Shown here: piece after piece, positions 1 through 64,000 of the stretch | Layout: each line of letters opens with the position of its first letter | Numbering within the stretch: position 1 is the first letter of the stretch | DNA from: Candidatus Omnitrophota bacterium | GTDB taxonomy: Bacteria; Omnitrophota; Gorgyraeia; Zapsychrales; JAHFFX01 | Direction of reading: 5' to 3' | Assembly (NCBI GenBank): GCA_023247725.1 | Contig: JAHFFW010000010.1 | Location: 7,734 to 71,733 of the forward strand | Length of the DNA: 64,000 nucleotides | The notes under the pieces: generated by a model | What the model was told of the DNA's origin: nothing | What the model saw: only the letters and a program-made list of their open reading frames with translations | Database searches by the model: none | Program-made: the position numbers and the translations under genes

Positions 1-2
1 TG

Positions 3-191
3 CGCGTTCATACCCATCCGGGGGATGTCTGTTACGAACCTTTCAGCGGATCGGGATCGCAGATTATCGCCGGGGAGCGGCTGAACAGACGGGTCTTTGC
101 CATGGAAATCGAACCAGTCTTTTGTGATGTCGCTCTCAAACGTTGGGAGGAGTTCACTGGCAAGAAGGCTTGCTTAGAAACCCGTCTATGA
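3..191 (+). CDS. C-terminal fragment of a DNA (N6-adenine/N4-cytosine) methyltransferase, 5'-truncated by the window edge
   Basis: Frame-3 translation RVHTHPGDVCYEPFSGSGSQIIAGERLNRRVFAMEIEPVFCDVALKRWEEF matches the C-terminal 'DPFxGSG(T/S)...GR..iGiEi...Y..a..R' region of ParB-associated and phage DNA MTases. The stop TGA at 189-191 overlaps the next ATG (ATGA). Confidence 0.5.
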   Translation, partial: RVHTHPGDVCYEPFSGSGSQIIAGERLNRRVFAMEIEPVFCDVALKRWEEFTGKKACLETRL

Positions 192-796
192 CCGAACAGA
201 AGAAGAGCCTTGCGGAAATTGCAAAGAAACAACGGTATTTATATCTTGTCGAAAATCTTCAAAAAGGCAGGACGTTAACAAATAGGGAGATTGCGGAACT
301 TGAAAAATTTGAAGCGGAACCGTTGCCCGCAATGGTCGTTAAGACCTACCAGGAAGTGGCCAAGGTCCTGGAGGTTTCCATCAAGACGGTGCAGCGATGG
401 AAGAAGGAGGGGATGCCCGTCACCCAAGACGGCTATTACGATCTCGAGCAGATTAAAGAGTGGCAGATCAAAAGAATCGAAGAAAGCAAAAAATTCGACA
501 AGGAAAGCAAGGCCTACTGGGATCAAAAATTTTTAAGGGGGAAAGTCGAAAAGATTGAATTGGAAATCAAAAAGCTAAGAGAAGAATTAATCCCGAAAGA
601 AGATGTGGAACAGGAACGGGTGGCAAGGATCATGGCGGTCAAGCGGGCCTTTCTGGCACTGCCGACATCGCTGGCGCCGGTTCTGGCCATGAAAGAACCA
701 AGGGAAATTCAAAAAATTCTTTATGAAACGATAGGTGAGATCATCGATGACTTTGCCGGTGTCAGGAAAATCAAAAAGAATAAAAAGAAGAGATAG
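188..796 (+). CDS. phage terminase small subunit (HTH-containing)
   Basis: ~200 aa with an HTH-like segment (YQEVAKVLEVSIKTVQRWKK) and a coiled-coil, basic C-terminus. It lies immediately upstream of and overlaps the terminase large subunit. The start at ATG 188 (MTEQKK) overlaps the upstream stop. Confidence 0.6.
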   Translation: MTEQKKSLAEIAKKQRYLYLVENLQKGRTLTNREIAELEKFEAEPLPAMVVKTYQEVAKVLEVSIKTVQRWKKEGMPVTQDGYYDLEQIKEWQIKRIEESKKFDKESKAYWDQKFLRGKVEKIELEIKKLREELIPKEDVEQERVARIMAVKRAFLALPTSLAPVLAMKEPREIQKILYETIGEIIDDFAGVRKIKKNKKKR

Positions 797-2663
797 GAAT
801 CTGTGGACTCCGGCAGAGATTCTGGCATGGAAACGGCCGGAAAAAATGACGGTGAGTCAGTGGGCGGATCAAAACCGGGTTCTTAGCGCGGTCACATCCG
901 CAGAACCGGGGCGATGGAAGACCGGCCGGGTTCCGTATTTGGAAGAAATCATGGACGCCTTTTCCGATCCCTACGTTGAGGAAATTACGGTCATGTCCGC
1001 TTCTCAGGTGGGAAAAACGGAGGCCATGCTGAACATGCTTGGGTATGTCATTGATCAGGATCCGGGACCGACACTTGTCGTCATGCCTCGAGAAGATGAT
1101 GCCAAAGTGATCTCTTATGATCGGGTTCTTCCCATGATTCAAGATTCTTATGCGTTAAGGGAACATTTGCCGGTGTTGTCCGATGATATTAGTAAATTAG
1201 AATATCGATTGAGCAGGATGTTTTTGTATTTTGCCGGTTCGAACAGTCCGGCTGATTTGGCTTCACGGCCGATCAGGTATTTATTTCTGGACGAAATTGA
1301 CAAATATCCCAAGTTTTCCGGCAATGAAGCTGATCCGGTTAAATTGGCCATGGAGCGGCAGAAAACATTTTGGAATAAGAAAACAGTCAAAGTATCAACT
1401 CCCACTACGAGGCAGGGATATATTTTTCGTGAGTTCGAACTTTCGGACAAGAGGCGGTTTTACGTGCCGTGTCCGCATTGCGGGAGATATCAGATCTTGG
1501 TTTTAGGGCAGATTAAATGGCTGGAAGGTAAAGATTCTCCGGAACGGATAAAAAATGAACGGCTGGCCTGGTATGAGTGTTATTACTGCAAGAACCGCAT
1601 CGAGGACTATCACAAAAATAAAATGTTAAATTTTGGCAAATGGGTAGCCGAGGGAGCGCAAATCGACGCAAATGGGAATGTCGGCGGAAGCAAATTTAAG
1701 AGCAAGCACCGGGGGTTTTGGATAACATCGCTTTATTCACCGTGGCTTACGTGGAGCGACATTGCCTGCGAGTTTTTAAGATCAAAAGATTATATCGAGT
1801 TGTTGATGAATTTTGTCAATTCATGGCTGGCGGAGGTATGGGAAGAAAAGGTCAATAAAACAAAACCCGATGAGCTGGCTGAGCTTGCGTTGGATTACTC
1901 CCGGGAGATTGTTCCTGCCGGGGTAAGAGTTTTGACCGCGGGTGTGGACGTACAAAAAGATCATTTCTATTTAAGCATCCGGGGATGGGGTTATAGCCAG
2001 GAATCCTGGCTCATTCTGGCAACGAGGGTCGAGACTTGGGAGGATGTCATCCATGTCATATTTAAGACTCCATATCTCTCGGAAGCAAAGAATACCGCCC
2101 CTTTCCTCGTTAGATTGACCTGCATTGATAGCGGGCATAGGACGTCGGAAGTTTATGAAGTGTGCCGTGAGTGGCGGGACATTGCCCGGCCGATCAAAGG
2201 GCAACAGCATTTAAGCGGCATGCCTTTTAAAGTAAATAATATCGATAAGTTTCCGGAGACCGGACGCATGATCCCGGGAGGAATGTCCTTATGGCATATT
2301 GATACGTCTTATTTTAAAGATAAAGTGACCCGTCTTGTCCAGAACACAAAAATGGGCGGACCCGGCGGGTGGCATTTATACCAAGGCATTCATGCGGAAT
2401 ATCTAAAACAATTCTGCTCCGAGCAGAAAATTATTATTCGCGATCGAAAGAAGGGCAGGGCTACGGAGGAATGGCGGCCGGTTTCGGTTCATGCGGCGAC
2501 TCATTTTCTCGATACGGAGGTGTACGCTACCGCGGCCGCCGAGATGCTGAGACTGTTCTCATTGTTACCCGAAGAAACCAAGCCGGTCAATACCCCCAAA
2601 GAACAGAAACGCGCTGATCCGTGGATTGATGTTGGCGGGGGCTGGAACAGACGTAATGGATAA
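735..2663 (+). CDS. phage terminase large subunit, lambda GpA family
   Basis: SQWAD...GRW..VPYLEEIMDAFSDPYVEEITVMSASQVGKTE (Walker A-like) and VPCPHCGRYQIL parallel lambda gpA (VEWADANY..GRWETLPFQRAIMNAM..VVKSARVGYSK; VACPHCGEEQYL). The true start is probably ATG 846 (MTVSQW). Confidence 0.9.
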   Translation: MRSSMTLPVSGKSKRIKRRDRNLWTPAEILAWKRPEKMTVSQWADQNRVLSAVTSAEPGRWKTGRVPYLEEIMDAFSDPYVEEITVMSASQVGKTEAMLNMLGYVIDQDPGPTLVVMPREDDAKVISYDRVLPMIQDSYALREHLPVLSDDISKLEYRLSRMFLYFAGSNSPADLASRPIRYLFLDEIDKYPKFSGNEADPVKLAMERQKTFWNKKTVKVSTPTTRQGYIFREFELSDKRRFYVPCPHCGRYQILVLGQIKWLEGKDSPERIKNERLAWYECYYCKNRIEDYHKNKMLNFGKWVAEGAQIDANGNVGGSKFKSKHRGFWITSLYSPWLTWSDIACEFLRSKDYIELLMNFVNSWLAEVWEEKVNKTKPDELAELALDYSREIVPAGVRVLTAGVDVQKDHFYLSIRGWGYSQESWLILATRVETWEDVIHVIFKTPYLSEAKNTAPFLVRLTCIDSGHRTSEVYEVCREWRDIARPIKGQQHLSGMPFKVNNIDKFPETGRMIPGGMSLWHIDTSYFKDKVTRLVQNTKMGGPGGWHLYQGIHAEYLKQFCSEQKIIIRDRKKGRATEEWRPVSVHAATHFLDTEVYATAAAEMLRLFSLLPEETKPVNTPKEQKRADPWIDVGGGWNRRNG

Positions 2664-2898
2664 ATGGATCAATAAGAAAGGGTGGCTCGATGGATACGTT
2701 GATCCAATTAAACGGAAAGAAGAAACACCACAGGAACCGCCACGCGGCCGAGGGAATGTCACGGTACATGTCCCGTTGAAATGCCCGGGATGTCGTTCCC
2801 GGAAGGTCAGATGTTACGGGGCCGACAGGCCTGTTTTGTATTATAAATGCATGGATTGTATGCTCAAATTTAAGGTCATTGAAAAGGAGGATTATTAA
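2656..2898 (+). CDS. small zinc-ribbon protein (CxxC...CxxC), unknown function
   Basis: 80-aa ORF whose MDKWINKK start overlaps the terminase stop. It carries two Cys pairs (CPGC....C....CMDC). No family recognised. Confidence 0.4.
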   Translation: MDKWINKKGWLDGYVDPIKRKEETPQEPPRGRGNVTVHVPLKCPGCRSRKVRCYGADRPVLYYKCMDCMLKFKVIEKEDY

Positions 2899-3000
2899 AA
2901 GAATTTTCAGTATTTCTGAACCAGTTTATTGACTTTGTATTCTTATTGATGATAGGTTGAGATTGTAAATAAATTTAGGGGGACGCCTCTAAATTTACCA

Positions 3001-3050
3001 AGCGGCAGTTCAGGTGCCTGAACCACTTGACTGCCGCTTTTTCTTTTTTG
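3001..3050 (+). terminator. rho-independent terminator (nested hairpin + U-run)
   Basis: AAGCGGCAGT...ACTGCCGCTT forms a 10-bp stem enclosing the inner GTTCAGG-TGC-CCTGAAC hairpin, followed by TTTTTCTTTTTT. Confidence 0.6.
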
Positions 3051-3077
3051 GGCAGAAAAGCTGAAGGAGGGAGAAAC

Positions 3078-3533
3078 ATGCGACGTGCCATTTTCATGGG
3101 TTTGATTTTGGTGTTTTTTCTTTGCGGTCAAGCCTTCGCGCAGTGCGTTTGGAAGATTCAGTCCGTTGAGCAGGACCCGGACAGAGGATCGATCCTGGTC
3201 GTGACCCAGTATACGCTCAATGGTCAGGTGGCGCAGGTCGGGCATACGCGTTATGACGAGCAGAGCGGAGGTTTGGCAGACATCAAACTATTGATTCAAA
3301 AGGATCTTCAAGATCATTGTGCGGCTTTAATCCGCAGGATCCCGGAGAACGATGATTTTATACAGCTGGAAACCTTAAAGGCGCAGAAAGAATTGACCCA
3401 GCCGTTAATCCAGGCGCTTCAAACGGAAGCTGGGAAATCAGAATCAGTCAAACAGTCAGTCATTATCTGGAAGAGCAAGACAATAACGGTTACCGATGAC
3501 AGCAAGAATTCAATATCTAATATTATTCCTTAG
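3078..3533 (+). CDS. small secreted protein (signal peptide), unknown function
   Basis: RBS GAAGGAGGG precedes ATG 3078. The N-terminus MRRAIFMGLILVFFLCGQAFA-QC is a typical Sec signal peptide. No homology recognised. Confidence 0.5.
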   Translation: MRRAIFMGLILVFFLCGQAFAQCVWKIQSVEQDPDRGSILVVTQYTLNGQVAQVGHTRYDEQSGGLADIKLLIQKDLQDHCAALIRRIPENDDFIQLETLKAQKELTQPLIQALQTEAGKSESVKQSVIIWKSKTITVTDDSKNSISNIIP

Positions 3534-4323
3534 CCTGATTTTTGTTTCTCCAGCTTTCGGGGCAACGGATTGGACAGCAAACGCCAATACCAGGATAGCC
3601 CATAAGTTCGAAGAAACTTCCGGCAATTACCTGGATTCTTCGTCAAACGGGAATAACGGCATTATCGAGGGCTCTGTTACGAGAGGGTCTACCGGCAAAT
3701 TTGGTTCTTTGGCAGTTCAATTTACTGAAATTAATAATGCCGCCGTCCGCATTAATTCCTCCACGTCCTTAAACAATATCGATCCCATAACGGTTTGTGT
3801 TTGGGCTAACAACAATAGCGACGGGCAAAATAGCGTAAATACTTCGGATGCAGGATATGTCATCGAAAAGAATATTCGTTCTTGGATGCTCGCGCTAAAG
3901 CAAACCAATAAATTGAGATGGCTGGTTCATTATTCCGGCGGCAATACGCCTTGGGATACTTCTAATGCGGTTGTCGGCTACGGAACTTTCGAGCATTATG
4001 CGGTGGCTCACCAAAGAAGCGCTGGCGCCTCCCCTAAGCCGGTCATGTATGTCAACGGTGTTTCCGTAAGTTTGACCTCACCAAGTCCGTTTGGAACCAT
4101 TGATAACGATGCGGGGTCGCACATATATATCGGCATTTCAACCACAGGTGGTGTCAATGAGGCAGACGCCATATATGACGAGTTGTTGGTAAACGCGGCC
4201 ATACTGACGGCGACGGACATTAATGAGGTCATGGATTGCGGGCTGGATGGTTTGCAGTGCGCAGGGGCAACCTATTCGGGACGAGGATTAGGCCGCGGTT
4301 TTGGAAGAGGGATTGTGCGATGA
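3496..4323 (+). CDS. secreted LamG/concanavalin A-like lectin-fold protein
   Basis: Signal peptide MTARIQYLILFLSLIFVSPAFGA. The body has a LamG_3-like pattern (..VCVWANNNSDGQ..YVIEKN..W.L.LKQTNKLRW..HYAVAH....PVMYVNGVSV) and a Gly/Arg-rich C-terminus. Confidence 0.5.
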   Translation: MTARIQYLILFLSLIFVSPAFGATDWTANANTRIAHKFEETSGNYLDSSSNGNNGIIEGSVTRGSTGKFGSLAVQFTEINNAAVRINSSTSLNNIDPITVCVWANNNSDGQNSVNTSDAGYVIEKNIRSWMLALKQTNKLRWLVHYSGGNTPWDTSNAVVGYGTFEHYAVAHQRSAGASPKPVMYVNGVSVSLTSPSPFGTIDNDAGSHIYIGISTTGGVNEADAIYDELLVNAAILTATDINEVMDCGLDGLQCAGATYSGRGLGRGFGRGIVR

Positions 4324-6749
4324 GAAAAATATTGATTCTGGTTTTGGCGATTCTTTTATTCCCTTTGCCGGTGTACGCCGTTGAAATGGTCCGACAGAAA
4401 AATCAGGCTACCTACATCATGTTTCCGATTGTGGATGCCGATGGCGATGCGGTTTCCGCAGCTGCGGGACTGGACAGCGAAATCGATACCTGGTCCGATG
4501 GGACGGCTCCCAACGGCTTTGTGGACTGCACGAATGAAGCCACCGAGGTGGGGACTAACGGCGTTTATTATTTGAGCCTTACCGCGGCGGAGATGAACGT
4601 CGACTATATCTACATTCAGGTTAAAACCACAACTACCGGAGCCAAGACACAGCACATTTTAATCCGTACCCTTGTTGGGGATCCGCTGAATCTGGCCACC
4701 ACAGACGACGGCAGTGCGATTAACGTGACGTCCGGAGCCGTCGATACGGTTGCCAGCGTTTCCAACGATGTGGGAATTTCTCAAGCCGGCGCCGATAAGG
4801 TTTGGTCAACCACAACCAGAGCACTGACGGATAAAACCGGTTTCCGGTTATCAGCCTTAGGTGTTGACGATATCTGGGACGAATTGACGTCCGGCCACAC
4901 CACGGCAGGCAGTTACGGGAAGCTATTAACGGATAATATTGACGCTACGATCAGCAGCCGGTCGAGCCATGCGGCCGCGGACGTGTGGTCGGTAGGCACT
5001 CGCACCATCACCGGCGGCACCATTGACATCAATAATGACAAGTCCGGTTACAGTTTAACGCAAGGATTTCCAACAAACTTTTCTTCATTGGCAATTACCG
5101 TTGGCGGGGCCGTAACAGTTGGCACCAACAACGATAAGACCGGGTACACGGTTTCAACGGTTCAGGACAAGACGGGATATTCTTTGACGCAGGCCTTCCC
5201 GAGTAATTTTTCATCGCTGGCAATCACAGCGGGCGGGGCAGTGACAGCCGGGACCGTCAACGATAAGGCAGGATATTCTCTTTCTGCTTCCGGCATTGAT
5301 TCAATTTGGGATGAGTTGACCACCGGCCACACGACCACGGGTAGTTACGGGAAGTTGTTGACCGACAATATCGATGCGGCGATTTCCAGCCGGTCGACTT
5401 ATTCCGGCGGCGCGGTCGCCTCCGTTACCGGAAATGTCGGAGGGACAGTCAACGGATTAACGGCCACGGCCAAGACCGACGTTGAGAATGCGGTCTGGGA
5501 AGCAGCCGCATCAAGTCATAACAATGCCGGAACCATGGGCAATAAACTTAATTCGGCCGGAGATCCTTGGAACACCGCATTGCCCGGTTCATACGGTGCA
5601 GGAACGGCCGGGTATATCTTGGGAACGAATCTAAATGCGACCGTGGGCAGCCGTTCGACTTTAACCGCCGCGAATGTTTGGGATACAGACCTCTCCGGAT
5701 ATTCGACAGCGAATCTGGCCGGTACGCTTCTTAAGGGTGCCGGATCCGCGGGCGATCCCTGGTCAACGACGATCCCCGGAGCGTATGGAGCTGGAACAGC
5801 CGGTTACATTGTTGGCAACAATCTTAACGCGACCGTGGCCTCAAGAAGTTCTCACAGCGCCTCGGATGTTTGGGCTGTGGGGACCCGGACGGTTACTGGC
5901 GGCACGGTTAGCAACGTCACCAATGGTGTCACCGTTTTAACGAACAACGATAAAACCGGATACAGCTTAACGCAGGCCTTTCCCACCAATTTTTCAGCCC
6001 TTTCGATTGATGTCAGCGGCCGCATGGACCTTGGAAAATGGGTTGGCAATGCGCCGAACGCGCTCATTTCAGGGCGCGTAGATTCTAACGCCCAGGTCGT
6101 GGGCGATAAGTCAGGATATAGTTTAATCCAATCGTTTCCGTCCAACTTTTCCAGTCTTGCCATCACTGCCGGTGGAGCGGTCACGGTCGGAACGAATAAC
6201 GACAAGACTGGTTATGCTCTGACTTCTACACAAGAAGATGCGATTGTCGATAAAGTCTGGGATGAATTAAGGAGTGCTCACGTTACAAGCGGATCCTTCG
6301 GCCAAGGCGTGGCATCAATACAAGGCAATGTGACAGGGAGCGTCAACAGCGTTACATCGGGGGTTACGGTTTCAACAAACAACGATAAATCGGGATACCG
6401 TTTAAGCGCATCAGGCGTGGATGACATTTGGGATGAACCTCAGAGCGGTCATACCGGCGCGGGGACCTTCGGGAAATATCTGGATGTTCAATTGTCATCG
6501 ATTACAGCGCCTTCAGCGGCGACCATCGCAAGTGCTGTCTGGGAAGAAACGTCGAACCATGTGACTGACGGGACGATGGGCAAGAAATTAAACGACGCCG
6601 CGTTAGCAGGGGATCCTTGGGCGGCAGCTGGCATTTGTGATGGGTTAACCGCCGGGCAATGTTTGAGCGGTATTAAAGATGCAACGGACGGTGATAAAGA
6701 AGGCTCTGACTATACGGGCATCGAGAAGGCCATCCGTGCGCAGAGGTAA
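4320..6749 (+). CDS. large secreted repeat-rich protein (about 810 aa from ATG 4320)
   Basis: Signal peptide MRKILILVLAILLFPLPVYA, then an ~110-aa N-terminal domain, then many degenerate tandem repeats (NNDKTGYSLTQAFPSNFSSLAITAGGAVTVGT; IWDELTSGHTTAGSYGKLLTDNIDA.ISSRS; GDPWSTTIPGAYGAGTAGYI.G.NLNATV.SRS). Low-complexity G/S/T/A-rich composition. Confidence 0.6.
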   Translation: MRKILILVLAILLFPLPVYAVEMVRQKNQATYIMFPIVDADGDAVSAAAGLDSEIDTWSDGTAPNGFVDCTNEATEVGTNGVYYLSLTAAEMNVDYIYIQVKTTTTGAKTQHILIRTLVGDPLNLATTDDGSAINVTSGAVDTVASVSNDVGISQAGADKVWSTTTRALTDKTGFRLSALGVDDIWDELTSGHTTAGSYGKLLTDNIDATISSRSSHAAADVWSVGTRTITGGTIDINNDKSGYSLTQGFPTNFSSLAITVGGAVTVGTNNDKTGYTVSTVQDKTGYSLTQAFPSNFSSLAITAGGAVTAGTVNDKAGYSLSASGIDSIWDELTTGHTTTGSYGKLLTDNIDAAISSRSTYSGGAVASVTGNVGGTVNGLTATAKTDVENAVWEAAASSHNNAGTMGNKLNSAGDPWNTALPGSYGAGTAGYILGTNLNATVGSRSTLTAANVWDTDLSGYSTANLAGTLLKGAGSAGDPWSTTIPGAYGAGTAGYIVGNNLNATVASRSSHSASDVWAVGTRTVTGGTVSNVTNGVTVLTNNDKTGYSLTQAFPTNFSALSIDVSGRMDLGKWVGNAPNALISGRVDSNAQVVGDKSGYSLIQSFPSNFSSLAITAGGAVTVGTNNDKTGYALTSTQEDAIVDKVWDELRSAHVTSGSFGQGVASIQGNVTGSVNSVTSGVTVSTNNDKSGYRLSASGVDDIWDEPQSGHTGAGTFGKYLDVQLSSITAPSAATIASAVWEETSNHVTDGTMGKKLNDAALAGDPWAAAGICDGLTAGQCLSGIKDATDGDKEGSDYTGIEKAIRAQR
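4780..6520 (+). repeat. intragenic degenerate tandem repeat array (~35-40 codon units, at least three repeat classes)
   Basis: Recurring nucleotide and peptide units inside CDS 4320..6749 (DKTGYSLTQ x6 or more, GSYGKLLTDNID x2, GDPW..A/IPG.YGAGTAGYI x2, VWDEL/IWDEL x5). Confidence 0.6.
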
Positions 6750-6751
6750 GT

Positions 6752-7255
6752 ATGGATTACATCCAGGTCAATAAAGTTCATACGGAAGTGGTTGGTATCC
6801 CCGAATCAAATAGCGGGCATACCGTCACGTTCCAAGTTTATAAGGCCAGCGATAATTCTTTGTTTGCGTCCGGAGCGGCGGTTTATGTCGGCGGATTGAA
6901 TTGGAAAATAAGTTTCATGCCGACTTCTTTGGATGTCTATGCCGTTGATGTTCATAACCTAGACTTGGATGTCACGTATTCCAGGAGTGTTCAAGCAGTT
7001 AGCAGCGTCACTTTATCCCAGCCGGTAGGTGATGAGGAAACGACACCTACAATAAATGAGTTGATTGAATTGATCGATAAAGCCATTGCGGCGAGATTAC
7101 GTGGCGGGGCGGCGCAGTCCTATTCCATCGGCGGACGCAATTTGCAGTATATGACGTTGTCCGAACTTAGAAGCTTACGTGCCGAATTAAATAAACAATT
7201 GGCCGCCCAGAAAGGCGGCGGACGAAATTATGCAAAGTTTGTCGACCCAGACTAA
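6752..7255 (+). CDS. gpW-like head-tail joining protein with an N-terminal extra domain
   Basis: C-terminal SYSIGGRNLQYMTLSELRSLRAELNKQLAAQKG resembles lambda gpW (...[24 protein letters not shown]...). Positioned between terminase and portal as in lambda. The N-terminal ~100 aa are unrelated. Confidence 0.5.
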   Translation: MDYIQVNKVHTEVVGIPESNSGHTVTFQVYKASDNSLFASGAAVYVGGLNWKISFMPTSLDVYAVDVHNLDLDVTYSRSVQAVSSVTLSQPVGDEETTPTINELIELIDKAIAARLRGGAAQSYSIGGRNLQYMTLSELRSLRAELNKQLAAQKGGGRNYAKFVDPD

Positions 7256-8852
7256 AAAAACATTTGCGGACAGGGTGGATGATTTCATCGGAGTCTTTTC
7301 ACCCTATGCGGCGGCCAAACGCAAATATTTTCGTTTTTTGACAAGTTCGCTTTTGAGCGCTTACCGGGGAGCCGATATCGGCCGCTTGCGAGGATCATGG
7401 ATCCCGGGCGGCGGGTCAGCTGATTCCGATTTACATCCTGATCTTTCAAAACTGCGTGAACGCAGCCGGGACCTGATTCGCAATGACGGCATTGCCTCAG
7501 GGGCAATCGATACGGTTATCACCAACATCATTGGATCGGGCATTCAGATGCAGAGCCGCATCGATAAAGATACGTTGGCCGTTGGCGAGGAAATTGCCGA
7601 CAAACTTCAAAATCAGATCGAACACATCTGGGACCGATGGGTGCCCCATGCGGACGCCGGAAACAGGTTGAGCTTTTATGGGCTGGAGGAATTATCGGAG
7701 CGGCAAAGGTTCATTAACGGCGAATCGATCATTGTTCCGCTACGCATCGCCAACTCAAAAAAGAAAAGACCATATTCGCTGGCTTTACAGACGATCGAAT
7801 CCGACAGGCTGGATACACCGAGCGATTTAAGATCCAACAAAAACATTCGGGCCGGTGTGGAGGTCGGTGAGTACGGGGAACCTGTCGCCTATTACATTCG
7901 CAAGAACCACCCGGGAGATTTTCTCTATGGCCGCCGGTACGGCAATTCCAGCGAGAATTTCATCAAGTATCCGGCCTTAAACGATCTGGGAGATCCCAAC
8001 GTTTTTCATTTGTACCATGTGAAACGATCCGGGCAGACACGGGGGGAACCGTTTTTCTCACCCGTATTGAATATGTTTAAAGATCGCGTGGATTACATGG
8101 AAGCGGAAATCGTGGCCGCGCGCGTGGCGGCGTGCTTTGCGATCTTCATCAAGAAAACAAATTCTTACGAAGTCAGCCTGGCGAGGTCGAAATCCGAAAG
8201 CAACAAGCGCGTCGAAGAATTAAGCCCGGCGATGATCGAGTATTTGAACGAGAACGAAGAAATCCAGCCGTTTAATCCGAATCGTCCTGGCGGGACCTTC
8301 GGGATATTCATGGAACGGGTCCTTCGCGACATATCCGCCGGGTTAAACATCCCTTACGAGATTCTGGCCAAAGATTTTTCAAGGTCGAATTATTCCAATA
8401 CCCGGGCGGCCTTACTGGAAGCGCGTAGGTTTTTCATGATGCAACAGCGTTTTGTTTCAGAGAATCTTTGTCAGCATATTTTGGTCATGCTTTTGGAGGA
8501 GGCCTATTTAAAAGGTGAACTGTCGATTCTAGACTTTTATCAGAACCGGGATGCTTACGTGCGGACCCGCTGGATTGCCCCGGGGTGGCAGTGGGTGGAT
8601 CCGGAAAATGAGGTCAAGGCTTCTGTGGATGCCGTGGACAACAACCTCTCGACTCTGGCTGAGGAGGCAGCCGCCCAGGGGCAGGACTGGGAAGAAAATT
8701 TGGAACAACGAGCCAGAGAACTCAAAAAGATTAAGGATTTGGAACAGAAATACGGCGTTGATATGACCGTTGATAAAGAAAAGAAACCGGAGAGAGTGAC
8801 GGATGGCAAAAAGCCGGAACCTCAAGGGCAAAGCGCCCCGCAGGAAAACTAA
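7230..8852 (+). CDS. phage portal protein, lambda gpB family
   Basis: LRGSWIPGGGSADSDLHPDLSKLRERSRDLIRNDGIASGAIDTVITNIIGSGI mirrors the conserved lambda-type portal N-terminal region (RLRGDW..SADSDI..LRQRSRQLVRNN). Size is 540 aa. Position follows W. Confidence 0.85.
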   Translation: MQSLSTQTKKTFADRVDDFIGVFSPYAAAKRKYFRFLTSSLLSAYRGADIGRLRGSWIPGGGSADSDLHPDLSKLRERSRDLIRNDGIASGAIDTVITNIIGSGIQMQSRIDKDTLAVGEEIADKLQNQIEHIWDRWVPHADAGNRLSFYGLEELSERQRFINGESIIVPLRIANSKKKRPYSLALQTIESDRLDTPSDLRSNKNIRAGVEVGEYGEPVAYYIRKNHPGDFLYGRRYGNSSENFIKYPALNDLGDPNVFHLYHVKRSGQTRGEPFFSPVLNMFKDRVDYMEAEIVAARVAACFAIFIKKTNSYEVSLARSKSESNKRVEELSPAMIEYLNENEEIQPFNPNRPGGTFGIFMERVLRDISAGLNIPYEILAKDFSRSNYSNTRAALLEARRFFMMQQRFVSENLCQHILVMLLEEAYLKGELSILDFYQNRDAYVRTRWIAPGWQWVDPENEVKASVDAVDNNLSTLAEEAAAQGQDWEENLEQRARELKKIKDLEQKYGVDMTVDKEKKPERVTDGKKPEPQGQSAPQEN

Positions 8853-8932
8853 AGTCCGAACGATATCGTTGGTGAGGCCAGAGTGCATGGAAATAGCCAA
8901 GCATATCGAAATCAGAACTTCAGAAGAAGAGG

Positions 8933-10093
8933 ATGACCATGAGCAAAATTTTAATCGAAGAAGACAGGCTTGAAAAAGCTTTCGGAATCAAAGAGGGAAA
9001 GTCCGGTATTGATCGGTCTTATGAAGATGATTATTACAAAGGCGTCATTAAAGGATTTGCCGTCATCACCAAGGGTTTTGTAAAAGACGATCGCGGATGG
9101 GAGATCGATGACGTCACCCTTGAGCAAACGGTCGCGGCAGGCAACAGGATCACAGGTGGTCTTAAGTCACGGTTTGGTCATCCCAATTTGTGCGAGACCG
9201 CATTTGGAAAATTAATCGGAAGGGCAAGGAATCTCAGAAAAGATGGCGACATTGTTAGAGCGGATCTTTATTTAAACAAAAGTGCTTATGGTGCGCCCGC
9301 GGGGAATCTTGCTCAATACGTTTTGGATTTGGCGGAAAGCGATCCCGAAGCATTCGGAGCTTCGGTGGTGCTTGAAGAATACGAGCTGGAATACCCGATA
9401 GAGAAAAACAGCGTCCGCAAGAAAGACGAAGACGGCAAAGCACTTCCGCCCATGCTGAGGGTGAAGTCTCTGTTGGGGGTCGATATGGTGGACGAACCTG
9501 CGGCCAACAACGGAATATTCAGCAAAATCAACCACCCAGGTCTTGAACTCTCGGCGAAGGCCACGGCGTTTTTGAATAAACTTCTCGACAACCCCGATGC
9601 GCTGGAATTCGTGATTGTATTTCTGGAAAGGTATCGAGCCAATCGGGCTGACATAGATGCAGGGAAAAAACAACCTAAACAAGTTTCAAATAAGAAGGAG
9701 GAGGGCATGGAGATAAAAGATTTAACGGTAGAGGAGCTGAAGAAAGAACGACCGGACATGGTTTCGGTTTTGCAAAACGAAATCGTCAAAGATGAGCGGT
9801 CCCGGTGTTCAGCCATTGTCAAGGCGGCAAACAAGGAGTTTGCCAGCATGGGCATGGAGGTCATCGTTGAGGAAGCCATTGATAACGGCAAGACCGTGGA
9901 CGCGGCTTTGGCGGCCATGCGCGGGAAACGTCTTGAGGATCTCAAGCAGAATGCCAACAAGGCCCCAGGTGCCGACAAAGGTGATCCGGAAAAGACAAAG
10001 AGTCACTTGGAGGTCGCAAAGGAGTATCAAAGGGAGCATAAATGCAGTCTTCAGGAAGCCCTTAGCATGACGGCTGAACCAAGGGAAAAGTAA
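8933..10093 (+). CDS. prohead protease (HK97/S78-like) fused to a scaffold-like C-terminal region
   Basis: GFAVITKG..DDRGWEIDDVTLEQ....SRFGHPNLCETAFGKL...DGDIVRADLYL fits the S78 protease core with a candidate catalytic His in FGHPN. The C-terminal half is charged and coiled-coil (scaffold-like). Position lies between portal and decoration/capsid genes. Confidence 0.55.
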   Translation: MTMSKILIEEDRLEKAFGIKEGKSGIDRSYEDDYYKGVIKGFAVITKGFVKDDRGWEIDDVTLEQTVAAGNRITGGLKSRFGHPNLCETAFGKLIGRARNLRKDGDIVRADLYLNKSAYGAPAGNLAQYVLDLAESDPEAFGASVVLEEYELEYPIEKNSVRKKDEDGKALPPMLRVKSLLGVDMVDEPAANNGIFSKINHPGLELSAKATAFLNKLLDNPDALEFVIVFLERYRANRADIDAGKKQPKQVSNKKEEGMEIKDLTVEELKKERPDMVSVLQNEIVKDERSRCSAIVKAANKEFASMGMEVIVEEAIDNGKTVDAALAAMRGKRLEDLKQNANKAPGADKGDPEKTKSHLEVAKEYQREHKCSLQEALSMTAEPREK

Positions 10094-10132
10094 ATCATTA
10101 AAAGGTTTTAACTTTAAAACAGGAGGGATCAC

Positions 10133-10855
10133 ATGTCACAGGAAAATTTGGGATCAAAGTCTTTCGTTGCCGGTGAAGATTTGGAAGCGTATCGTCGCGT
10201 CAAGCTTTCCAGCGGGAACGTCGTCTACGCCGATGCCGGGGAAGAGTTTATCGGCGTCACCGGGCATAAGGCCGTAAGCGGTGAGCAGGTCACGGTCAAT
10301 TTAAGGTCGGCATCGCGCACTTACAAGATGGTTGCCTCCGGAGTCATAACCGCTGGGAATACGATTTATGGCGCCAATGACGGCAAAGTTTCAGCTTCGG
10401 CATCGGGGGTTGCCCAAGGTGTGGCTGTTGAAGCGGCTACAGCAGACGGTGATGTTATCGAGTGTTTCCAGAATAATGGCGTGGCCGGTGCTATCGATGG
10501 GGCATCTACGGCTATAGGTGATCCTGCTGTCAACGGAGCTGTTCCCGTTGTTTTTGCCAAACAGGGTATCACCGATGCGACCACATCTTTAACGATTGTG
10601 ACAGCGCCGTACAAATTCAGGATCGTTGATTGGTGGATTATTGCCCGGGATACCACAGCGGCCAACGTCAAATTAATCAATGTCAGCACCGATGCAACAG
10701 CCGTTAAAGCCAAGGGAACGACAAACGATGCCATCGTCAGAGGCGGGGACATCATAAATGCTCAAAAAGACGTGTCAGCCGGGAATGCCTTGAAAGTCAA
10801 TGCCAGTGCGGCCGCGGCTTTCGACATCTTTGTTGTGGCGATCAAAGTCAGCTAA
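10133..10855 (+). CDS. head decoration / capsid cement protein (DUF2190-like N-terminal domain)
   Basis: N-terminus SFVAGEDLEAYRRVKLSSGNVVYADAGEEFIGVT...GEQVTV matches the decoration-protein pattern. It sits immediately upstream of the major capsid gene, as lambda D does to E. Confidence 0.5.
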   Translation: MSQENLGSKSFVAGEDLEAYRRVKLSSGNVVYADAGEEFIGVTGHKAVSGEQVTVNLRSASRTYKMVASGVITAGNTIYGANDGKVSASASGVAQGVAVEAATADGDVIECFQNNGVAGAIDGASTAIGDPAVNGAVPVVFAKQGITDATTSLTIVTAPYKFRIVDWWIIARDTTAANVKLINVSTDATAVKAKGTTNDAIVRGGDIINAQKDVSAGNALKVNASAAAAFDIFVVAIKVS

Positions 10856-10889
10856 AAAATCAATCATTTAAAATTGGAGGGACCTTAAC

Positions 10890-11852
10890 ATGCCAGTCGA
10901 TCAAGTAGGAATAAGAGCAACACCGCGGTTAGATTTAGGCGCGGCTTTGGAGGAGTACGTCCAGAACGCCGGTGATTTTATCGGGACGAGGCTGTTCCCG
11001 ATCTTCAAAACACCGCAGAAGGCCGCCAATTTTTCCGCCATCACGCGCGAGAGTTTAACGCAAACGCCGGACACTAAACGCGCGCCCAACGGGAAATATA
11101 ACCGCGGAAGTATCGGGGCAAAGGACGTTGGATACAGCTGTGAGGAGAACGGGTTTGAAATGCCGCTGGATGACGGCGAACGCAAGAATTACGCCAAGGA
11201 CTTTGACGCGGAGCTGGCCGTTTCCAAGGCAGCCATGAACATCGTTCTTCGGGGACAGGAATCCCGCATTGCCGCGGCCGCCATAAATACGTCCGTATTC
11301 ACCGGGGCGGCTCTTTTGACGGACGTGTCCGGAACCAATCCTTGGAGCGATCCCACCAAGGACATCATCAAAACCATAAGGGATGGTAAGGCAAAGATCA
11401 GAACGAACTGCGGCATGTTGCCCAACATGCTCTTGATGAGTTATACGAACCTCAATCTGTGTTTGGGCAATAACGGTATCAAAGATGCTATCAAATACAC
11501 CGCGCGGCCGACAGAGGCTGAAATCATCAATGCCTTAAAAGACCTTTTCGGTGTTCAAAACATTCTTATCGGCAACGCCATCAAAAACAGTGCCAAGGAA
11601 GGGCAGGTGTTTTCTGGGGCCGATATCTGGAGCTCGACTTATGCCTTATTAGCGATATCTGCTCAGGACGGTCAGGATCCAACACAACCGTCTCTGGGCA
11701 GAACGTTTTTATGGGCGAATGACAGTCCGGAGAATGTGATGGTTGAGCAATACCGTGATGAGTCCATTCGTTCCGACGTTTTCCGTTCGCGCCAGCATAC
11801 AGATGAGCTGTTGCTTGATAAGTATTTCGGGCATCTTTTAAAAGTCGTTTAA
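10890..11852 (+). CDS. major capsid protein (lambda gpE-like family)
   Basis: 320 aa, follows the decoration gene, RBS GGAGGG upstream. Size and position fit the E-family major capsid protein. Confidence 0.65.
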   Translation: MPVDQVGIRATPRLDLGAALEEYVQNAGDFIGTRLFPIFKTPQKAANFSAITRESLTQTPDTKRAPNGKYNRGSIGAKDVGYSCEENGFEMPLDDGERKNYAKDFDAELAVSKAAMNIVLRGQESRIAAAAINTSVFTGAALLTDVSGTNPWSDPTKDIIKTIRDGKAKIRTNCGMLPNMLLMSYTNLNLCLGNNGIKDAIKYTARPTEAEIINALKDLFGVQNILIGNAIKNSAKEGQVFSGADIWSSTYALLAISAQDGQDPTQPSLGRTFLWANDSPENVMVEQYRDESIRSDVFRSRQHTDELLLDKYFGHLLKVV

Positions 11853-11897
11853 ACCGTAATGGAGATCCCGGGGCCCTGCGGGTCCCGGGATTCTGAT

Positions 11898-12245
11898 ATG
11901 AGTTTTAAAGACAATTTAAGAAGAGATGCCTTGAATTCTTTCCTCAACACAAACGAATTCGCCGAATCGATTCAGTACACGCCCAAAGGCGGCACGCCCA
12001 AAACCATCAAGGCGGTCATCAATCGAAAACGCCTGACTCCAGGTGGGGAAGAATCTGGGCGGGTCCTGCAGGATCAGGTTGAAATATTAATTGCCAATGA
12101 TCCCGTTTATGGCGTTTCGGTGATCAACAAGGGCGGTGACGAAGTTTTATTTCCTGAAGTCTTAGGTGGAATTGATGTCAACTTCGTCGTTATCGATGTA
12201 TTGGGAGAGGATCAAGGGATGTGGCATCTCTTGGTGCAGAAATAA
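11898..12245 (+). CDS. head-tail adaptor/connector protein (FII-like by position)
   Basis: ~115 aa ORF (MSFKDNLRRDALNSF...) directly after the capsid gene. Assignment rests on synteny only. Confidence 0.3.
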   Translation: MSFKDNLRRDALNSFLNTNEFAESIQYTPKGGTPKTIKAVINRKRLTPGGEESGRVLQDQVEILIANDPVYGVSVINKGGDEVLFPEVLGGIDVNFVVIDVLGEDQGMWHLLVQK

Positions 12246-12266
12246 AATGGTGAGCGAAGTCGAACC

Positions 12267-12872
12267 ATGACAGAACTAACGACGGAAATCAACACGAAGA
12301 ACTTGGAAACTGCGCTTCGGGTGTTCCCTAAGGAGTTGAAATTCCAGCTTGCCGACGGCATGGATCATATCAGCAGGAAGTTTTTAAAGCAGTTTTACCA
12401 GACGCGTCTGCAGGGCCCTCCTGGGGTCAAGGCGCGGCCGCACGGTATTTTTACGCATTTTAGGCGGGCGTCTTTGGTTTCGCAGACGATCGAAGGCATG
12501 GGAATGATTATTTTTTCGGATTCCAAGATATCAAAATTACATGAGGAGGGCGGAATTATAAAGAATCCCGGAGGCACGAAATTGGCGGTCCCATTATCGG
12601 CGCGTATCGAGCTTTTTACGTCAGACGGCCGACTCAAGAAACGATACCGTCAGCCGAGGCTTTTGAAAAACGTCGTTCCCATCAAGCTTAGGGGGAAAAC
12701 GTTCTTGGCAAAAATTCAGAAAAGGCTGAGGAACATTTTGCCTTTGTTTGTCTTAAAGAACCAGATTCGCATCCGGCCTAGACTGGGGTTTTACAAAACA
12801 TGGGATGACATGCAAAACGTGAGGATTGATATTCTGAATAAATCAATTCAAAAAACCTTGGATAAGGTCTGA
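12267..12872 (+). CDS. virion morphogenesis / tail completion protein (gpZ-like position)
   Basis: 201 aa and basic. Assignment rests on synteny between the head and tail modules. Confidence 0.3.
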   Translation: MTELTTEINTKNLETALRVFPKELKFQLADGMDHISRKFLKQFYQTRLQGPPGVKARPHGIFTHFRRASLVSQTIEGMGMIIFSDSKISKLHEEGGIIKNPGGTKLAVPLSARIELFTSDGRLKKRYRQPRLLKNVVPIKLRGKTFLAKIQKRLRNILPLFVLKNQIRIRPRLGFYKTWDDMQNVRIDILNKSIQKTLDKV

Positions 12873-12873
12873 T

Positions 12874-13335
12874 ATGCCAACTGTCAGAGAAAACATTTTA
12901 ACGAACGTCAAGACGACCTTAGAAACTATCACCGTTGCGAATGGTTATGTCAATACGATTGCCAGCGTGCAGAGGTGGGATAAACGCGGCAATGCGTTGC
13001 GGCAGGTCCCATGTATCGTGGTCAATGCCGGGCAGGAAGAAAAACAGATGTCACCCAATCCATTATTCAGCTGTAGGTTGTCGGTTTATCTCGATCTCTG
13101 GACTCGGCAGGATGAAGCCGACTCACAGCCGACCGATTCGATATTAAGCAGTTTGCTGGGTGATATTGAAAAGGCGCTCATGGTCGACAACACCCGGGGA
13201 GGCTATGCGATAGACACCAGCATCAAAAGCAATGTTCCTTTTGAAACGGTGGAAGGACAGCCGCACGCCGGTCTTACGATCGAGCTTGAGATTTTATATC
13301 AGCATAAACAATCCGATCCATCGGTTGCCGGATAA
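12874..13335 (+). CDS. tail terminator protein (gpU-like)
   Basis: 153 aa. Pattern L..i...L..I.....G....I..V......P.IVV.....E.......L.V.L........D.....L...I..AL similar to lambda gpU. Lies immediately upstream of the major tail gene. Confidence 0.4.
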   Translation: MPTVRENILTNVKTTLETITVANGYVNTIASVQRWDKRGNALRQVPCIVVNAGQEEKQMSPNPLFSCRLSVYLDLWTRQDEADSQPTDSILSSLLGDIEKALMVDNTRGGYAIDTSIKSNVPFETVEGQPHAGLTIELEILYQHKQSDPSVAG

Positions 13336-13349
13336 CGAGGAGGTTTGAA

Positions 13350-14492
13350 ATGTTAACACGAAAAAGACAAGTTGTTTCAAAGATTGAAGTCTCGGAAGGA
13401 GTGGCCGAAACATTGGCGGTTGCCGATGCCAAGACGCTGGCATATAACCCGCGGATTAGCTTTGATCCTGAAATGTTCCCGCGCAATCCCGTGAGGCTTA
13501 CCTTTACGAATATCGGCAAGGTTGTCGGGAAACGCCCGGGAGCTTTAAATTTTGGTCTGGAGTTAAGGGGATCAGGCGCCGCGGCCACGGCTCCGGACTG
13601 GGGCAAGCACTTCCAAAACTGCGGATGCGGCGTCAATTTATTGAAGTCGATTAATATCGGGGCCGTGACTGCCGGGCCTTTTGTGCATGGCGAAACGATT
13701 ACCGGCGGCACTTCCAGCGGCAAGGGGCGGGTGATCATCAACACCGCCAACGGGGCAAGTGCCATTTATTATGTGGTCATCTCCGGAACTATCCAAAGCG
13801 GTGAGGTTATTACCGGCGGCACTTCGGGAGCCACGGCAACCACGTCATCATCTCCAACAACGATTGGCAACGTAATTGAGCCGATTACCGACAACATCCC
13901 CAGCCAGACGATGTCCGGGTACGAAGATGGAATCAGAAAATTGTTAAGAGGATGCCGCGGTAAATTAAAAATCAACTTCAAAAGCGGCGAGCCGGTCCTT
14001 GTCAATTTTGAGTATATGGGAGTCGAGTCGGGCATTGCCGATGTTTCTTTGTTTACCAATCCCGCGTATGAAACCACGAAGCCGCCAGCGTTTCTTAACG
14101 CTTCGTTTTCTATGGATGCTTATGCGGCCAAGATCGCATCGCTCGAAATCAATCAGGAGAACAAATTGGCGCCCCGGGACGATGTCAGTAACGACCGCGG
14201 TCTTCTGTCTTTTTTGATCACCGACCGCGACGTCAACGGTTCCTATGATCCGGAGACGGTCTTTGTTGCGACCCACGATTTTCATTCCAAATGGTTCGGC
14301 GGAACGGAGATGGTTCTGGATACCGCTTGGGGAAGTGTCGCCGGTAACAAGTTCAGGTTATTTGCGCCGCGCGCGCAATACACAAAAGTGGAGGACGAGG
14401 AACGCGACGGCATTGCTGTTGCCAAGTGTTCTTTCGATTTAAACGGCAGTCTTTTGCCCGGCAATGATGAATGGGCATTACTGTGTCTTTAA
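13350..14492 (+). CDS. major tail (tube) protein
   Basis: 380-aa ORF with a strong RBS (AGGAGG), located directly before the G/GT chaperone pair and tape measure. Contains a Gly/Thr-rich insert, possibly an Ig-like decoration. Confidence 0.55.
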   Translation: MLTRKRQVVSKIEVSEGVAETLAVADAKTLAYNPRISFDPEMFPRNPVRLTFTNIGKVVGKRPGALNFGLELRGSGAAATAPDWGKHFQNCGCGVNLLKSINIGAVTAGPFVHGETITGGTSSGKGRVIINTANGASAIYYVVISGTIQSGEVITGGTSGATATTSSSPTTIGNVIEPITDNIPSQTMSGYEDGIRKLLRGCRGKLKINFKSGEPVLVNFEYMGVESGIADVSLFTNPAYETTKPPAFLNASFSMDAYAAKIASLEINQENKLAPRDDVSNDRGLLSFLITDRDVNGSYDPETVFVATHDFHSKWFGGTEMVLDTAWGSVAGNKFRLFAPRAQYTKVEDEERDGIAVAKCSFDLNGSLLPGNDEWALLCL

Positions 14493-14509
14493 AAAAGGAG
14501 GATTGAGTT

Positions 14510-14935
14510 ATGTTTACTGGAATTGATCGTAACGAAACCAAGCGGTATAAATCGCCCAATGATCCGGATCCTTCCAACCCAACGGTATTCATTCTTGGGT
14601 TATTGGATCCGACCGTCCGTAATTACATCGAGGACATCACCAGCTCTCTCGATGTCGATCCCAAGAATCCCAACGACAAAGCCAAGATGAATTTCAGTCT
14701 GGGGCGGCGTAATCATCTGATTGTCAAGTACGGGTTAAAGGGAATTGAGGGGTTCCTTCATCCAAAGACCAAAGAGCCGGTCAAGTTTGAAACGACCAAC
14801 GGGCATTTTGCGGGGAAACTCATCGAGGGAGTCAGCGAGGATGTCTTGAACATGATTCCCAGTAATCTGAAGACGGAATTGGCCGAGGTTATCTGGAACG
14901 AGGACAAGTTTCATGAGGACGACGCAAAAAACTAA
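14510..14935 (+). CDS. tail assembly chaperone (gpG-like)
   Basis: 141 aa with RBS AGGAGG. Ends ...DDAKN* with the slippery heptamer A_AAA_AAC at 14926-14932. Followed by a start-less ORF in the -1 frame. Confidence 0.6.
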   Translation: MFTGIDRNETKRYKSPNDPDPSNPTVFILGLLDPTVRNYIEDITSSLDVDPKNPNDKAKMNFSLGRRNHLIVKYGLKGIEGFLHPKTKEPVKFETTNGHFAGKLIEGVSEDVLNMIPSNLKTELAEVIWNEDKFHEDDAKN

Positions 14936-15249
14936 GACTGGCAGTCTGGCTTAGTTTTTCCAGAGGCCAGCTGGACTGCCCGAAACTTAAATCACAGGCC
15001 AAGGACAATCAGTGCGCTAAGGAGGAATGTGAGGATAGCATTTGGAATTTCAACGGCGAGGAATTTAAGGGGTGTCCGGTCAAGAAGATCAGTGCAAGGA
15101 GCTGGGAGTATTTAAGGGCGTTCATATTCTACAACCGGGGATTTCTGCCGAATCCGGGCGGATGGATTGACCAACCTAAAAAGTTTATGCGGGCGATGGA
15201 GATCATCGAATTCGAGATGATCAATATCAAAGAAAAAGAGGGAAAGTAA
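14510..15249 (+). CDS. tail assembly chaperone GT-like fusion produced by programmed -1 ribosomal frameshift
   Basis: The -1 frame from 14917 is open for 111 codons with no ATG start (..KKLRLAVWLSFSRGQLDCPKLKSQAKDNQCAKEECEDSIWNFNGEEF...GWIDQPKKFMRAMEIIEFEMINIKEKEGK*). It ends in TAATG, overlapping the tape-measure start. Slippery site A AAA AAC is at 14926-14932. Confidence 0.55.
14926..14932 (+). promoter_or_regulatory. -1 programmed ribosomal frameshift slippery heptamer A_AAA_AAC
   Basis: X_XXY_YYZ motif in the zero frame (gca aaa aac) two codons before the gpG-like stop. Confidence 0.5.
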
Positions 15250-16796
15250 TGCCAACGAATCGCGAACTTGAAATCATCATGCGGCTTCGTGATGAAGTAA
15301 CGAAGCGATTGAAAGGAATCGAGGGCGCCTTTATCCGTTTTAAAAACGCCGTCAAGGAACTGGGCACTCACATGAAGCAGCTGGGCCGGGATATTTCGCA
15401 GGTCGGCCATGCCGTGAGTCTTTTGGGGGCGTCAATCACCGGCCCCATGCTTCTGGCGTTCAGGAATTCCACGGAATACTCGTCACGCGTCAGCGCCCAA
15501 ATGGAACGGCTCAAGAACGTCACAACGGCTTTTCAGATTACTATCGGTGAGGCTTTGGCGCCGATTATGGAAAGGTTTACGAACATTCTTGGGGCCCTTC
15601 TTGACCGGTGGAATGCTCTTGGACCCGTCCAGCAACAGGCGATTATCCAGGCAACGTTCATGGCCGGTGTGTATTTGACCGCTACGGGAATCATCACAAC
15701 GATGACCGGCAAAATCATTGCCCTTGCCGGTGGAGTGCTGAAATTAGCCGCGGCGTTTTTGAGTCTGTCGGGGAGTCAAATGGCGCTTGTCGCGTTGATT
15801 GCGGCCGTGGCGGCTCTTATTTTGTACTGGGACAAGCTTGGCAAGGTAGCGGTCCCGGTTCTTAACGCGCTTGAGATTGGATCCAAGATGGTTGCTATCG
15901 GATTTCTGTCGATCGTCCGTGTCATCAATCAGGCGTTATCGGCGATGCTGGATAAGGCATCGCTCATATACGAAAAGGTCAGTCAGTTCAAACTGCTTCC
16001 CGAGAGCATGAAGGTCAATTACAGCATTGCGGCGTTATCTCTAAAGGATATGTCGAATCAACTGCGGGCGAATGCGTCGATCACGGACAATTACATCAAA
16101 AGTCTGGAAGGAGGAATTTCGAAGATATTTCTCGAAGGGCAGGGGGATTTGGTCGTCTTTTTTGAAAATACTCATGCCAAGATCAAATCGATTTTTGATT
16201 TGTTTAAGAATCCGCCCAAGGTCGACATTCAGCCGATTGTAAAGCAATTCAATGCCATCAAGGACATCGCGCAGAATACGGCTCAGGCGATGAGTCAAAG
16301 TCTGGGTGATTTTTTCTTTAATGTCGTTACAGGTCAGCTCAACAATCTCAAGCAGGTATTCGCGGATTTTGGAAGAAGCATCCTACGGATCCTATCCAAT
16401 GCCCTAGCCAAACTTCTGTTGGTTAAAACAATCGGCCGGATGTTTCCGGGGCTTGGGCAGTTTTTTCATCAAGGGGGAATGGTTTATCATGCCGGGGGCA
16501 TCATCCAGAGGGCGCATTCGGGGATGCTGGCCTCTGATGAGGTCCCGATCATTGCTCAATCCGGTGAAGGAGTTTTGTCCCGCCGGGGGATGTCGGCTTT
16601 GGGGATTGAGAATTTCAACCGGATCAATCGAGGCGAGAGGATGAGGGAGGGCGGCATCGAAATCAACATCCCGGTCATTATCCAAGCCTGGGATGTCCAG
16701 GATATCAATCGAAACAAGAGAGCCATCAGCGACATCGTTGGCGAGGCCATCCGGAACAACAGCTCTATTCGTGATCTTATAAGGAGATACACCTAA
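15249..16796 (+). CDS. tail tape measure protein
   Basis: 515 aa with coiled-coil N-terminus, central hydrophobic segments and C-terminal FHQGGMVYHAGGI..SGEGVLSRRG motif typical of tape measure proteins. Follows the G/GT pair. Confidence 0.8.
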   Translation: MPTNRELEIIMRLRDEVTKRLKGIEGAFIRFKNAVKELGTHMKQLGRDISQVGHAVSLLGASITGPMLLAFRNSTEYSSRVSAQMERLKNVTTAFQITIGEALAPIMERFTNILGALLDRWNALGPVQQQAIIQATFMAGVYLTATGIITTMTGKIIALAGGVLKLAAAFLSLSGSQMALVALIAAVAALILYWDKLGKVAVPVLNALEIGSKMVAIGFLSIVRVINQALSAMLDKASLIYEKVSQFKLLPESMKVNYSIAALSLKDMSNQLRANASITDNYIKSLEGGISKIFLEGQGDLVVFFENTHAKIKSIFDLFKNPPKVDIQPIVKQFNAIKDIAQNTAQAMSQSLGDFFFNVVTGQLNNLKQVFADFGRSILRILSNALAKLLLVKTIGRMFPGLGQFFHQGGMVYHAGGIIQRAHSGMLASDEVPIIAQSGEGVLSRRGMSALGIENFNRINRGERMREGGIEINIPVIIQAWDVQDINRNKRAISDIVGEAIRNNSSIRDLIRRYT

Positions 16797-16797
16797 G

Positions 16798-17136
16798 ATG
16801 CCGGATTTTACCTATACGCCGGATTTTGTTTTGGAAGAGGATATCGGATACAACACCCGCGTTTCGAATTTTGAAAACGGCATTGAGCAGCGCCGCGCGA
16901 TCCGCTCTCGGAGCATTCGAAAGTTCAAATTGAATTTCCAGAACAGGACGAAAACCCAAATGGAGCAGATCAGGGATTTTTTTATTTCCAAGCTCGGGAA
17001 ACTAACGTCCTTTACCTGGACGAATCCGACCGATTCCGTGACCTATACGGTGCGTTTTGATGAAGATTCCTTTATTTTCGATAACCACTCGGCGAACCTC
17101 TATAACTTTTCATTTACGTTTGTTGAGGTTCTATGA
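16798..17136 (+). CDS. minor tail protein, lambda gpM-like
   Basis: GYNTRVSNFENGIEQRR...KFKLNF......EQIRDFFISKLGKLTSFTWTNPTD..YTVRFDEDSF matches the gpM pattern (GYSQRAP.GLN...Y.V.L.....EA..LE.FL..HGG.KSFLWTPP). Confidence 0.7.
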   Translation: MPDFTYTPDFVLEEDIGYNTRVSNFENGIEQRRAIRSRSIRKFKLNFQNRTKTQMEQIRDFFISKLGKLTSFTWTNPTDSVTYTVRFDEDSFIFDNHSANLYNFSFTFVEVL

Positions 17137-17747
17137 GAGCCATTAATTCAACATTCAAGACGGAAAAGAATAATGCCGCCAACAAGCCTATCCGGTTGTA
17201 TGCGCTTCACGATTATGACGGCCTGGGGACAAACCTTTATTTTGCCGAATACGATACGGATGTCACTTTTAACGGCATTGCCTACACCAAGTTTCCCATC
17301 ACCATAGATACGATTTCGGAAAACAATAAGGGCGCGATCGATTCCGTCAATCTTATCGTGGCGAACGTTTCCCGCTTTATCCAATTCTATTTGGAAAGCA
17401 AGGATCTGCGGGGCAAAAAGGTTTCCATAAAAACAGTGTGGGCGAATCAGTTAGCGGATACAAACGCCTACATCGAAGATGTCTTTTACGTCGATTCCTA
17501 TTCGGCGGATCAGGATAACGTTAATTTTATCCTAACGAGTAAATTCGACGTCCTGGATGTCGAACTTCCGTTGCGAAGGTATTCCCGGAATTATTGCAAT
17601 TGGAAATTTAAAGGCACTGAATGCGGTTATTCCGGGAGCGAATCGGTCTGTAACAAAACTAAGCAGGATTGTAAAACTACCAAAAATAATTTTAAGAGGT
17701 TCGGCGGGTTTCCTTCGATTCAATCCAACAGGATCCTTTTGGGATGA
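17133..17747 (+). CDS. minor tail protein, lambda gpL-like
   Basis: C-terminal YCNWKFKGTECGYSG.ESVCNKTKQDCK...NNFKRFGGFPSIQ matches lambda gpL (CTWTYRGDECGYSG...DKCSKCLSGCKFRNNVGNFGGFLSI). Confidence 0.8.
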   Translation: MRAINSTFKTEKNNAANKPIRLYALHDYDGLGTNLYFAEYDTDVTFNGIAYTKFPITIDTISENNKGAIDSVNLIVANVSRFIQFYLESKDLRGKKVSIKTVWANQLADTNAYIEDVFYVDSYSADQDNVNFILTSKFDVLDVELPLRRYSRNYCNWKFKGTECGYSGSESVCNKTKQDCKTTKNNFKRFGGFPSIQSNRILLG

Positions 17748-18166
17748 GGGACAAAGATATCATCAGGAAATATTTAGGGATCCCGTTTAAACACCGGGGA
17801 CGCGCAATCGAAGAAGGGCTGGATTGCTGGGGTCTCATCAAAGCGATCTATGCGGATTGCGGCATAGATTTATTCGACCTTGATTCTTACGAAGTCGACT
17901 GGCCGCAGAATGGCAGGAACCATTTTATGGAATATTACTGTAGGCAATGGGAAAAAGTCGACCGGCCGCAATTCATGGATGTTGTTTTGTTTCGGGCCTC
18001 ACCCATGGTGGTGAATCACGCCGGTTTAGTCTTGAGCGAATCCCGATTTATTCATGCGGCCCGGCCGGGTGTGGTTGTTTCCCGTCTTGGCGAACTGCAG
18101 GTCTTTAAGAAAATCGAGGGCTATTACAGGTTTAAAAATGATCAAGATAAAGTACATTCCCAATAG
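17744..18166 (+). CDS. tail assembly protein, gpK-like NlpC/P60 domain
   Basis: GLDCWGLIKAIY (catalytic Cys) ... VVNHAGLVL (His) in an NlpC/P60 fold. Sits in the lambda K position. Confidence 0.7.
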   Translation: MRDKDIIRKYLGIPFKHRGRAIEEGLDCWGLIKAIYADCGIDLFDLDSYEVDWPQNGRNHFMEYYCRQWEKVDRPQFMDVVLFRASPMVVNHAGLVLSESRFIHAARPGVVVSRLGELQVFKKIEGYYRFKNDQDKVHSQ

Positions 18167-21100
18167 ATTTGAACGTGCCGGGGTAATCGAGAAAGAGGTC
18201 TCATTCAGCCGGGAATTCCGGCTTCGCCATTATATTTCGGCCTTCGATGATCTCCCGCCGGTTGATTTTGAGAAATTCGATTGTATTGTTTCCGGGAAGA
18301 ACGTCAAGGATCTGGATCAATTCATCAATGACGGCGATGAAATTATCATCACTCCCAAGATCGAAGACCCGGGTACAATCTTTGGCATCATTGCCACCAT
18401 TGCGACCGCCTTAGGAGCATCCGCGACCGTTGCGGCTACAATCGCAACAATCGGTACGGCTATTGTCATCGGCGCCACTTTAGCGGCTATCGGGTATTCA
18501 ATCTATCTGGCCACACAAAAACCCAGTCTTCCTTCGTTTGGAACGACCTCCGGAGGCGGCGGTCTGGATGAGGGTTCGCCGACCTATAGCTGGGACGGGA
18601 TACGGACAAACCGCGACGTTAATATGCCGGTGCCGGTTATTTACGGAGAACATAAAGTGGGAGGGACAGCGGTCAATGAATACATCTGGACAGATGGGGA
18701 TAAGAATTTTTTGTACACGCTTCTTGCCCTTTGCGAAGGGGAGATAGAAAGTGTTTCCAATATCAAAATCAATGATAACCCGATTGCGAATTATTCCGGT
18801 GTATCGACAACGACAAAATTGGGGACGAACAGTCAAACGGTCATCCCGAATTTTGAAGATCTCCACAACATCATCTCGGTAAACATTCAGTTGCTTAAAG
18901 ACAGCTCGTATATTTATACGACCTTGGATAGCGATGTGGAGGCCTTTGAAATTAAGTTTAATTTCCCGGGCGGCCTTTACCAAGCGGACAGCGCAAGCGG
19001 CGAGATCCTTTCCTGGCAAGTTACGTATCGGGTGGAATACAAATTAGCCGCATCCGGAACATGGATCGATTTGGGGACAACGACCGTCAGCGAAAAGACG
19101 CGTTCGGCGATCAAAAGAGTTTTTCGTAAAGATGGTTTAACCGCGGGCCGTTACGATATCCGGGTAACCAGGACCTCGGAAAATTCTTCCTTAAGTCCGA
19201 CCAAACAGGGCGATCTCTATCTTCAAAGCGTTGATGAAATCAAAACTGATGATCTTTCTTATCCCAATACCGCACTTTTAGCTATTGAGGCGATCGCGCA
19301 GGAACAATTGTCCGGAGCATCGCCCAATTATAGTTGCGTTGTAAAGGGGAGGAAAGTGTCTGTGCCGCGGGTGATGAATGGCGGAGTTGAGGTTAATTGG
19401 GAAAACTATTATTGGGACCCGAATACAAATCAATTCAAATTATTAGCCGATTCGGCCGTGCTTTCTTGGGATGACACAACCTACGTTGATAAATGGTCGG
19501 CCAATCCCATTTGGTGCCTTAAGGATCTACTGACGAATACCAGGTATGGTTTGGGGGATTTCATCAATGCCTCGCAGATCGATTCCGCGTTGTTTTTGGA
19601 AATGGCCAAGTACTGCGAGGAACGCATTCCCGATGGATCTGGAGGCTATGAAAAGCGTTTCCGGTTGGATGTGGCCATTGACAGTGTAACCAAGGCCTTG
19701 GATCTAATCAATCAGCTTTCGGCCACATTCAATGCCTTCGCCTTTTATTCGGCAGGCAGCGTCAAGTTCTATATCGATAAGCCAGCGGATCCGGCGCAAG
19801 TCTTCGGGATGGGAAATATTATCGAAAATTCATTTCAACAATCTTGGAAATCCATTAAAGAAACGCCCAACATGATCGAAGTCCAATATCTCGATAGCGT
19901 CAAGGATTACGAACAGGAAACGGTTGCGATTATCGATGAGGCTTCTTTAACCGCCGGTGAGCCGATCAGAAAGCACAGGATCCGATTGTTCACAACCAAG
20001 ACTTCTCAGGCCTTAAGAATCGGCCGCTACGCGCTAAAGGTCGCGCAAAATATTGATCGCATCATAAATTTTAAGGCTTCAATTGATGCGATCGCCTGTC
20101 AGGTCGGTGATTTAATCGATGTTTCACACGATGTTCCGCAATGGGGTTTTTCGGGAAGGGTTAATTCTGGATCAAGTACCACCTCCATTGTCCTAGATCA
20201 GGAGATTACGATTGTTTCAGGGAAAACTTATAAGATGGAAATCAGATTTCCCGATGACGTCATTGAGGAAAGAACGGTTTCCAACGCGCCGGGCAACTAT
20301 ACAACATTGACCGTCAGCAGCGCCTTCAGCCAGGCCCCGGCCGCTTATTCGGTCTACGCGTTTGGTGAAACGGACATTCAAACGAAACCATTCAGGATTA
20401 TATCAATCCAGCGCGATAACAAGGATGAAGCGATCCTATCGGCGGTCGAGTATAACGCGGCGATTTATGACGATTCCGTGATAGTCATTCCGGCAAGCAA
20501 TTATTCCGCTTTGAGCCGTGACATTCCCGTGGTCACCAGTTTATCCATTGTGGAAAAGAACGTCATTCTAAGTGACGGAACGATAGGAAGTATCATCGAG
20601 GTTTATTTTTTAAAACCAATCCAAACCAGTTACCTGGTGTCGAGGTACAAAGAGGCCAAGATTTATCTTTCCGATGACAATGGCGTCAGCTGGCAGGCGG
20701 CCGGTTCCACCTCGGAAGAATTCTTTGCGACCAAAGACACTTTAAAAACAGGATCCAGTTATAAGGTGGCCGTTGTCAGCGTTTCTACCGAAGGGGCGGA
20801 AAGCTCGATAAATTCAAGCCCCCAGGCCTCGATAACGATTGCAGGCAAAAGCCTACCTCCGGCCAACATCACCGGCTTTGCTATCAGCCAACACGGCGAT
20901 CAGCTCAATTTAAGCTGGAATCCTGTCCCGGACTTGGATCTGGCAAGGTATGTCATTAAAAAAGGAAGTGAGTGGGCGACCGGCGATTTGATTGCGGAAA
21001 AGGTCGATGTGACGGAATTTTCATCGCCCATTGGCCAGATCGGCGAGCAGACGTACATGATCAAGGCAGTGGATACCTCCGGCAATGAAAGCGTAAATAC

Positions 21101-21866
21101 CGCCTTGTACACCATCAATGTCTCACCGCCGCCGGAGATGAATTTTGTCGTTCAGATCAATCCGTGGTCTTTAAACCGGGAATACAAGCTTGCCAATATC
21201 GCCAAAGAGCAGATGAGTCTTTACAGCCCCGATTATGCCAGGGATGTCTTTTCCTTGGTGACGACTTCCACATGGGAGGACAAAGAAGCCCTGGGGCAGG
21301 GGTGGGAGCAACTGGAGGCCTCTGGCGACTTAGACTTTAATAAACTTTTTACCGCATCGGGAGAGATTGAGCAAATCATCCCCTATGATTTGGGCACCAT
21401 ATTTGAATTTAACATTCTCTCGGACCTAAGATTTGAGAATGTTTCCGGCGGTAGCTTGACCCTTCAGATCTCCACAAGCGAAGACGGAGTGAATTATACG
21501 GCCTTTGCCAATGTCAACGCATCCACCAATTATCGAGCGAGGTATCTTAAGTTCAAATCCCTTCTGGCCACATCCGACAGCAACAATAATATTTATTTCT
21601 ATTCCGGAACGATTTTTGTTAACGCGCCCACCGTCAAGGTGGACTATGGCCGAAATCTTTTGGTTTCAGCCAGCGGGACCCACGTTACTTTTCGGGGAGA
21701 TTTTACCGCGGTCCCGCGCGTAACCAGTCTGAATATCGTCAATGGAATTAAAGGCCGGCCGTATTCAAATAATGTGGCAATGAGCGGCATGGATATTTAT
21801 GTGGCCGATAAAGACGATGTTTTAATCGGCACGGCCCGGATCGATTGGGAGGTTAAAGGAAGCTGA
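18138..21866 (+). CDS. fused gpI-gpJ-like tail tip / host specificity protein with FN3 domains
   Basis: N-terminal ~200 aa resemble lambda gpI (ubiquitin-like N-terminus, hydrophobic Gly/Ala-rich segment IIATIATALGASATVAATIATIGTAIVIGATLAAIG, then ...MPVPVIYGEHKVGGTAVNEY, compare ...VLPVLYGEMRVGSRVVSQ). The remaining ~1000 aa are J-like with FN3-type segments (LPPANITGF..SQHGDQLNLSWNPVPDLDLARYVIK). Start taken at ATG 18138 (MIKIKY). Confidence 0.75.
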   Translation: MIKIKYIPNRFERAGVIEKEVSFSREFRLRHYISAFDDLPPVDFEKFDCIVSGKNVKDLDQFINDGDEIIITPKIEDPGTIFGIIATIATALGASATVAATIATIGTAIVIGATLAAIGYSIYLATQKPSLPSFGTTSGGGGLDEGSPTYSWDGIRTNRDVNMPVPVIYGEHKVGGTAVNEYIWTDGDKNFLYTLLALCEGEIESVSNIKINDNPIANYSGVSTTTKLGTNSQTVIPNFEDLHNIISVNIQLLKDSSYIYTTLDSDVEAFEIKFNFPGGLYQADSASGEILSWQVTYRVEYKLAASGTWIDLGTTTVSEKTRSAIKRVFRKDGLTAGRYDIRVTRTSENSSLSPTKQGDLYLQSVDEIKTDDLSYPNTALLAIEAIAQEQLSGASPNYSCVVKGRKVSVPRVMNGGVEVNWENYYWDPNTNQFKLLADSAVLSWDDTTYVDKWSANPIWCLKDLLTNTRYGLGDFINASQIDSALFLEMAKYCEERIPDGSGGYEKRFRLDVAIDSVTKALDLINQLSATFNAFAFYSAGSVKFYIDKPADPAQVFGMGNIIENSFQQSWKSIKETPNMIEVQYLDSVKDYEQETVAIIDEASLTAGEPIRKHRIRLFTTKTSQALRIGRYALKVAQNIDRIINFKASIDAIACQVGDLIDVSHDVPQWGFSGRVNSGSSTTSIVLDQEITIVSGKTYKMEIRFPDDVIEERTVSNAPGNYTTLTVSSAFSQAPAAYSVYAFGETDIQTKPFRIISIQRDNKDEAILSAVEYNAAIYDDSVIVIPASNYSALSRDIPVVTSLSIVEKNVILSDGTIGSIIEVYFLKPIQTSYLVSRYKEAKIYLSDDNGVSWQAAGSTSEEFFATKDTLKTGSSYKVAVVSVSTEGAESSINSSPQASITIAGKSLPPANITGFAISQHGDQLNLSWNPVPDLDLARYVIKKGSEWATGDLIAEKVDVTEFSSPIGQIGEQTYMIKAVDTSGNESVNTALYTINVSPPPEMNFVVQINPWSLNREYKLANIAKEQMSLYSPDYARDVFSLVTTSTWEDKEALGQGWEQLEASGDLDFNKLFTASGEIEQIIPYDLGTIFEFNILSDLRFENVSGGSLTLQISTSEDGVNYTAFANVNASTNYRARYLKFKSLLATSDSNNNIYFYSGTIFVNAPTVKVDYGRNLLVSASGTHVTFRGDFTAVPRVTSLNIVNGIKGRPYSNNVAMSGMDIYVADKDDVLIGTARIDWEVKGS

Positions 21867-22210
21867 TGGAAGGGTATTGTCAAAGTTGCGGACAGATAGT
21901 CGACATGGAGAACGTCCAGACCGTGCGGCTTCCTAATTTATCTTTTATTCAAAAAGGGATTTGCAGCCGGAAAGATTGTTTGGGCGTTATCTTTAAACTT
22001 GTAGAGGATCATGAAATTATTATTAATGCGGCCGGACATAAATTTCCTAAGGAAGTTTATGTTGGTCCTGAAACGCCGAGAAAATTGTTCGATAAGGACA
22101 ACGGACAGACGATTTTTAAAGGGAATGAAATTGTAAGAACAAAACTTAAGAACGATCAGATCAAAACAGTAAAAGAAATCAAGGAGAAATTAAATGGCCG
22201 ACGAGATTAG
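21866..22210 (+). CDS. hypothetical Cys-rich small protein (possible tail fibre assembly factor)
   Basis: 114 aa with CQSCGQ...C....C. Lies between the J-like gene and the tail fibre gene. Confidence 0.3.
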   Translation: MEGYCQSCGQIVDMENVQTVRLPNLSFIQKGICSRKDCLGVIFKLVEDHEIIINAAGHKFPKEVYVGPETPRKLFDKDNGQTIFKGNEIVRTKLKNDQIKTVKEIKEKLNGRRD

Positions 22211-23981
22211 ATATCAATATGACGACAATTTCCCCGGGGGCTCTTTTTCGTTGGCTAATTTTAGGGCAACGTTAAGAGCCTTGCATGAACAGGATCTCAT
22301 GCCGTTACGGCCCCGGGCTAAGCGGATATTGGATGGGATGGAATACAGCACCGATGCCTCAGCGCAGGCTGAATATTCGGGAGTTGGGGTCACCATCACA
22401 AAAGAAGGAACGATCAAACAAGAGGGGAGTTTTTCTCTAAAGGCGGTAACCGATGCGACCGCCAATCGGTCTTTCAGCCGGGCCTTTTCAATAAACTTAA
22501 GCGCATTTCAAAAGATTACGCTTTGGGAAAGGTCGTCCGGCGTGTCGCAAACAATTCGTTTTTATGTCCAGGACGGAAGCGGAAACCAGAGCTACTGGAA
22601 TATCACGACCAATGGAACAGCCAATACTTGGCAACAAGACACTTTAACCTTAAGTACGCCTTCCGGGAATAATGGCGCAAACGCGAATTTATCCAATATT
22701 ACGGTTTACGGGTTTCAAAACTTAAGCGCTTCGACGACGTATTACTTCGATACGATCAAGGCGATTGTGGACATGACGGTGGCTATCTTAGGCACTGATT
22801 TAGGCGCCTATTATCGCCATGTGTATTTAACCAATCAGCCCTTACAAGTCAATGCCCAGGCGGCTTCAACGATCACAGCGCCAGCAGGCAATCCAAGAAT
22901 CGACATTTTGACAATCGATTCAGCCGGAGCTTTATCTTGGATCATGGGGACAGAAGCATCATCGCCATCGGCGCCGTGGTCAAGCATGCCCGCAAACAAA
23001 ATTCCTATTTGTTTGGTTTATCAAAAGACGACAATGACCAAGGTTTTGGATTTTGAAGATAAAGATACCGACACCAATCAAGGTTACATTCTGGCCGATG
23101 TCCGGCCGTTTATGAAAAATGGGTTTACCTTTTTTAAAGGAGCGGACGTCGCCAGCGCCTCAACCGTTAATTTAGGTAACGACGGGAATTTTTTCAATAT
23201 TACGGGAACGACAGCAATCACTTCAATAACAGCTAAACCAGCGGGAACGGTCGTGTGGCTGAGGTTTACCGGAATTCTAACAGTAACAAATGGAAGCAAC
23301 CTCAAGTTGAACGGCAATTTCGTAACCGCGGCCGACTCCATGCTTCAGTTGGTCAGCGACGGAACGAATTGGTATGAGGTGAGCCGCCAACCCACAACCA
23401 CAACATTTTTGGGATTAAGCGATACGCCGAGCAGTTATTCGGGGCAGGCGAATAAACTCGTCCGGGTTAATGCGGGCGAGACAGGTTTGGAATTTATTAT
23501 TGGCATACCCGTGGGGCTTGGGCCGCTTCCCTGGCCAACGGATACACCTCCCTCTGGATGGTTGTTGTGCGACGGAAGCGCGGTATCCCGGACAACCTAT
23601 TCCGCTCTTTTTGCAGTGATTGGCACAACCTTTGGACCCGGAGATGGAAGCACCACGTTTAATTTGCCGGATATGCGCGGCCGCGTTCCGCTGGGGCAGG
23701 ATGACATGGGTGGGGTTTCCGCAAACAGAGTCACGAATGCTCAGGCTGATATTATCGGTGGTTCGGCGGGCGCGGAAAATCATCAATTGACCATTGCGGA
23801 GATGCCATCGCACAATCATGGGGTTCAAATCAATGATGCAACAAGTGCCGGTCCTAACAGGAAACCAGAGACGGCCGGGATTCAAAATACATACGCTTGG
23901 CCTTCCGACTACACTGGAGGTAATCAAGTCCACAATAATATGCAGCCTTATTTGACTCTGAACTACATCATCAAATATTAA
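22194..23981 (+). CDS. tail fibre protein with C-terminal phage tail-collar domain
   Basis: C-terminus PSGWLLCDGSAVSRTTYSALFAVIGTTFGPGDGSTTFNLPDMRGRVPLG is the Collar (PF07484-type) signature P.GW..CDG..ls...Y..Lf..iG..yG.gdg.ttFnLPDlRGr. Confidence 0.75.
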   Translation: MADEIRYQYDDNFPGGSFSLANFRATLRALHEQDLMPLRPRAKRILDGMEYSTDASAQAEYSGVGVTITKEGTIKQEGSFSLKAVTDATANRSFSRAFSINLSAFQKITLWERSSGVSQTIRFYVQDGSGNQSYWNITTNGTANTWQQDTLTLSTPSGNNGANANLSNITVYGFQNLSASTTYYFDTIKAIVDMTVAILGTDLGAYYRHVYLTNQPLQVNAQAASTITAPAGNPRIDILTIDSAGALSWIMGTEASSPSAPWSSMPANKIPICLVYQKTTMTKVLDFEDKDTDTNQGYILADVRPFMKNGFTFFKGADVASASTVNLGNDGNFFNITGTTAITSITAKPAGTVVWLRFTGILTVTNGSNLKLNGNFVTAADSMLQLVSDGTNWYEVSRQPTTTTFLGLSDTPSSYSGQANKLVRVNAGETGLEFIIGIPVGLGPLPWPTDTPPSGWLLCDGSAVSRTTYSALFAVIGTTFGPGDGSTTFNLPDMRGRVPLGQDDMGGVSANRVTNAQADIIGGSAGAENHQLTIAEMPSHNHGVQINDATSAGPNRKPETAGIQNTYAWPSDYTGGNQVHNNMQPYLTLNYIIKY

Positions 23982-23993
23982 AGGAAGGAAAGA

Positions 23994-24236
23994 ATGTCAG
24001 ATAACGAAATCCACTTAACACCGAGGGAACTGGAAGAAATCAAAGACGATGTTGCTTTTAAAACAAAAACAACATTGACGTTAAAGCATGTTTTAAAAAA
24101 GCTCGATGATCTAAACGGGGTCCGGGATGAGGTCACCTCATTAAAGACACACCGGAACATCCATTGGTTTTTGATTTCGGTCATTATCACCGGACTATTC
24201 GGGATCACGTTTTGGTTGATGCAAGGGAATCATTAA
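23994..24236 (+). CDS. XhlA-like lysis-associated membrane protein
   Basis: 80 aa with N-terminal coiled coil (LEEIKDDV...LKKLDDLNGVRDEVTSLK) and a single C-terminal TM (WFLISVIITGLFGITFWL). Same architecture as the XhlA haemolysin family. Confidence 0.45.
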   Translation: MSDNEIHLTPRELEEIKDDVAFKTKTTLTLKHVLKKLDDLNGVRDEVTSLKTHRNIHWFLISVIITGLFGITFWLMQGNH

Positions 24237-24265
24237 ATAACAAAACAAAAGAAAGGGGTGCAGAA

Positions 24266-24484
24266 ATGAATCCAATCGATTATCTCAATAATTTTGCACA
24301 GCAACATGCGTGGATTGGTCTTGCAATTGCAATTGTCATCGCAGTGCATACCGGTCTCAAAGCTTTGCGCGATGCTATCGATAGCACGCCGCAGACCGAT
24401 GACAATTGGTTTGAGCGGATCGTGACTATTTTGGGCAAAATCACCGGTTATCTGGCCGGGTTTCGCGCCAAGAAAAACCCTTAG
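24266..24484 (+). CDS. putative holin (single-TM small membrane protein)
   Basis: 72 aa with RBS AAAGGGG. TM helix AWIGLAIAIVIAVHTGL followed by a charged C-terminus. Lies adjacent to the XhlA-like gene. Confidence 0.4.
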   Translation: MNPIDYLNNFAQQHAWIGLAIAIVIAVHTGLKALRDAIDSTPQTDDNWFERIVTILGKITGYLAGFRAKKNP

Positions 24485-24489
24485 ACGTC

Positions 24490-24741
24490 TTGCCACTTAA
24501 ATATCGCCTGTTGGCCAAGACGATTTTGTTTTTGTGCGGGTTTAAAATTTACCGCCAGCGGTTCGGCGATGCAGGGTTTTGGTTGATCACTAATAAACCT
24601 TTACCCAAAGAAATTCACGATGAAGACGTTGTGTTCGAAAATAAGAACGCCCAGAAAGGCCAGATCCGCACAGCCAAGCTGGTTTGCGAGGGCGAAGAGG
24701 GGCGGGTGAAGTGCCGGTGGATATTTGATATTCAGAAATAA
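24490..24741 (+). CDS. hypothetical protein
   Basis: 83-aa ORF with no recognised motif. Confidence 0.25.
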   Translation: MPLKYRLLAKTILFLCGFKIYRQRFGDAGFWLITNKPLPKEIHDEDVVFENKNAQKGQIRTAKLVCEGEEGRVKCRWIFDIQK

Positions 24742-24800
24742 ATTACCTTGATTAAGATTGCAGACTATGGCCTACTCACTCCCTCGAAAGGAGGGCGAAA

Positions 24801-25073
24801 ATGCTCAAAGAAAATTTGACGGTTAAAAAGACGCGCTACATCTGCGTCAGCATCGGTGAGATGGAGGTCTACATTGAGAATATCTCGGCCACAGGGGCGA
24901 TGATAGATCACCTTCCGGCCGTGAGGTTACGTTTGCGGGAGATCCAGAAGGTCATGCCGATGGGGCAGTGGTCGGTCAGGATTGAACAGCAATGGCCGGA
25001 AAAAGGCGTCCGGCATTACCAGTGGATTGATGCCGCGACAGGTAAACTACACAAACGTAAAGGGGGAAATTGA
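24801..25073 (+). CDS. hypothetical protein
   Basis: 90-aa ORF with RBS AAAGGAGGG upstream and no recognised motif. Confidence 0.3.
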   Translation: MLKENLTVKKTRYICVSIGEMEVYIENISATGAMIDHLPAVRLRLREIQKVMPMGQWSVRIEQQWPEKGVRHYQWIDAATGKLHKRKGGN

Positions 25074-25074
25074 C

Positions 25075-25326
25075 ATGGGGAAAAAGGCTAAAAAGAAAAG
25101 TACTGTGCAGGCTCAGCCGGAAGTCAAGCTGACCCGCAATGAGCTAATGTCGCAGGCCAAGGAACGGGGTATCAAGAATTTTCGTGTTCTTAACAAGGAA
25201 GAGCTGGGGCAGGTTTTGGTTGATGGCACCACACCGGAACAAATCGAGAAAGTCGTTTCCGGCGCCGTCGCCAGATGGAAGTCCGGCTGGGGCAAGAAAA
25301 AGGATAAAAATGAAAGTCAAAGCTGA
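25075..25326 (+). CDS. small basic protein with Rho-N/SAP-like motif
   Basis: RBS AAAGGGGGA. LTRNELMSQAKERGIKNFRVLNKEEL resembles the Rho termination factor N-terminal (SAP-like) helix-extension-helix. Confidence 0.3.
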   Translation: MGKKAKKKSTVQAQPEVKLTRNELMSQAKERGIKNFRVLNKEELGQVLVDGTTPEQIEKVVSGAVARWKSGWGKKKDKNESQS

Positions 25327-25627
25327 ACTTGATTTGAAGGTCGAGATGGGGGGCGTGGCGGCCAATGGCACTGGATTTCAGGGCTATCTGCCGGAAGGCA
25401 CGCGGTATGAGAATGTAGCCAGGGTATTCGGCAATCCCCAGTTCGGTAAATCGCCGGACAGTAAGATCAAGGTGGAGTGGGTTGGCAGGATCAACGGGCT
25501 GGTGTTTACAATTTACGATTACAAGTCACGTGTGGAACCAGACCGGAATACCGACTGGCATATTGGAGGGAAGGTAAAATTAACCGCAGTGTTGGTGAAT
25601 TTATTCTATAAGGCAAATCAAAAGTAG
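25310..25627 (+). CDS. hypothetical protein
   Basis: 105-aa ORF overlapping the previous stop. No recognised motif. Confidence 0.3.
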   Translation: MKVKAELDLKVEMGGVAANGTGFQGYLPEGTRYENVARVFGNPQFGKSPDSKIKVEWVGRINGLVFTIYDYKSRVEPDRNTDWHIGGKVKLTAVLVNLFYKANQK

Positions 25628-25643
25628 TTTTGGAATTAATAAA

Positions 25644-25678
25644 AACCTCCGTTTAATTATCTAGCGGAGGTTTTTTCT
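25644..25678 (+). terminator. rho-independent terminator ending the phage late/lysis transcription unit
   Basis: AACCTCCG-tttaattatcta-CGGAGGTT stem-loop followed by TTTTTTC. Confidence 0.6.
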
Positions 25679-25680
25679 TG

Positions 25681-25709
25681 TTGGCAATCCAAATCATCGG
25701 TGATACAAT
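25681..25709 (+). promoter_or_regulatory. sigma70-like promoter (TTGGCA-17-TACAAT)
   Basis: ttggca atccaaatcatcggtga tacaat lies ~40 nt upstream of the HTH gene start. Confidence 0.5.
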
Positions 25710-25747
25710 GTGTAACACTTTGGACAATCCCTTTTAGAGGAAATTGA

Positions 25748-25945
25748 ATGGTGAAAAAGGAAGAAGTTTTAACCGCAGAAGAAGTTGCGGAATATCTAAG
25801 GATTCATCCGTACACGCTGAGACGATTAGCCCGGGCAGGCAAACTCCCGGGCTTTAAAATTGGTGGGCAGTGGAGGTTTCGGAAAGATGAAATCGACGCA
25901 TGGTCAAAAGGATCTAAGAATAAGAAGAAAAAAGGGAAATCATAA
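25748..25945 (+). CDS. excisionase-family / MerR-type HTH DNA-binding protein
   Basis: LTAEEVAEYLRIHPYTLRRLARAGKLPGFKIGGQWRFRKDEIDAW is the 'excisionase family DNA binding domain' HTH pattern. 65 aa. The stop overlaps the next ATG. Confidence 0.6.
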   Translation: MVKKEEVLTAEEVAEYLRIHPYTLRRLARAGKLPGFKIGGQWRFRKDEIDAWSKGSKNKKKKGKS

Positions 25946-28900
25946 TGCCGAGAATCTTTGACAATATCGATCTTGATTTATTAACGGCCTTAAAAGAAAC
26001 TTTAAACGTTTCTAATCGTGCTGATTTCTGCGTTGGCTATTTTAATTTGAGGGGATGGAGGCAGATAGATTCTTATATTGAACGTTGGGCCGGTGGTGAG
26101 GGAAAGTGCTGCCGGTTGTTGGTCGGGATGTCAAAGTTACCCCAGGATGAATTGCGAGAAGCGCTAAGCCTTGTGAAGAACGAGGAAGGAATTGATAACC
26201 AAACGGCTTTACGCCTTAAGAAGAAACTAGCCGAGGAATTCCGAAACCAGTTAGCTTGGGGTATACCTACAAATGAAGATGAAGTTGGTCTGCGGCGTTT
26301 GGCATCACAAATTAAGGCTCAAAAGGTTGTGGTCAAGCTATTCCTGCGACACCCTCTCCATGCAAAACTCTATCTGCTTTTTCGTCCTGACCCCATTAAC
26401 CCTACTGTGAGTTATCTTGGCAGTAGCAATCTAACTTTCGCTGGTCTATCTAAACAAGGCGAGTTAAACATTGACGTGTTAGACCACGACGCTTGCCAGA
26501 AATTGTCCAGATGGTTTGAAGATAGATGGGATGATCACCGGTGCATTGATATTTCAAAAGAACTGGCAGATATAATTGATGAGAGTTGGGCGCGCGAGGA
26601 GCAGCCCATTCCTTATTACATATATCTTAAAATGGCTTATCACTTATCGCAGGAGGCTCGAGTTGGTCTGTCTGAATTTAAAATTCCAAAGGAGTTTGGT
26701 CAAAAGCTTTTTGAATTTCAAACAGCGGCGGTTAAGATAGCGGCTCACCATATTAATAAACGTGGTGGTGTGCTAATAGGTGATGTTGTGGGCTTGGGAA
26801 AAACACTAATGGCCACGGCCGTCGCGCGCATTTTCGAAGACGATCACGGACTCGAAACCTTAGTCATCTGCCCCAAGAACTTGGTCCCTATGTGGGAAGA
26901 CTACCGAGAGCAATATCGTTTACATGCCAAAGTGCTTTCCATCAATCGTGCGGCGCGAGAGCTTCCAAGTTTACGCCGATACCGCTTAGTTATTATCGAT
27001 GAGAGTCACAATCTTCGTAATCGTGAGGGGAAACGCTATCGAGCAATTCAAGAATATTTGCAGGAAAATGAAAGTAAGGTAATACTGCTTTCGGCTACTC
27101 CCTATAATAAAACCTATTTGGATTTATCTAATCAATTACGGCTTCTCGTTTCTGCTGATAGTGATATCGGGATTCGCCCCGAACGAAAATTGCGTGAAAT
27201 GGGTGAAACCGAATTTATCCGCCAGCATCAGTGTTCAGTTCGTTCTCTCGCCGCATTTGAAAAGAGTGAATATGCCGATGACTGGCGTGAGCTGATGCGC
27301 CTCTATCTTGTGCGCAGAACACGCACGTTCATCCAGGATAATTACGCTGAAACTGATCCAACGAATGGAAGAAAGTTTTTAACATTTGAAGACGGCACGC
27401 GATCCTATTTCCCGACCCGCATACCAAAGACTGTACCGTTTCATATTGACGATCATAATCCATCAGACCAGTATGCTCAGCTTTATGCGCCTGACGTTGT
27501 CGATATAATCAACCATCTCAATTTACCCAGATATGGTCTAGGCAATTATGTAGCCGCCACCCCCCATAAGCCGCCAACGGCAACTGAGCAAAAGATTTTA
27601 CAAGATCTTTCTCGTGCTGGTCGAAGACTCATGGGTTTCTCGCGAACAAACCTATTTAAACGTCTGGAGAGCAGCGGGCATGCTTTTCTCCAATCGGCTG
27701 AACGGCATATCTTACGGAATTTTATCTTTCTTCACGCTATCGAGAATGACCAGCCGATACCCATTGGAACGCAAGACGCCGAGATTCTCGATACACGATT
27801 CTCTGATGAAGATAAAACAGTTGAGTTATTTAACGATAATGATGACGATGGAGAAGTGGCTGAGGAAACGACATCACTAAGGAGTGAAAAAGATTTCAAA
27901 AATCGAGCTTCAGAAGTTTATTCAGAGTATTTCAAATTACACAAACATCGTTTTAAATGGCTGCCGCCGGAATTTTTCGTTAAATCACTGGCTAATGATT
28001 TACGAGCTGACATAGATACACTTATGAGAATTTTGAACAAATGCAAGCAGTGGGACCCTGCCAAGGATGCGAAACTCGATGCGCTTTACGACCTGTTAAT
28101 AAAAAAATACCCGAATGACAAAGTCCTGATTTTTACCCAATTCGCCGACACGGTACGTTATCTTGAGAAACAACTAACTGATCGTAAGGTTGCAAAACTG
28201 GCTGGCGTTACCGGTGACTCTTCTAATCCCACTGCCTTAGCCTGGCGCTTTAGCCCAATTAGCAATAACAAACAAGAGTATATTAAACCAGCTGATGAAC
28301 TTCGTGTATTAATTGCGACGGATATCCTGAGCGAGGGGCAAAACCTCCAGGATTGTTCCGTTGTGGTCAATTTCGACCTGCCCTGGGCTATCATTCGTTT
28401 AATTCAGCGGGTTGGACGCGTAGACCGTATCGGACAGAAAGCCGAGAAAATATTATGTTATTCATTTCTGCCAGCCGAGGGGGTTGAGCAAATTATTAAT
28501 TTGCGCAACCGTGTGCGACAGAGACTCAGTGAAAATGCCGAAGTGGTAGGGACAGATGAGGCATTTTTCGAAGACGACCGCGATGACAGAAGAGTGCTCG
28601 ATCTATATCACGAAAAATCCGGAATCTTGGATGGAGATGCTGACAGCGAAGTGGATCTTGCATCCTATGCCTACCAGATTTGGAAAAATGCTATTACAGA
28701 GAATCCGGAGTTGCAAAAAGTTATTCCTGAACTGCCGGATGTCGTTTACTCTACAAAACCAATTAAGCCAACTGAAAAAGAACCAGAGGGAGTATTGGTT
28801 TATCTTCGCACGGCAGAAGGAAATGACGCGCTCACTTGGGTCAGTAAAGACGGAAAAAGTGTTACCGAATCACAACTTACAATTCTTAAAGCCGCTGAGT

Positions 28901-29322
28901 GCGCGTCCAATACCCCTACAGTCCAGCGCATGGAAGAACATCATCAGTTAGTTCAGAAAGGCGTTGAGCTGATTGTCGCAGAAGAAAAGTCTGTCGGTGG
29001 CCAGTTAGGACGTCCATCGGGTGCGCGTTTCCGGACATACGAGCGTTTGAAACGATATGTAGAGGAAGTAAAAGGCACTCTTTTCGAATCCCAAGAACTA
29101 CTCAAAGCTATTGAGGAAATATACCGCTATCCCCTGCGGTCGACTGCCCTAGACACCCTCAACCGTCAATTAAGAAGCGGTATATCTGATCAGACATTGG
29201 CGGAATTGGTCGTGGCCCTCCGTGATGAAGGCCGATTGTGTATTATTAATGAGGAAGAGCAGGTTCACGAACCGCAGATTATCTGTTCTCTTGGGCTCGT
29301 TTCTAAGCGGGAGGCCAAGTAA
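25945..29322 (+). CDS. fused PLD-family (HKD) nuclease + SNF2-family helicase
   Basis: N-terminal HAKLYLL.....LGSSNLT (HxK...GSxN HKD motif). Then SNF2 motifs GDVVGLGKTLMA (I), VIIDESHNLRN (II, DExH), LLSATPYNK (III), QRVGRVDRIGQ (VI). 1125 aa. Confidence 0.85.
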   Translation: MPRIFDNIDLDLLTALKETLNVSNRADFCVGYFNLRGWRQIDSYIERWAGGEGKCCRLLVGMSKLPQDELREALSLVKNEEGIDNQTALRLKKKLAEEFRNQLAWGIPTNEDEVGLRRLASQIKAQKVVVKLFLRHPLHAKLYLLFRPDPINPTVSYLGSSNLTFAGLSKQGELNIDVLDHDACQKLSRWFEDRWDDHRCIDISKELADIIDESWAREEQPIPYYIYLKMAYHLSQEARVGLSEFKIPKEFGQKLFEFQTAAVKIAAHHINKRGGVLIGDVVGLGKTLMATAVARIFEDDHGLETLVICPKNLVPMWEDYREQYRLHAKVLSINRAARELPSLRRYRLVIIDESHNLRNREGKRYRAIQEYLQENESKVILLSATPYNKTYLDLSNQLRLLVSADSDIGIRPERKLREMGETEFIRQHQCSVRSLAAFEKSEYADDWRELMRLYLVRRTRTFIQDNYAETDPTNGRKFLTFEDGTRSYFPTRIPKTVPFHIDDHNPSDQYAQLYAPDVVDIINHLNLPRYGLGNYVAATPHKPPTATEQKILQDLSRAGRRLMGFSRTNLFKRLESSGHAFLQSAERHILRNFIFLHAIENDQPIPIGTQDAEILDTRFSDEDKTVELFNDNDDDGEVAEETTSLRSEKDFKNRASEVYSEYFKLHKHRFKWLPPEFFVKSLANDLRADIDTLMRILNKCKQWDPAKDAKLDALYDLLIKKYPNDKVLIFTQFADTVRYLEKQLTDRKVAKLAGVTGDSSNPTALAWRFSPISNNKQEYIKPADELRVLIATDILSEGQNLQDCSVVVNFDLPWAIIRLIQRVGRVDRIGQKAEKILCYSFLPAEGVEQIINLRNRVRQRLSENAEVVGTDEAFFEDDRDDRRVLDLYHEKSGILDGDADSEVDLASYAYQIWKNAITENPELQKVIPELPDVVYSTKPIKPTEKEPEGVLVYLRTAEGNDALTWVSKDGKSVTESQLTILKAAECASNTPTVQRMEEHHQLVQKGVELIVAEEKSVGGQLGRPSGARFRTYERLKRYVEEVKGTLFESQELLKAIEEIYRYPLRSTALDTLNRQLRSGISDQTLAELVVALRDEGRLCIINEEEQVHEPQIICSLGLVSKREAK

Positions 29323-29325
29323 ACT

Positions 29326-32300
29326 ATGCCCGTTGCCGTCGTCAATTGCAGGAATTACCTGAGGAATTTTGATCTAAATTCATTGTTTATCGAACAACTG
29401 GGCTGGGACATTCATGCCCAAACGTTGGAAGTCGCTGTTGACGGGAAAAATTTTATTTTAAATGCTGTAGCTCAAAAACGAGGCATGGCCGCATTTGTCC
29501 TTAATGGCCGCATTCCTGATTATTCCACGCGACGCAAAATTGAGCGTCAGGTAGCTAAGTCCGCCCATGAACACCTGATCATTTTTACTGATCCTGATCA
29601 GACAGTCCAAACATGGCAGTGGGTAAAGCGCGAGGCCGGGAAGCCAATCGCCTGCAGAGAGCATATTTATCACCGCAACCAATCCGGAGACGGGCTGATT
29701 CAGAAACTTCAAGCGATTGCCATTAGCATTGAAGAGGAAGAAAGCTTAACGCTTCCTCAAGTCGTTAACCGTGCGCGGACAGCCTTTGATGTCGAACGTG
29801 TCACTAAACGCTTCTATGATTGCTTCAAAACCGAACATGATGCTTTCTTCCGATTTATCAAAGGGATTCCTGATGATGAACTGCACCGCTGGTATGCTTC
29901 CGTTATGCTCAACCGGCTGATGTTCATCTATTTCATTCAAAAAAAAGGCTTCCTCGATGGTGATACTAATTACCTTCAGACGAAATTGATGCAAGCTAAG
30001 CAGCGGGGCAAAGATTGTTTCTATCGCGAACAGCTCTGCCCGCTATTCTTTGAGGGTTTCGCCAAAAAGCCCTCCCAGCGATCAGCCTCAAGTAACAAAC
30101 TTTTGGGCAAAGTGCCTTATCTAAACGGCGGGATCTTTCAACGTCATCAAATTGAAGAGCTTCATGGAAAACAAATTCAGATTTCCGATGCCGCCTTCGA
30201 GAAATTATTCAGTTTCTTTGAACAATACCACTGGCATTTGGACGAACGCCCGCTTCGCTCCGATAATGAAATCAACCCGGATGTTCTTGGTTACATTTTC
30301 GAAAAATACATCAACCAGAAGCAGATGGGGGCGTATTACACCAAAGAAGATATCACGGGCTACATCAGCAAATACACGATCAGTCCGTTCCTCTTCGAGG
30401 CGGCCCGCGGCAAATGCAAAGTGGCTTTTGAAAACCCTAAGGGACCTACTATCTGGGATTTGCTTAAAACCGATCCGGATCGTTATATCTATAATGCTGT
30501 CAAAAAAGGGATGAATCTGCCCCTGCCTCCGGAAATCGCGGCCGGGGTTAAGGACGTTGCCAAGCGCACCGAATGGAACAAACAAGCGTCCGAAGAATAT
30601 GCCCTTCCACCCGAAATTTGGCGCGAAGTCATTGAGCGGCGCAAACGCTATGAAGAAGTTAAAAGGAAACTAACCACAGGAGAAATCAAGGATATCAACG
30701 ATCTCATCACCTATAACCTCGACATTCGCCAGTTTGCCCAGGATGTCATAGAAAATTGTGAAGGCCCGGAATTGCTCCGTGCCTTTTGGCATGGTATTGA
30801 ACCAATTACCGTGCTCGACCCGACCTGCGGCAGCGGGGCGTTTTTGTTTGCCGCCGTGAACATTCTTGAGCCGCTTTACGAAGCCTGCCTTGACCGGATG
30901 GAGATGTTTGTTGAAGAGATGGAGTGTTCTGCTCAAAAACACCGCCCTGAGAAATTTTCCGATTTTCGCAAAATCCTAGAGCGTGTTGCTCAGCATCCCA
31001 ATCGCAGATATTTTATTTTCAAATCTATCATCGTCAATAACCTTTACGGTGTGGATATTATGGAAGAGGCTGTCGAAATCTGCAAGTTGCGCCTGTTTCT
31101 CAAGCTTGTTGCGCAGATTGACCGTGAAGAGCAAATCGAACCGTTGCCCGACATCGACTTCAATATCCGGGCCGGTAATACACTGATTGGCTATGCCACT
31201 TACGAGGAGATGAAAAGCGCCATTACAAGCCGGCTTGATTTTGATAATGCCTTGGATCGTATTGAAAAAAGGGCTCAGGATGTGGATCGACTGTTTAGTT
31301 TATTTCGTCAACAACAGACTGAATTAGGTGGCGAGGTCGCAGCTGAAGATAAACAGGTTTTACGAGATCGCCTTAAATCTCTTGAAGATGAACTCAATCA
31401 GTACCTCGCCAACGAATACGGCGTGGATACCAAGAAGCACGGTCCTTACGAACAATGGCTGAAAACGCATCATCCGTTTCATTGGTTTATCGAATTTTAC
31501 GGCATCATGAAGAAAGGCGGGTTCAATGTCATAATCGGTAACCCGCCATACCTTGAATTACGCGAAGTACGGTATACTCCCCAAAATTTTAAATGTGGGA
31601 ATAGTGGGGCAATCCATGCGATGTGTATCGAACGCAGTGTGCAGTTACTCCATCGACAGGGATGCATGAGCATGATTGTTCCATTGTCCTTGGTCTCAAC
31701 ACAACGAATGCAGATCGTTCAGGAAGTTCTAGAAACTAAACGAAACGCTTGGTATTCAAATTACTCGTGGCGCCCGGGTAAGCTTTTCGATACAGTTAAC
31801 CGCGCCCTGACTATCTTCGCTAGCACGCCATCAGAAAAAGGTAGAACATTCTCGACTAACTATCAGAAATGGACATCTGATAGTCGTGATTTACTTATGT
31901 TAAAACTCAACTTCATTGAAATCTTTCGACCGCGACCGGCTTGTTGGATTCCCAAACTTGGTAATGAGATAGAACCTTCAATTTTAAAGAAATGTTTACA
32001 AGTAAAAGTCCCATTAGGCAGTTTTATCCGAAATAATAATTACAGGATTTACTATCGCACCACTGGAGGCCTCTATTGGAAAGTATTTACAGATTTTCCA
32101 CCCGCATTCAAAGTTAATGGAAAGGTCGGTCACTCCAGTCGAGAAACTAAGTTTTCGTTAACCGACGCAAGATTTGTTTTTCCTGTCATAGCTGTTTTAA
32201 GCAGCGATCTGTTTTGGTGGTGGTACACTATCACAACTAATTGTCGTGATCTTAACCCTTATGATATACAGAATTTTCCTATTCCTGAATCTGCGATAAC

Positions 32301-32562
32301 TGACGCAGCGCTGTCAAGCTTAGGAGAAAAATACCTGAAAGATATTAAGCAAAATAGCATCATGCTGGTTCGTGTTCAAAGACAAACTGGCAGGACTCAA
32401 ACTCAGTCGTTTAAAATCCAAAAGACTAAGGCGATCATCGATGAAATTGACCAAGTGATAGCTAATCATTATAGGCTTAATCAAGAAGAGATAGACTTTA
32501 TCACAAATTATGACATCAAGTACCGCTTAGGTTTCGATGATGAAGATAACGATGAAGAATAG
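29326..32562 (+). CDS. MmeI/PglX-family (type IIG / BREX-like) N6-adenine DNA methyltransferase
   Basis: KVPYLNGGIFQ...LGYIFEKYINQKQMGAYYTKEDITGYI parallels MmeI (FPYINGKLFE...IFGSLFQSI...LGAHYTSEANI). Motif I VLDPTCGSGAFLFAAV and motif IV VIIGNPPYLE (NPPY). The N-terminal ~100 aa contain a possible degenerate PD-(D/E)xK (IIFTD...QWVK). ~1078 aa with a long C-terminal TRD-like region. Confidence 0.85.
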   Translation: MPVAVVNCRNYLRNFDLNSLFIEQLGWDIHAQTLEVAVDGKNFILNAVAQKRGMAAFVLNGRIPDYSTRRKIERQVAKSAHEHLIIFTDPDQTVQTWQWVKREAGKPIACREHIYHRNQSGDGLIQKLQAIAISIEEEESLTLPQVVNRARTAFDVERVTKRFYDCFKTEHDAFFRFIKGIPDDELHRWYASVMLNRLMFIYFIQKKGFLDGDTNYLQTKLMQAKQRGKDCFYREQLCPLFFEGFAKKPSQRSASSNKLLGKVPYLNGGIFQRHQIEELHGKQIQISDAAFEKLFSFFEQYHWHLDERPLRSDNEINPDVLGYIFEKYINQKQMGAYYTKEDITGYISKYTISPFLFEAARGKCKVAFENPKGPTIWDLLKTDPDRYIYNAVKKGMNLPLPPEIAAGVKDVAKRTEWNKQASEEYALPPEIWREVIERRKRYEEVKRKLTTGEIKDINDLITYNLDIRQFAQDVIENCEGPELLRAFWHGIEPITVLDPTCGSGAFLFAAVNILEPLYEACLDRMEMFVEEMECSAQKHRPEKFSDFRKILERVAQHPNRRYFIFKSIIVNNLYGVDIMEEAVEICKLRLFLKLVAQIDREEQIEPLPDIDFNIRAGNTLIGYATYEEMKSAITSRLDFDNALDRIEKRAQDVDRLFSLFRQQQTELGGEVAAEDKQVLRDRLKSLEDELNQYLANEYGVDTKKHGPYEQWLKTHHPFHWFIEFYGIMKKGGFNVIIGNPPYLELREVRYTPQNFKCGNSGAIHAMCIERSVQLLHRQGCMSMIVPLSLVSTQRMQIVQEVLETKRNAWYSNYSWRPGKLFDTVNRALTIFASTPSEKGRTFSTNYQKWTSDSRDLLMLKLNFIEIFRPRPACWIPKLGNEIEPSILKKCLQVKVPLGSFIRNNNYRIYYRTTGGLYWKVFTDFPPAFKVNGKVGHSSRETKFSLTDARFVFPVIAVLSSDLFWWWYTITTNCRDLNPYDIQNFPIPESAITDAALSSLGEKYLKDIKQNSIMLVRVQRQTGRTQTQSFKIQKTKAIIDEIDQVIANHYRLNQEEIDFITNYDIKYRLGFDDEDNDEE

Positions 32563-33151
32563 AACTCCTGCGGATATGGAAACTCGTGAAGTTTCAAGAG
32601 GCCATCACGATTATCCGAATCAACTCATTCGTTGTTTTGAGAATAGATCGCCTTTAATTATCACTATGCAAGGCAACATTTCGATTTTTCGAAATGATAA
32701 ATTGGCCCTCTTTTGTTCGGTCAAATGTCCCGGCAAGGTCATCATTACGCTTTATGACTATATGCAAGCTTTGTGTGAGCAAGGCCAAACGGTCATCAGC
32801 GGTTTTCATTCACCCTTGGAGAAAGAATGCCTCCGCATTCTGCTCCGCGGCCGACAACCAGTTATTATCTGCCCGGCTCGAGCTATTCAAAATATGCGCT
32901 TGCCGGAGGACTGGAAGAAACCGCTTCAAGAAGGCCAACTGCTTTTGATATCGCCTTTCAAGGGAAACCAACGTCGGGTTACTATAGATCATGCTCAACA
33001 ACGAAATGAATTTGTCGCAGCCCTAGCGGACAGGATATTGATTCCCTATTCGTTCCCTGGTGGACGAACGGAAAAACTGCTTGAAAAGATTTCGCGCTGG
33101 AATAAACCCATTCTAACAGATATCGGATCAACCATGCAGTTTGCAAGATAA
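32537..33151 (+). CDS. DprA/Smf-like Rossmann-fold (SLOG) protein
   Basis: YPNQLIRCFENRSPLIITMQGN...LALFCSVKCPG...VISGFHSPLEKECLRILLRG...VIICPA...LLLISPF....RNEFVAALADRILI matches the DprA core (YP.LL..i.dpP.vLy.rG...vAiVGSRk.s...SGlA.GID..aH..aL..gG.tiaVl..gl...vvSE.....RNriiagLs..vlvve). The start overlaps the MTase stop (translational coupling). Confidence 0.65.
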   Translation: MMKITMKNRTPADMETREVSRGHHDYPNQLIRCFENRSPLIITMQGNISIFRNDKLALFCSVKCPGKVIITLYDYMQALCEQGQTVISGFHSPLEKECLRILLRGRQPVIICPARAIQNMRLPEDWKKPLQEGQLLLISPFKGNQRRVTIDHAQQRNEFVAALADRILIPYSFPGGRTEKLLEKISRWNKPILTDIGSTMQFAR

Positions 33152-33235
33152 ATAGTGACAGCGACCATTAGCCGAGATTGAAATGGTCGAGAATTTCGAT
33201 TAATAAAAAACTAAGAGATTTTCAATATTTATGAC

Positions 33236-33270
33236 GGCAAGGCCTAAGATTGGTTTTGCCATTTTTTATT
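33236..33270 (+). terminator. weak terminator-like hairpin after the MTase/DprA-like operon
   Basis: GGCAA-(15 nt)-TTGCC followed by ATTTTTTATTTATT. A second hairpin CGACCATT-N12-AATGGTCG lies at 33162-33189. Confidence 0.3.
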
Positions 33271-33305
33271 TATTGGGATCTGTTTTTGCTCGTTAAAGAT
33301 TTTCA

Positions 33306-33334
33306 TTGACAAAAATAAAGTCAATTGATATAGT
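33306..33334 (+). promoter_or_regulatory. strong sigma70-like promoter (TTGACA-17-TATAGT) driving the Ubl-conjugation operon
   Basis: ttgaca aaaataaagtcaattga tatagt lies ~40 nt upstream of the first ORF of the operon. Flanked by two CAATTG palindromes, a possible operator. Confidence 0.55.
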
Positions 33335-33375
33335 ATGTGCAATTGTAACAGTTTAATTGAATATGGAGGTGTGAA

Positions 33376-33549
33376 ATGGTCGCAAAACCAACGATTCAGG
33401 AGCTAGAGGCTCTTTTAAATAGTGAAGAGGAGACGCCTATGCAAATTCTTCCTAATGGGGAAATCAGAGCCGTTGGGCAGACAAATCCTGCTGATCTTGC
33501 AGGGAAGAAGCCAATAACCATGAAAGAAGATTTAGGTGGAGAATATTGA
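33376..33549 (+). CDS. 57-aa ORF ending ...KEDLGGEY; candidate ubiquitin-like/Pup-like modifier or conjugation substrate
   Basis: Not in the ORF track because it is under 60 aa. RBS GGAGGTG 6 nt upstream of ATG 33376. The stop overlaps the start region of the E2 gene. Translation: MVAKPTIQELEALLNSEEETPMQILPNGEIRAVGQTNPADLAGKKPITMKEDLGGEY. It is the first gene after the strong promoter. The di-Gly lies 2 residues from the C-terminus, in an operon that encodes E1, E2 and a JAB peptidase. Confidence 0.4.
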   Translation: MVAKPTIQELEALLNSEEETPMQILPNGEIRAVGQTNPADLAGKKPITMKEDLGGEY

Positions 33550-33551
33550 TT

Positions 33552-33926
33552 ATGGATACTGGTCGTATTCAAAGAGAATTTTTAGAAGCCCAAAGAGCCT
33601 TTTCCTACATTGAGCTTCACCCTACTATCGATGGCAAGGTGTACGTAAAGACAGCGCTCCAAGCTTCAAATCAAATGTATATTCTATCCATTAAGTTCCC
33701 AGATGGTTATCCGAACGAGATGCCAAGAGTATTTGTTGATACCCCAGCCATAACGACTGCTCCACACAGATATCAAAATGGCCATATCTGTTATCTTCAC
33801 CCTACGATGTGGAATCCAGGAATTCACAATATTTCTTTTGTAATTGCGCGGGCAGCAAAATGGTTAAACAAATATGAGATTTGGAAACGTCAAGGTCAGT
33901 GGCCCGGTGCGGAGATTAAACACTAA
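33552..33926 (+). CDS. E2-like ubiquitin-conjugating enzyme (UBC fold, catalytic Cys)
   Basis: FPDGYPNEMPRVFV.....PHRYQNGHICYLHPTMWNPG matches the UBC core (..P..PP.v.F.t.i.HPN....G.ICLdiL...WsP). Start taken at ATG 33552 (MDTGRIQ) with GGTGGAG as RBS. Confidence 0.65.
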   Translation: MDTGRIQREFLEAQRAFSYIELHPTIDGKVYVKTALQASNQMYILSIKFPDGYPNEMPRVFVDTPAITTAPHRYQNGHICYLHPTMWNPGIHNISFVIARAAKWLNKYEIWKRQGQWPGAEIKH

Positions 33927-33938
33927 GAGAAGGTAACT

Positions 33939-34472
33939 ATGAAAATAGATTTTAAAACTTTAAAAATGATGGAATTGAGAAGTTCTCCTGGAGAGGTTTT
34001 AGATCGGGTAGCCAGAGATGGGGAGGTATTTGTCATTGAGAGAAATGGTCAGCCCAAAGCATGCCTTGTTCCGGTTTCTTTTCTTCTGCCTGATATTTCT
34101 CCAGAAAGGATAACGGAGGAGTTAAATAAACTTCGCGATAAAAAGGAAAATTATAAATTAACGATTAATGATCATAAGGAACTTGAGATTAAATTTCAGG
34201 AGAGTGCTGCTGGCGAAAATATTGTAATCAGTATCGTGCTGCCACACGGGTATCCCAACGCTGCTCCCAGAATTGACGCACAGGGTATTCCAGAAAACAC
34301 GCCCCATCGATGGCAAGATGGGTCTTTATCGATTTTTGGAACCATAGCAACGTGGAATACCAAGAGTCACGATATCATTTACGCATTAATTGTAGCCAGA
34401 AGTTGGCTTAAGCAATACGCGAAATGGCGAAAAACTGGTGAATGGCCAAAAGATTTGCAGGACGGATCATGA
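33939..34472 (+). CDS. Phd/YefM-like N-terminal domain fused to a catalytically inactive E2 variant (UEV-like)
   Basis: N-terminus LKMMELRSSPGEVLDRVARDGEVFVIERNGQPKACLVPVSFL matches the Phd/YefM antitoxin fold pattern. C-terminus LPHGYPNAAPRIDA....PHRWQDGSLSIFGTIATWN is paralogous to the upstream E2, but the active-site Cys is replaced by Ser. Confidence 0.55.
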   Translation: MKIDFKTLKMMELRSSPGEVLDRVARDGEVFVIERNGQPKACLVPVSFLLPDISPERITEELNKLRDKKENYKLTINDHKELEIKFQESAAGENIVISIVLPHGYPNAAPRIDAQGIPENTPHRWQDGSLSIFGTIATWNTKSHDIIYALIVARSWLKQYAKWRKTGEWPKDLQDGS

Positions 34473-35323
34473 AAAAAGATCAAACATTCGAGAGAATTGA
34501 CTCCCTTTTTGATATTCAACTTTTGGCACCTGTCCGGGTGCTATTCGCTGGCTGTGGCTCCGGTGGAGGAAGTGTAGCTCTCCAACTTGTCATGTCGGGA
34601 ATTCGTAATTTTACACTTTTAGATCGGGATATCCTTGGAGCAGAAAATGTTATTAGGCATGTTTGCGGAAGAAGTTTTATAGGGAAAAAGAAAGTCGATG
34701 CCTTAACGGAAATTTTACAGGACAGGAATCCAAATATCGATGTCAAAAAGATAGAAGCGGACATAATGAATTTTTCGGATATTGAATCAGAAATTTGCGG
34801 ATCTGATGTTGTTGTTTTGGCGACGGACAACGAACCATCCCGTTATAAAATTAATGAAATTTGCGTAAAAAATGAAATTCCTTTTGTCGTGGGACGGGTT
34901 TTTACCAGAGGTATTGGAGGCGAGGTCTTTAGTTATCGACCTGACTCTGGGGGATGTTTGGCTTGTCTTGAATCTTTTTTGCAGCGTACTTCATATAGAG
35001 AAGGGATAAGGGAGATAGATCTTGTTTCTGAGGAAGAGCGGGAGAAAATTTATGGTATGGAAATTTCAGAAATAAAAGACTCCCCCGGTCTGGCGGTGGA
35101 TATTTCCTTTATTACTTCTTTCCATACAAGGTTTGTATTGGACGCTATTGCGCGGCGTTTGAAAGATCGGCCTAAGTATTTGAATTTGATAGATGAAAAT
35201 TATTTAGTTTGGGGGAACCGGCCGGTGCATCCGTTTAAGAAACATTTTCAGTTGCAAAGATTTAATTTAGATCGTCAGGAGAGTTGCGCACTATGCTCGG
35301 AGAGGAATGTGGCCGATGTTTAA
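34469..35323 (+). CDS. E1-like ubiquitin-activating enzyme (ThiF/MoeB family)
   Basis: VLFAGCGSGGGSVALQLVMSGIRNFTLLDRDILGAENVIRH (Rossmann GxGxxG + D.D.v..sNl.RQ) and two CxxC pairs (GGCLACLE...CALCSE). ATG 34469 overlaps the upstream stop (ATGA). Confidence 0.8.
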   Translation: MKKDQTFERIDSLFDIQLLAPVRVLFAGCGSGGGSVALQLVMSGIRNFTLLDRDILGAENVIRHVCGRSFIGKKKVDALTEILQDRNPNIDVKKIEADIMNFSDIESEICGSDVVVLATDNEPSRYKINEICVKNEIPFVVGRVFTRGIGGEVFSYRPDSGGCLACLESFLQRTSYREGIREIDLVSEEEREKIYGMEISEIKDSPGLAVDISFITSFHTRFVLDAIARRLKDRPKYLNLIDENYLVWGNRPVHPFKKHFQLQRFNLDRQESCALCSERNVADV

Positions 35324-36236
35324 ATCAAAAAAGCCAGAGGTTAATATTTATATTCCGAAATCAGCACTTGGTGTGATTTATGATGAATGTGATCAGTATG
35401 ACCTTGATGAAACAGGCGGCAGGCTCATTGGAAATTATAAAAAAAATGGTAATAAATATACAATTGAGGTCTCAGGGATTATAGAACCCGGCCCAAAAGC
35501 GACAAGGACAGCAACGAGCTTTTTTCAGGACGGAGAATATCAGGAGAAGATTTTTAGATCAGTTGAAGAAAAACATCCCGACGTTGAACATCTGGGAAGT
35601 TGGCACACACATCACGTTAATGGCCTTGATACTTTGAGTTCTGGTGATAGGGCTACTTACCAGAGGATTGTCAATCACCATATGCATAATACGGATTTTT
35701 TCTATGCGCTTTTAGTTGTTGAAAAGAAAACCGGCGGGCAACAAAGGTATACGATCAAACATTATTTCTTGCGTCGCAAAGATTCGGCGATTTATGAAAT
35801 TCCGGACTCACAGGTTCACATTATAGATAAGCCCCTCATTTGGCCGTTCAGCGGCGCAAATAATTATTTACCGTCGTCTATACCTAAGGCTGTGGAGGTC
35901 AAAAGCAACTCCAATCAGGAACGTGTCAAAGATCAAGAATTTTTCGCTGAATTTTATTCCGGCTTTAAGCCTTTATTCTCAAAGAACACGAATGCCTTTT
36001 ATTGGAAAGGTAAATTGAATCTTGTTGATAACACCTTTTTAGACGTGGTGGTTATAGAAAATCAGGATGATCATGGATGGGCCTATTCGATCGCTGTTGC
36101 TGATCAGATCCCATCAATATCCAATATTTTGACAAGTTACAAAGATCGTACCTTTAAATCTGCAAGGCTTGCCGTGTTTAATATAGAGAGAAACATCAAT
36201 CAAGGAATTTATCTTAAAAAGGAATCAAATGTATGA
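35307..36236 (+). CDS. JAB/JAMM (MPN+) metallopeptidase, deubiquitinase-like
   Basis: ETGGRLIG ... HLGSWHTHHVNGLDTLSSGD fits the JAMM motif E...H(S/T)H-x7/8-S-x2-D. Confidence 0.8.
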   Translation: MWPMFKSKKPEVNIYIPKSALGVIYDECDQYDLDETGGRLIGNYKKNGNKYTIEVSGIIEPGPKATRTATSFFQDGEYQEKIFRSVEEKHPDVEHLGSWHTHHVNGLDTLSSGDRATYQRIVNHHMHNTDFFYALLVVEKKTGGQQRYTIKHYFLRRKDSAIYEIPDSQVHIIDKPLIWPFSGANNYLPSSIPKAVEVKSNSNQERVKDQEFFAEFYSGFKPLFSKNTNAFYWKGKLNLVDNTFLDVVVIENQDDHGWAYSIAVADQIPSISNILTSYKDRTFKSARLAVFNIERNINQGIYLKKESNV

Positions 36237-37072
36237 ACATTATCACAGTCAATGTTGGTCAAGGTGCCCTTTCCTTGGTAAGACATAATAAGGAAGCAAT
36301 TGTAATTGATTCTAGAATTCCACCTTCAGATGACAAAACTGTCGCTTATGTGAAAGAAATGTTGATGGTGTCGCTAAAGGATCACTATGTTAAGGGTCTT
36401 ATATTAACCGGTTTTGATAGTGATCATTCGGATATAACGGGAGTTTCTATTATTCTCCGTAAGTATCGCCCTGATTGGGTCGTGTATCCCAAGTACTATA
36501 AGGAGAGTGAAGAGGCGAGATCGGTTTTTGAACGAATAGAACAAGAGGAAAAAGAAAGATGCAGTTCAACAAATCCTTTGAAAAGAATTTCTGTTAGACT
36601 TGATCAACTAAAGAATCGAAAACTTGTGGGGCTCTCTTCAAACTTTGAGTTTGAATTATTTTCTCCCCATATTGAGGATATGGACTGTTCTAACAATTGC
36701 AGTATTGTACTTAAATTGTCTGGAATCGGGGCAGGCGGTTTTTCATATTTGATAACGGGCGATACAGAAAATGAAAGATGGGAAACAATTAGCAAATTTT
36801 TTGGCGAGGCTCTTAAATCTCATATTTTGGCTGCGCCGCATCATGGCTCAAAAAACGCTACCCATCCCGCATCCCTGCTTCATATTGAACCTCACACTGT
36901 ACTTATCAGCGCTGGCGTAGACAATCAATATGGCCATCCCGACCCGGAGGCCTTAAGAGTTTATAGCCGGGTTGCAAAATTTGTATTCTCCACAAATATG
37001 CAAAACGGTGTTTCACTTTTTACGCGGGACGGAATAACCGGATTTACCACGGAATTGATCCCAAGTAATTAG
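36233..37072 (+). CDS. MBL-fold protein, ComEC/Rec2 C-terminal nuclease-like, degenerate motif I
   Basis: VNVGQGALSLV...AIVIDS...LILTGFDSDHSD (HxHxDH degenerated to GFDSDH) ... ITGDTE...ILAAPHHGSKNA (ComEC-type HHGS). ATG overlaps the JAB stop (ATGA). Confidence 0.65.
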   Translation: MNIITVNVGQGALSLVRHNKEAIVIDSRIPPSDDKTVAYVKEMLMVSLKDHYVKGLILTGFDSDHSDITGVSIILRKYRPDWVVYPKYYKESEEARSVFERIEQEEKERCSSTNPLKRISVRLDQLKNRKLVGLSSNFEFELFSPHIEDMDCSNNCSIVLKLSGIGAGGFSYLITGDTENERWETISKFFGEALKSHILAAPHHGSKNATHPASLLHIEPHTVLISAGVDNQYGHPDPEALRVYSRVAKFVFSTNMQNGVSLFTRDGITGFTTELIPSN

Positions 37073-37148
37073 TATATGTGCAATGCTATGTTAAGAGTTC
37101 TGTTATTCTTGTGTGTCAACGCAGTCGGAAAATATCGAAATGAGGTAA

Positions 37149-38249
37149 ATGGATATGGGTTATGATGTAGATTTTTTACCGGTAGGTGACGGAGAGAAGG
37201 GGGGCGATGCGATTGCTGTGCGATGGGGAAATCTAAACGGGAATCGCACAGAACAGAAAGTAATGGTCATTGATGGAGGGACGAAAGATTCAGGGAATGC
37301 TCTTGTAAAACACATTAAAGAATATTACAAAACTGATTTTGTTGATTATGTATTTTGTACTCATCCGGATGCCGATCATGCCTCTGGATTAACGGTTGTC
37401 TTAGAAGAATTAAAAGTTGGTATCTTGTGTATGCATCGTCCATGGGAACATGCCGCAGATATTAAAAATTTGTTTCAGAATGGGAAGATAACAGCAACGA
37501 GTCTCAGAGAAAATCTTCGTAAGGCACTCGAGAACGCGCATGAACTTGAAAGCATTGCGACTAAAAAAGGTATCAAGATTTTTGAGCCGTTTTCCGATAG
37601 TGTTACGAATTCAAATTCTCCATTGACAATTTTAGGACCCAGTGAGGAATTTTATCAATTGATGCTTGCTAATTTTCGGGAAACGCCCAAGCCGAAGGAT
37701 AATGTTAATATTCTCGGTCGCAGTGCTATACTTACCGCCGTTCGGGAAGCAATCCGATGGATAGGGGAAACATGGGGAGTGGAAACCCTTGCAGATCCTG
37801 AGGAGTTTGAAACGAGTGCAGAAAATAATTCCAGCGTTATACTTCTTTTACAGGTTGATGGAAATAAGCTTCTCTTTACGGGCGATGCAGGTGTTGAATC
37901 TCTTGATGCTGCTATTAATAAAGCAATTACTTTGGGGATTGATTTAACGGGTATTTCCTTTATTCAAATTCCGCATCATGGGAGTAAGCATAATGTCAGT
38001 CCATCTCTACTCGATAAACTGGTTGGTCCTAAATTAACCAATGATATTTCTAATAAAACAGCGTTTGTGAGTGTGCCCTTAAAGGGAGATCCAAAGCATC
38101 CATCAAGGAAAGTGACAAATGCCTTCAAAAGGCGAGGTGCGAAGGTTATAGCAACAAAAGAAAGCACGAAACATCATTTTAAAGATGCCCCTGATCGCGG
38201 CTGGGTTAAGGCGGAACCATTGCCTTTCTATGACCAAGTTGCTGATTAG
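37149..38249 (+). CDS. MBL-fold protein, ComEC/Rec2 C-terminal nuclease-like (paralogue of 36233..37072)
   Basis: VDFLPVGDGEKGGDAIAV...VMVIDGGT...YVFCTHPDADHASG ... LLFTGDAGVESLD...IQIPHHGSKHN. The start may be ATG 37155, which has better RBS spacing. Confidence 0.65.
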   Translation: MDMGYDVDFLPVGDGEKGGDAIAVRWGNLNGNRTEQKVMVIDGGTKDSGNALVKHIKEYYKTDFVDYVFCTHPDADHASGLTVVLEELKVGILCMHRPWEHAADIKNLFQNGKITATSLRENLRKALENAHELESIATKKGIKIFEPFSDSVTNSNSPLTILGPSEEFYQLMLANFRETPKPKDNVNILGRSAILTAVREAIRWIGETWGVETLADPEEFETSAENNSSVILLLQVDGNKLLFTGDAGVESLDAAINKAITLGIDLTGISFIQIPHHGSKHNVSPSLLDKLVGPKLTNDISNKTAFVSVPLKGDPKHPSRKVTNAFKRRGAKVIATKESTKHHFKDAPDRGWVKAEPLPFYDQVAD

Positions 38250-38972
38250 ATGTTAAAAGGAATCGATGTGATAAGACACGATAACTATACTTGGTATGCG
38301 CGGATCTATCCGGTCTTCATTGTTATCTTTCCGATAACCCTTGTTTGCATGGTTTGGTTTCAACCGTTGCTAGGATTTCTGACGGGTATCCTAAGTTCAG
38401 GGATAGCGAGTATTTTGTTTTCGCAGTTAGGGCGTGACCAAGGGAAATACAAGGAATCTAAATTATTTGAACTGTGGGGAGGGAATCCCGCTGTTCGCAT
38501 GCTTAGATATCGTGATTCGGTGTTAAGTCAGGTTACGGTTAGACGGATTCATGAGAAGCTTGCGAGTTTGGTGGCCAATACATATGCTGTGAACGAGAAA
38601 GAAGAAAAGGAAGATGCGGTAAAAGCGGATACTGTTTACACGTCGTGGGTTGAATGGTTGCGATCAATGACGCGGGATCAGAGTAAATTTTATCTTCTTT
38701 TTGCAGAAAATAAAAATTATGGATTCCGAAGAAATCTTTGGGGCATGAAATCCATAGGAATTTTGGTTTCCGTTTTATCATTAGTTGCGATCACTATTGC
38801 GCTTTATAGTGAATGGATGCGGATCGGATCTATTTCTTCGATAACTTTAGGGGCTTTTCTTTTCGTCATCTTTTGTTTTATTTTTTGGGTCTTTTGCTGT
38901 ACACCAAAATGGATACGCATTACTGCTGAAGCATATGCTAAACAACTGTTAGAGACTGTAGATCAGTTATAA
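38250..38972 (+). CDS. 4-TM membrane protein (2 TM + soluble loop + 2 TM), candidate effector or anchor
   Basis: Hydrophobic helices at ~18-40 and ~42-62 (IYPVFIVIFPITLVCMVWF; GFLTGILSSGIASILFSQL) and ~165-185 and ~195-215 (IGILVSVLSLVAITIALY; ITLGAFLFVIFCFIFWVFCC). Last gene of the operon; the start abuts the MBL2 stop. Confidence 0.5.
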   Translation: MLKGIDVIRHDNYTWYARIYPVFIVIFPITLVCMVWFQPLLGFLTGILSSGIASILFSQLGRDQGKYKESKLFELWGGNPAVRMLRYRDSVLSQVTVRRIHEKLASLVANTYAVNEKEEKEDAVKADTVYTSWVEWLRSMTRDQSKFYLLFAENKNYGFRRNLWGMKSIGILVSVLSLVAITIALYSEWMRIGSISSITLGAFLFVIFCFIFWVFCCTPKWIRITAEAYAKQLLETVDQL

Positions 38973-39051
38973 TTTTCGCAGTAGAATTAGCAAAGAGGAT
39001 CTGGGAGTAGATTAGAGCTTTATCAGGCGATCAATAGTTTGTTTGTGGGCT

Positions 39052-39447
39052 TCAAGAATGATTATTATTTGGTTGAGAGCTTTGGGCAAGGTTGCACAGT
39101 TGTTTGACGTTCATTTGGCGGAGGATTTTGGGGTCGTTACAATTGGCAAGTTCTGTGATAAGATTTGATGGTAGTCGATTAGCGATTGTGAGGAGTTTTG
39201 AGATGCGTTTACGGGGGATGTTCAATTTGGCGGCCGCGGAGAGGCAGGTTTCGTCCGGGTGCGCGGTCATGAAATTCTTCACCTGGAGCGCTTCAAGGAT
39301 GCAGTTTTGTGGCGGGGCCGGGGCCCGCGATCGTATTTCGGGCAGGGGCAGGTCGATTGAGGCCTGTAAAGCGCCGTAGCGTCTGGCATGGAATCTCATA
39401 ACCAATTGCGCCACAGGCGGTTCGCGGTTTTGACTTCCGCCAAGCAA
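39052..39447 (-). pseudogene. ParB-like (nuclease/HTH) gene remnant, N-terminally truncated
   Basis: RFHARRYGALQASIDLPLPEI resembles the ParB GERRyRAaklaGl..iPaiV box. The downstream region ...LSAAAKLNIPRKRISKLLTIANRLPSNLITELA...LRQMNVKQLCNLA resembles the ParB HTH region. The ~60 aa upstream of the box are missing. Flanked by AT-rich DNA. Confidence 0.35.
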
Positions 39448-39627
39448 CAGACCCCAGATTTTTACCCCGACAGGATGTTCGAACTCTTTCCAAAATTTTC
39501 TTAAAGCCCGATAATAAAATTTTTTTAAGAAGTTGAGATATTCGGCAAAGAATAATTTAGTTTTGAAATGTAAGGAGTTTATATTAGAATCAGAAAAAAT
39601 TTGAGATAAGTAAAAAGGAGTTCATTC

Positions 39628-40764
39628 ATGAAACTACGAGCGGTTGTTTTAGGGGCAGGTTTTGGTGGACTTGAACTGACCACCATACTTTCTGAAGCTC
39701 TCGGCGATCGCCTGGATCTCACGCTCATTGATAAGAACGACGCTTTCTATTTTGGTTTTTCAAAACTGGATGTTATGGTCGGCCATGAGAAGCCCGCAAA
39801 TGTGCGCGTCCCTTACCATCACATTAACAAACCCGGCGTGAAATTTCGCCGAGAGGAGATAACCTCCATTGATCCAGCCGCAAAACGCGTTAAAACGGAT
39901 AAGGCGGTTTACGACGCGGATGTTTTGGTTATCGCCTTGGGATCTGATTATGATTTTAAGGCGACACCTGGGCTCGTCGAATACGGACATGAATTCTATA
40001 GTCTTGAAGGTGCCGAGCGTCTAAGTAAATTGCTTCCGAATTTTTCAAAAGGCCGTATTGTGATCGGTGTCAGTGGAACTCCTTTCAAGTGTCCGCCTGC
40101 GCCCAGCGAAGCGGCGCTCATGCTGCATGATTATCTCACGAAACGCGGTGTACGTAAAAATTGTGAAATAACTCTCGCCATGCCTTTTGGTGTCCCCATT
40201 CCTCCATCGCCGGAAACCTCTCAGGCGCTCTTAGTTGCTTTTGCTGAACGCAACATAACCTTTGTCCCTAAAAAAACGGTAGTGGCGCTCGACCCGGGCA
40301 AGAGTGTTGTACAGTTTGATGATAACAGCACGTTACCTTATGATTTATATCTCGGAATTCCGAAACATTGTGTTCCAGCGGTGGTTGCCTCAAGCGGTTT
40401 GACAGAGGAAGGATGGGTAGTCCCCAACCCCAAGAATCTCAAAACTAAGTTTCCTGGCGTATATGCGGTGGGTGATGTGACGAGAATTGGGCCCCCGAAA
40501 GCGGGGTTGTTCGCGGAAGGGGCCGCAAAAGTGGCCGCTGCCACGATTCTAGCGGATCTTCAAGGTGGTGAATATCCTGCGGCTTATGACGGGGCGGGAA
40601 CCTGTTATATTGAGTTTGGGGGAGGCAAGGTTGGGCGTGTAGATGTAAAATTCCTTGCAGGACCAACGCCTACGGGGCGTTATTTCGCACCTTCCACTGA
40701 TCTCGTCGTTGAAAAGAAGTATTTTGGATCCAGTCGCCGGGCTCGCTGGTTTGGATTGCGATAA
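39628..40764 (+). CDS. FAD-dependent pyridine nucleotide-disulfide oxidoreductase, sulfide:quinone oxidoreductase-like
   Basis: N-terminal AVVLGAGFGGLE (FAD GxGxxG), GTPFKCPPAPSEAAL (SQR-like Cys motif), second dinucleotide fold GVYAVGDV. RBS AAAGGAG. Confidence 0.6.
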   Translation: MKLRAVVLGAGFGGLELTTILSEALGDRLDLTLIDKNDAFYFGFSKLDVMVGHEKPANVRVPYHHINKPGVKFRREEITSIDPAAKRVKTDKAVYDADVLVIALGSDYDFKATPGLVEYGHEFYSLEGAERLSKLLPNFSKGRIVIGVSGTPFKCPPAPSEAALMLHDYLTKRGVRKNCEITLAMPFGVPIPPSPETSQALLVAFAERNITFVPKKTVVALDPGKSVVQFDDNSTLPYDLYLGIPKHCVPAVVASSGLTEEGWVVPNPKNLKTKFPGVYAVGDVTRIGPPKAGLFAEGAAKVAAATILADLQGGEYPAAYDGAGTCYIEFGGGKVGRVDVKFLAGPTPTGRYFAPSTDLVVEKKYFGSSRRARWFGLR

Positions 40765-41012
40765 ATGAGGTTCTAACCTTCTTCAGCCAGCCACCTCAGG
40801 TAGGATAATCCGTCGAACTATTGTAAGAGTTTAAGAAAGAAAAGTTTTATCAAAAGTGTTACAAAGACTATACGAGCTTTTGTCAGGAACAAATGGCTCA
40901 AATGACCGGTACAAAGTAAGCCAGTGACCTAGGGGCCAACTCCGCCGTTTTGTAAAGCAAATCAGTGATGGTTGCTAAAGAATTTAGCTAAAACTTTTTA
41001 CAAGGAGATCCA

Positions 41013-41351
41013 ATGAATAATTTTATAGTTTGGTTTGAAACACCTGTCAAAGATTTAAAAAGAGCGATCAAATTTTACTCCAAAGTAATGGCTGTTGAGC
41101 TACAGCCTGTGGATGGGCCGAGTAAAATGGCACTTTTCCCTTTTGCTCCAAGGGTGGCATCAGGCGCTCTTGTTGAGACCAAGGAAAATACACCCAGCGA
41201 AAGAGGCACGCTCGTTTATCTCAATGGCGGTGAGGACCTGTCAGTTCCACTAAAGCGAGTAGAAGGAGCGGGAGGAAAAATTATTCAGAATAAAATTAGC
41301 ATTGGAGATCACGGCTTCTTAGCGGCTTTTATTGACCTTTCTTCCATTTAA
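41013..41351 (+). CDS. VOC (glyoxalase/bleomycin-resistance) family protein
   Basis: 112 aa. N-terminal WFETPVKDLKRAIKFYSKVM and C-terminal IGDHGFLAAFID fit the VOC beta-alpha-beta-beta-beta module pattern. Confidence 0.45.
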   Translation: MNNFIVWFETPVKDLKRAIKFYSKVMAVELQPVDGPSKMALFPFAPRVASGALVETKENTPSERGTLVYLNGGEDLSVPLKRVEGAGGKIIQNKISIGDHGFLAAFIDLSSI

Positions 41352-41555
41352 AGCATTGCTGTGGAAGTCAATACTGCCTTTTCCCGAGGAGAAGAAAGGT
41401 TTAATACTGGCTTCCACTCTGCTTTTGGATAGGAAAAGGCCAGTAAAGATACTGAAGGCAACAAAGTTGTTTTGCACAGTATGAAGTGAGTTGGAATATA
41501 GAAGTAGATGCTCTTCAGGAAAGCAGGGGATTAATATGCGGAAGGAAAAAAATAA

Positions 41556-41885
41556 ATGGCTTATGATGAAAAATTGGCAAAACGTTTGAGTCAATTGATT
41601 GCTCAACGTAATGATTTTTATGAACAGAAAATGTTCGGTGGGGTGGGATTCCTCCTGCACGGAAATATGTGTTTCGGCATTTACAAAAATTACTTAATTC
41701 TACGCCTGGGAGAAGAGCAAGCCAAAAAGGCCTTGAAGAAAGCAGAGACCAAACCGTTTGACATCACCGGCCGTGTGATGAAAGGTTGGGTCATGGTAAC
41801 ACCCGCCGGAATGAGTTCAGAGAATACTTTACGGCGATGGGTGACAAAGGCGATTGCTTTTGTTTCTCAGTTGCCTCGCAAATGA
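41556..41885 (+). CDS. TfoX N-terminal domain protein
   Basis: LAKRLSQLIAQRNDFYEQKMFGGVGFLLHGNMCFGIYKNYLILRL matches the TfoX_N signature (..MFGg.g.y.ng.mfa.i....l.lk). Confidence 0.55.
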   Translation: MAYDEKLAKRLSQLIAQRNDFYEQKMFGGVGFLLHGNMCFGIYKNYLILRLGEEQAKKALKKAETKPFDITGRVMKGWVMVTPAGMSSENTLRRWVTKAIAFVSQLPRK

Positions 41886-41924
41886 GTTTTATGAACTGAT
41901 TGCTGAAGAGAAGCGTATTTCTCA

Positions 41925-42481
41925 ATGCTCATCGAAGCAACACAGAAAGCCTTTCAGGAGAAGCGATTTCCCTCCCTTTTAATCATTGGTAATTTTATCG
42001 TCGAGTTTCTACTCATTCATCCCTTTCAAGACGGCAACGGCCGCGTCTCCCGCGTTTTGACCAATCTCTTGCTGTTAAAAAACGGCTATGAATATACACT
42101 TTATATTTCTCATGAGAAATTGATTGAGGATAACAAGGCCGACTATTACATGAGCTTGCGCAAGGCGCAAAAGACCATGAGGACCAAAAATTCGGATATT
42201 GTACCCTGGCTGGATTTTTTTTGACGATTATGTATCAGCAATCAACGATGGCTTTGGAGCTGCTTTCCAAGGAGCATGCCGAAAAAATCTTTTCTTCGAA
42301 ACAAATTGCGGTCTGGGAATATTTGAAATCAGTGGAAGAAGCTGCACCAGGCGAGATTTCCAAACGCACTAAGGTCGCGCGCCCAACGGTGGCCCAGGTG
42401 TTGGATAAACTGCTTCGGTTAAAGAAAATCGAACGGATTGGATTAGGGCGATCAACCCGATATAGAAAATTGTTATTATAA
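41925..42481 (+). pseudogene. Fic/Doc family gene remnant (N-terminally truncated and frameshifted from its C-terminal wHTH part)
   Basis: 41925..42224 encodes only the Fic core HPFQDGNGRVSRVLTNLLLL, with in-frame stops immediately upstream. 42221..42481, in another frame, encodes a winged-helix segment (..ISKRTKVARPTVAQVLDKLLRLKKIERIG.GRSTRY) of the kind found C-terminal in Fic proteins. Confidence 0.5.
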
Positions 42482-42705
42482 TTTGACTCAACTACGTAGA
42501 ATAAAGGAAGGTCTATAGACAGTTTACCAAAAGCCCCCCGCCCCAGTGATGAATAAAACAATTCCATCCTCCAGGTTTATTTATTCAATGCTTTGGTTTG
42601 CCTCCAATTCAATGAACAAGAATAGCAAATTGGCTAAGAGGAAGGAATTGTTTCGCAATTGCTTGGTCGTTCAATAATTGCGTAAAGCCTCGATAGTCCC
42701 CCAAT

Positions 42706-43629
42706 ATGACTGTAACCATTCGCCGTCTTCTCTTATATGCAATAGTCTTCGCGGTCCTTTTCTATTGCTACGTACAAATAAAAACAGTAGCACATACCAA
42801 TCCCTCCCAATCTTATGTAAAATTTACTAATCAACCGGTTCGTCTCAAGGTGGGACCAGGCGTTAACACTTTAGAAAAAGAAATTATTCTCAATGAGCCT
42901 ATGGAGCTTGATTTTAAGACTCGGGCTGAGATTATGGATATAAGAAAATATTATGTGGATCAATATCGTGATTTGCTGGAGGGGGAATACGTTCCGTATG
43001 GTCCTCTTTTTTTAAGGATTGTAGACAACCGTCCTTGGTGGGGGATTGAAGGTGAATTTTGTCATGGAGTTGGCCAACATAGTATCGATGGTGCGTCTGA
43101 GGAAACGCGTTTCTTCATCAATCCATTCTTATTATTAGGATTAGATGAGAGCAAGGTGTTTACTTTCTCACCTGATACGCCCTGTTCGCCGACCTTCCCA
43201 CGGCCGGTAACATTACACTGGCACGCATCGGATGCGAAGGCAGTTGTTACCTATGACATTTCTCGTTTTTTCCGTGAACGCGGTAGACAGCCGAAATCAT
43301 GGGGAGATTATCATATCCTTTCCTTTGAAAGTTTTAATGCCCGTGATTTCGGATATGAATATATTTTTGCCTCGCCAGCGTTATCACAAAATGTAACTGG
43401 AGTCGACCAGAGTCACATGTTTCATGAGGCATGCCCATTACGGAGTTTTATCCATTGTGGAAGAAGCTGTGGATATCCGGGAGGGTGCAATAATGAAAGC
43501 CCATATGAACCAGATTTGAGATTTCGTATTACGGATACACCAGCGACGCTTTACTGCAAGCTTTGGAAAAATAAACCCGATAGTGTTGATGATCCGGCAG
43601 ATTTTATTTTTGTGATTCAAATGAATTGA
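42706..43629 (+). CDS. hypothetical membrane-anchored/secreted protein
   Basis: 307 aa with an N-terminal hydrophobic anchor LLLYAIVFAVLFYCYV and several Cys residues. No family recognised. Confidence 0.3.
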   Translation: MTVTIRRLLLYAIVFAVLFYCYVQIKTVAHTNPSQSYVKFTNQPVRLKVGPGVNTLEKEIILNEPMELDFKTRAEIMDIRKYYVDQYRDLLEGEYVPYGPLFLRIVDNRPWWGIEGEFCHGVGQHSIDGASEETRFFINPFLLLGLDESKVFTFSPDTPCSPTFPRPVTLHWHASDAKAVVTYDISRFFRERGRQPKSWGDYHILSFESFNARDFGYEYIFASPALSQNVTGVDQSHMFHEACPLRSFIHCGRSCGYPGGCNNESPYEPDLRFRITDTPATLYCKLWKNKPDSVDDPADFIFVIQMN

Positions 43630-43774
43630 AAGGCATCAACGCTCCGACGGCGCCCAAGTCCTTCGACTTTGCTTAAGGACCTTTCGAAGGACTTGGGCGC
43701 CGCTGCGTGTTATGCGTTGAAAAGGTTGACTTGCTTAAGAAAAAGTCCTACAGTATTCCAAGAATTTTTAGGGA

Positions 43775-46207
43775 GTGCATATGACCCCATCCCATGCTCC
43801 TGGCTGGCCTGGAATTGCCCCTCGCTGGACCTCCAGTGCGAAAAATGGCATTGGCACAGCCCATCGCCATCAAAGTCCTCTCTGGTTTACCCTCAGCCAC
43901 GGTATCTTAAACGAAATTTATTATCCCGGTATTGATCAGGCCTGTACGCGCGATATGGGATTGATCGTCACCAATGGAAAAGATTTTTTCTCTGAGGAAA
44001 AAAGGCACGCGAAAAGCCAAATCCGCTTCTTGACGGAAGGGGTTCCGGCTTATCAGTTGGTCAATACCTGTCATGAGGGCCGCTATATCATTGAAAAAGC
44101 GATTCTCGCTGATCCCAAGCGTCCGGTTTTATTGCAGAGGATCCGTTTCCAGCCGCGGAAAGGTTCACCAGGCGATGATCGTTTGTATGTTTTACTGGCG
44201 CCTCATTTAGGCAACTGCGGTTACGGCAACACCGCCTGGATTGACGATTACAAGGGTGTTCCCACGCTGTTCGCCAAAAGGGAAGGCTATGCGCTGGCCC
44301 TGGCGAGTTCCGCGGCGTGGCTTAAACGCAGCGTGGGTTTTGTCGGTTTCTCCGACGGGTGGCAGGATTTATCCGTCCATAAACAACTCACCCGGGATTA
44401 CACGCTGGCGGAAAATGGCAATGTGGCCTTAACCGGAGAAATCGATTGGCAGCCCACGGGCGGAGAATTCATCCTGGCCTTAGGGTTTGGCGTTGACGCA
44501 GCGGAGGCAGCCCATCGCGCCCGCAGCTCGCTGCAGGAGGGTTTTGACATCGCCCAGGCCCTCTACACTCAAGCGTGGAAACATTGGCAAAATTCCCTCC
44601 TCAATCTGGATAAACCAAGGGTCGGTGATAAGAACAATATCTACCGCGCGAGCACGATCGTCATGCGGTCTCATGAGTCGACCAATTTTCCCGGCGGAAT
44701 GATTGCGAGCCTGTCGGTCCCCTGGGGTTTTGACAAAGGCGACGAAGATCTGGGAGGTTACCATCTGGTGTGGCCGCGCGACCTGGTGCAAACCGCCGGT
44801 GGACTTCTGGCCGCGGGCGCCCACGAAAATGCGCGTCGGGTGCTGAGCTTTTTCCAGGCCACTCAAGAAGCAGACGGCCACTGGGGACAAAATATGTGGT
44901 TGGATGGAACTCCCTATTGGAATGGAATTCAAATGGATGAGACGGCCTTGCCTATTCTCCTTGTGGATTTGGCCTGGCGCGAAAAGGCCTTGACGCAAGA
45001 AGATCGATGGCGATTTTGGCCGATGGTTCGGCAGGCGGCGATTTATTTGCTTCGTAACGGTCCCATCAGCCCGCAGGACCGATGGGAAGAAGTGTCGGGT
45101 TATTCGCCTTTTACCGTCGCAACGGAAATCGTGGCCTTACTGGTGGCCGCTGAATTGGCGGAATTGAATCAGGAGTCCTCGACGGCATTGTATCTTCGCG
45201 AAGTCGCCGACAATTGGTACGCCGCAATTGACCGCTGGATGTATGTCACGGACAACGATTGGTCCCGGAAATATCAAGTGGACGGTTACTACATTCGCAT
45301 TGCGACCATGGATGCGGGGCAGGAGATTAGCGGTCAGGAAAAAATTTTTGTAAAAAATGTGACTTGTGATGAAGCCGTGCAATTGGCCGACCATTTGGTC
45401 AGTCCAGATGCGTTAGCCCTGGTTCGTTTTGGGTTGCGTGCCCCGGATGATTCCCGGATCCTCAATACAATCAAAATTATTGACGCCTTGTTAAAAACCG
45501 AAACCCCCGGCGGTTCCATCTGGCACCGATATAACGGTGACGGTTACGGCGAGCATGCCGATGGTTCCGCATTTGATGGAACCGGCCTTGGCCGGGCCTG
45601 GCCCTTACTCACTGGCGAACGGGCGCACTATGAGCTGGCGGCCGGCCATAAAGAGGAAGCGAGGAAACTTTTAAAGGCCATGGAATTTTTTGCTAACGAG
45701 GGAGGCCTTATTCCGGAACAAATCTGGGATGCGGGTGATATTCCTGAGCACGGGCTTTATTTTGGCCGGCCTTCCGGCTCAGCCATGCCTTTGGTATGGG
45801 CGCATGCCGAGTATGTCAAACTGCTGCGTTCTTTGCGCGACGGAACCATCTTTGACCTGCCGCCGCAAACCGTGCAACGGTATCTGGTCGATCAAGCGGT
45901 CTCGCCTCACACCCTTTGGCGTTTGAATTATCAGCGCCCGTCCATGCCTTGCGGTAAGATCCTGAGGGTTGAGACGATCGCGCCTGTTCTGGTTCACTGG
46001 AGCGCGGACAATTGGAGAACCTCGTCGGACGAAAGAGCGTTCGATACAGGCTTGGGAATTCATGTTGCCGATTTACCGACGCAAAAGCTTTCGGCGGGAC
46101 AAAAGATTCAATTCACGCTGTATTGGCCGCAGGCGAATCGCTGGGAAGGAACAGATTTTTCTGTCGATGTCGTTCCGGATAAAGAAAAACCAGGAAGACA
46201 ATCATGA
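43775..46207 (+). CDS. glucoamylase / glucodextranase-type glycoside hydrolase family 15 protein
   Basis: N-terminal beta-sandwich domain plus (alpha/alpha)6 catalytic region with GGYHLVWPRDLVQTAGGLLAAG...WNGIQMDETA...WEEVSGYSPFT, typical of prokaryotic GH15 enzymes. Confidence 0.75.
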   Translation: MHMTPSHAPGWPGIAPRWTSSAKNGIGTAHRHQSPLWFTLSHGILNEIYYPGIDQACTRDMGLIVTNGKDFFSEEKRHAKSQIRFLTEGVPAYQLVNTCHEGRYIIEKAILADPKRPVLLQRIRFQPRKGSPGDDRLYVLLAPHLGNCGYGNTAWIDDYKGVPTLFAKREGYALALASSAAWLKRSVGFVGFSDGWQDLSVHKQLTRDYTLAENGNVALTGEIDWQPTGGEFILALGFGVDAAEAAHRARSSLQEGFDIAQALYTQAWKHWQNSLLNLDKPRVGDKNNIYRASTIVMRSHESTNFPGGMIASLSVPWGFDKGDEDLGGYHLVWPRDLVQTAGGLLAAGAHENARRVLSFFQATQEADGHWGQNMWLDGTPYWNGIQMDETALPILLVDLAWREKALTQEDRWRFWPMVRQAAIYLLRNGPISPQDRWEEVSGYSPFTVATEIVALLVAAELAELNQESSTALYLREVADNWYAAIDRWMYVTDNDWSRKYQVDGYYIRIATMDAGQEISGQEKIFVKNVTCDEAVQLADHLVSPDALALVRFGLRAPDDSRILNTIKIIDALLKTETPGGSIWHRYNGDGYGEHADGSAFDGTGLGRAWPLLTGERAHYELAAGHKEEARKLLKAMEFFANEGGLIPEQIWDAGDIPEHGLYFGRPSGSAMPLVWAHAEYVKLLRSLRDGTIFDLPPQTVQRYLVDQAVSPHTLWRLNYQRPSMPCGKILRVETIAPVLVHWSADNWRTSSDERAFDTGLGIHVADLPTQKLSAGQKIQFTLYWPQANRWEGTDFSVDVVPDKEKPGRQS

Positions 46208-47313
46208 AAGCCATCGCGGTTTTTCCTGACGAAAAAAAAGTCAGATTGATCGACCATGCGCCTGCGAAGATAATGGGTCCCACGCAAGTGAAAATCCGCA
46301 TGCTCGAAGTGGGCGTCTGCGGCACCGACCGGGATATTTGCAATTTTCAATATGGAGCGCCGCCGGCCAATTCCCCTTATTTGGTCATTGGCCATGAATC
46401 GTTGGGAGAGGTGGTGGACGTGGGGCCGGAGGTCTCGCGGGTGGGCGTCGGAGATTTGGTGGTCCTCATGGTTCGACGACCTTGTCCCCATGAGGATTGT
46501 TTTGCCTGCCGCAATGGCCGACAGGATTTTTGTTCGACCGGCGACTTCACGGAACGAGGGATCAAGGAAGTCCACGGTTTCATGACCGAATTTGTCGTCG
46601 ATAGTGAGGAATATGTGAATCGAGTTCCCGCCAATCTGCGGGAGGTGGCGATCCTGACGGAGCCCTTGACCATTGCCGAAAAGGCCCTGATTGAGGTGCG
46701 GCAAGTCCAAGAGCGATTACCCTGGGGGCCGCATCCCGCGGGGCAACCGCTCGGCTATTGCCACAAAGCCGTTGTGCTGGGGGCGGGCCCGGTGGGTCTG
46801 CTCGGGGCCATGGTGCTATTGCATGCCGGGTTTGCAACCTATGTTTATTCGCGCGGTTCATTAGCGAGTCCCGAGGCAGCTTTGGTCCAATCGATCGGGG
46901 CCGTTTTCATTTCATCGTCGACAGATTCCCCCGCGGATTTGCAAAAGAAGGTGGGCCAAATCGATTTGGTCTATGAGGCCACTGGTGCGGCCCAGATTTC
47001 TTTTGAGGTGATGGAAGTTTTGGGCGCCAACAGTGTGATGGTCTTTACGGGAATTCCCGGATTGAAAGCCCCCATTGCCGTGGACGCAGATCTCATCATG
47101 CGAAACCTGGTTTTGAAGAACCAAATATTTTTTGGAACGGTCAATGCCAACCGGGCCGCCTTTGAATATGCGATCAGGGATCTGGGCGCATTGATGGAGA
47201 AGTGGCCGCAGGCGGTGCGGTCGCTCATCAGCGGACGCTATCCTCTCGAATCCTATGAGGACATTCTTCTGGGCCCGAAAAAAGGAATTAAAAATGTTTT
47301 CTTGTTTGAGTGA
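46204..47313 (+). CDS. Zn-dependent medium-chain dehydrogenase, glucose 1-dehydrogenase-like
   Basis: VGVCGTDRDI...GHESLGEVVDVG (catalytic Zn site), CPHEDCFACRNGRQDFC (structural Zn), VLGAGPVGLLG (NAD(P) fold). Resembles archaeal-type glucose dehydrogenases. Confidence 0.65.
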   Translation: MKAIAVFPDEKKVRLIDHAPAKIMGPTQVKIRMLEVGVCGTDRDICNFQYGAPPANSPYLVIGHESLGEVVDVGPEVSRVGVGDLVVLMVRRPCPHEDCFACRNGRQDFCSTGDFTERGIKEVHGFMTEFVVDSEEYVNRVPANLREVAILTEPLTIAEKALIEVRQVQERLPWGPHPAGQPLGYCHKAVVLGAGPVGLLGAMVLLHAGFATYVYSRGSLASPEAALVQSIGAVFISSSTDSPADLQKKVGQIDLVYEATGAAQISFEVMEVLGANSVMVFTGIPGLKAPIAVDADLIMRNLVLKNQIFFGTVNANRAAFEYAIRDLGALMEKWPQAVRSLISGRYPLESYEDILLGPKKGIKNVFLFE

Positions 47314-48011
47314 AACCCGGAGGCAGCGTGGCTTCTGATTGGATCGATATTTCCCTCACCCTCAAATCCGCAATGGTGCACTGGCCCGGAGATCCTGAGG
47401 TTCAGATCACACCGGTGCATGAAATCGCCAGAGGGGCACAAGCGAATGTCTCGCATCTTTCCCTGGGTTCGCACACCGGGACCCACATGGATGCGCCCTA
47501 TCATTTTTTGGCTTCGGGAAAAGGCATCGATCAGTTGCCCTTCAATGCAACCATTGGTCCTGCCCGAGTGATTGAAATTCACGATCGGGTTTCGATCAAG
47601 CCAGAGGAATTGAAGGCCCATAGAATCCGTCGAGGCGAGCGGATTTTATTGAAGACCTATAATTCCCAACACCACTGGAAGCGCACGGCCTTCGTGGAAG
47701 ATTTTGTATACATTTCGCCCAACGCCGCGCGATTCCTGGCCCAACGCCAAATAAAAAGTGTCGGCATTGATTATCTTTCCGTGGGAGGCTTCCACGATGA
47801 TGGCGCAGCCACGCATCGTGCGCTTTTAGGTGCCGGCATTTGGATTATGGAAGGGCTTAACCTTGCGAAGGTGAAATCCGGCCTCTATGAGCTCATCTGT
47901 CTTCCACTCAAATTGCATCACGGCGACGGGGCTCCGGCCCGGGCCATTGTCCAGCCTATCATAGAGAAGAGAAGGGGTGTGGTATGGAAATCAAAAAGGA
48001 ATGGGGATTGA
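47310..48011 (+). CDS. cyclase family protein (kynurenine formamidase-like)
   Basis: SLGSHTGTHMDAPYHF (HxGTHxDxPxH cyclase motif). GTG start. Confidence 0.7.
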   Translation: MKPGGSVASDWIDISLTLKSAMVHWPGDPEVQITPVHEIARGAQANVSHLSLGSHTGTHMDAPYHFLASGKGIDQLPFNATIGPARVIEIHDRVSIKPEELKAHRIRRGERILLKTYNSQHHWKRTAFVEDFVYISPNAARFLAQRQIKSVGIDYLSVGGFHDDGAATHRALLGAGIWIMEGLNLAKVKSGLYELICLPLKLHHGDGAPARAIVQPIIEKRRGVVWKSKRNGD

Positions 48012-48955
48012 TCGGTTTGGGCCGGATGGGAGGCAATCTGGCTTTGCAGGCGATGCAAAAAGGCATGAAGGTGGTCGGCTACGATCTTAAGCAAGCCTCC
48101 GAAGAATTAATCAACGCCGGATTTATTCAGGTGCAGAATTTAGAAGACTTCCAAAAGAATCTTTCCCGGCCAAGAGCGATTTTTCTTTATATTCCTGCCG
48201 GTCCGGCGGTTGACTCTGTCTTGGCAGCCCTGACCGCAAAACTGGAGACCGGAGATATCATTGTCGACGGAGGAAATTCCTATTGGGGCGATTCTATCCG
48301 TCGGTATGAGCGATTGAAGAGCAAGGGGATTCATTTTGTGGATCTGGGAACGAGCGGCGGCGTCGAGGGAGCGCGCCAGGGTGCCTGTTTCATGGCGGGC
48401 GGAGAAAGCCAGGCGATGGAGAGGATCGAACCGATTTTAAAGGATCTGGCCGTGGCCGACGGTTATGTGCATGCCGGCCCACCGGGCGCGGGACATTTCA
48501 CCAAGCTCGTTCATAACGGGATTGAATTCGGAATGCTGCAGGCCATTGGTGAAGGCGTGGATTTATTGGAGCATTACCAGGATCGTCTCGATGTGGCGGA
48601 GATCTTGCGCTCTTGGCGGCATGGCTCGGTCATTCGTTCCTGGCTCGTCGATCTTATGGAAGCGGCATATAGAGGCGAAGGCGGCCTGGGAAAAATTCCG
48701 GCTTACGTGGAAGACACCGGCGAAGTCAATTGGCTGGTGGATGACGCCATTCACATGGAAGTTCCGGTACCGGTCATTGCCCAATCGGTGATGCAGCTTT
48801 TTACCTCGCGTGACGAGAAAAAGAATTGGGCTCGCGCCATTGCCATGATGCGCCACGGTTTCGGCGGTCATCCGTTCGGTCAAGATGAACGGATTGTTCG
48901 CGAACGTAAGGAAGGGCGCATCGGCGGATTCTATAAGGCGCCGGGAAATCAATGA
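47984..48955 (+). CDS. 6-phosphogluconate dehydrogenase (decarboxylating)-like, short form
   Basis: N-terminal GLIGLGRMGGNLA (NAD(P) GxGxxG), ...GTSGGVEGARQGACFMAGGE..., C-terminal all-helical domain. ~320 aa, like Gnd-like/YqeC proteins. Confidence 0.7.
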   Translation: MEIKKEWGLIGLGRMGGNLALQAMQKGMKVVGYDLKQASEELINAGFIQVQNLEDFQKNLSRPRAIFLYIPAGPAVDSVLAALTAKLETGDIIVDGGNSYWGDSIRRYERLKSKGIHFVDLGTSGGVEGARQGACFMAGGESQAMERIEPILKDLAVADGYVHAGPPGAGHFTKLVHNGIEFGMLQAIGEGVDLLEHYQDRLDVAEILRSWRHGSVIRSWLVDLMEAAYRGEGGLGKIPAYVEDTGEVNWLVDDAIHMEVPVPVIAQSVMQLFTSRDEKKNWARAIAMMRHGFGGHPFGQDERIVRERKEGRIGGFYKAPGNQ

Positions 48956-49241
48956 AGCATGAATAAACTACAATAGCTTTGGTTTAACCCCTTGATGGGA
49001 CGTGAGAACCCATTTTAATCCGCCCATCCGTTTCGATTAACCTCGTCGGAAATCTCCCCACTTAGCCCGAAGTGCATTTACGCTCTAAAACCCTTGCGAT
49101 TAATAGTTGCAAGGATTTTTTTGCGGCTTTGCTTATTTTTCATTAAATCCTCGTCAGATTTGACCACCCGCTTGGATATTCAATTTGACTATCAAAGTAA
49201 TTTATGTTGATATTCAAAATAAATTATGGCATATTGGGAAC

Positions 49242-49712
49242 ATGAAAACTCGTATCCATCCAGAAGCCAAGAACGTGGCAGCGATTTTTTTCCCCACGTC
49301 TGCTGCCTTTTTACGGCTGATGCACGCTAGCCGTATGGTCCCCGAAGGCCTGACTCAGCAACAAATTAAAATTATTATGGAACTGAGCATCACCAGCCGA
49401 TTAAGGCTCTCGGATCTTTCCCGATGCGCGGCAGTGACACATGGCACAATGACGGTCGCCGTCCAGAAACTTCTTAAAAAAGGGCTCATCGTCAAAACCA
49501 AAGACCCGAAAGACAACCGGGCTATCGGTCTGTCCTTGACCGCTAAGGGGAAGACCATCAGTAAGCAGATAGAGAAGGGGACCGAAGATCTGTTCCATAT
49601 GGTTTGTGAGGAACTTTCTAAAGTGGAACGCAAGAAGCTGATTGAGAGCTTTCGTTTTTTATTGAAAACCTATCAAAAGATTCTTGAAAAGAAAGGTGCT
49701 TTAAAAGAATGA
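49242..49712 (+). CDS. MarR family transcriptional regulator
   Basis: LTQQQIKIIMELSITSRLRLSDLSRCAAVTHGTMTVAVQKLLKKGLIVKTKDPKDNRAIGLSLTAKG is a MarR wHTH. Lies upstream of the RND pump genes. A sigma70-like promoter TTGACT-17-TGATAT with a palindromic element is at ~49175-49215. Confidence 0.7.
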   Translation: MKTRIHPEAKNVAAIFFPTSAAFLRLMHASRMVPEGLTQQQIKIIMELSITSRLRLSDLSRCAAVTHGTMTVAVQKLLKKGLIVKTKDPKDNRAIGLSLTAKGKTISKQIEKGTEDLFHMVCEELSKVERKKLIESFRFLLKTYQKILEKKGALKE

Positions 49713-49718
49713 GTAAAA

Positions 49719-50849
49719 ATGAGTAAATCCGTTTATCTATGTCTAGGATTGAGTTTAGTTTTATTATCCGCCGGTTGTCGACCTAAAACTCCGGAGGCGA
49801 GAGAGGCCCCTGCGCCCGAGGTGGGCGTGGTGACGATCACCTCTGAATCTTTGCCAATCATAACGGAATTACCAGGACGCTTGAATGCCGTTCGGAGCGC
49901 CGAGGTCCGGGCCAGGGCCACCGGTATTTTATTGAAAAGAACATTTGAAGAAGGCGCCGATGTTAAAGAAGGCCAGGTGCTTTTTCAAATCGATCCGGCC
50001 CCGCTGCAAGCCAGTTATGACAGCGCCCAGGCATCTTTATCCAAGGCAAAAGCGGTACTGGAACAAGCGGAAGGCAAGGCTAAACGGTTCAAATCTTTAC
50101 TCGATATTCGTGCCGTCAGCCAACAGGACTACGACGACATAATGTCCCTGACTTTGCAAAGTAAGGCGGATTTGGAGTTGGCGAAAGCCGCATTGGAAAC
50201 CGCGCGGTTGAATCTCGGTTATGCAACCGTGACCGCTCCCATTACGGGCCGCATCGGGACCGCGAAGGTCACCGAAGGCGCACTGGTCAGCCAGACGGCC
50301 GGAACGGAATTAGCGGTCATTCAGCAATTGGATCCCATCTATTTTGATTTTACCCAATCGAGTACGGAAGTGCTTCGTTTAAAACAGGCCTTTGAGGGTG
50401 GCAAACTAAAGAGTGTTGCCCCCGGGCAGGCCAAGGTCACTTTGTTATTGGAAGACGGAACAACTTATCCGCTTCCTGGAAAATTACTTTTCTCCGGCAT
50501 CAGTGTTGAGGCAACGACGGGGATGATTACATTAAGGGCTGAATTTCCTAACCCCGATGATCTACTTTTGCCAGGCATGTTCGCCCGAGGACAATTGGAA
50601 CAGGCCGTGGATTCCAAGGCAATTAAAGCCCCCCAGCGGGGAGTGACGCTGGGCCCGAGTGGTACAGCCACGGCGATGGTCGTTACGCAAGACAATAAAG
50701 TTGAATCGAGACCAATTAGAATATCTTCCGCCATCGGCGATCAATGGGTCGTGTCTTCCGGATTACAGGCTGGAGATAAAATTATTGTAGAAGGTTTACA
50801 AAAAGTTAAACCGGGAATGACGGTCCACCCGGTTTCGTTTACCCCGTAG
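49719..50849 (+). CDS. RND efflux pump periplasmic adaptor subunit (AcrA/MexA family lipoprotein)
   Basis: Lipobox LLSAGC. Coiled-coil and lipoyl/beta-barrel MFP pattern (GRLNAVRSAEVRARATGIL...VLFQIDPAPLQA). Confidence 0.8.
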   Translation: MSKSVYLCLGLSLVLLSAGCRPKTPEAREAPAPEVGVVTITSESLPIITELPGRLNAVRSAEVRARATGILLKRTFEEGADVKEGQVLFQIDPAPLQASYDSAQASLSKAKAVLEQAEGKAKRFKSLLDIRAVSQQDYDDIMSLTLQSKADLELAKAALETARLNLGYATVTAPITGRIGTAKVTEGALVSQTAGTELAVIQQLDPIYFDFTQSSTEVLRLKQAFEGGKLKSVAPGQAKVTLLLEDGTTYPLPGKLLFSGISVEATTGMITLRAEFPNPDDLLLPGMFARGQLEQAVDSKAIKAPQRGVTLGPSGTATAMVVTQDNKVESRPIRISSAIGDQWVVSSGLQAGDKIIVEGLQKVKPGMTVHPVSFTP

Positions 50850-51002
50850 AGGGAAGGCCGCCGACGAAGTCAGCAGTTTCATCTAGAATTTTTTTAGGAT
50901 GGTTTAGAGCGACCCACGAAAACACCCCTTTATACGGGGTTTATTCCGACGGGTGTGAATAGTTCACAAGCCCTGGCGCCCGCAAATCCATTAGAGAACG
51001 AT

Positions 51003-54000
51003 ATGGCCAAATTTTTTATCGATCGCCCGATTTTCGCTTGGGTTGTTTCTTTATTGATTATCATTTTAGGTGCTATTGCCATCACGCAATTGCCGGTGGC
51101 TCAATATCCGAGCGTTGCCCCGCCTTCCATTTCGATTAACACCAGTTATGCAGGGGCCTCGGCGGAAACTTTACAGAATACCGTTACCTCTATTATTGAA
51201 CAGCAAATGAACGGCATTGATCATCTGCTGTACATGTCTTCCAGCAGTAATGCCAGCGGACAGTCCACGATCACTCTGAGTTTTCAGCCCGGCACTAATC
51301 CTGACGTAGCCCAGGTGCAGGTGCAAAATAAACTGCAATTGGCCCTGCCGAGTTTACCTCAAGTTGTTCAACAGTCCGGAGTCACGGTCGCTAAATCCAC
51401 CCGCAATTATTTGATGTTTTTTACTCTTTCATCCCTGGATGGAAGCATGGACGAAATTGCTTTAGGTAACTATATCGCTTCCAGCGTGCTTGATCCTATC
51501 CGTCGGGTGACCGGGGTAGGGGAAGCGAACATGTTTGGGACGGAAAATGCGATGCGCATCTGGCTTAATCCGCAGAAGCTTTATAGTTTTAATATGACGG
51601 CCAATGACGTGATTGCCGCCATCGGTGCGCAAAATATTCAGGTCCCCATCGGCCAGTTAGGCGGGCGTCCTTCCATTGCGGGCCAGCAGTTAAATGTGAC
51701 TTTGCAGGGTCAAAGCACGTTAAGGAACCCGGAAGAATTCGGGAATATCCTTTTGCGGGTGAATCCCGACGGCTCAACGGTGTATTTGCGCGATGTGGCC
51801 AAGGTGGCCTTGGGCGGTTTGGATTATACGACCCAGGCCCGCGTGAACGGTCGTCCTTCGGCGGCGGTTGCGATCAAGCTTTCTCCGACGGCAAATGCGG
51901 TTGCCACCGCCGATGCCGTGCGGGCCAAGGTGAAGGAACTTTCCAAATTTTTCCCGGCCGGTGTACGGGTCGATTATCCCTTGGACCAGTCGGCGTTCGT
52001 GCGCATTTCCATTGAGGAAGTCGTCAAAACGCTTTTGATTGCGATTTTTCTGGTCTTTTTAGTCATTTATCTGTTTTTGCAAAATATTCGCGCCACCTTG
52101 ATCCCGACGATTGTTGTGCCGGTGGCTTTGATGGGGACCTTTGTCATTTTAAAGTTCTGTAGCTTTTCGATCAATGTCTTAACCATGTTCGGTATGGTTT
52201 TGGCGATCGGCATTTTGGTGGATGACGCCATTGTCGTCGTTGAGAACGTCGAACGGATTATGAGTGAGGAAGGACTCTTCCCCCGAGAAGCCAGCCGCAA
52301 GGCCATGGACCAAATCACCGGCGCTTTGATCGGCATCAGCTTGGTTTTAACCGCCGTGTTTATTCCGATGGCCTTCTTTGGCGGATCAGTCGGGGCCATT
52401 TACCGTCAATTTTCTTTGTCCTTGATCTCCTCGATGTTATTTTCCATTTTTTTAGCGATGTCTTTGACGCCGGCCTTGTGCGCATCCTTGCTTAAACCCG
52501 TCGAGAAAGGCCACAAGCACGAGAAAAAGGGATTCTTCGGCTGGTTTAATCACGGTTTTAAGAAAGGCACGGACAAATATCAAACGCTCGTAGGCCGTAC
52601 CCTTAAAACAACGTGGCCGTATCTTCTGCTTTATTTATTGATTGTTATTGTCGTAGGTTGGCTCTATGTCGGCTTGCCCTCATCATTCTTGCCCGAGGAG
52701 GATCAGGGGTACTTCATCACCAGTATTTCTTTGCCTGTCGGGGCAACTCAGGAGCGCACCTTGGAAGTTTTAAAGCAGGTAGAGGACTATTTTCTTAAAC
52801 AATCGGAAACGGAAAGTATTATTACCGTGGCTGGTTTTAGTTTCAACGGACGCGGCCAGAATTCCGCCCTTTCCTTTATCCGTTTGAAAGATTGGAAAGA
52901 ACGTCCGGGCGATGAACATAAGACGCCGGCCATTATCCACCGGTCATTCGGCGCTTTTGCCAGAATCAAAGACGCTATTATTTTTCCCATCAACCTGCCG
53001 CCGATTCCGGAATTGGGGACCTCGTCCGGATTTGATCTTCAGCTGGAAGACCAATCCGGACTGGGGCATGAAAAACTGATGGCTGCCCGGGATCAATTAA
53101 TGGCCTTGGCGGCAAAAAATCCGAATGTGGCAGCGGTCCGGATGCAGGGCTTGGAGGATGCGTCGCAGTTGAAAATTCATATCCAAAAAGACAAGGCCAG
53201 CGCCATGGGGGTTTCCTTGGCAGATATCAATACCGCCCTCCAGGCTAATATGGGTTCATTCTATGTCAATAATTTTGTTAACGGCAATCGCGTGCAGCGG
53301 GTCATTGTTCAATTAGAGGCGCCGTATCGAATGCTGCCGGATGATATCGGTAAGATATATGTCCGGAATCATCAGGGCCAAATGGTTTCTCTGGCCGAGC
53401 TGATCGAACTGGAGTGGACATACGGTTCGCCGCAGCTGCAACGTTATAACGGGTTTCCGGCGATAGAGATCGTCGGTTCGGCACCTCCCGGCAAAAGCAC
53501 CGGTCATGCCATGAACGCGATGGAAGATATGGTCAAACAATTACCCGCGGGATTCGGCTTTGAATGGAGCGGACAATCCTACGAGGAACGACTCTCCGGC
53601 GCGCAGGCACCGGCATTATATGCGATTTCTTTAATCGTCGTATTTTTAGCTTTAGCGGCGTTGTATGAAAGCTGGTCGATTCCTTTTGCCGTTATGCTCG
53701 TTGTTCCCTTAGGTGTCCTGGGATCTTTGCTGGCAGCAAACATACGCGGGTTGCCTAACGACGTTTATTTTAAAGTAGGGCTTTTGGCGATCATCGGTTT
53801 GTCGACGAAAAACGCGATCCTTATTGTTGAATTTGCGAAAGACCTGCAGGCGCAGGGAAAGAGCTTGGTTGAGGCAACGCTAGAAGCGGTCCATTTGCGA
53901 TTGCGTCCGATTTTAATGACATCGTTCGCTTTTATCCTCGGAGTTATGCCTTTGGCTTTAAGCACCGGCGCCGGCTCGGCCAGTCAGCATGCCATTGGCA

Positions 54001-54173
54001 CCGGCGTTGCCGGCGGGATGTTGACGGCGACCGTTTTAGCGATTTTTTTGGTTCCCGTGTTTTTTGTATCGGTGAGAAGTCTATTTAAACCCAAAACGCC
54101 GGCTCACCGTTTATCGGATGAGGATAAAATATTCAATGAAGCTGTTTTTAAAGATGCGGACACCCCGTCATGA
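51003..54173 (+). CDS. RND multidrug efflux transporter permease (AcrB/MexB family)
   Basis: [27 protein letters not shown]... 12-TM ~1050-aa architecture with conserved AcrB N-terminus. Start at ATG 51003. Confidence 0.9.
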
Positions 54174-55570
54174 ATAAATTCCGGTTGATCGGTGTCCTTA
54201 TATGTTTAACCGGTTGTACCTTGATCCCTGACTATCAGCGTCCCGGATTGCCGGTATCATCGGTCTGGCCGGGCCCGCCTTCCAACATCCAGTCTGAGGT
54301 TGTGGCAGATATCGGTTGGCGTGAATTCTTTGCCGACGAACGTCTGCAAAAACTCCTTGAATTAGCCCTGGCTAATAATCGCGATTTGCGTATTGCCGCA
54401 TTGAATGTCGAGCAAATCCGCGCGCAATACCGCATTTTTACTTATGCGTTTTTTCCCAGTCTCGACGGCAAGACAACGGTCCTTCGCCAGCGCGAGGTAT
54501 CATCGTCCGGACAATATACGACGAGCAGTAAATATAGCGTCGGTCTCAATACTTCTTATGAGATGGATTTATTTGGGCGCATTAGAAGTCTCAAGGCTCA
54601 GGCGCTGGAACAATATTTTGCAACCGACGAGGCTAGAAGAAGCGCCCAGATCGTTCTTGTTTCCGAGGTCGCCATTCAATATTTGAATGAACGCGCCTTG
54701 AATGAAGAATTGGTTTTGTCGCAGGAAACACTGAAATCGGTGCAGGCGTATTATGAATTAATTAAAAGCAGTTACGATCTAGGCCACAGGTCTGCATTGG
54801 ATCTGCATTCCGCTGAGGCCCAGGTCCAAACTGCCCAGGCTAATATTGCGGCGTATGAACGCCAGCACGCCCAAGCGGAAAACGCTTTGGTTTTTTTAAT
54901 CGGTCAGTCTTTGCCGGCTGATTTGCCGCCGCCGCAACCTTTGGCGACGCAGCGTTTGCTGAAGGATTTGACGCCGGGTCTACCCTCAGATTTATTGGAA
55001 CGCCGTCCGGATATACTTCAGGCAGAACATGAGTTGAAGGCAGCGAATGCGAATATTGGAGCGGCCCGCGCTGCATTCTTTCCAGAAATTACACTCACGG
55101 CCGCGGGCGGATCTGCCAGCGCGGAATTATCCAAACTTCTGACTCCCGGTTCAGAGGTCTGGAATTTTTCCCCGCAAATCACCATTCCTATTTTTAATCA
55201 GAATACCAATGCGGCTCAATTGGATGTCGCGCGTATTGGTAAATCCATCGCCGTGGCTCGATATGAAAAAGTCATCCAGAATGCTTTTCGAGAGGTTTCC
55301 AATGCGCTGGTCGCGACCGGCACGCTGCAGGATCAAGTCAAGGCTCAGAAGGCTTTAGTGGAGGCTCTAACTCAGCGCTACAAATTAGCCGACGAGCGTT
55401 ATCGCAATGGCGCCGATAGTTATTTGACGGTCTTAACCGCCCAGCAGGATCTTTATGCGGCCCAGCAGAATTTTATTCAGGTGGAATTTACCAGACTTGC
55501 TAATTTGGTGTCTTTCTATAACGCCCTCGGCGGCGGTTGGCAAGAGTCCACTCCCTCAAAAAGTCAGTAA
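54170..55570 (+). CDS. RND efflux outer membrane factor lipoprotein (OprM/NodT family)
   Basis: Lipobox LTGCTL. Two TolC-like repeats. Translationally coupled to the permease. Confidence 0.85.
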
Positions 55571-55732
55571 ATAGGTTCGGATTTGGTTCAGCCACAGACC
55601 CCAGGCTTCGTTCTATAAGATGAGATAAGAGCCGTATTACGTTCTTGACGCAATTTTCTATACGGCCTATAGTGTGACACGCAGTGTCGAAATCAAATAA
55701 GATTTTGCCGCACTGAAAAAAGGAAGGCAAAA

Positions 55733-56455
55733 ATGAAAAACACCTTAAAAAATACTTCCGTCAAAGTCAGACGCGCCAAAGAACGCGGCCACGCCAACCA
55801 CGGCTGGTTGGATAGTTACCACACTTTTTCTTTTGCCGGCTATTACGATCCGAACCACATGGGTTTCCGTTCTTTAAAAGTGATTAATGAAGACAGGGTT
55901 GGCCCTGGCAAGGGTTTCGGCAGTCATCCGCATGAGGATATGGAAATATTCAGCTATGTCATCGAAGGGGCCTTGACGCACAAAGACAGCATGGGGAATA
56001 GCTCGACGATCAAGGCCGGCGACGTGCAGAAGATCACGGCGGGCAGCGGAATTGTCCACAGTGAGTTCAATGGTTCAACAAAGGAAAAAGTTCATTTCCT
56101 GCAAATCTGGATTTTACCGGACAAGAAAGGACTCAAGCCGTCTTATCAAGAATATTCTCTCGCTTTATCCGATCCAAAGGCACCAGTGACCTTGATTGGT
56201 TCTCCGCAAGGCGGAAACAATGTGGTCCAATTTCATCAAGATGTCTACATCTATAAAGGCTCATTGGGGCAAGCAGAAATTTGCCGGCATGATATAAAGC
56301 CCGGACGGGGATTATGGATTCAAATGATTAAAGGCAAAGTGAGCCTTGATGACAATGAGTTATCCGCCGGGGATGGGGCGGCCCTTGAAAACCAAAGAAC
56401 CATCACCGCCAAGGCTCTGGAAGACGCGGAATTCCTTTTAATGGATTTAGCTTAA
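55733..56455 (+). CDS. pirin family protein
   Basis: RGHANHGWLDSYHTFSFAGYYDP..MGF..LKVINEDRV.PGKGFGSHPHEDMEIFSYVIEGAL is the pirin N-terminal cupin signature. Confidence 0.8.
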   Translation: MKNTLKNTSVKVRRAKERGHANHGWLDSYHTFSFAGYYDPNHMGFRSLKVINEDRVGPGKGFGSHPHEDMEIFSYVIEGALTHKDSMGNSSTIKAGDVQKITAGSGIVHSEFNGSTKEKVHFLQIWILPDKKGLKPSYQEYSLALSDPKAPVTLIGSPQGGNNVVQFHQDVYIYKGSLGQAEICRHDIKPGRGLWIQMIKGKVSLDDNELSAGDGAALENQRTITAKALEDAEFLLMDLA

Positions 56456-56665
56456 TCAATGAAATTACCAAGGAGTTCCATGGCTCAAGCGAATATTATA
56501 TTGATGTCAGACCTTATTCCATCGTAAATTTATTGAATCAAAATATTAAAGATGATCCTGAAATGCTCGAGAAAGAGTTTATTGTCTATGATGTTCTTTA
56601 CGCTCACTGTCAACAGAAGATAAAAAATAAATCATAATTTGCCAATTTCAGAAAAGGATAATTTT

Positions 56666-57613
56666 ATGGAAAGTAAAATTTTGTTGACGATCAGTCTTAT
56701 TGTTTCGTTAATTTTAATGCCGCACATTTTAAAAGCTGAAGAAAAAGGAAAAAATATCCCATCATCTAAATCCATACAGGCAGCAACTTGGTATGGAAAA
56801 ATCGAGGAGCTTACCGGCGCTAAAGGAAGATTTAATGAAAAAGAAAATGTTTTTAAAGTCAGTTTTCCGCGCTCCGATATTGATGTCACCTCCTCGGGAG
56901 TGAAGATCACCCCGCCCATGGGATTGACGGTATGGGTGGCATTTAAATCCATGGGAAACCATACCATGGTGATGGGAGATATGGTGTTGCTGGAAGATCA
57001 GGTCAATCCGGTTATGAGTGTGGCGTTGGACAACGGTTTGGAGGTCACGGCTCTGCATAATCATTTCTTTTGGGATTCTCCCAAGGTGATGTTCATGCAT
57101 ATTGGCGGCATGGGCGATCCGGAGATTTTGGCTCGTGCGGTCGGTAAAGTTTTCGCCAAGATTAAGGAGACAAGTGGTGGTAAGGGAGATAAGCCATTCT
57201 TGGAAATTGATCCTACCAAGACAACCCTTGATCCCAAAAAGATTGAGGAGATTCTTGGCGTTTCCGGAGAATTAAAAGATGGGGTTTATAAAGTTACTAT
57301 AGGTCGAACGACAACGATGAATGGACATGAAATGGGAAACACCATGGGCATAAATACTTGGGCAGCTTTTATTGGTAGCGATGAAAGGGCTGTTGTCGAC
57401 GGAGACTTTGCCATGCTGGAGTCGGAGGTTCAATCCGTTTTGAAAGCCTTACGGGGCGCTGGGATTAACATCGTTGCGATTCACAACCACATGACGATGG
57501 AAAATCCCAGAATTATTTTTTTACACTTTTGGGGAATTGGGTCAACTACCGATTTGGCCAAAGGTTTAAAAGCGGCATTAGATACACAACACTTAAAAAG
57601 CGTTAAAAAATAA
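56666..57613 (+). CDS. DUF1259 (LpqO/LppY-like) secreted protein
   Basis: Signal peptide, then duplicated ..ALHNHFFWD.. / ..AIHNHMTMENP.. motifs characteristic of DUF1259. Confidence 0.55.
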   Translation: MESKILLTISLIVSLILMPHILKAEEKGKNIPSSKSIQAATWYGKIEELTGAKGRFNEKENVFKVSFPRSDIDVTSSGVKITPPMGLTVWVAFKSMGNHTMVMGDMVLLEDQVNPVMSVALDNGLEVTALHNHFFWDSPKVMFMHIGGMGDPEILARAVGKVFAKIKETSGGKGDKPFLEIDPTKTTLDPKKIEEILGVSGELKDGVYKVTIGRTTTMNGHEMGNTMGINTWAAFIGSDERAVVDGDFAMLESEVQSVLKALRGAGINIVAIHNHMTMENPRIIFLHFWGIGSTTDLAKGLKAALDTQHLKSVKK

Positions 57614-57626
57614 CAAGGAGGGCAAA

Positions 57627-58241
57627 ATGAACAGAAGCAAAAATTTGGTTAAGCTTCTTTTAGTTGGTCTTATCGGAATGTTTTTATCTTTAGGAATTTT
57701 AAACTGTCAACGGGTTTTGGCTGAGGATGAAGAACAGGAAAGGGATTCCGGCGCCTTATTAAGAGCCCTTTCACAAAGCCAGGTATCTCTTTCCGATGGA
57801 ATCAAAAAATCCACAAAAGGGGCGGAGGTACCGATTTCGGCTAAATATGAGTTGGATGAGAAAGATAAACTTTCCCTTTCTGTTTATACGGCTGAAAAAG
57901 GTTTGAATGTAGATCCGCAGAGTAATACTTTTAAAGAAATATCCGGCAGCCCGGTATCAGCGACATGGAATCCGGAGGCAGAGGTAATCAAAGATGAAGA
58001 TGATGTAAAAGCAGCTAAGGAGCAATTAACGGTTCTATCAAAAGCCAAGGTTTCATTGCTTGATATTGTCGAAAAAGCAGCGAAGGAAAATCAAGGGACA
58101 GTTTTTGCCGCTACCCCTGAAATGGAAGACAATAAGTCCGTTATTGAAGTGAAGGTCGCTAAAGACGACAACGTCAGCGAGCATCATTACGATATTGCCA
58201 GCGGTAACGAAATTAAAATGGAAGATGACGATCAGTATTAA
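57627..58241 (+). CDS. secreted PepSY-domain protein (two PepSY-like repeats)
   Basis: Signal peptide. Two segments of the form ..S..A...A......G.v.e.ELdeE.gkL.Y.V. Confidence 0.5.
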   Translation: MNRSKNLVKLLLVGLIGMFLSLGILNCQRVLAEDEEQERDSGALLRALSQSQVSLSDGIKKSTKGAEVPISAKYELDEKDKLSLSVYTAEKGLNVDPQSNTFKEISGSPVSATWNPEAEVIKDEDDVKAAKEQLTVLSKAKVSLLDIVEKAAKENQGTVFAATPEMEDNKSVIEVKVAKDDNVSEHHYDIASGNEIKMEDDDQY

Positions 58242-58422
58242 TCCGTTGGCCAAAATTACAAACTATTTTTAAGAAAGGGTTTGGCTAAGAGAATTCTAAA
58301 ACACATCATCTTTAGGATGAGGATTGCGGACTCAATCTCGGCTCCGGGAATAGATTTTTATTGGGATTACAAGATCAATTGGGAAATGCTTTTCGTTTTG
58401 AAAGCCCTGCGTTAAGCCACCA

Positions 58423-59676
58423 ATGAGATTAAAAAATTTATTTCTTCCAGCCGATGGCCGATTGTTATTTATTTCGCGTACCGTTCGGCTATTCGCGTAT
58501 GGCTTTATTGCCACCATTCTGGTCATTTACTTAGCTGAGATTGGTTTAAGCAATAATCAAATCGGCTTATTGCTCGCTTTGACCTTAATTGGGGATGCTG
58601 CCATTTCTTTATGGTTGACGACGGTGGCTGACCGTGTAGGCAGAAAAAAGATGCTGGTCCTGGGTGCGTTTCTCATGATTTTTGCCGGTGGGTTGTTTGC
58701 ATCGACCAGCCATATTGATCTGTTGATCGTAGCCGCAATCTTAGGCGTGATAAGTCCCAGTGGCAATGAGGTAGGGCCTTTTCTGGCCATCGAGCAGGCC
58801 GCCCTTTCGCAGGTTGTCACTGAACAAATGAGAACAAAGGTTTTTGCATGGTATAACCTCGTTGGTTCATTGGCGACAGCTTTTGGGGCATTATGTTCCG
58901 GAGCAGGAGTCCAGTTATTACAAAAGGCTGGTTTTACTTTATTATCCAGTTGTCGAGTTGCTGTGGTTAGCTATGCGGTTTTTGGATTCATTCTCCTTAG
59001 TGTATTTTATTTTTTATCTTCTAACATTGAAGTTCGAAAGAATAATCCGCCAGCCAACCCTTTCCCCAGACTCTGTCGTTGGTTAGGATTGCGTCATTCA
59101 ACGGGAATGGTTGTTAAGTTATCCCTTTTGTTCGCCTTGGATGCTCTTGGCGGCGGGTTTGTTATGCAAAGCATCGTTTCCTATTGGTTTCATATTCGTT
59201 TCGGCGCAGAACCTTTGTTCCTCGGCGGTATCTTTTGGGGCGCGAATATGCTGGCTGGTTTTTCCGGATTGATTGCGGCGAAGATGGCGGCACGCATTGG
59301 ATTGATTAAGACGATGGTTTTTACTCATGTTCCTTCCAACGTTCTTCTGATATTAGTTCCGCTCATGCCGAATGTATTTCTGGCTGTGGCGGTTCTTCTT
59401 TTACGTTTTGGTGTCTCTCAGATGGATGTCCCGACGCGGCAATCCTATACGATGGCCGTGGTCTCACCTGACGAACGCTCTGCCGCTTCGGGAATAACCA
59501 ATGTGGCGCGTACTTTAGGGGCTTCTATTTCTCCATTATTGATTGCTCCATTATTTGGTTCTGCGGTCACCTTAAGGATTGCCTTTTTTGCAGCGGGAGG
59601 ATTAAAACTTGCTTACGATTTTTTGCTTTACCAGGGATTCCAGAAAATTAAGCCAATGGAAGAAAAGCAGGCATGA
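58423..59676 (+). CDS. MFS transporter
   Basis: 12 predicted TM helices, with the MFS signature loop DRVGRKKML between TM2 and TM3. Confidence 0.75.
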   Translation: MRLKNLFLPADGRLLFISRTVRLFAYGFIATILVIYLAEIGLSNNQIGLLLALTLIGDAAISLWLTTVADRVGRKKMLVLGAFLMIFAGGLFASTSHIDLLIVAAILGVISPSGNEVGPFLAIEQAALSQVVTEQMRTKVFAWYNLVGSLATAFGALCSGAGVQLLQKAGFTLLSSCRVAVVSYAVFGFILLSVFYFLSSNIEVRKNNPPANPFPRLCRWLGLRHSTGMVVKLSLLFALDALGGGFVMQSIVSYWFHIRFGAEPLFLGGIFWGANMLAGFSGLIAAKMAARIGLIKTMVFTHVPSNVLLILVPLMPNVFLAVAVLLLRFGVSQMDVPTRQSYTMAVVSPDERSAASGITNVARTLGASISPLLIAPLFGSAVTLRIAFFAAGGLKLAYDFLLYQGFQKIKPMEEKQA

Positions 59677-59805
59677 CACTTTTTTGAAGAGGCCAAAACA
59701 GTTTTTTATGATGAGAATGCTTTGGAGTCCTATGATCCCGGTTTAATAGATTTAGCCTAATCAACCAAATTATCAAGGAGTCCCATAGATCGCTTCCTCA
59801 ATTCT

Positions 59806-60375
59806 ATGTCCTACGAATTTAGAATATTAGCGCTTTTTGTGTTTATAGCGATCATGTTGATTTTTGATTTAAGAAATCCTCCGGATAAACGATTTAGATT
59901 CAAGACATACTGGTTCATTTTATCCCTTGGTGGAGTTGGGGCATTATTGGGTATGGCGATCGATTCCATCACTTCAAGGATCTCAATTGATTATTTTATT
60001 TACGGAAAAGGTTTATTGGCCGGTTCAATGTTGAAGCGAGATATATTAGCCCTGGGAGCCAAGGCTGGATTCTCTGCAGGAGTTTTTGCGGGGTGCTTCC
60101 TTATTATGGCTAATCCATTAAAGCAGCATGTCATCCACCTATACCGTTTTATTTCAATACCTTTATTGATCAGTGTTCTTCTAGGATTTCTTTTGGGAGC
60201 AATTCAATATGCAACCAATATCGTTTTCTTAGATCAGGTTTCTTTTTTGGGAGAAGACCATTCGCGTCTGTTTGCAACGGTATGGCTAATTCACATAGGT
60301 GTTTATCTGGGGGCATTATTGGGATTGTTGCTCGTTTGCCATCGGGTACGAACGCTGGGTATTAACCGGTCCTAA
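59806..60375 (+). CDS. hypothetical integral membrane protein
   Basis: 189 aa with ~5 hydrophobic helices. No recognised motif. Confidence 0.35.
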   Translation: MSYEFRILALFVFIAIMLIFDLRNPPDKRFRFKTYWFILSLGGVGALLGMAIDSITSRISIDYFIYGKGLLAGSMLKRDILALGAKAGFSAGVFAGCFLIMANPLKQHVIHLYRFISIPLLISVLLGFLLGAIQYATNIVFLDQVSFLGEDHSRLFATVWLIHIGVYLGALLGLLLVCHRVRTLGINRS

Positions 60376-60488
60376 TCTTGCAGAAAATGGAATGGCTGAT
60401 GTTATCTTCCCTTAATATATAGAAATCGATCCGGCCCCTTGCTTTTGACCGGGGAATTTGTTATCCTTAAACCCAGAAAGGTTCCCCT

Positions 60489-60908
60489 ATGAACAAGTCG
60501 CGGCAAGCCTTTGTGAGCGGAGTTTCCGTCTTCTTCTTTATCTCTGCTTTGTTTTGCTGTTCCTTCTGTCGCCTGGCCGAGGCGAGGACTGACGCGCAAA
60601 GACCGACCCCATCGGTTTTGTCCGGCACGTTAGCCAAGATGCAGCATTCTTGCTGCCCGACGGACAATAAAGCCTCGCATTCCCAAAGGAAATGCCAAGA
60701 GCTCAATTCTTCACCCCTTTTGCAATTGGAAAAATTCAATGACCTTGGCCACAAAATTCTCACTCAGGTTTCTCAATTAACTCTGCTTTTTCCCCTCATT
60801 GGTGAAGGAACTCCGCATTCTCTGATTCGTGTTGCCTCTTTTTCTCCACCGCAGTTCCTGCCAGAATCTGTTCCGATTTATCTTTTCGATCGCGCCCTGC
60901 GCATCTAA
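60489..60908 (+). CDS. hypothetical secreted Cys-rich protein upstream of heavy-metal efflux genes
   Basis: Signal-peptide-like N-terminus. HSCCPTD and scattered His/Cys. Possible metal-binding periplasmic protein. Low confidence. Confidence 0.3.
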   Translation: MNKSRQAFVSGVSVFFFISALFCCSFCRLAEARTDAQRPTPSVLSGTLAKMQHSCCPTDNKASHSQRKCQELNSSPLLQLEKFNDLGHKILTQVSQLTLLFPLIGEGTPHSLIRVASFSPPQFLPESVPIYLFDRALRI

Positions 60909-61000
60909 TCTCATAGTCCCAGAATTGGCGGATCACCTTTTCCCTTATTCTTCAGGAAAAGTGCGTGCGAGTTTTTATATTCCACTAAATTGAGGACACT

Positions 61001-62317
61001 ATGAGCATTTCCAAAAAATCAGCTTTCATCAATTTACTTGTGATTGGTAGTTTCTTGACATGGTTGAGTGGATCACCTTGGGCCAGCGCAGAGGAATTAT
61101 CGGAATTATCTTCATTCAATCGGTCTGCCGAATTATTTTCCCTCCTTCATGAAGCTTTAAATAACAACCCAGAAATTATGACGGCTCAGGCCCAGTGGCA
61201 GGCGGCGAAGAAGCGAATCCCCCAAGCCGCGGCCTTGCCGGATCCGACCGCGGGTTACACCTATATGGGCCCCACGCCGGATACGCTCAATGGTCCGGAA
61301 AAGGATCGTTATGAATTTGAGCAAATGATTCCTTTTCCAGGAAAATTAGCCGGCCGGCGCAATGCCGCCAAGGCCGAAGCCGCGGCGCAAGAGGCTCGAT
61401 TGCGTATGGTGGAACGGGACATCATGTTCAAGGTTTCGCAAGCGTATTATGATCTTGTGGTCACGCAAAGGACCTTGGCGCTCGTCGATGAAATCAAAAG
61501 CGCGTTAAGGCAAGCGGAGGCCGCGCTCCAGGCGCAGTATTCTACCAGTAAAGTCACCCAGAGCGAGTTACTGAAAAGCCAAATGGAGATTGCGCAAAAT
61601 TCCCAGAGAATTTTTGAACTGGAACAAAGGCGCGATACGTTAAAGATTTTATTGCAGTCGCTTTTGAACCGCTCATCGCCGCCGGAGGTGGAAGCCAAGG
61701 AGCTTCCAGTGCCGACGCTGCCTTTGTCCTGGGAAGACATTGAAGCGAAGGCCCGCCAAAATCGTCCCGGATTGAAAGAATCTCGGGCCATGCTTAAAAA
61801 AAGCCAGCATGATTTGAATTTGGCGAAACTAGAAAACGCGCCGGATTTTAGTATCGGATTTGAATACAGCCGCATCGATGCTGGAGAGAGCACCTCGGCC
61901 AATGCCGGACAAGATGCCTGGATGATCCCGATCAAAGTGACGATTCCCTTATGGCAAAATCGGATTGGTTCGGCGATTGACGAAGCGCGCGCGAATTGGA
62001 AAGCGGCCCAGGCTCGACTCAAAGGATCGGAAAACTCGACGGACTATGAGGTCAAGGCCGCTTATTATCGTTTTGTGACTGCCCAAAAAACCGTTTTGTT
62101 GTACGAAAATACCCTCCTGCCGCAGGCCCGCTTGATGCTGCGATCCCAACAAGCCGGTTACGGCGCGGGCGAACAAGACGCGGTCAATTATGTGGCCAGC
62201 CAGATCAATTTTTTTAACCTGCAGGCCGCCTATTCCGAGGCCGTTGCCAATGCCCTCAAAGAATTGGCGTCTTTAGAAAAAGAAGTTGGCGCAGATTTGA
62301 TTGAAGGAGAAGATTAA
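61001..62317 (+). CDS. TolC-family outer membrane efflux protein (CusC-like)
   Basis: Signal peptide. Two OEP repeats. Immediately precedes the CusB-like and CusA-like genes. Confidence 0.8.
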   Translation: MSISKKSAFINLLVIGSFLTWLSGSPWASAEELSELSSFNRSAELFSLLHEALNNNPEIMTAQAQWQAAKKRIPQAAALPDPTAGYTYMGPTPDTLNGPEKDRYEFEQMIPFPGKLAGRRNAAKAEAAAQEARLRMVERDIMFKVSQAYYDLVVTQRTLALVDEIKSALRQAEAALQAQYSTSKVTQSELLKSQMEIAQNSQRIFELEQRRDTLKILLQSLLNRSSPPEVEAKELPVPTLPLSWEDIEAKARQNRPGLKESRAMLKKSQHDLNLAKLENAPDFSIGFEYSRIDAGESTSANAGQDAWMIPIKVTIPLWQNRIGSAIDEARANWKAAQARLKGSENSTDYEVKAAYYRFVTAQKTVLLYENTLLPQARLMLRSQQAGYGAGEQDAVNYVASQINFFNLQAAYSEAVANALKELASLEKEVGADLIEGED

Positions 62318-63533
62318 CATGAAAACCGAAAGAAAAAAACTATGGATTGCGGTCGGCATCATCCTCCTCCTCGCCGGAGCCGTAGTCTTTTGGCCCAAGG
62401 GTCAGAACACATCTCAAAAGGTTGCGCACAAGGATATTTATTTTTGTCCCATGCATCCGACTTATACCAGCGATAAGCCGGGAATATGTCCGATTTGTCA
62501 GATGAAATTAGAAAAAAGAGAAACTCCGACAGAGTCAACGCAAAGGACTTCACCAACGGGTCCCGGAACCAAAGGAAAAGAGAGAAAAATTCTTTATTGG
62601 ACGGATCCCATGATCCCGGGATACAAGGCCTCCGGTCCGGGCAAATCGCCGATGGGAATGGATTTGATTCCCGTCTATGAGGAGGAAGAAAACGAAGCCG
62701 CGGGAACATCCGTGGAAGGGCATGCCTCCGTATCGTTGACTTATCCCAAGCAACATCTGATCGGCATTAAAACGGAAAAGGTCAGTGTTCGACGCTTGAC
62801 GAAAGCCATCCGTGCCGTCGGTACTGTAGCCCATGACACGGAACTTTATCAGACCCAGTCGGAATATCTACAGGCTATTGCGGCATTCAAACATGCCGAG
62901 GCCAGCGGCTTCTCGGAAATCATTGAGCAATCCAGGGCCGTGGTCGATGCCATTCGTCTGCGTTTGATTCACATGGGATTTCACGAAGGATTGATTGAGG
63001 AATTAGAACAGAAAAACCAACCCGATGAAAGTTTGCTGATCGTGGAAACCGGGCCAGTGTGGGTCTATGCCCAAATTTATCAATATGAACTTCCTTACGT
63101 GGAGGTGGGAACCCCGGTCCAGGTAACGCTCCCCTCATTTCCCCAGGAAACCTTTGAAGGCATGGTCCGCGCCGTCGATCCGATGGTCGATATGATGACC
63201 CGCACGGTCCGTATCCGCATTCAGATTAAAGATGCCAAAGGTGTTTTAAAGCCGGATATGTTTGTTAATGCCTGTATGGATATTGATCTGGGCGTTGTTC
63301 TGGCGGTGCCGCAGGAGGCCGTCTTTCATACCGGGGAAAGGGACATTGTCTTTGTCGATTCTGGCAAAGGTGTTTTTGAGCCCCGGCCAGTGACGCTTGG
63401 GACCGAAGCCGAAGGATATGACGAAATTAAATCGGGACTAAAAGAAGATGAGGTGGTGGTAACCAACGGCAATTTTCTCCTCGATTCCGAAAGCCGTTTA
63501 AAGGCCGCGATTGAAGGAGGGCCGGCCCAATGA
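62301..63533 (+). CDS. heavy-metal efflux RND periplasmic adaptor (CusB/CzcB-like)
   Basis: N-terminal metal-binding motif YFCPMHPTYTSDKPGICPICQMKL, then MFP beta-barrel/lipoyl domains. Translationally coupled to the next gene. Confidence 0.8.
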   Translation: MKEKINMKTERKKLWIAVGIILLLAGAVVFWPKGQNTSQKVAHKDIYFCPMHPTYTSDKPGICPICQMKLEKRETPTESTQRTSPTGPGTKGKERKILYWTDPMIPGYKASGPGKSPMGMDLIPVYEEEENEAAGTSVEGHASVSLTYPKQHLIGIKTEKVSVRRLTKAIRAVGTVAHDTELYQTQSEYLQAIAAFKHAEASGFSEIIEQSRAVVDAIRLRLIHMGFHEGLIEELEQKNQPDESLLIVETGPVWVYAQIYQYELPYVEVGTPVQVTLPSFPQETFEGMVRAVDPMVDMMTRTVRIRIQIKDAKGVLKPDMFVNACMDIDLGVVLAVPQEAVFHTGERDIVFVDSGKGVFEPRPVTLGTEAEGYDEIKSGLKEDEVVVTNGNFLLDSESRLKAAIEGGPAQ

Positions 63534-64000
63534 ATCATAATTCTCCCCGGGAAACCTGGATTGAAAAGCTCATTGATTTTTCGGTCCATAATAAATTCTT
63601 GGTGCTGATCTTTGTGGTCGTGGCCATTGTGGCCGCGGTATGGTCGGCTAAAAATATTCCCCTGGATGCGATTCCGGATTTATCGGATACTCAGGTGATT
63701 GTGTATTCTCGCTGGGATCGCAGTCCGGATATCATTGAAGACCAAGTGACGTACCCCATTGTCTCTTCGTTGTTGGGGGTCCCCGGAATCAAAGCGATTC
63801 GGGGTTTTTCGGATTTCGGATTTTCCTACGTCTATGTCATTTTCAAAGATGGAACTGACCTTTATTGGGCGCGCAGCCGAGTCCTGGAATATTTAAGTAA
63901 AATCCTGCCCCGGCTTCCGGAAGGAGTTCAAACCGAATTAGGCCCGGATGCAACCGGCGTCGGTTGGGTTTTCCAGTATGCGCTGGTGGATGAAACCGGC
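63530..64000 (+). CDS. CusA/CzcA-family heavy-metal efflux RND permease, 3'-truncated by the window end
   Basis: ATG 63530. Translation MNHNSPRETWIEKLIDFSVHNKFLVLIFVVVAIVAAVWSAKNIPLDAIPDLSDTQVIVYSRWDRSPDIIEDQVTYPI... is the conserved HME-RND N-terminus. It runs off the window. Confidence 0.8.
   Translation, partial: MNHNSPRETWIEKLIDFSVHNKFLVLIFVVVAIVAAVWSAKNIPLDAIPDLSDTQVIVYSRWDRSPDIIEDQVTYPIVSSLLGVPGIKAIRGFSDFGFSYVYVIFKDGTDLYWARSRVLEYLSKILPRLPEGVQTELGPDATGVGWVFQYALVDETG

Follow-up and report, generated by a model that had tools for sequence, protein, structure and literature searches.

What is the role of three genes for apparently exported proteins, P1, P2 and P3, lying between the terminase and the head genes of a tailed phage? 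Particles of tailed phages are taken to be built wholly in the cytoplasm, and those phage proteins that are directed to the envelope usually serve lysis or are cargo for lysogenic conversion. The locus is part of a prophage of an uncultured Omnitrophota bacterium, found in a 64,000-nucleotide stretch of DNA (the window). The initial annotation interpreted the three genes as an autonomous moron delimited by terminators. Its observation is partly confirmed by the present analysis, its interpretation only partly supported: P1–P3 look less like a lysogenic-conversion gene standing on its own than like genes wired to the virion neck, an unusual arrangement in a tailed phage.

The upstream flank is organized as initially described. 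The gpA-family terminase (735-2663; Pfam GpA_ATPase, 2e-72, and GpA_nuclease, 3e-63) is followed by a zinc-ribbon ORF (CPGC...CMDC; 2656..2898, plus strand) and an AT-rich spacer (2899-2969; GC 0.43 over 2801-3200). The zinc-ribbon ORF matches phrog_1474, a family of function not known, with E = 9e-4, and a Pfam search with it gave no match, Ogr_Delta included. It adjoins the late leader on its upstream side in most relatives examined and might be regarded as a candidate late regulator. P1 (3078..3533, 151 aa), P2 (3496..4323, 275 aa) and P3 (4320..6749, 809 aa) are all encoded on the plus strand, with overlaps between P1 and P2 and between P2 and P3. Ribosome-binding sites, expected initially for each gene, are found for gene 1 (AGGAGG) and gene 3 (GAGG); gene 2, which starts 38 nt inside gene 1, has no recognisable one. 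The TAA codon of gene 3 ends at 6749 and the ATG of a gpW-like gene stands at 6752, leaving a 2-nt gap and no terminator. The gpW-like product consists of an extra N-terminal domain (6752..7036, plus strand) and a head-tail joining domain (7037..7255, plus strand; phrog_118, 1e-8; phrog_5774, 2.5e-7), and scores 27.6 bits against NF047331, under the cut-off of 33. Its gene overlaps the start of the lambda-family portal gene immediately downstream (7230..8852, plus strand; PF05136, E = 2e-100), as had been annotated. A curated phage collection contained no close relative of the portal (at most 34% identity) or of P3.

The DNA between the zinc-ribbon ORF and gene 1 is structured. It carries a dyad, TTCAG-N5-CTGAA (2906..2920, plus strand), which is a candidate activator site located 8 nt upstream of a -35-like hexamer. 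The dyad is kept in about a dozen relatives, including the insert-less L033, L034 and L038, and other palindromes occupy its position in L006, L012 and L013. The promoter-like region proposed initially was found at 2929..2957 (plus strand) as TTGACT, a 16-17-nt spacer and GATAGG/ATAGGT, the latter being a weak -10 with 3/6 matches. A consensus scan for promoters and terminators listed neither this site nor the terminator; its rules leave out a bulged stem and a -10 without final T, and folding and comparison were therefore used instead. These methods delineate hairpin 1 (2970..2997, plus strand), whose loop GGGGACGCY is invariant within its class and whose stem co-varies, and hairpin 2 with a U-run (3000..3049, plus strand), which can also form an alternative inner hairpin. 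The stem of hairpin 2 (3000-3039; 16-17 bp, G+C-rich, -23.9 kcal/mol) is directly followed by TTTTTCTTTTTT, and this layout is that of a predicted intrinsic terminator, in agreement with the initial annotation. The 121-nt fold gives -50.1 kcal/mol with z = -6.5. The stem of hairpin 2 is preserved through compensatory changes. Because the leader contains two mutually exclusive helices, each maintained by compensatory changes, the earlier idea of an attenuator gains support as far as regulation by the hairpin is concerned; the hairpin itself belongs to the ancestral late operon. The hairpin 2 element occurs once in the window; the hairpin pattern gave 86 metagenome matches, most of them due to chance and lacking a stem. 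A search of Rfam with a permissive threshold returned no credible family, the SR6 antitoxin ranking first (E = 0.13, 23 bits vs a cut-off of 55).

The layout recalls lambda pR'-6S-tR' with Q antitermination, where a short leader with a terminator at its end comes after a late promoter. It also recalls the P2 Ogr/P4 Delta systems, where a small zinc-finger protein acts together with a dyad that lies ahead of a weak late promoter; this second likeness is in layout only, as the zinc-ribbon ORF has no Pfam match that would place it in Ogr_Delta. In contrast to both systems, the site described here follows the terminase genes instead of preceding the lysis genes, and its leader is absent from Rfam.

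Nine relatives have the terminase, the zinc-ribbon ORF, the leader, a short gpW and the portal with nothing inserted. They keep the same promoter-like site, upstream dyad, hairpins and U-run directly before the short gpW, so these elements belong to the late operon, and the terminator is part of the ancestral late-operon leader and not a cassette boundary. The cassette is thus bounded by a terminator on its 5' side only. Compared with the lambda order A-W-B it is additional DNA, as proposed initially. It is accessory and variable in content between relatives, yet it is conserved at this slot across the lineage, and every leader-bearing P3 homologue whose context was examined lies at the same slot. 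In L013, L015 and L039 the slot is filled by small membrane proteins and lipoproteins of holin/spanin type. P1–P3 themselves do not form such a lysis cassette: they include no small multi-TM protein, no protein combining a TM segment with a coiled coil and no lipobox lipoprotein.

The three Sec-type leaders predicted in the initial annotation were recovered. They read MRR-AIFMGLILVFFLCGQAFA/QC in P1, MTAR-IQYLILFLSLIFVSPAFG/A in P2 and MRK-ILILVLAILLFPLPVYA/VE in P3 (a slash marks the predicted cleavage site). The call was made with a simple n/h/c rule (basic n-region, uncharged h-region of 10-20 residues, small residues at -3/-1) together with conservation, and among the 30 prophage genes scanned the rule flags only these three. 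Their h-regions comprise 13-14 uncharged residues with a mean Kyte-Doolittle value of 2.5-3.0, preceded by K/R and followed by small-x-small motifs. Across homologues the position of the leader is conserved and its sequence is not, as is typical of substrates of Sec and signal peptidase I. In the P1 family, the leader is present in 37/37 aligned members and is followed by a Cys at roughly position +2 of the predicted mature protein (in most cases AxA/QC); two other Cys residues are near-invariant. P3 homologues with a VRQKN-type N-domain have a leader in about 65 of 69 cases, and the four leaderless ones begin exactly at MELVRQKN; a second, unrelated type of P3 N-domain likewise stands behind a leader and an ancestral Met. 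The LamG domain contains two Cys pairs, each jointly present or absent in 10/10 sequences. L127 has instead a type IV prepilin leader with the canonical G/FTLxE motif. Since leaders are conserved across families and added before an ancestral Met, and since Cys residues are gained or lost pairwise, P1–P3 are very probably exported, as far as sequences can tell. A Tat signal on P1 (MRR) was rejected, RR not being conserved in the family, as was a lipoprotein signal: the h-region Cys has L, I or T at its -1 position and lies ahead of an AxA site.

The fold of P1 has no clear match. The body of P2 is LamG/ConA-like (PF13385, 1e-11, 45.6 bits vs the curated cut-off of 27.6), which bears out the earlier assignment, and LamG is found in the P2 slot of L024 and L031 too. 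The C-terminal Gly/Arg tail of P2, YSGRGLGRGFGRGIVR, is conserved, and RG tails of this type track the VRQKN N-domain of P3, the leaderless pair in L028 included. In P3 the leader occupies residues 1-20 and a beta-sandwich N-domain about 21-120; beyond these come interspersed fibre-type repeats, a Cys loop and a basic C-tail ending in YTGIEKAIRAQR. P3 is rich in T, G, A and S. It was initially described as an 837-aa repeat protein. Interspersed peptide repeats are indeed present, Tandem Repeats Finder detects no DNA repeat array in the gene, and the greater length results from an upstream TTG, the public call and all homologues starting at the ATG at 4320. The match of the N-domain to known folds (the BppU N-terminal type was compared) is no better than that of generic Ig-like domains. 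A family search gave 2577 hits, the distant members being leaderless phage proteins, and the leaderless homologues adjoin neck or tail genes within structural modules. By its sequence relationships, P3 is a member of a large phage-fibre family.

The extra domain of ~95 aa at the N-terminus of gpW links P3 genetically to the neck. It is present in 13/13 loci with P3 and in 0/13 loci without it, where gpW is short; as these loci share phylogenetic ancestry, fewer independent events lie behind the counts than the numbers suggest. In L127 a domain of the same type (51% identity, E = 1e-34) is fused to another protein, a phrog_442 head-tail adaptor, again right after a P3-like gene. A homologue search with the gpW N-domain returned only gpW-like proteins of 166-167 aa and one 75-aa fragment. 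The type of the P3 C-tail tracks the type of the neck domain in three classes. All this co-variation with P3, that of the RG tail and the gpW domain included, concerns segments adjacent in DNA and could stem from linkage alone. L129 speaks against the neck link, as its leader-bearing P3 is not followed by any neck protein. Homology of the gpW N-domain to the P3 N-domain, or to the 121-aa protein that follows the leaderless P3 in L028, was rejected (hhalign probability 0.2% in each case). Fusion of P3 to gpW by a -1 frameshift was also rejected: on its upstream side the gpW frame stays open for just 9 codons (around 6720-6752), and the sole slippery-like site, GAAAAG (E-K), is not conserved, being E-N and E-R in L004 and L027. 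The initial conclusion that export speaks against virion assembly is contradicted by this genetic evidence, namely the fibre family of P3, its leaderless homologues in structural modules and the gpW domain tied to P3.

The phage is best explained as a lambda-like temperate siphophage of Omnitrophota whose late (head-tail) operon begins with the three genes of P1–P3, which may form a lectin-plus-fibre module that is expressed late, exported by Sec and tied to the virion neck. Taken as a whole, this explanation falls a little short of an even chance; from the observed anatomy, conservation, families and leaders we infer the timing of expression, export, docking and virion association. An ancestral late promoter with an upstream dyad would be followed by a structured leader ending in an intrinsic terminator and, in the basal state, directly by gpW. 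In this lineage a variable accessory module would have been inserted between leader and gpW. It would comprise P1 as a small partner protein, P2 as a LamG-type lectin with a Gly/Arg tail and P3 of phage-fibre ancestry, with a 3' end including the ~95-aa domain now joined to the N-terminus of gpW. Given cleavable Sec signal peptides on all three, P1–P3 would be late products that leave the cytoplasm and fold oxidatively outside it. The P2 tail may dock on the P3 N-domain and the P3 C-tail on the neck-mounted domain. If both dockings take place, the lectin-tipped fibre would join finished particles only when lysis opens the inner membrane, or in the lysate, and would act on the particle as an accessory neck fibre or adhesin. 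It is possible, though on balance doubtful, that accessory virion fibres in this group of tailed Omnitrophota phages take an extracytoplasmic assembly route: Sec export (a type IV prepilin leader in one relative), periplasmic disulfides and capture by a docking domain on gpW or a head-tail adaptor upon lysis, fibre addition being the last, post-lysis step of morphogenesis. Against the lectin-plus-fibre explanation, virions assemble in the cytoplasm, so that a fibre in the periplasm would have to await disruption of the membrane before meeting gpW, and we know of no tailed-phage precedent for a periplasmic fibre joining the virion. The phage also already encodes a gpJ-like tip protein and a tail-collar fibre.

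The same proteins may be late exported envelope effectors that never enter the virion and act on the host envelope or on debris at the end of infection, e.g. by receptor masking or anti-readsorption (as T5 Llp), by exclusion or by helping release; the extra gpW domain would then be an unrelated decoration travelling with the neighbouring DNA. We consider this rather unlikely. It agrees with the conserved export signals, with the holin/spanin-type occupants of the slot, with the prepilin-type leader of L127, which implies membrane or pilus display, and with the fact that neither an endolysin nor a spanin was recognised among the prophage genes. Porphyromonas gingivalis phages offer a parallel, as they encode signal-peptidase-I substrates of function not known that are proposed to modify the outer membrane (PMC10367356); P1 resembles these in its predicted mature N-terminal Gln (AFA/QC). 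In contrast to P1–P3, the P. gingivalis genes are not linked to fibre families or neck proteins (PMC10367356). Envelope effectors leave unexplained why two unrelated neck proteins carry the extra domain, always immediately after a P3-like gene, and why leaderless homologues lie in structural modules; moreover, P1–P3 have no PADLOC, NCBIfam or lysis-family match. Signal-peptide predictors are known for false positives on phage capsid proteins (PMC10367356), and the neck link is simplest with cytoplasmic assembly, so the hydrophobic N-termini might not be export signals at all but leaders cut by a phage protease, or assembly tethers, on P2 and P3 fibres assembled in the cytoplasm. The character of the h-regions and their flanks, the conserved AxA/QC of P1, the pairwise co-variation of Cys, the canonical prepilin leader in a relative and the leaderless homologues, which do without such a segment, make this very improbable.

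A classical moron has a promoter and a terminator of its own and is expressed while the prophage is repressed. Like the lambdoid morons (lambda lom and bor, HK97 gp15), the cassette places genes for envelope-targeted products between late genes that adjoin each other in relatives. It has a promoter-like site upstream of it, its content differs among relatives, and the exported, lectin- or adhesin-like products could matter to an Omnitrophota host if it is surface-attaching; Omnitrophota have been reported as surface-attaching nanobacteria. P1–P3 could accordingly be lysogenic-conversion or surface-modification cargo, transcribed in the lysogen by a promoter of its own, with the late genes on either side silent. 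However, the promoter and terminator are ancestral and common to insert-less relatives, the terminator is placed between promoter and genes, and no terminator precedes gpW and the portal, so any transcript would continue into the head genes. The weak -10 and upstream dyad suggest dependence on an activator, and the fibre ancestry and neck link also argue against such cargo, which is improbable. The cassette differs from the lambdoid morons in that its regulatory DNA is the late leader of the phage and its three genes are coupled, the last being wired to gpW.

The lectin-plus-fibre module would be comparable to T4 fibritin whiskers, phi29 collar appendages and the neck passage structure of the lactococcal phages TP901-1/Tuc2009, which are accessory fibres of the head-tail junction that the core particle can do without and that take part in host interaction. 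Unlike P1–P3, they lack signal peptides and are assembled in the cytoplasm, and no sequence homology between them and P1–P3 was found. PblA and PblB of Streptococcus mitis phage SM1 are phage fibre-type proteins that serve as adhesins outside the virion after phage-mediated lysis, and P3 resembles them as a fibre-type protein that may act outside the virion as well. PblA and PblB, in contrast, have no signal peptides, reach the surface only through lysis and belong to a Gram-positive host.

The locus defines a conserved late-leader RNA with two predicted alternative helices that is not in Rfam. It also identifies the terminase-gpW interval as a hot spot that accommodates fibres, lectins, a diversity-generating retroelement or lysis genes, depending on the relative. 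A fibre-family protein and its lectin partner have conserved export signals, yet they are genetically tied to neck proteins in two phage backbones. If P2 and P3 reach the virion, this would mean a new late assembly step and a way for virion fibres to gain disulfide bonds. If they do not, what was a virion fibre would have become, in this lineage, a secreted envelope factor of nanobacteria living attached to other cells.

A lambda-like siphophage occupies the left 25 kb of the window, as follows from gene-family assignments. The small terminase gene (143-796, phrog_57), the gpA terminase gene (735-2663) and a Zn-ribbon ORF (2656-2898) precede the cassette of P1, P2 and P3, which is followed by a gpW-like gene (6752-7255) and the lambda-family portal gene. 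Further downstream lie the genes of a protease/scaffold protein, a 240-aa protein and the major capsid protein, then those of head closure, tail terminator, tube and tape measure proteins, the gpM-, gpL-, gpK- and gpJ-like genes and the tail-collar fibre gene (22194-23981). The 240-aa protein (10133-10855) is without a family match; its counterpart in some relatives (L015, L016, L033) has only 117-119 aa, and its C-terminal half is therefore an optional extension. Two small membrane proteins are encoded 3' of the tail fibre (23994-24484), and none of the prophage genes was recognised as an endolysin. To the left of these genes, as a larger record of this phage and its relatives show, lie a serine recombinase and a short early region; several relatives carry the label of a Candidatus Omnitrophota MAG. 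On the other side, an excisionase-like HTH gene (25748-25945) precedes a defence island (25945-38249) with an HKD+Snf2 helicase, a type IIG restriction-methylase (PADLOC E = 0), a PsyrA-like protein, E2, E1 and JAB proteins of a ubiquitin-like system and PDC-M48B/LmuA-like proteins.

The cassette genes are all located on the + strand: P1 (3078-3533, 151 aa), P2 (3496-4323, 275 aa, PF13385 LamG) and P3 (4320-6749, 809 aa). They are the only ones among 30 prophage genes flagged by the n/h/c leader rule. The initial annotation gave P3 837 aa by using an upstream TTG start, but public gene calls and all homologues start at MRK... The longer call arose because the P3 frame stays open for 28 codons 5' of its ATG (4236-4319), across the DNA encoding the Gly/Arg C-terminal tail of P2 (YSGRGLGRGFGRGIVR, hereafter RG tail); the purine-rich codons of this tail also supply a GAGG upstream of P3. 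Separate ribosome-binding sites for each gene were not borne out either: P2 has no Shine-Dalgarno match and starts 38 nt inside P1. The description of the cassette as terminator-delimited holds on its 5' side, where a hairpin and a U-run are present, but no terminator lies 3' of it, and the P3 stop (6749) is 2 nt before the gpW-like ATG. P3 consists of T, G, A and S by 47% and contains interspersed peptide motifs: (N)DK(S/T)GY (6 copies as NDK[S/T/A]GY, 9 counting the shorter DK(S/T)G[Y/F]), FPxNFSxL (4 copies) and DPW...NATVxSRS (3 copies). A repeat search of P3 DNA found no tandem array.

The spacer between the Zn-ribbon ORF and P1 (2899-3077) harbors a dyad TTCAG-N5-CTGAA (2906-2920), a -35-like TTGACT (2929-2934) with a weak -10 after it, hairpin 1 (2970-2997) and hairpin 2 (3000-3039), the latter having 16-17 bp and running into TTTTTCTTTTTT. 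The 121-nt leader folds with -50.1 kcal/mol (z = -6.5) and hairpin 2 alone with -23.9 kcal/mol. In a comparison of 16 distinct sequences, pairing reached 96.6% in the long hairpin, where 5 pairs had changes in both partners, and 97.9% in an alternative inner hairpin formed with the same 5' segment, where this applied to 5/6 pairs; pairing in slid controls drops to 29-54%. The RNA invariants are the apex GGUGCC and CACU. Pairing and covariation being kept in both helices, comparative evidence indicates that two mutually exclusive helices are maintained by compensatory changes. An attenuator, as suggested initially, would fit this predicted pair of alternatives. The leader is similar in layout to that of lambda pR'-tR', and no Rfam family was matched by its RNA. 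The RNA (2970-3049 in the window) is also present in L003, L004, L006, L010, L012, L013, L022-L024, L027, L031-L035, L038 and L039, and the same hairpin occurs upstream of a 562-aa gene in G+C-rich contigs (L035, L036, L075) in which similarity to proteins of this phage was not detected.

The Zn-ribbon ORF is immediately 5' of the dyad, which lies 8 nt before the -35-like hexamer; one relative (L128) has a further ORF between the two. The most divergent Zn-ribbon protein (L006, L012, L013) coincides with a different palindrome at the dyad position. In the Ogr arrangement of phage P2, a Zn-finger protein goes together with a dyad that lies 5' of a weak late promoter. The layout here (Zn-ribbon ORF, dyad, weak -10) is alike, but a family match is absent, since the ORF matched no Pfam family.

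Relatives were gathered via the portal and via the hairpin sequence. Nine loci without cargo (L012, L033, L034, L038, L077, L088, L115, L120, L121) have the order terminase, Zn-ribbon, leader, gpW of 68-83 aa, portal. Those with upstream DNA (L012, L033, L034, L038) retain a palindrome at the dyad position, both hairpins and the U-run, and the TTCAG dyad and the TTGACT -35 are also kept in L033, L034 and L038. Such loci, with the leader ahead of gpW, point to a basal order A, (Zn-ribbon), leader, W, B. The leader is thus an ancestral regulatory element ahead of the structural genes, with the terminator belonging to the phage and not to the cassette. The insert-less relatives confirm that the cassette is accessory DNA, as had been proposed.

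The slot between leader and gpW is a cargo hot spot. Lysis-type cargo, namely small two-TM proteins, a TM + coiled-coil protein and a lipobox lipoprotein, is found in three relatives (L013, L015, L039); these holin/spanin-like sets are located at L013:5210-6108, L015:2998-3255 and 3' of the hairpin in L039, and the small membrane proteins after the tail fibre of the window are similar to them. The slot of L020 is occupied by a diversity-generating retroelement; L020:1-2330 comprises a reverse transcriptase, a C-type-lectin-like variable-region end and a template-like copy, and gpW there is short. Cassettes of leader-bearing proteins are present in the window and in L003, L004, L006, L010, L016, L022, L023, L024, L027, L031, L032, L047, L083, L098, L113 and L128. 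The P2 body of these cassettes belongs to LamG in eight loci and is of an unrelated kind in others, P1 is kept, replaced or missing depending on locus, and P3 ranges from 177 to 1031 aa. The 177-aa mini-P3 (L024) is reduced to the leader, a small N-domain and the conserved C-tail, and between it and a 512-aa LamG protein lies a gene resembling peptidase C39 (PF03412, E = 3e-6; L024:3529-3927). Leader-bearing P3 homologues with examined context belong to this phage lineage and to this slot in 7/7 cases. Elsewhere, a leader-bearing P3 precedes lysis genes (L129), and a P3-like protein with a prepilin leader precedes a neck adaptor (L127).

P3 has 2577 significant relatives, the distant ones being leaderless phage proteins. 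One leaderless homologue (L028) is encoded between capsid genes and gpFII/gpZ neck genes, after a 65-aa ORF ending in the same tail as P2 (YSGRGIGRGISRGIMR). A contractile-tail-type module (L030) encodes a leaderless LamG protein followed by a leaderless P3-like protein. The VRQKN-type N-domain of P3 is present in 69 of the top 120 relatives; about 65 of these 69 begin with a hydrophobic leader of 20-30 residues that has AxA-like motifs at its end, and the four leaderless ones start exactly at MELVRQKN. A second, unrelated N-domain type (MWLTIKKG...) stands behind a leader and the ancestral Met in this lineage and is leaderless in other relatives. Since the leader precedes ancestral starts, it was added at the front of complete fibre proteins and retained thereafter. 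At 50% identity the P1 family comprises 67 representatives, of which at least 59 have a leader. In all 37 aligned members the leader is followed by C, usually as AxA|QC, with Q, D or E immediately before it in 33; two cysteines are near-invariant. The predicted model of P1 is of high confidence (pLDDT 93), and no convincing structural neighbour was found for it. Two cysteine pairs of the LamG proteins are each jointly present or absent in 10/10 sequences, in differing combinations, a paired gain and loss that looks as expected of disulfides. The P3-like fibre protein P0101 (L127:457-2136) has a canonical type IV prepilin leader (MTHKKG|FTLMELLV), not a Sec type I one. P1-P3 are thus very probably exported, and it is most improbable that leaders conserved in this way do not function in export.

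An extra gpW N-domain of ~95-120 aa (neck domain) is present in 13/13 loci with a P3-like gene upstream, and gpW is short in 13/13 loci without one; since the segments that co-vary are neighbours in the DNA and the loci share ancestry, these counts overstate independent events, and linkage could account for part of the pattern. L004 has a free-standing copy of the domain besides. On the different phage backbone of L127 it is fused not to gpW but to a phrog_442 head-tail adaptor immediately 3' of the P3-like gene, with 51% identity to the domain of L032 (E = 1e-34) and 35% to that of the window (E = 2e-9). No other single argument for the neck link is as strong as this fusion to two unrelated neck proteins. 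The C-tail of P3 also pairs with the type of the neck domain: ...IEKxIRAQR with type A, ...IKKSRGR, ...IKKARGR and ...IRRTRGR with type B (L031, L032, L127), and ...(Y/N)VGP with type C (L016, L128). Each canonical VRQKN-type P3 (11 cassettes, L028 and L129) has the RG tail upstream of it, and the tail is missing where P3 has another N-domain (L006, L024); L127 and L128 have variants.

The mechanism that we tentatively favour, and which may well be correct as a whole, is as follows. The module would be transcribed late from the phage's own leader. The P2 lectin and the P3 fibre, with P1 as a partner, would be exported by Sec as a disulfide-bonded complex, which would dock on the neck-mounted domain once lysis joins the two compartments. 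The initial annotation proposed instead an autonomous lysogenic-conversion moron, export being taken to exclude virion assembly. Its accessory nature and probable export agree with that proposal, but the cassette uses the phage's late leader, abuts gpW without a 3' terminator and consists of fibre-family parts with ties to neck proteins; a moron is therefore rather improbable. It shares with the morons of lambdoid phages their positional definition and not their transcriptional autonomy. A less remote alternative, though still an unlikely one, is that the proteins are late envelope effectors which are exported but do not become part of the particle: the predicted leaders and their conservation agree with it, and the neck link opposes it.

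Signal-peptidase-I substrates whose function is unknown are encoded by phages of P. gingivalis (PMC10367356). A literature search turned up no account of fibre-family proteins that bear leaders and are wired to neck proteins, and the phage collection contains no cultured relative. PblA/PblB of phage SM1 exhibit a similar duality of fibre and adhesin but differ in having no signal peptides. As an accessory neck fibre or adhesin, the docked P2-P3 complex would be located like the neck fibres of T4, phi29 and lactococcal phages, and would differ from them in the export proposed here.

Follow-up and report, generated by a model that had tools for sequence, protein, structure and literature searches.

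The window analysed here, a 64,000-nt stretch of the Candidatus Omnitrophota contig JAHFFW010000010.1, contains a gene for a large protein made up mostly of degenerate repeats. The question raised by this locus is what such a protein does, and whether it serves a cell surface or a phage. The gene lies in a lambda-like prophage, between the terminase gene and the genes for a gpW-like adaptor and the portal. Other prophage genes in the window are those for a terminase of the GpA type, a portal of the Phage_portal_2 family, the major capsid protein (PHROG 1005), the tape measure protein, gpJ, and a tail fibre with a collar domain. The same gene order is found in an Omnitrophota MAG and, beside a serine recombinase, in a 515-kb contig. 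The product is clearly a fibre-type phage protein, and it is referred to below as the fibre. The ORF is real, but the length of 837 aa in the original prediction counts from an upstream TTG at 4236; translation from the start that it gave, 4320, yields 809 aa, which is also the length called by gene callers on three other assemblies. The ATG overlaps the stop codon of the upstream LamG gene (ATGA) and has a GAGGG Shine-Dalgarno-like sequence upstream. An identical 809-aa protein was recovered on four contigs from the ENA and Logan collections, and the database lists the NCBI copy as well. Because of these identical copies, an assembly artefact is an unlikely source of the repeat structure. The features of the locus are listed in Table 1.

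Table 1. Features of the fibre gene and its surroundings (window positions; residue numbers refer to the encoded protein).
Feature	Position	Strand	Remarks
Conserved leader	2929..3050	+	Upstream of the cassette; promoter-like element and two hairpins
Promoter-like element	about 2929-2957		TTGACT-17-(TG)ATAGGT; putative role
Hairpin	2970-2995		Leader element
Terminator-like hairpin, then T-run	3001-3050		Putative role
First cassette gene	3078..3533	+	151 aa by gene callers; signal peptide MRRAIFMGLILVFFLCGQAFA, then Q
Partner protein	3496..4323	+	275 aa; signal peptide (…SPAFG, then ATDW), LamG/ConA-like lectin domain, C-terminal tail
Partner C-terminal tail	4273..4320	+	YSGRGLGRGFGRGIVR; shared across otherwise unrelated partners
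Fibre gene	4320..6749	+	ATG at 4320, stop at 6749; 809 aa
Sec-type signal peptide of fibre	4320..4379	+	Residues 1-20; cleavage predicted after VYA
Acidic Ig-like N-terminal domain	4380..4679	+	Residues 21-120; AF2 and conservation
Conserved linker	4680..4805	+	Residues 121-162; GDPLNLATTDDGSAINVTSGAVDTV…; low AF2 confidence
Repeat body	4806..6602	+	Residues 163-761; self dot-plot, motif positions, whole-unit indels
DKTGYSLTQxFPxNF…GGAVTVGTNN units (~32 aa)			Residues 239-270, 282-313, 543-574, 595-626
IWDE/AVWE…H…GxxGxxL units			Residues about 177-229, 321-372, 386-411, 638-667, 695-728, 733-761
GDPW…LPGxYGAGTAGY…SxR units			Residues 414-446, 478-510
Fibre C-terminal region and stop	6603..6749	+	Residues 762-809
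Next gene	6752..7255	+	167 aa; starts 3 nt after the fibre stop; C-terminal half gpW-like head-tail adaptor

The predicted layout of signal peptide, globular N-terminal domain and repeat body was borne out. The N-terminus is signal-peptide-like (MRKILILVLAILLFPLPVYA, followed by VEM), with an n-region MRK, a hydrophobic core, and small residues at -3/-1. This pattern is kept, with differing sequences, in most of the approximately 65 relatives that have the same N-domain. Orthologues without a signal peptide begin no more than one residue from the predicted mature N-terminus of the fibre, so export as such is not required for the function. The N-domain is the only part that folds confidently in AF2 (residues 21-120; pLDDT 91.5, pTM 0.80), as an Ig-like sandwich. 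Many of its positions are near-invariant among 60 homologues, its net charge averages -8.7 over 65 homologues, and its identity between phages whose capsids and portals belong to unrelated families is 54-95%. Near-invariant positions also occur in the consensus of the linker (G120, P122, A126, G131, I134, and V136). The Foldseek matches of the N-domain are generic Ig folds and are weak (TM about 0.4 against PDB and at most 0.66 against BFVD). The top PDB match is 7qg9_L, a T5 tail-tip chain (E = 6e-4, TM 0.39, 14% identity), which we take from its 140-residue length to be the T5 collar protein p132; generic antibody V-domains score nearly as high. In BFVD, the N-domain matches one BppU-domain protein and the N-terminal parts of phage proteins labelled "tail" or "minor tail". 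At the other end, the C-terminal region holds a degenerate GDPW unit and a Cys-x7-Cys pair and ends in …DGDKEGSDYTGIEKAIRAQR; it is kept in five relatives (P0003, P0007, P0015, P0024, and P0026), and its AF2 pLDDT is about 77-80.

The protein is as rich in repeats as had been proposed, with 569 of the 809 residues in repeats, all within residues 163-761. In the self dot-plot recommended at the outset (BLOSUM62, 20-aa windows), 487 windows score at least 45, compared with none in each of 20 shuffles. Copies are 33-65% identical at the protein level, and AF2 pLDDT for the monomer is below 50 in the repeat body, for which we infer a fibre geometry, as we do an oligomeric state for the protein. 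The original count of at least six copies of one unit does not hold, since the full 32-aa FPxNF unit has four copies and only its head, DK[TSA]G[YF], has nine. The IWDE-type unit is present in two close and two divergent copies and the GDPW unit in two full copies and one degenerate copy. Short DKxGY heads are also interspersed in the mosaic. In our own reading by eye, the three repeat "families" may share a deeper motif, W-x4-6-[GS][HY]-x3-G[ST]xG-xx-L. The repeats had also been described as conserved at the nucleotide level and as prone to slipped-strand length variation, but the first description does not hold and the second is not supported. At the DNA level, identity between copies is 70-81%, no exact repeat within the gene exceeds 12 nt, near-identical tandem DNA repeats are missing, and TRF reported no array except one 20-nt microrepeat. 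Relatives do differ in length by whole units; for example, P0003 has a deletion of 43 aa and P0002 an insertion of 93 aa. This variation is of evolutionary scale and does not represent within-population heterogeneity. The architecture, a conserved N-domain and a variable, mosaic body that changes by whole units or blocks, fits a phage fibre.

The failure to recognize the repeat family was justified, as it is absent from the Pfam, PHROGs, NCBIfam, PADLOC, and PDB sequences searched. This family of mosaic phage fibre proteins is unannotated and has 7,738 representatives at 50% identity. It is nearly missing from those deposited phage genomes that were searched, and among these tblastn gave no match in a cultured phage. 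No match to a well-known phage structural repeat protein was found either, although some members hit PHROG tail-fibre families. Among 60 aligned relatives, three, three, and two match the tail-fibre families 892, 21412, and 28766, respectively, and two match the virion structural family 32822 (best E-values from 1e-4 to 7.5e-14). These PHROGs share modules with the family of the window fibre, which itself matches none of the four; what they match is probably inserted or distal modules, which the window fibre lacks. Pfam PF21387 (Gp6_C-I, T4 baseplate gp6) was rejected as a candidate, since its score of 22 bits is below the gathering threshold of 27 and no single stretch passes. Weak PF21387 matches occur in 12 of the 60 relatives (best E = 7.6e-6), and the resemblance is treated here as a likeness of short motifs. 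One relative lacking a signal peptide adjoins a collar-domain fibre gene. In a different relative, these repeats follow an N-terminus of prepilin type, so they also serve on cell-surface filaments. Within the window, no other ORF carries them.

The gene directly upstream encodes the LamG partner (Pfam Laminin_G_3, E = 1.1e-11), which has only seven close homologues. A functional link between the two proteins had been suspected, and it is real. What is new here is a conserved tail on the upstream partner, together with signal peptides that occur on both proteins or on neither. The protein encoded directly before the fibre almost always ends in the tail, YSGRGxGRGxxRGxxR; at least 15 loci have it in this form, and five further loci have degenerate versions (G-φ-G-x). 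The upstream proteins that bear it are otherwise unrelated and range from 65 to 590 aa. The codons of the tail vary synonymously, which indicates selection on its protein sequence. Where the fibre has a different N-domain (locus L004), the tail is missing. We define the two-gene module by an upstream ORF ending in …GRGxGRGxxRGxxR-COOH directly before a fibre gene with the mature N-terminus [LI]E[LI]VRQKN…, and the window carries it, with the tail at 4273-4320 and the N-domain from 4380. The N-domain, with a charge of about -8.7, and the tail, with +4, are complementary. Fibre and partner both have signal peptides in 17 loci and both lack them in four, with no discordant locus.

The pair is located among or beside head genes in every related locus with readable context. 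It lies between the terminase and portal genes in the window and in ten related loci. Six others have it between capsid and connector or tail genes, and one (L015) has it upstream of the terminase gene. These loci span several unrelated families of terminase, portal, and capsid. A relative with a different N-domain is flanked by the Mu Gp36/Gp37 genes on one side and the tail tube gene on the other. Identity in L008 is 81-95% for the cassette compared with 54% for the portal and capsid, whereas in L017 the capsid is 90% identical and the partner is different. These values indicate that the cassette swaps independently of the virion genes. This setting does not agree with the suggestion of an S-layer-like protein, because the gene sits within the head block of a prophage and its relatives sit in phage structural modules. 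Moreover, Pfam and NCBIfam searches found no SLH or other anchoring domains, and the gene is phage-borne in all contexts examined.

The cassette begins with the 151-aa gene, which has a GGAGG Shine-Dalgarno sequence before its ATG at 3078. Homologues of its product occur in L003, L004, L008, and L010, and no family match was found in Pfam, PHROGs, or NCBIfam. All three cassette proteins have Sec signal peptides, which are found on no other phage structural protein in the window. The leader upstream recurs in two syntenic prophages, L003 and L004, where changes in the stems are compensatory; its RNA fold has a z-score of -5.1, its hairpin motif occurs once in the window, and Rfam has no family that matches it. 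At the downstream end, the 167-aa protein matches PHROG 118 (head-tail adaptor; E = 1.1e-8, residues 97-158), and its NCBIfam phage_HTJ score of 27.6 bits is under the cut-off of 33. It has an extra N-terminal β-rich domain with a weak fn3 match at residues 20-92. The position of this gpW-like gene directly after the fibre gene shows the cassette to lie within the head operon. On the plus strand, the stretch from 3650 to 7400 yielded no terminator-like site.

The best explanation for these patterns is a two-protein adhesion module, composed of a fibre stalk and a glycan-binding partner, that is associated with the virion head or neck and is Sec-exported in this lineage. This reading is tentative, and we rate it at somewhat below an even chance. 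Positions 3078-6749 form a three-gene cassette among the late head genes of the lambda-like prophage. The 809-aa protein, with its acidic Ig-like N-domain, its mosaic of recombining units (about 11-45 aa each), and its small domain at the C-terminus, would be the stalk, a fibre of the tail- or head-fibre kind. The LamG partner would be the carbohydrate-binding subunit, and its basic tail, YSGRGxGRGxxRGxxR-COOH, may dock on the acidic N-domain. The complex would be an accessory virion fibre, for which gene position suggests the head or neck, and its role may be to make an initial, reversible contact with glycans on the host surface. Recombination would exchange its distal parts and its repeat number. 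As a functional class for the fibre, the adhesin proposed in the original prediction is reasonable. In this lineage of PVC-group hosts (Omnitrophota and Planctomycetota), both subunits and the 151-aa protein carry cleavable Sec signal peptides. Given these signals, the exported subunits would fold in the periplasm and meet the capsids only once the membrane is breached at lysis.

Parts of this module have counterparts in known phages. In Caulobacter phage phiCbK, gp76 is a candidate head filament of 2,799 aa that is glycine-rich and was not detected in virions (PMC3556154). Like the fibre module, it is large and repeat-expanded, has a ConA-like lectin domain, and is encoded in the structural module closer to head than tail genes (PMC3556154). 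Furthermore, a primary, reversible attachment is proposed for it, as is proposed here. However, gp76 is a single polypeptide with the lectin built in, and no signal peptide is described for it (PMC3556154), whereas the fibre has a signal peptide and its lectin is a separate protein that would be joined through the tail. The T5 paper describes p132 as a structural protein of Ig fold on which the long tail fibres are anchored, and relates it to BppU. Both p132 and the N-terminal domain of TP901-1 BppU are Ig-like anchoring domains of fibre systems, and the N-domain is likewise an Ig-like sandwich, but the match is weak, and they are tail-tip or baseplate proteins, whereas the fibre gene lies in a head block. 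To our knowledge, neither has a signal peptide. The phi29 head fibre gp8.5 and T4 fibritin are dispensable capsid or neck fibres that are encoded with head or neck genes and are thought to help adsorption. They differ in having helical or coiled-coil repeats, in being synthesized and assembled cytoplasmically, and in lacking a lectin subunit of their own; the proposed accessory fibre is likened to them in kind and gene position, not by sequence or fold similarity.

Several observations count against a virion fibre. The weak fold matches of the N-domain and the low AF2 pLDDT of the repeat body are among them. Capsids assemble in the cytoplasm, yet the cassette proteins carry Sec signal peptides; the cytoplasmic synthesis expected of a phage fibre does not apply to this protein and most relatives with its N-domain, which have a Sec-type signal peptide with an AxA-like site. 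In addition, the N-domain is conserved across unrelated capsids within a swapping cassette, which is hard to fit with lineage-specific virion binding by this domain. We know of no documented Sec-exported virion fibre of a tailed phage, and a literature search for one found none.

In the main rival reading, the cassette is exported, moron-like cargo outside the virion. The fibre and lectin complex would go to the periplasm or cell surface and act on the envelope, where it may serve the lysogen as an adhesin, mask receptors or bar superinfection, or be released at lysis and bind debris or neighbouring cells. This is possible but rather unlikely. The lambda proteins lom and bor are exported envelope proteins encoded within the late structural operon of a temperate siphophage, and the cleavable-looking Sec signal peptides of all three cassette proteins, several of which have Cys pairs, would suit such cargo. 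However, fibre and partner pairs that lack signal peptides would be stuck in the cytoplasm and unable to act on the envelope, and the existence of such relatives sets the cassette apart from lom and bor. Each moron is a small gene standing alone, has a promoter and a terminator to itself, and is expressed in the lysogen, whereas the window has an 809-aa fibre in a three-gene cassette. A promoter-like element does lie just upstream, but a strong terminator hairpin comes right after it, an arrangement that looks like an antitermination-controlled late promoter and not a constitutive one. The cassette occurs at gene-block boundaries, where morons of lambdoid phages typically insert, and it moves apart from the virion genes and is found with unrelated capsids. 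Against this, no terminator follows it, and its translation is closely coupled in layout to the gpW-like and portal genes. The prepilin-like relative is consistent with cargo, as it shows the repeats on cell-surface filaments. The exclusion factor named in the original prediction finds no backing in PADLOC, which gave no match for any of the three cassette proteins, and the orthologues without signal peptides also speak against it.

The fibre might instead be an ordinary tail or side-tail fibre, a receptor-binding protein encoded away from the tail genes with a hydrophobic N-terminus that has no role in export. The PHROG tail-fibre matches of family members, the relative adjoining a collar-domain fibre gene, and the likeness of the N-domain fold to the N-termini of "tail", "minor tail", and BppU-domain proteins are consistent with this. 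Even so, it is improbable, since gpJ and a collar-domain fibre already occupy the usual place in this phage, no other ORF in the window shares the repeats, and genes with this N-domain are found with head genes at all readable loci. Moreover, the n/h/c layout and AxA-type site present in most N-domain relatives are wholly missing in the forms without signal peptides. Finally, a contingency-type gene or an assembly artefact, with an unstable array or one that the assembler collapsed or expanded, so that the sequence would be unreliable, is largely refuted and barely credible, as close relatives do differ by whole units (P0003 and P0002) but the DNA copies are about 70-78% identical, with no exact repeat beyond 12 nt and no TRF array, and the same protein recurs on the four ENA and Logan contigs.

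A virion-borne adhesion module therefore remains the preferred reading. A more far-reaching version, which we consider unlikely, is that tailed phages of the PVC group Sec-export a stalk and lectin fibre and load it onto finished particles at or after lysis, through a docking pair formed by the Gly/Arg tail and the acidic Ig-like domain. If true, this would be a periplasmic or extracellular step of virion maturation, not described for tailed phages, and a previously unrecognized docking pair. Export signals on a fibre and a lectin-like protein are unusual for phage structural-type proteins, and their paired occurrence raises the question of whether virion accessory proteins can be routed through the periplasm. 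The pairing of tail and N-domain is a concrete, testable docking rule between proteins, and the tail could flag glycan-binding partner subunits that lack detectable homology to one another. Furthermore, a name for the family and a definition of its units would allow thousands of proteins now listed as "hypothetical" in environmental viromes to be labelled as fibres or adhesins. The fibre and its partner are among the few handles on how phages recognize Omnitrophota and Planctomycetota hosts.

The start of the window is occupied by a lambda-like prophage, and defence and host genes lie beyond ~25 kb (see table). The fibre gene starts at ATG 4320, which overlaps the stop codon of the LamG gene (ATGA) and has GAGGG upstream. 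Its product is 809 aa, and a protein of equal length is called on other assemblies. The 837 aa of the original prediction correspond to a start at TTG 4236, running through the end of the LamG gene out of frame. A frameshift fusion of the LamG and fibre genes is unlikely because the signal peptide of the fibre protein would become internal. A spanin identity for the 151-aa protein upstream was also rejected, as its sequence reveals neither a lipoprotein partner nor an embedded or overlapping Rz1-like ORF.

Several neighboring genes have features of their own. The small Zn-ribbon ORF is found at the same place in related prophages (35-77% identity). The gene for the 240-aa protein is flanked by the ORF in scaffold/protease position and the major capsid gene, where a decoration protein would be encoded; the protein is 50-91% identical among related prophages and has no match in Pfam, PHROG, or NCBIfam. 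No endolysin was recognised in the window prophage. For the defence island, the helicase matches PADLOC C3a139 (E = 1e-53) and the restriction-methyltransferase matches REase_MTase_IIG (1022 bits).

Features of the window and their coordinates
Feature	Coordinates	Remark
GpA-type large terminase	735-2663	
Small Zn-ribbon ORF, 90 aa, four cysteines	2626-2898	overlaps end of terminase gene
Promoter-like element, hairpin, terminator-like hairpin with T-run	2929-3050	between terminase block and cassette
151-aa protein	3078-3533	
LamG protein	3496-4323	
Fibre gene	4320-6749	
167-aa protein, C-terminal half a gpW-like head-tail adaptor	6752-7255	
Phage_portal_2 portal	7230-8852	
ORF in scaffold/protease position	8933-10093	no family match
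240-aa protein	10133-10855	
Major capsid protein	10890-11852	PHROG 1005
Tape measure protein	15249-16796	
140-aa ORF	17744-18166	looks by eye like NlpC/P60 (gpK-type)
gpJ	18054-21866	
Collar-domain tail fibre	22194-23981	
Two small ORFs (80 and 106 aa)	23994-24484	after tail fibre gene; one hydrophobic helix each; look holin-like
HKD(PLD)+Snf2 helicase, then Type IIG restriction-methyltransferase	25945-32562	defence island just right of prophage
Four co-oriented genes, including ThiF-family E1-like protein (34442-35323)	33939-37072	may be a further defence or ubiquitin-like system

Self-BLASTP of the fibre protein returned the diagonal only, and a windowed BLOSUM62 dot-plot was used instead. 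In this plot, 487 windows of 20 residues scored at least 45, compared to none in 20 shuffles, and they span residues 163-761. Repetition at the protein level is therefore far above chance, as originally predicted. The repeat body includes a ~32-aa unit (DKTGYSLTQxFPxNF…GGAVTVGTNN; DKxGY heads occur nine times in total), IWDE/AVWE…H…GxxGxxL units, and GDPW…LPGxYGAGTAGY…SxR units (two full copies and one degenerate). These units are interleaved and do not form a simple tandem array, and no other protein in the window was found to share them.

Searches with the fibre protein gave no significant match in Pfam, PHROGs, NCBIfam, PADLOC, or PDB sequences; the protein's sole Pfam match, Gp6_C-I, is below threshold (22 bits), and a profile of 35 GDPW-unit sequences found nothing usable among PDB sequences. 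By tblastn, 50,697 deposited phage genomes yielded two weak metagenomic matches. A word-indexed search gave more than 2,577 matches, and of 1.84 billion cluster representatives scanned exhaustively with HMMER, 7,738 matched at E ≤ 1e-3 (3,574 at E ≤ 1e-10 and 612 at E ≤ 1e-30). The protein is a phage fibre or adhesin within a very large, unannotated repeat family. Members of this family are mosaics of the same units in varying number and order, some with inserted globular domains, and some match PHROG 'tail fiber protein' or 'virion structural protein' families.

For the structure, a full-length AF2 model (60-sequence alignment) was confident only for residues 21-120 (hereafter the N-domain), which form a β-sandwich with pLDDT >90, and moderately confident for the last ~40 residues. 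The shaft stayed below pLDDT 50, as would be expected when an oligomeric fibre is modelled as a monomer, and thus no fold was assigned to the repeats. A separate model of the N-domain reached pLDDT 91.5. Foldseek searches of the PDB with the full model and the N-domain found generic Ig-like folds only. The top match of the N-domain was 7qg9_L from the T5 tail tip (E = 6e-4, TM 0.39), which we take from its 140-residue length to be the collar protein p132. In T5, the Ig-fold structural protein p132 anchors the long tail fibres; it resembles the BppU N-terminus. Among predicted viral structures, the best matches (TM up to 0.66) were N-termini of uncharacterised Caudovirales proteins, a 'tail protein', actinophage 'minor tail proteins', a BppU-domain protein, and a head-to-tail adaptor with an extra domain.

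In the phage structural region of the window, N-terminal signal-peptide features are confined to the 151-aa protein, the LamG protein, and the fibre protein, which together form a cassette. In most relatives with this N-domain, the mature N-terminus [LI]E[LI]VRQKN directly follows an AxA-type site, which is preceded in turn by a basic n-region and a hydrophobic core. Several independent relatives have no signal peptide and start with M-E-[LI]-VRQKN. These forms have an in-frame stop one to five codons upstream of the start and are therefore not truncated gene calls. Given the shared VRQKN start, the mature protein appears to be equal with or without export. No relevant report of a phage fibre with a signal peptide came up in a literature search.

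The partner, encoded by the ORF that ends immediately upstream of the fibre gene, varies greatly between loci, with LamG-like forms in several and a length range of 65-590 aa. Its C-terminus, however variable the rest, is YSGRG[ILVMF]GRG[ILVF]xRG[IV]xR-COOH in at least 15 loci, and five further loci have degenerate G-φ-G-x tails. The codons of this tail vary synonymously, and constraint therefore acts at the protein level; overlap with the ribosome-binding site and start codon does not suffice to explain the conservation of the tail. At locus L004, where the fibre N-domain is different, the LamG partner has no such tail. The N-domain is acidic (mean net charge -8.7 among 65 homologues), and the tail provides four arginines. 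Moreover, signal peptides are present on both fibre and partner in 17 loci and on neither in four independent loci (L007/L011, L013, L020, and L023), and no locus is discordant. From these sequence patterns, we infer that the partner tail docks on the fibre N-domain and that fibre and partner work as one complex in a single compartment. The conserved tail on the upstream partner is a new observation and an unexpected feature, and the joint presence or absence of Sec signals on both subunits is likewise unexpected.

A total of 31 related loci were retrieved, and gene positions were tallied for those with this N-domain and readable context. In all of these, the fibre gene is among or beside head genes. 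It lies between terminase and portal genes in the window lineage and in L020 (where the terminase and portal are of different families), between the capsid gene and connector/tail genes in L007, L013, L016, L018, L019, and L022, and upstream of the terminase only in L015. The MAGs with same-N-domain loci are titled Omnitrophota, Planctomycetales, Phycisphaerae, and Sedimentisphaerales, with one short contig binned as Bacteroidota; a literature search on Omnitrophota prophages found nothing relevant. Compared to L008, the window cassette is 81-95% identical (151-aa protein, LamG, and fibre N-domain), whereas portal and capsid are only ~54% and the distal fibre only 36% identical, indicating that the block of partner and N-domain is flanked by sharp recombination boundaries. 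An adaptor model, in which the variable part of the partner matches the capsid type, was rejected because L017 pairs a 90%-identical capsid with an unrelated partner.

Other observations concern genes near the fibre. The gpW-like adaptor of the window has an extra N-terminal β-rich domain of ~95 aa with a weak fn3 match and no sequence similarity to the fibre N-domain. A similar domain is also a separate small ORF just upstream in L012 (14347-15110) and L017 (12898-13700), and, judging by a BFVD match to a Streptomyces phage 'head-to-tail adaptor' of 290 aa, extended adaptors seem to recur. L007, whose fibre and partner lack signal peptides, encodes at 6073-6977 a GH108 endolysin together with a small membrane protein; both lie inside the head-gene block, a few genes ahead of the partner-fibre pair. 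Its 65-aa partner is directly preceded by a 512-aa protein whose pectate-lyase-like β-helix match is faint.

In the 180-nt spacer before the cassette, a promoter-like element is followed by a hairpin and then by a strong terminator-like hairpin with a T-run. These elements are conserved in two related prophages with compensatory stem changes and have no Rfam family match. No plus-strand terminator-like site was found between the cassette and the gpW-like/portal genes. The spacer layout resembles a late promoter and terminator under antitermination, as in lambda PR'-tR', and suggests that cassette and head genes share a transcript.

The adhesin-class reading of the original prediction is reasonable. 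Fibre kinship, a conserved end with a mosaic shaft, the constant head-gene position, and tight operon packing point to a phage accessory fibre, which would work with a glycan-binding partner. That this fibre is virion-associated is plausible but falls slightly short of probable. In architecture, the closest analogue is phiCbK's candidate head filament, which is repetitive, has a ConA-like lectin domain, and is encoded near head genes (PMC3556154). Against simple virion membership are the Sec signals on the cassette proteins and the exchange of the cassette independently of capsid and portal genes, including its presence with unrelated capsid families. The same two features could suit an exported adhesin or envelope factor outside the virion, which we consider rather unlikely; the accessory fibre also occurs in non-exported forms. 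Since exported and non-exported forms share the mature end, the accessory fibre probably functions after lysis, and it may decorate finished particles outside the cytoplasm. Such a step is physically plausible. The decoration proteins Hoc, gpD, and Dec, for example, attach in trans to capsids that are already mature. An ordinary tail fibre is improbable given the head-gene position, even if one relative with a different N-terminus and no signal peptide adjoins a collar-domain fibre gene. Another relative, with a signal peptide and another N-domain, lies between Mu Gp36/Gp37 and the tail tube gene.

The original observation of repeats is real, with length and copy number mis-measured (the full ~32-aa unit has four copies) and nucleotide conservation wrong. 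Repeat copies are only 70-81% identical at the DNA level, exact repeats reach 12 nt at most, and TRF found no array in the fibre gene; the case for slipped-strand instability thus fails. Other assembled contigs carry an identical 809-aa protein, which makes an assembly artefact unlikely, and for the fibre gene to be such an artefact or a contingency locus is hardly credible. Whole repeat units are gained and lost over evolutionary time. Compared to the window fibre, the related protein P0003 (~85% identity over aligned residues) lacks exactly one 43-aa block, and P0002 has a 93-aa insertion of three units. The same units also occur in a 559-aa relative (P0101; L030 457-2136), encoded on a contig of only 3.3 kb and followed by a gene that matches Pfam PF24163 (HCP). 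Its N-terminus, MTHKKGFTLMELLVGG…, reads like a type IV prepilin cleavage/methylation motif, and repeats of this type may thus also be used on pilus-like cell-surface filaments.

Follow-up and report, generated by a model that had tools for sequence, protein, structure and literature searches.

A widespread PLD-SNF2/methyltransferase gene pair in an Omnitrophota operon: an apparently unnamed restriction-modification-like system

In a 64,000-nt stretch of a Candidatus Omnitrophota contig (hereafter the window), we examined a forward-strand operon of four co-directional genes (25748-33151), framed by a promoter-like site and a terminator of its own, which is one copy of a very widespread, apparently unnamed restriction-modification-like defence system. 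Judged by gene neighbourhoods, the core of this system is a single obligately adjacent pair, coding for a PLD nuclease fused to a SNF2 motor (PLD-SNF2) and for a PglX-like N6-adenine methyltransferase. On balance, domain content and conservation favour ATP-dependent, two-component restriction-modification that would follow Type III/ISP logic with BREX/DISARM-type parts, and in which PLD-SNF2 would be the restriction subunit.

Operon layout and protein domains

The operon and its transcription signals comprise the following features:

25641..25675, +, upstream terminator hairpin: perfect 11-bp stem, then a T-run
25681..25709, +, sigma-70-like promoter: TTGGCA-17-TACAAT with extended TG; 10/12 matches
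25748..25945, +, HTH gene: 65 aa; Pfam HTH_17 1.6e-19
25945..29322, +, PLD-SNF2 fusion gene: 1125 aa; PLDc_2, SNF2-related and Helicase_C domains
29326..32562, +, methyltransferase gene: 1078 aa; Eco57I 2e-23, MmeI_Mtase, DUF7814
32537..33151, +, DprA-like gene: 204 aa; DNA_processg_A 1e-9
33236..33270, +, operon-closing terminator-like hairpin (33236-33260) with a T-run
33306-33334, promoter-like site of the following operon

Tail-fibre genes belonging to a lambda-like structural module lie immediately upstream of the operon, which has lower GC; the hairpin at 25641-25675 closes the upstream block of phage tail and small genes and forms the left edge of the module. The promoter-like site at 25681-25709 is a consensus match only; such sites are not enriched across the region. 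The stop of the HTH gene and the start of PLD-SNF2 overlap, 3 nt separate the PLD-SNF2 and methyltransferase genes, and the DprA-like gene starts inside the end of the methyltransferase gene, with a 26-nt overlap. An initial annotation, made from the sequence alone, had reported this overlap, the four genes with their domain types, the methyltransferase motifs, and a sigma70-like promoter and excisionase-type HTH gene preceding the block; we found all four ORFs where stated and confirmed the domains and motifs.

The HTH protein is of the excisionase/MerR type and MAD1-like (PADLOC mad1, 3e-11), and is probably a controller of operon expression in this mobile copy. Membership of MADS was rejected, as the protein scores 62.7 bits against NCBIfam NF047737 (MADS1), below the curated cutoff of 80, and no mad2-8 proteins were matched by PADLOC.

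The PLD-SNF2 protein consists of PLDc_2 (residues 112-195), SNF2-related (259-324) and Helicase_C (710-830) domains and a conserved C-terminal region (~880-1125) with no fold assignment; its best PADLOC model is 'HKD+Snf2' (PDLC01075, 1.2e-53, residues 6-871). The nuclease motifs are HAK at 139-141 (H139, K141) and GSSN at 159-162, giving one HKD per polypeptide. The motor is an SNF2-type SF2 with SNF2/RapA as its best match, and has GLGKT at 283-287, DESH at 352-355 and motif VI at 821-831. We found no variation in HxK...GSSN...E, Walker A, DESH or motif VI among 21 divergent homologues (identity down to ~40%). The protein is predicted to serve as the restriction and translocase subunit.

The methyltransferase is of the gamma-class N6-adenine type. 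A family-specific N-terminal alpha/beta domain (residues 1 to ~130) is followed by a helical domain which carries PYLNGGIF (264-271) and MGAYYT (334-339), a catalytic domain with the FxGxG-type DPTCGSGAF (498-506) and NPPY (739-742), and a hypervariable target-recognition region (~800-1000). The nearest structures are BREX PglX/BrxX (Foldseek E 1.9e-12, ~1,130 alignment columns), in keeping with the earlier assignment to an MmeI/PglX family; MmeI and BpuSI are poorer structural matches than PglX, CamA and HsdM. With 63.7 bits against NCBIfam BREX_1_MTaseX (cutoff 500), the protein falls outside the PglX/BrxX family as the curated model defines it, and counts as a relative. The REBASE-derived PADLOC model REase_MTase_IIG (PDLC03628) matches it full-length (1022 bits), and an automatic tool would therefore label it type IIG and ignore its partners. 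The initial annotation had allowed that database tools might classify the module as a known system: this holds for the methyltransferase, but the classification passes over the partners.

The N-terminal 130 residues of the methyltransferase make up a confidently assigned alpha/beta domain that includes beta-beta-beta-alpha-beta elements, and for which a sequence-profile search gave no PDB match. No conserved PD-(D/E)xK triad was found there among 61 aligned sequences: D89 is D in 50 of these, and at K101 there is K in 46 and R in 12 (R in Slr6050, below). K51, R69, E82 and R111 vary little or not at all, and this domain may hold a degenerate or unusual nuclease. Given the structural matches to PglX/BrxX and the lack of a conserved triad, the methyltransferase probably has no nuclease activity of its own. 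Within the target-recognition region (801-1000), mean pairwise identity is 22% and is not correlated with partner divergence (r = 0.07), whereas divergence of the N-terminal and helical parts follows that of PLD-SNF2 (r = 0.57 and 0.53, respectively). This combination is the signature of a specificity subunit, and we predict that the methyltransferase is the subunit for both modification and specificity.

The fold of the DprA-like protein was confirmed as a DprA-type Rossmann (SLOG) domain alone, with a family signature of GFHSPxExE and four conserved cysteines.

Distribution and gene pairing

We collected 68 genome loci, 47 of which have a full-length PLD-SNF2 ORF. Among the 39 loci whose downstream flank extends for 3.5 kb or more, a methyltransferase homologue starts no more than 3 kb after the PLD-SNF2 stop in 38 (median gap ~10 nt); in the reverse test, PLD-SNF2 was found upstream of all three methyltransferase homologues on large contigs. 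The neighbourhood analysis of PLD-SNF2 homologues that the initial annotation proposed thus bears out the pair as a core, but does not show all four genes to be conserved together. An HTH homologue lies upstream in just four of the 68 loci, so that on these counts the HTH gene is sporadic and outside the conserved set. The DprA-like gene is present in 11 of 33 loci (about one-third) as a recurrent terminal accessory. All six DprA-like homologues checked on long contigs lie within the PLD-SNF2/methyltransferase system, and variable defence or toxin-antitoxin cargo usually sits between the methyltransferase and DprA-like genes.

The system spans ~25 phyla, archaea and plasmids, with at least 8,000 clusters in both homologue searches; the locus is not rare. 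Homologous loci are mostly chromosomal, 119 plasmids carry homologues, and no close homologue was found among 50,697 phage records. The loci are found within defence islands as well as on plasmids, and cargo genes for toxin-antitoxin and defence functions are embedded in them. Conservation of PLD-SNF2 is unusually high, at ~75% identity across phyla; this is atypical of a defence effector and counts against a restriction reading.

The only mentions of the pairing that we found in the literature are passing ones, which give it no name and report no experiments. It had been noticed earlier, in a table of Milman et al. (2023), who report programmed inversions in such methyltransferase genes adjoining PLD-SNF CDSs, as would suit a specificity subunit, and relate the genes by homology to Cj0031, a type IIG enzyme.

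Proposed mechanism and alternative readings

Under two-component restriction-modification, the variable target-recognition domain of the methyltransferase would recognise a short asymmetric site, and the enzyme would methylate one adenine, whereby host DNA would be marked. At an unmethylated site it would recruit or license PLD-SNF2, which the SNF2 motor would drive along the DNA. Because each polypeptide has a single HKD motif, the nuclease site would need two PLD domains together; these may meet within a pre-formed dimer or through two converging motors, upon which the DNA would be cut. The probable binding partners of the DprA-fold protein are ssDNA and/or RecA, or else the methyltransferase, and the protein would keep self-damage in check by favouring repair or methylation. 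Binding to ssDNA and RecA has been described for ShosA and DprA (PMC12961424, PMC11961720), and DprA of H. pylori inhibits restriction enzymes and stimulates methyltransferases (PMC3597690).

The closest link to experiment comes from Synechocystis pSYSX, where a PLD-SNF2 homologue of 52.7% identity precedes Slr6050 (M.Ssp6803IV), which is 46% identical to the methyltransferase over its full length. The asymmetric motif GA(m6A)GGC has been attributed to Slr6050, the link to GAAGGC being made by elimination and from REBASE, and deletion of Slr6050 could not be segregated, which the authors read as essentiality and not as restriction (PMC6105098). The non-segregation fits an active, separately encoded cognate nuclease; polar effects are a further possible cause. 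The initial annotation had suggested that restriction may have been handed to a translocating PLD nuclease, and this suggestion agrees with the undeletable Synechocystis homologue, with the near-universal adjacency and invariant motifs, and with the N-terminus of the methyltransferase, in which no conserved PD-(D/E)xK triad was seen.

The fold and architecture of the methyltransferase, being closest to BREX PglX/BrxX, would also suit a BREX-like, non-degradative exclusion, in which the methyltransferase marks self and its complex with PLD-SNF2 keeps unmethylated DNA from replicating, either by remodelling it or by stalling on it; the HKD domain would then be a DNA clamp or a nickase, without double-strand breaks. 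As a rule, SNF2 proteins act as remodellers without unwinding DNA, and kindred SNF2 helicases are found in BREX type 3 (BrxHII) and DISARM (DrmD). Phage exclusion by BREX involves no detectable DNA cleavage, which counts against a cleavage reading. We nevertheless regard such exclusion as unlikely here, given that the whole HKD catalytic set is invariant, that the core proteins PglZ, BrxC, BrxA and BrxB are all missing from the scanned ORFs, and that the failure of the Synechocystis methyltransferase mutant to segregate suggests that unmethylated self DNA is lethally damaged.

It is quite unlikely that the methyltransferase by itself makes up a complete Type IIG/IIL restriction-modification enzyme, with PLD-SNF2 as an independent or auxiliary companion such as a back-up or modification-dependent nuclease. 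The full-length PDLC03628 match, the naming of such genes as Cj0031 homologues by Milman et al. and the confident N-terminal alpha/beta domain are as expected for such an enzyme, and back-up nucleases are common near BREX-like loci; however, no conserved D...(D/E)xK was found, the MmeI and BpuSI structures match less well than others, and the REBASE prefix of the Synechocystis member is 'M.' rather than 'RM.'. Moreover, loss of a bifunctional enzyme should not kill, and the adjacency in 38 of 39 loci together with N-terminal co-variation with PLD-SNF2 points to an obligate partnership.

That the module serves a phage or mobile element, through prophage self-methylation with exclusion or degradation of competitors (superinfection exclusion) or as an element-stabilising addiction module, is very unlikely: the moron-like architecture after tail-fibre genes (own promoter and terminator, lower GC), the plasmid-borne homologues and a post-segregational killing that would fit the Synechocystis result speak for it, but phage records yielded no close homologue, most loci are chromosomal, and neither an integrase nor an att site was found, so that the module may lie either inside or outside the prophage. 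This last reading is a question of who benefits and leaves the molecular mechanism unchanged.

Comparison with known systems

The initial annotation had placed the operon as a restriction/BREX-related module outside the named multi-gene systems, noting that PglZ, BrxC, DrmA and DrmB were absent, and our membership tests agree. None of these four, nor DUF499, was found by Pfam, PADLOC or NCBIfam in a scan that covered the larger window ORFs and some of the smaller phage structural ORFs at 1-18 kb; the large ORFs outside the operon are a terminase, an 837-aa phage protein without a match, tail tip protein J, a glucodextranase and AcrB. Cluster analysis likewise gave no PglZ in the 39 related loci with flank.

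BREX (types 1-6) was rejected on the absence of PglZ and the BrxC/PglY large ATPase from the scanned window ORFs. BREX type 1 provides the closest solved structures (PglX, BrxX) and shares the helical-domain and catalytic motifs, and recognition of an asymmetric site with one-strand methylation is expected of both; its PglZ, BrxC, BrxA, BrxB and BrxL are missing here, however, the N-terminal domain of the methyltransferase is family-specific, and the partner is a nuclease-motor fusion. With class 1 DISARM the operon shares the activities of an SNF2 helicase, an Eco57I-type N6-adenine methyltransferase and a PLD nuclease, with weak HMM matches to DrmD (3e-34; 134.9 bits against NF038317, cutoff 610) and DrmMI (3e-24), but the PLD (DrmC) and SNF2 (DrmD) proteins that are separate there are fused here. 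DISARM was rejected, as its defining components DrmA (YprA-type helicase) and DrmB (DUF1998) are absent from the scanned window ORFs and the conserved neighbourhood.

Membership of Type ISP (LlaGI/LlaBIII) was rejected on three counts: two polypeptides are present instead of one, the nuclease is HKD/PLD and not Mrr, and the motor is SNF2/RapA. The same nuclease and motor differences, with PLD in place of PD-(D/E)xK or Mrr and an SNF2-type motor, separate the operon from Type III (EcoP15I), whose Mod subunit is also unlike the gamma-class methyltransferase with its PglX-like layout. The PLD-helicase SauUSI is modification-dependent and has no methyltransferase. Type IIG/IIL enzymes (MmeI, BpuSI, Eco57I, Cj0031) join a gamma-class N6A methyltransferase and a target-recognition domain in one polypeptide, as is the case here. 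Despite its DprA fold, the operon was also rejected as a PsyrTA/ShosTA system: it has no homologue of the toxin partner, whether RecQ-like PsyrT or the phosphoribosyltransferase ShosT, its conserved partners being instead PLD-SNF2 and the methyltransferase. DprA itself differs in having SAM and winged-helix domains.

The Type-2 BREX-related (BR) system, whose Type-1 sibling is Hma, comprises a DUF499 ATPase, DUF3780, an N6-MTase and an HKD-Swi2/Snf2 helicase (Rakesh & Krishnan 2026, PMC12839542). Its DUF499 ATPase and DUF3780 are absent from the operon, the scanned window ORFs and the conserved neighbourhood, and its methyltransferase is of the COG1743/DUF1156 type, whereas that of the operon is Eco57I/PglX-like, ~1,100 aa long and has its own target-recognition domain. 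The effector architecture is shared, with an N-terminal HKD endonuclease joined to a Swi2/Snf2 motor, and the predicted logic is alike, in that the methyltransferase would guard self DNA and the helicase-nuclease would restrict; in the system described here, the core consists of two genes.

Organisation of the operon and its surroundings

The part of the window at 1-24 kb encodes a lambda-like structural module, comprising a large terminase, a portal, a tape measure, tail tip protein J and a tail fibre with a collar domain. Between the terminase and the portal, in the head and packaging region, lies an 837-aa ORF (4236-6749) which yielded no PHROG match, no PADLOC match and only a sub-threshold Pfam match. 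The four-gene module follows, and directly 3' of it is a second defence-type operon (33306-38249).

Features of the four-gene module and of the adjoining ubiquitin-like operon (window coordinates)
25641-25675, hairpin with an 11-bp perfect stem and T-run, ending the genes upstream of the module
25681-25709, promoter-like site TTGGCA-17-TACAAT, after the hairpin at 25641-25675
25748-25945, + strand, HTH gene, 65 aa; Pfam HTH_17 (1.6e-19), MAD1-like under the NCBIfam cutoff
25945-29322, + strand, PLD-SNF2 gene (HKD phospholipase-D nuclease fused to a SNF2 motor), 1125 aa; PLDc_2, SNF2-related and Helicase_C
29326-32562, + strand, methyltransferase (MTase) gene, 1078 aa; Eco57I, MmeI_Mtase and DUF7814
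32537-33151, + strand, DprA-like gene, 204 aa; DNA_processg_A, PADLOC PsyrA (4e-18)
33236-33260, terminator-like hairpin closing the four-gene unit
33306-33334, promoter-like site opening the next operon
33376-33549, 57-aa ORF ending ...LGGEY, first gene of the ubiquitin-like operon
33546-33926, E2 of the ubiquitin-like operon
33939-34472, second E2-like protein of that operon, with a Phd-like N-terminus
34442-35323, ThiF E1 of that operon
35307-36236, JAB protein of that operon
36233-37072, first MBL-fold protein of that operon
37149-38249, second and last MBL-fold protein; PADLOC PDC-M48B (3e-102)

All four ORFs claimed in the initial annotation are present just as it described, and the motifs it named in the MTase are real (PYLNGGIF at residues 264-271, MGAYYT at 334-339 and NPPY at 739-742). 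The genes are closely packed: PLD-SNF2 begins in overlap with the HTH stop, a 3-nt gap lies between PLD-SNF2 and the MTase, and the MTase and DprA-like genes overlap by 26 nt. A repeat search for operators around the module promoter returned the terminator hairpin alone. By eye, a near-repeat can be seen at 25681-25730, in which TTGGCAATCC overlaps the -35 hexamer and TTGGACAATCC lies about 10 nt past the -10 hexamer; the copies differ by an indel, so the pair is not reported by the repeat tool. This near-repeat could be a candidate operator for the HTH protein. The HTH gene itself is a local addition and not a component of the PLD-SNF2/MTase system, as an HTH homologue lies upstream of PLD-SNF2 in just four of 68 genome loci.

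In the window, which lies on a contig from a metagenome, the GC content is ~0.48 in the phage part, 0.44-0.46 in the four-gene module and 0.40 in the ubiquitin-like operon, beyond which ordinary chromosomal genes are found (glucodextranase, dehydrogenases, RND efflux). No tRNA gene marking a prophage end was found, and the Pfam-scanned ORFs 3' of the module (33.5-43.6 kb) matched no integrase or recombinase family. By megablast, the region matched neither phage records nor E. coli genomes. A tblastn search of 50,697 phage records gave only two weak partial SNF2 matches; the PLD-SNF2/MTase system is therefore not typical phage cargo. The second operon, with E1, E2 and JAB as separate genes and with weak NCBIfam '6A-MBL' matches, looks like a ubiquitin-like conjugation defence candidate. 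The four-gene operon and the neighbouring E2/E1/JAB/MBL operon together form a small defence island, which sits at the end of the phage structural module.

The PLD-SNF2/MTase pair

Homologues of PLD-SNF2 form at least 8,000 clusters at 90% identity. Every one of the best 120 among these is 73-77% identical to the window protein, and their hosts include NC10, Nitrospirae, Thermodesulfobacteriota, Poribacteria, Methanosarcinales, Bathyarchaeia and others. Identity at this level across distant bacterial phyla and archaea, as seen in the best 120, is unusually high for a defence protein. A scan of one genome per species yielded 68 loci from ~25 phyla, and in a tblastn search 28 plasmids were seen to carry full-length homologues.

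We assessed gene pairing at the 39 loci where PLD-SNF2 is full-length and its downstream flank measures at least 3.5 kb. A homologue of the window MTase starts no more than 3 kb downstream of PLD-SNF2 at 38 of these, mostly within a few nucleotides; in the reverse test, PLD-SNF2 was found upstream of the MTase homologue in all three cases, each on a megabase-scale contig. PLD-SNF2 and the MTase are therefore an obligate pair. The interpretation given in the initial annotation is partly supported: its core idea, a non-canonical restriction or BREX-related module, is sound, and its four-gene unit gives way to a two-gene core with accessories which is common, not rare.

Each PLD-SNF2 polypeptide carries one HKD motif. 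Across 21 homologues, with identity as low as ~40%, there is no variation in the HxK...GSSN...E set, Walker A, DESH or motif VI; in the window protein the motif residues are HAK 139-141, GSSN 159-162, GLGKT 283-287 and DESH 352-355. Among solved structures, RapA and other SNF2 proteins are nearest to it in sequence. In the defence libraries PADLOC 'HKD+Snf2' is the top model (1.2e-53), and the DrmD, BrxH and DpdE models score far under their family thresholds.

Single-sequence searches of the MTase and the DprA-like protein against the PDB gave nothing useful, and an MTase profile gave only weak PDB matches, to PglX, BrxX and MmeI, in the catalytic domain alone. With the AF2 model of the MTase (mean pLDDT 81.4), Foldseek placed BREX PglX/BrxX at the top (E = 1.9e-12, ~1,130 alignment columns). 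In this model, residues 1-130 fold into an alpha/beta domain predicted with confidence; among 1.84 billion representative proteins this domain has 1,049 matches, solely at the N-terminus of the MTase family, whose full-length members have 1,040-1,280 aa. Over 33 locus pairs, mean pairwise identity is 62% for PLD-SNF2 and 41% for the MTase. In the same pairs, MTase residues 801-1000 have a mean identity of 22% and no correlation with partner divergence (r = 0.07), while divergence in the N-terminal and helical regions tracks that of PLD-SNF2 (r = 0.57 and 0.53). Judged from these alignments, this is the pattern of a putative target-recognition domain that can be swapped, carried by a scaffold co-evolving with the partner PLD-SNF2.

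One homologous locus lies on plasmid pSYSX of Synechocystis PCC 6803 (L079, NC_005232.1), where an embedded VapBC separates a PLD-SNF2 homologue (52.7% identity) from a downstream 1,100-aa 'DNA methyltransferase' with 46% full-length identity to the window MTase. By size and position we identified the latter as Slr6050 (M.Ssp6803IV), to which Hagemann et al. assigned GA(m6A)GGC by elimination and REBASE (PMC6105098). The slr6050 deletion could not be segregated, which those authors read as essentiality (PMC6105098); we read it as the outcome that an active, separately encoded cognate nuclease would produce. A ubiquitin-like operon (multiubiquitin, E2/UBC, ThiF, DUF6527; L079 16924-19545) adjoins this locus, so that a PLD-SNF2/MTase pair stands next to such an operon in two unrelated hosts (33376-38249 in the window). 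The shared neighbourhood could be coincidental within defence islands, or could mean that the two systems are functionally linked. Milman et al. (2023) described two genomes in which a 'Type II RM CDS homologous to Cj0031' with programmed inversions adjoins a CDS whose domains are PLD and SNF helicase (PMC9881135); the pairing had thus already been noticed in passing. In searches of open-access PMC and bioRxiv papers we found passing mentions only, and none that names the two-gene system or tests it by experiment.

The DprA-like protein and embedded cargo

A DprA-like gene is found downstream at 11 of the 33 loci with enough flank, and all six DprA-like homologues checked on long contigs are the last gene after the PLD-SNF2/MTase pair; the family seems confined to this system. 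The AF2 model has a pLDDT of 92.5. The family signature is an invariant GFHSPxExE with four conserved cysteines, neither of which we know from canonical DprA, and together these may form a metal or redox site. In alignment A2 the cysteines (C60, C64, C98 and C112) are invariant or nearly so. Among proteins of the DprA fold, ShosA counteracts DNA damage and binds both RecA and ssDNA (PMC11961720, PMC12961424), and by direct contact H. pylori DprA both inhibits restriction enzymes and stimulates methyltransferases (PMC3597690).

Cargo genes, which vary by locus, lie between the MTase and DprA-like genes and at times between PLD-SNF2 and the MTase. They include toxin-antitoxin pairs (VapBC, DUF433/DUF5615, DUF4258/DUF2283, ParE), Thoeris ThsA/ThsB, HSP70-TPR with a UvrD-like helicase, Fic with Ymh, MTaX1-HNH, a DUF1016 nuclease, Dam methylase and TPR-SLFN_AlbA_2. 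The window copy is a compact form without cargo. Among the homologous loci compared (L001-L084), embedded variable genes were seen in L074, L076-L078, L079, L081 and L082. In L074 the MTase is divided between two proteins, one N-terminal (476 aa) and one MTase-SLFN_AlbA_2 (857 aa), and in L084 an ISL3 transposase interrupts PLD-SNF2. A variant in L070-L073 (16683-19626) has, after the MTase, a PLDc_2 protein of 183 aa that stands alone and a protein of 777 aa without a Pfam match; it has no DprA-like gene and is adjoined by a reverse transcriptase with a SLATT_5 gene. This variant, protein P0051, is widely sampled (24 contigs read, 48 blocks of the collection).

Proposed mechanism and comparison with known systems

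The most likely reading, which we consider somewhat probable, is that the pair follows Type III/ISP logic as an ATP-dependent restriction-modification system. The MTase would be the modification and specificity subunit, probably methylating one strand of an asymmetric site as do its homologue and structural relatives, and PLD-SNF2 would be the restriction subunit. Methylation of one strand leaves one daughter duplex unmarked per site after replication, so that a host-sparing rule would be needed. Single-HKD nucleases such as Nuc, BfiI and SauUSI need a second copy to complete the active site; the motor and this pairing requirement could supply the rule, with cutting confined to encounters between two loaded enzymes. 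Self-damage would be lowered by the DprA-like protein, through RecA loading or by favouring methylation, and the HTH protein would set the timing of expression after entry into a new cell. We infer the steps from recruitment onward.

BREX-like exclusion without cleavage, which would sit with the PglX/BrxX fold of the MTase, appears unlikely; the HKD set of PLD-SNF2 is invariant. That the MTase is a complete type IIG enzyme with PLD-SNF2 as an auxiliary effector is favoured by the PADLOC 'REase_MTase_IIG' match to the MTase (1022 bits), and we regard it as distinctly unlikely. We found no conserved PD-(D/E)xK triad in MTase residues 1-130, and the candidate lysine is an arginine in Slr6050. An exclusion or addiction role serving a mobile element is improbable, and concerns who benefits, leaving the mechanism unchanged.

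If the restriction-modification model is right, a very common defence system is now filed by automatic tools under 'type IIG RM' or 'helicase-related protein', and this mislabelling hides a separate class in which a BREX-type MTase is coupled to a PLD-SNF2 nuclease-motor. The pair would also be a minimal two-protein system for how a PglX-like MTase signals an 'unmethylated site' to its effector, a question that to our knowledge is still open for BREX, and the DprA-like accessory would add to the instances in which immunity has recruited a recombination-mediator fold. This apparently uncharacterised family stands out by its size and striking conservation, and bears on PglX-type MTase signalling to effectors. 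Synechocystis PCC 6803 offers a tractable host, with the homologous pSYSX locus, a candidate GAAGGC motif and an undeletable MTase, and searches for new defence genes could usefully turn to the variable cargo slot. Only tentatively do we join all parts into one reading: a distinct, unnamed ATP-dependent RM class, among the more widespread in bacteria, archaea and plasmids, in which two single-HKD nuclease-motors must meet to cleave, a dedicated DprA-fold subunit serves self-protection or repair, and the MTase-DprA-like interval is a defence-gene hotspot.

Membership in BREX, DISARM, BR/Hma, MADS, PsyrTA/ShosTA and Type ISP was rejected because defining components are missing. The initial annotation had placed the module in no named family, and this holds for every named multi-gene family tested. 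The effector of Type-2 BREX-related systems is an HKD-Swi2/Snf2 protein (Rakesh & Krishnan 2026, PMC12839542), the same architecture as the window PLD-SNF2; however, that type has a DUF499 ATPase, DUF3780 and a different MTase as its defining components, all three of which the window system lacks. It is best called an ATP-dependent restriction-modification-like defence system.
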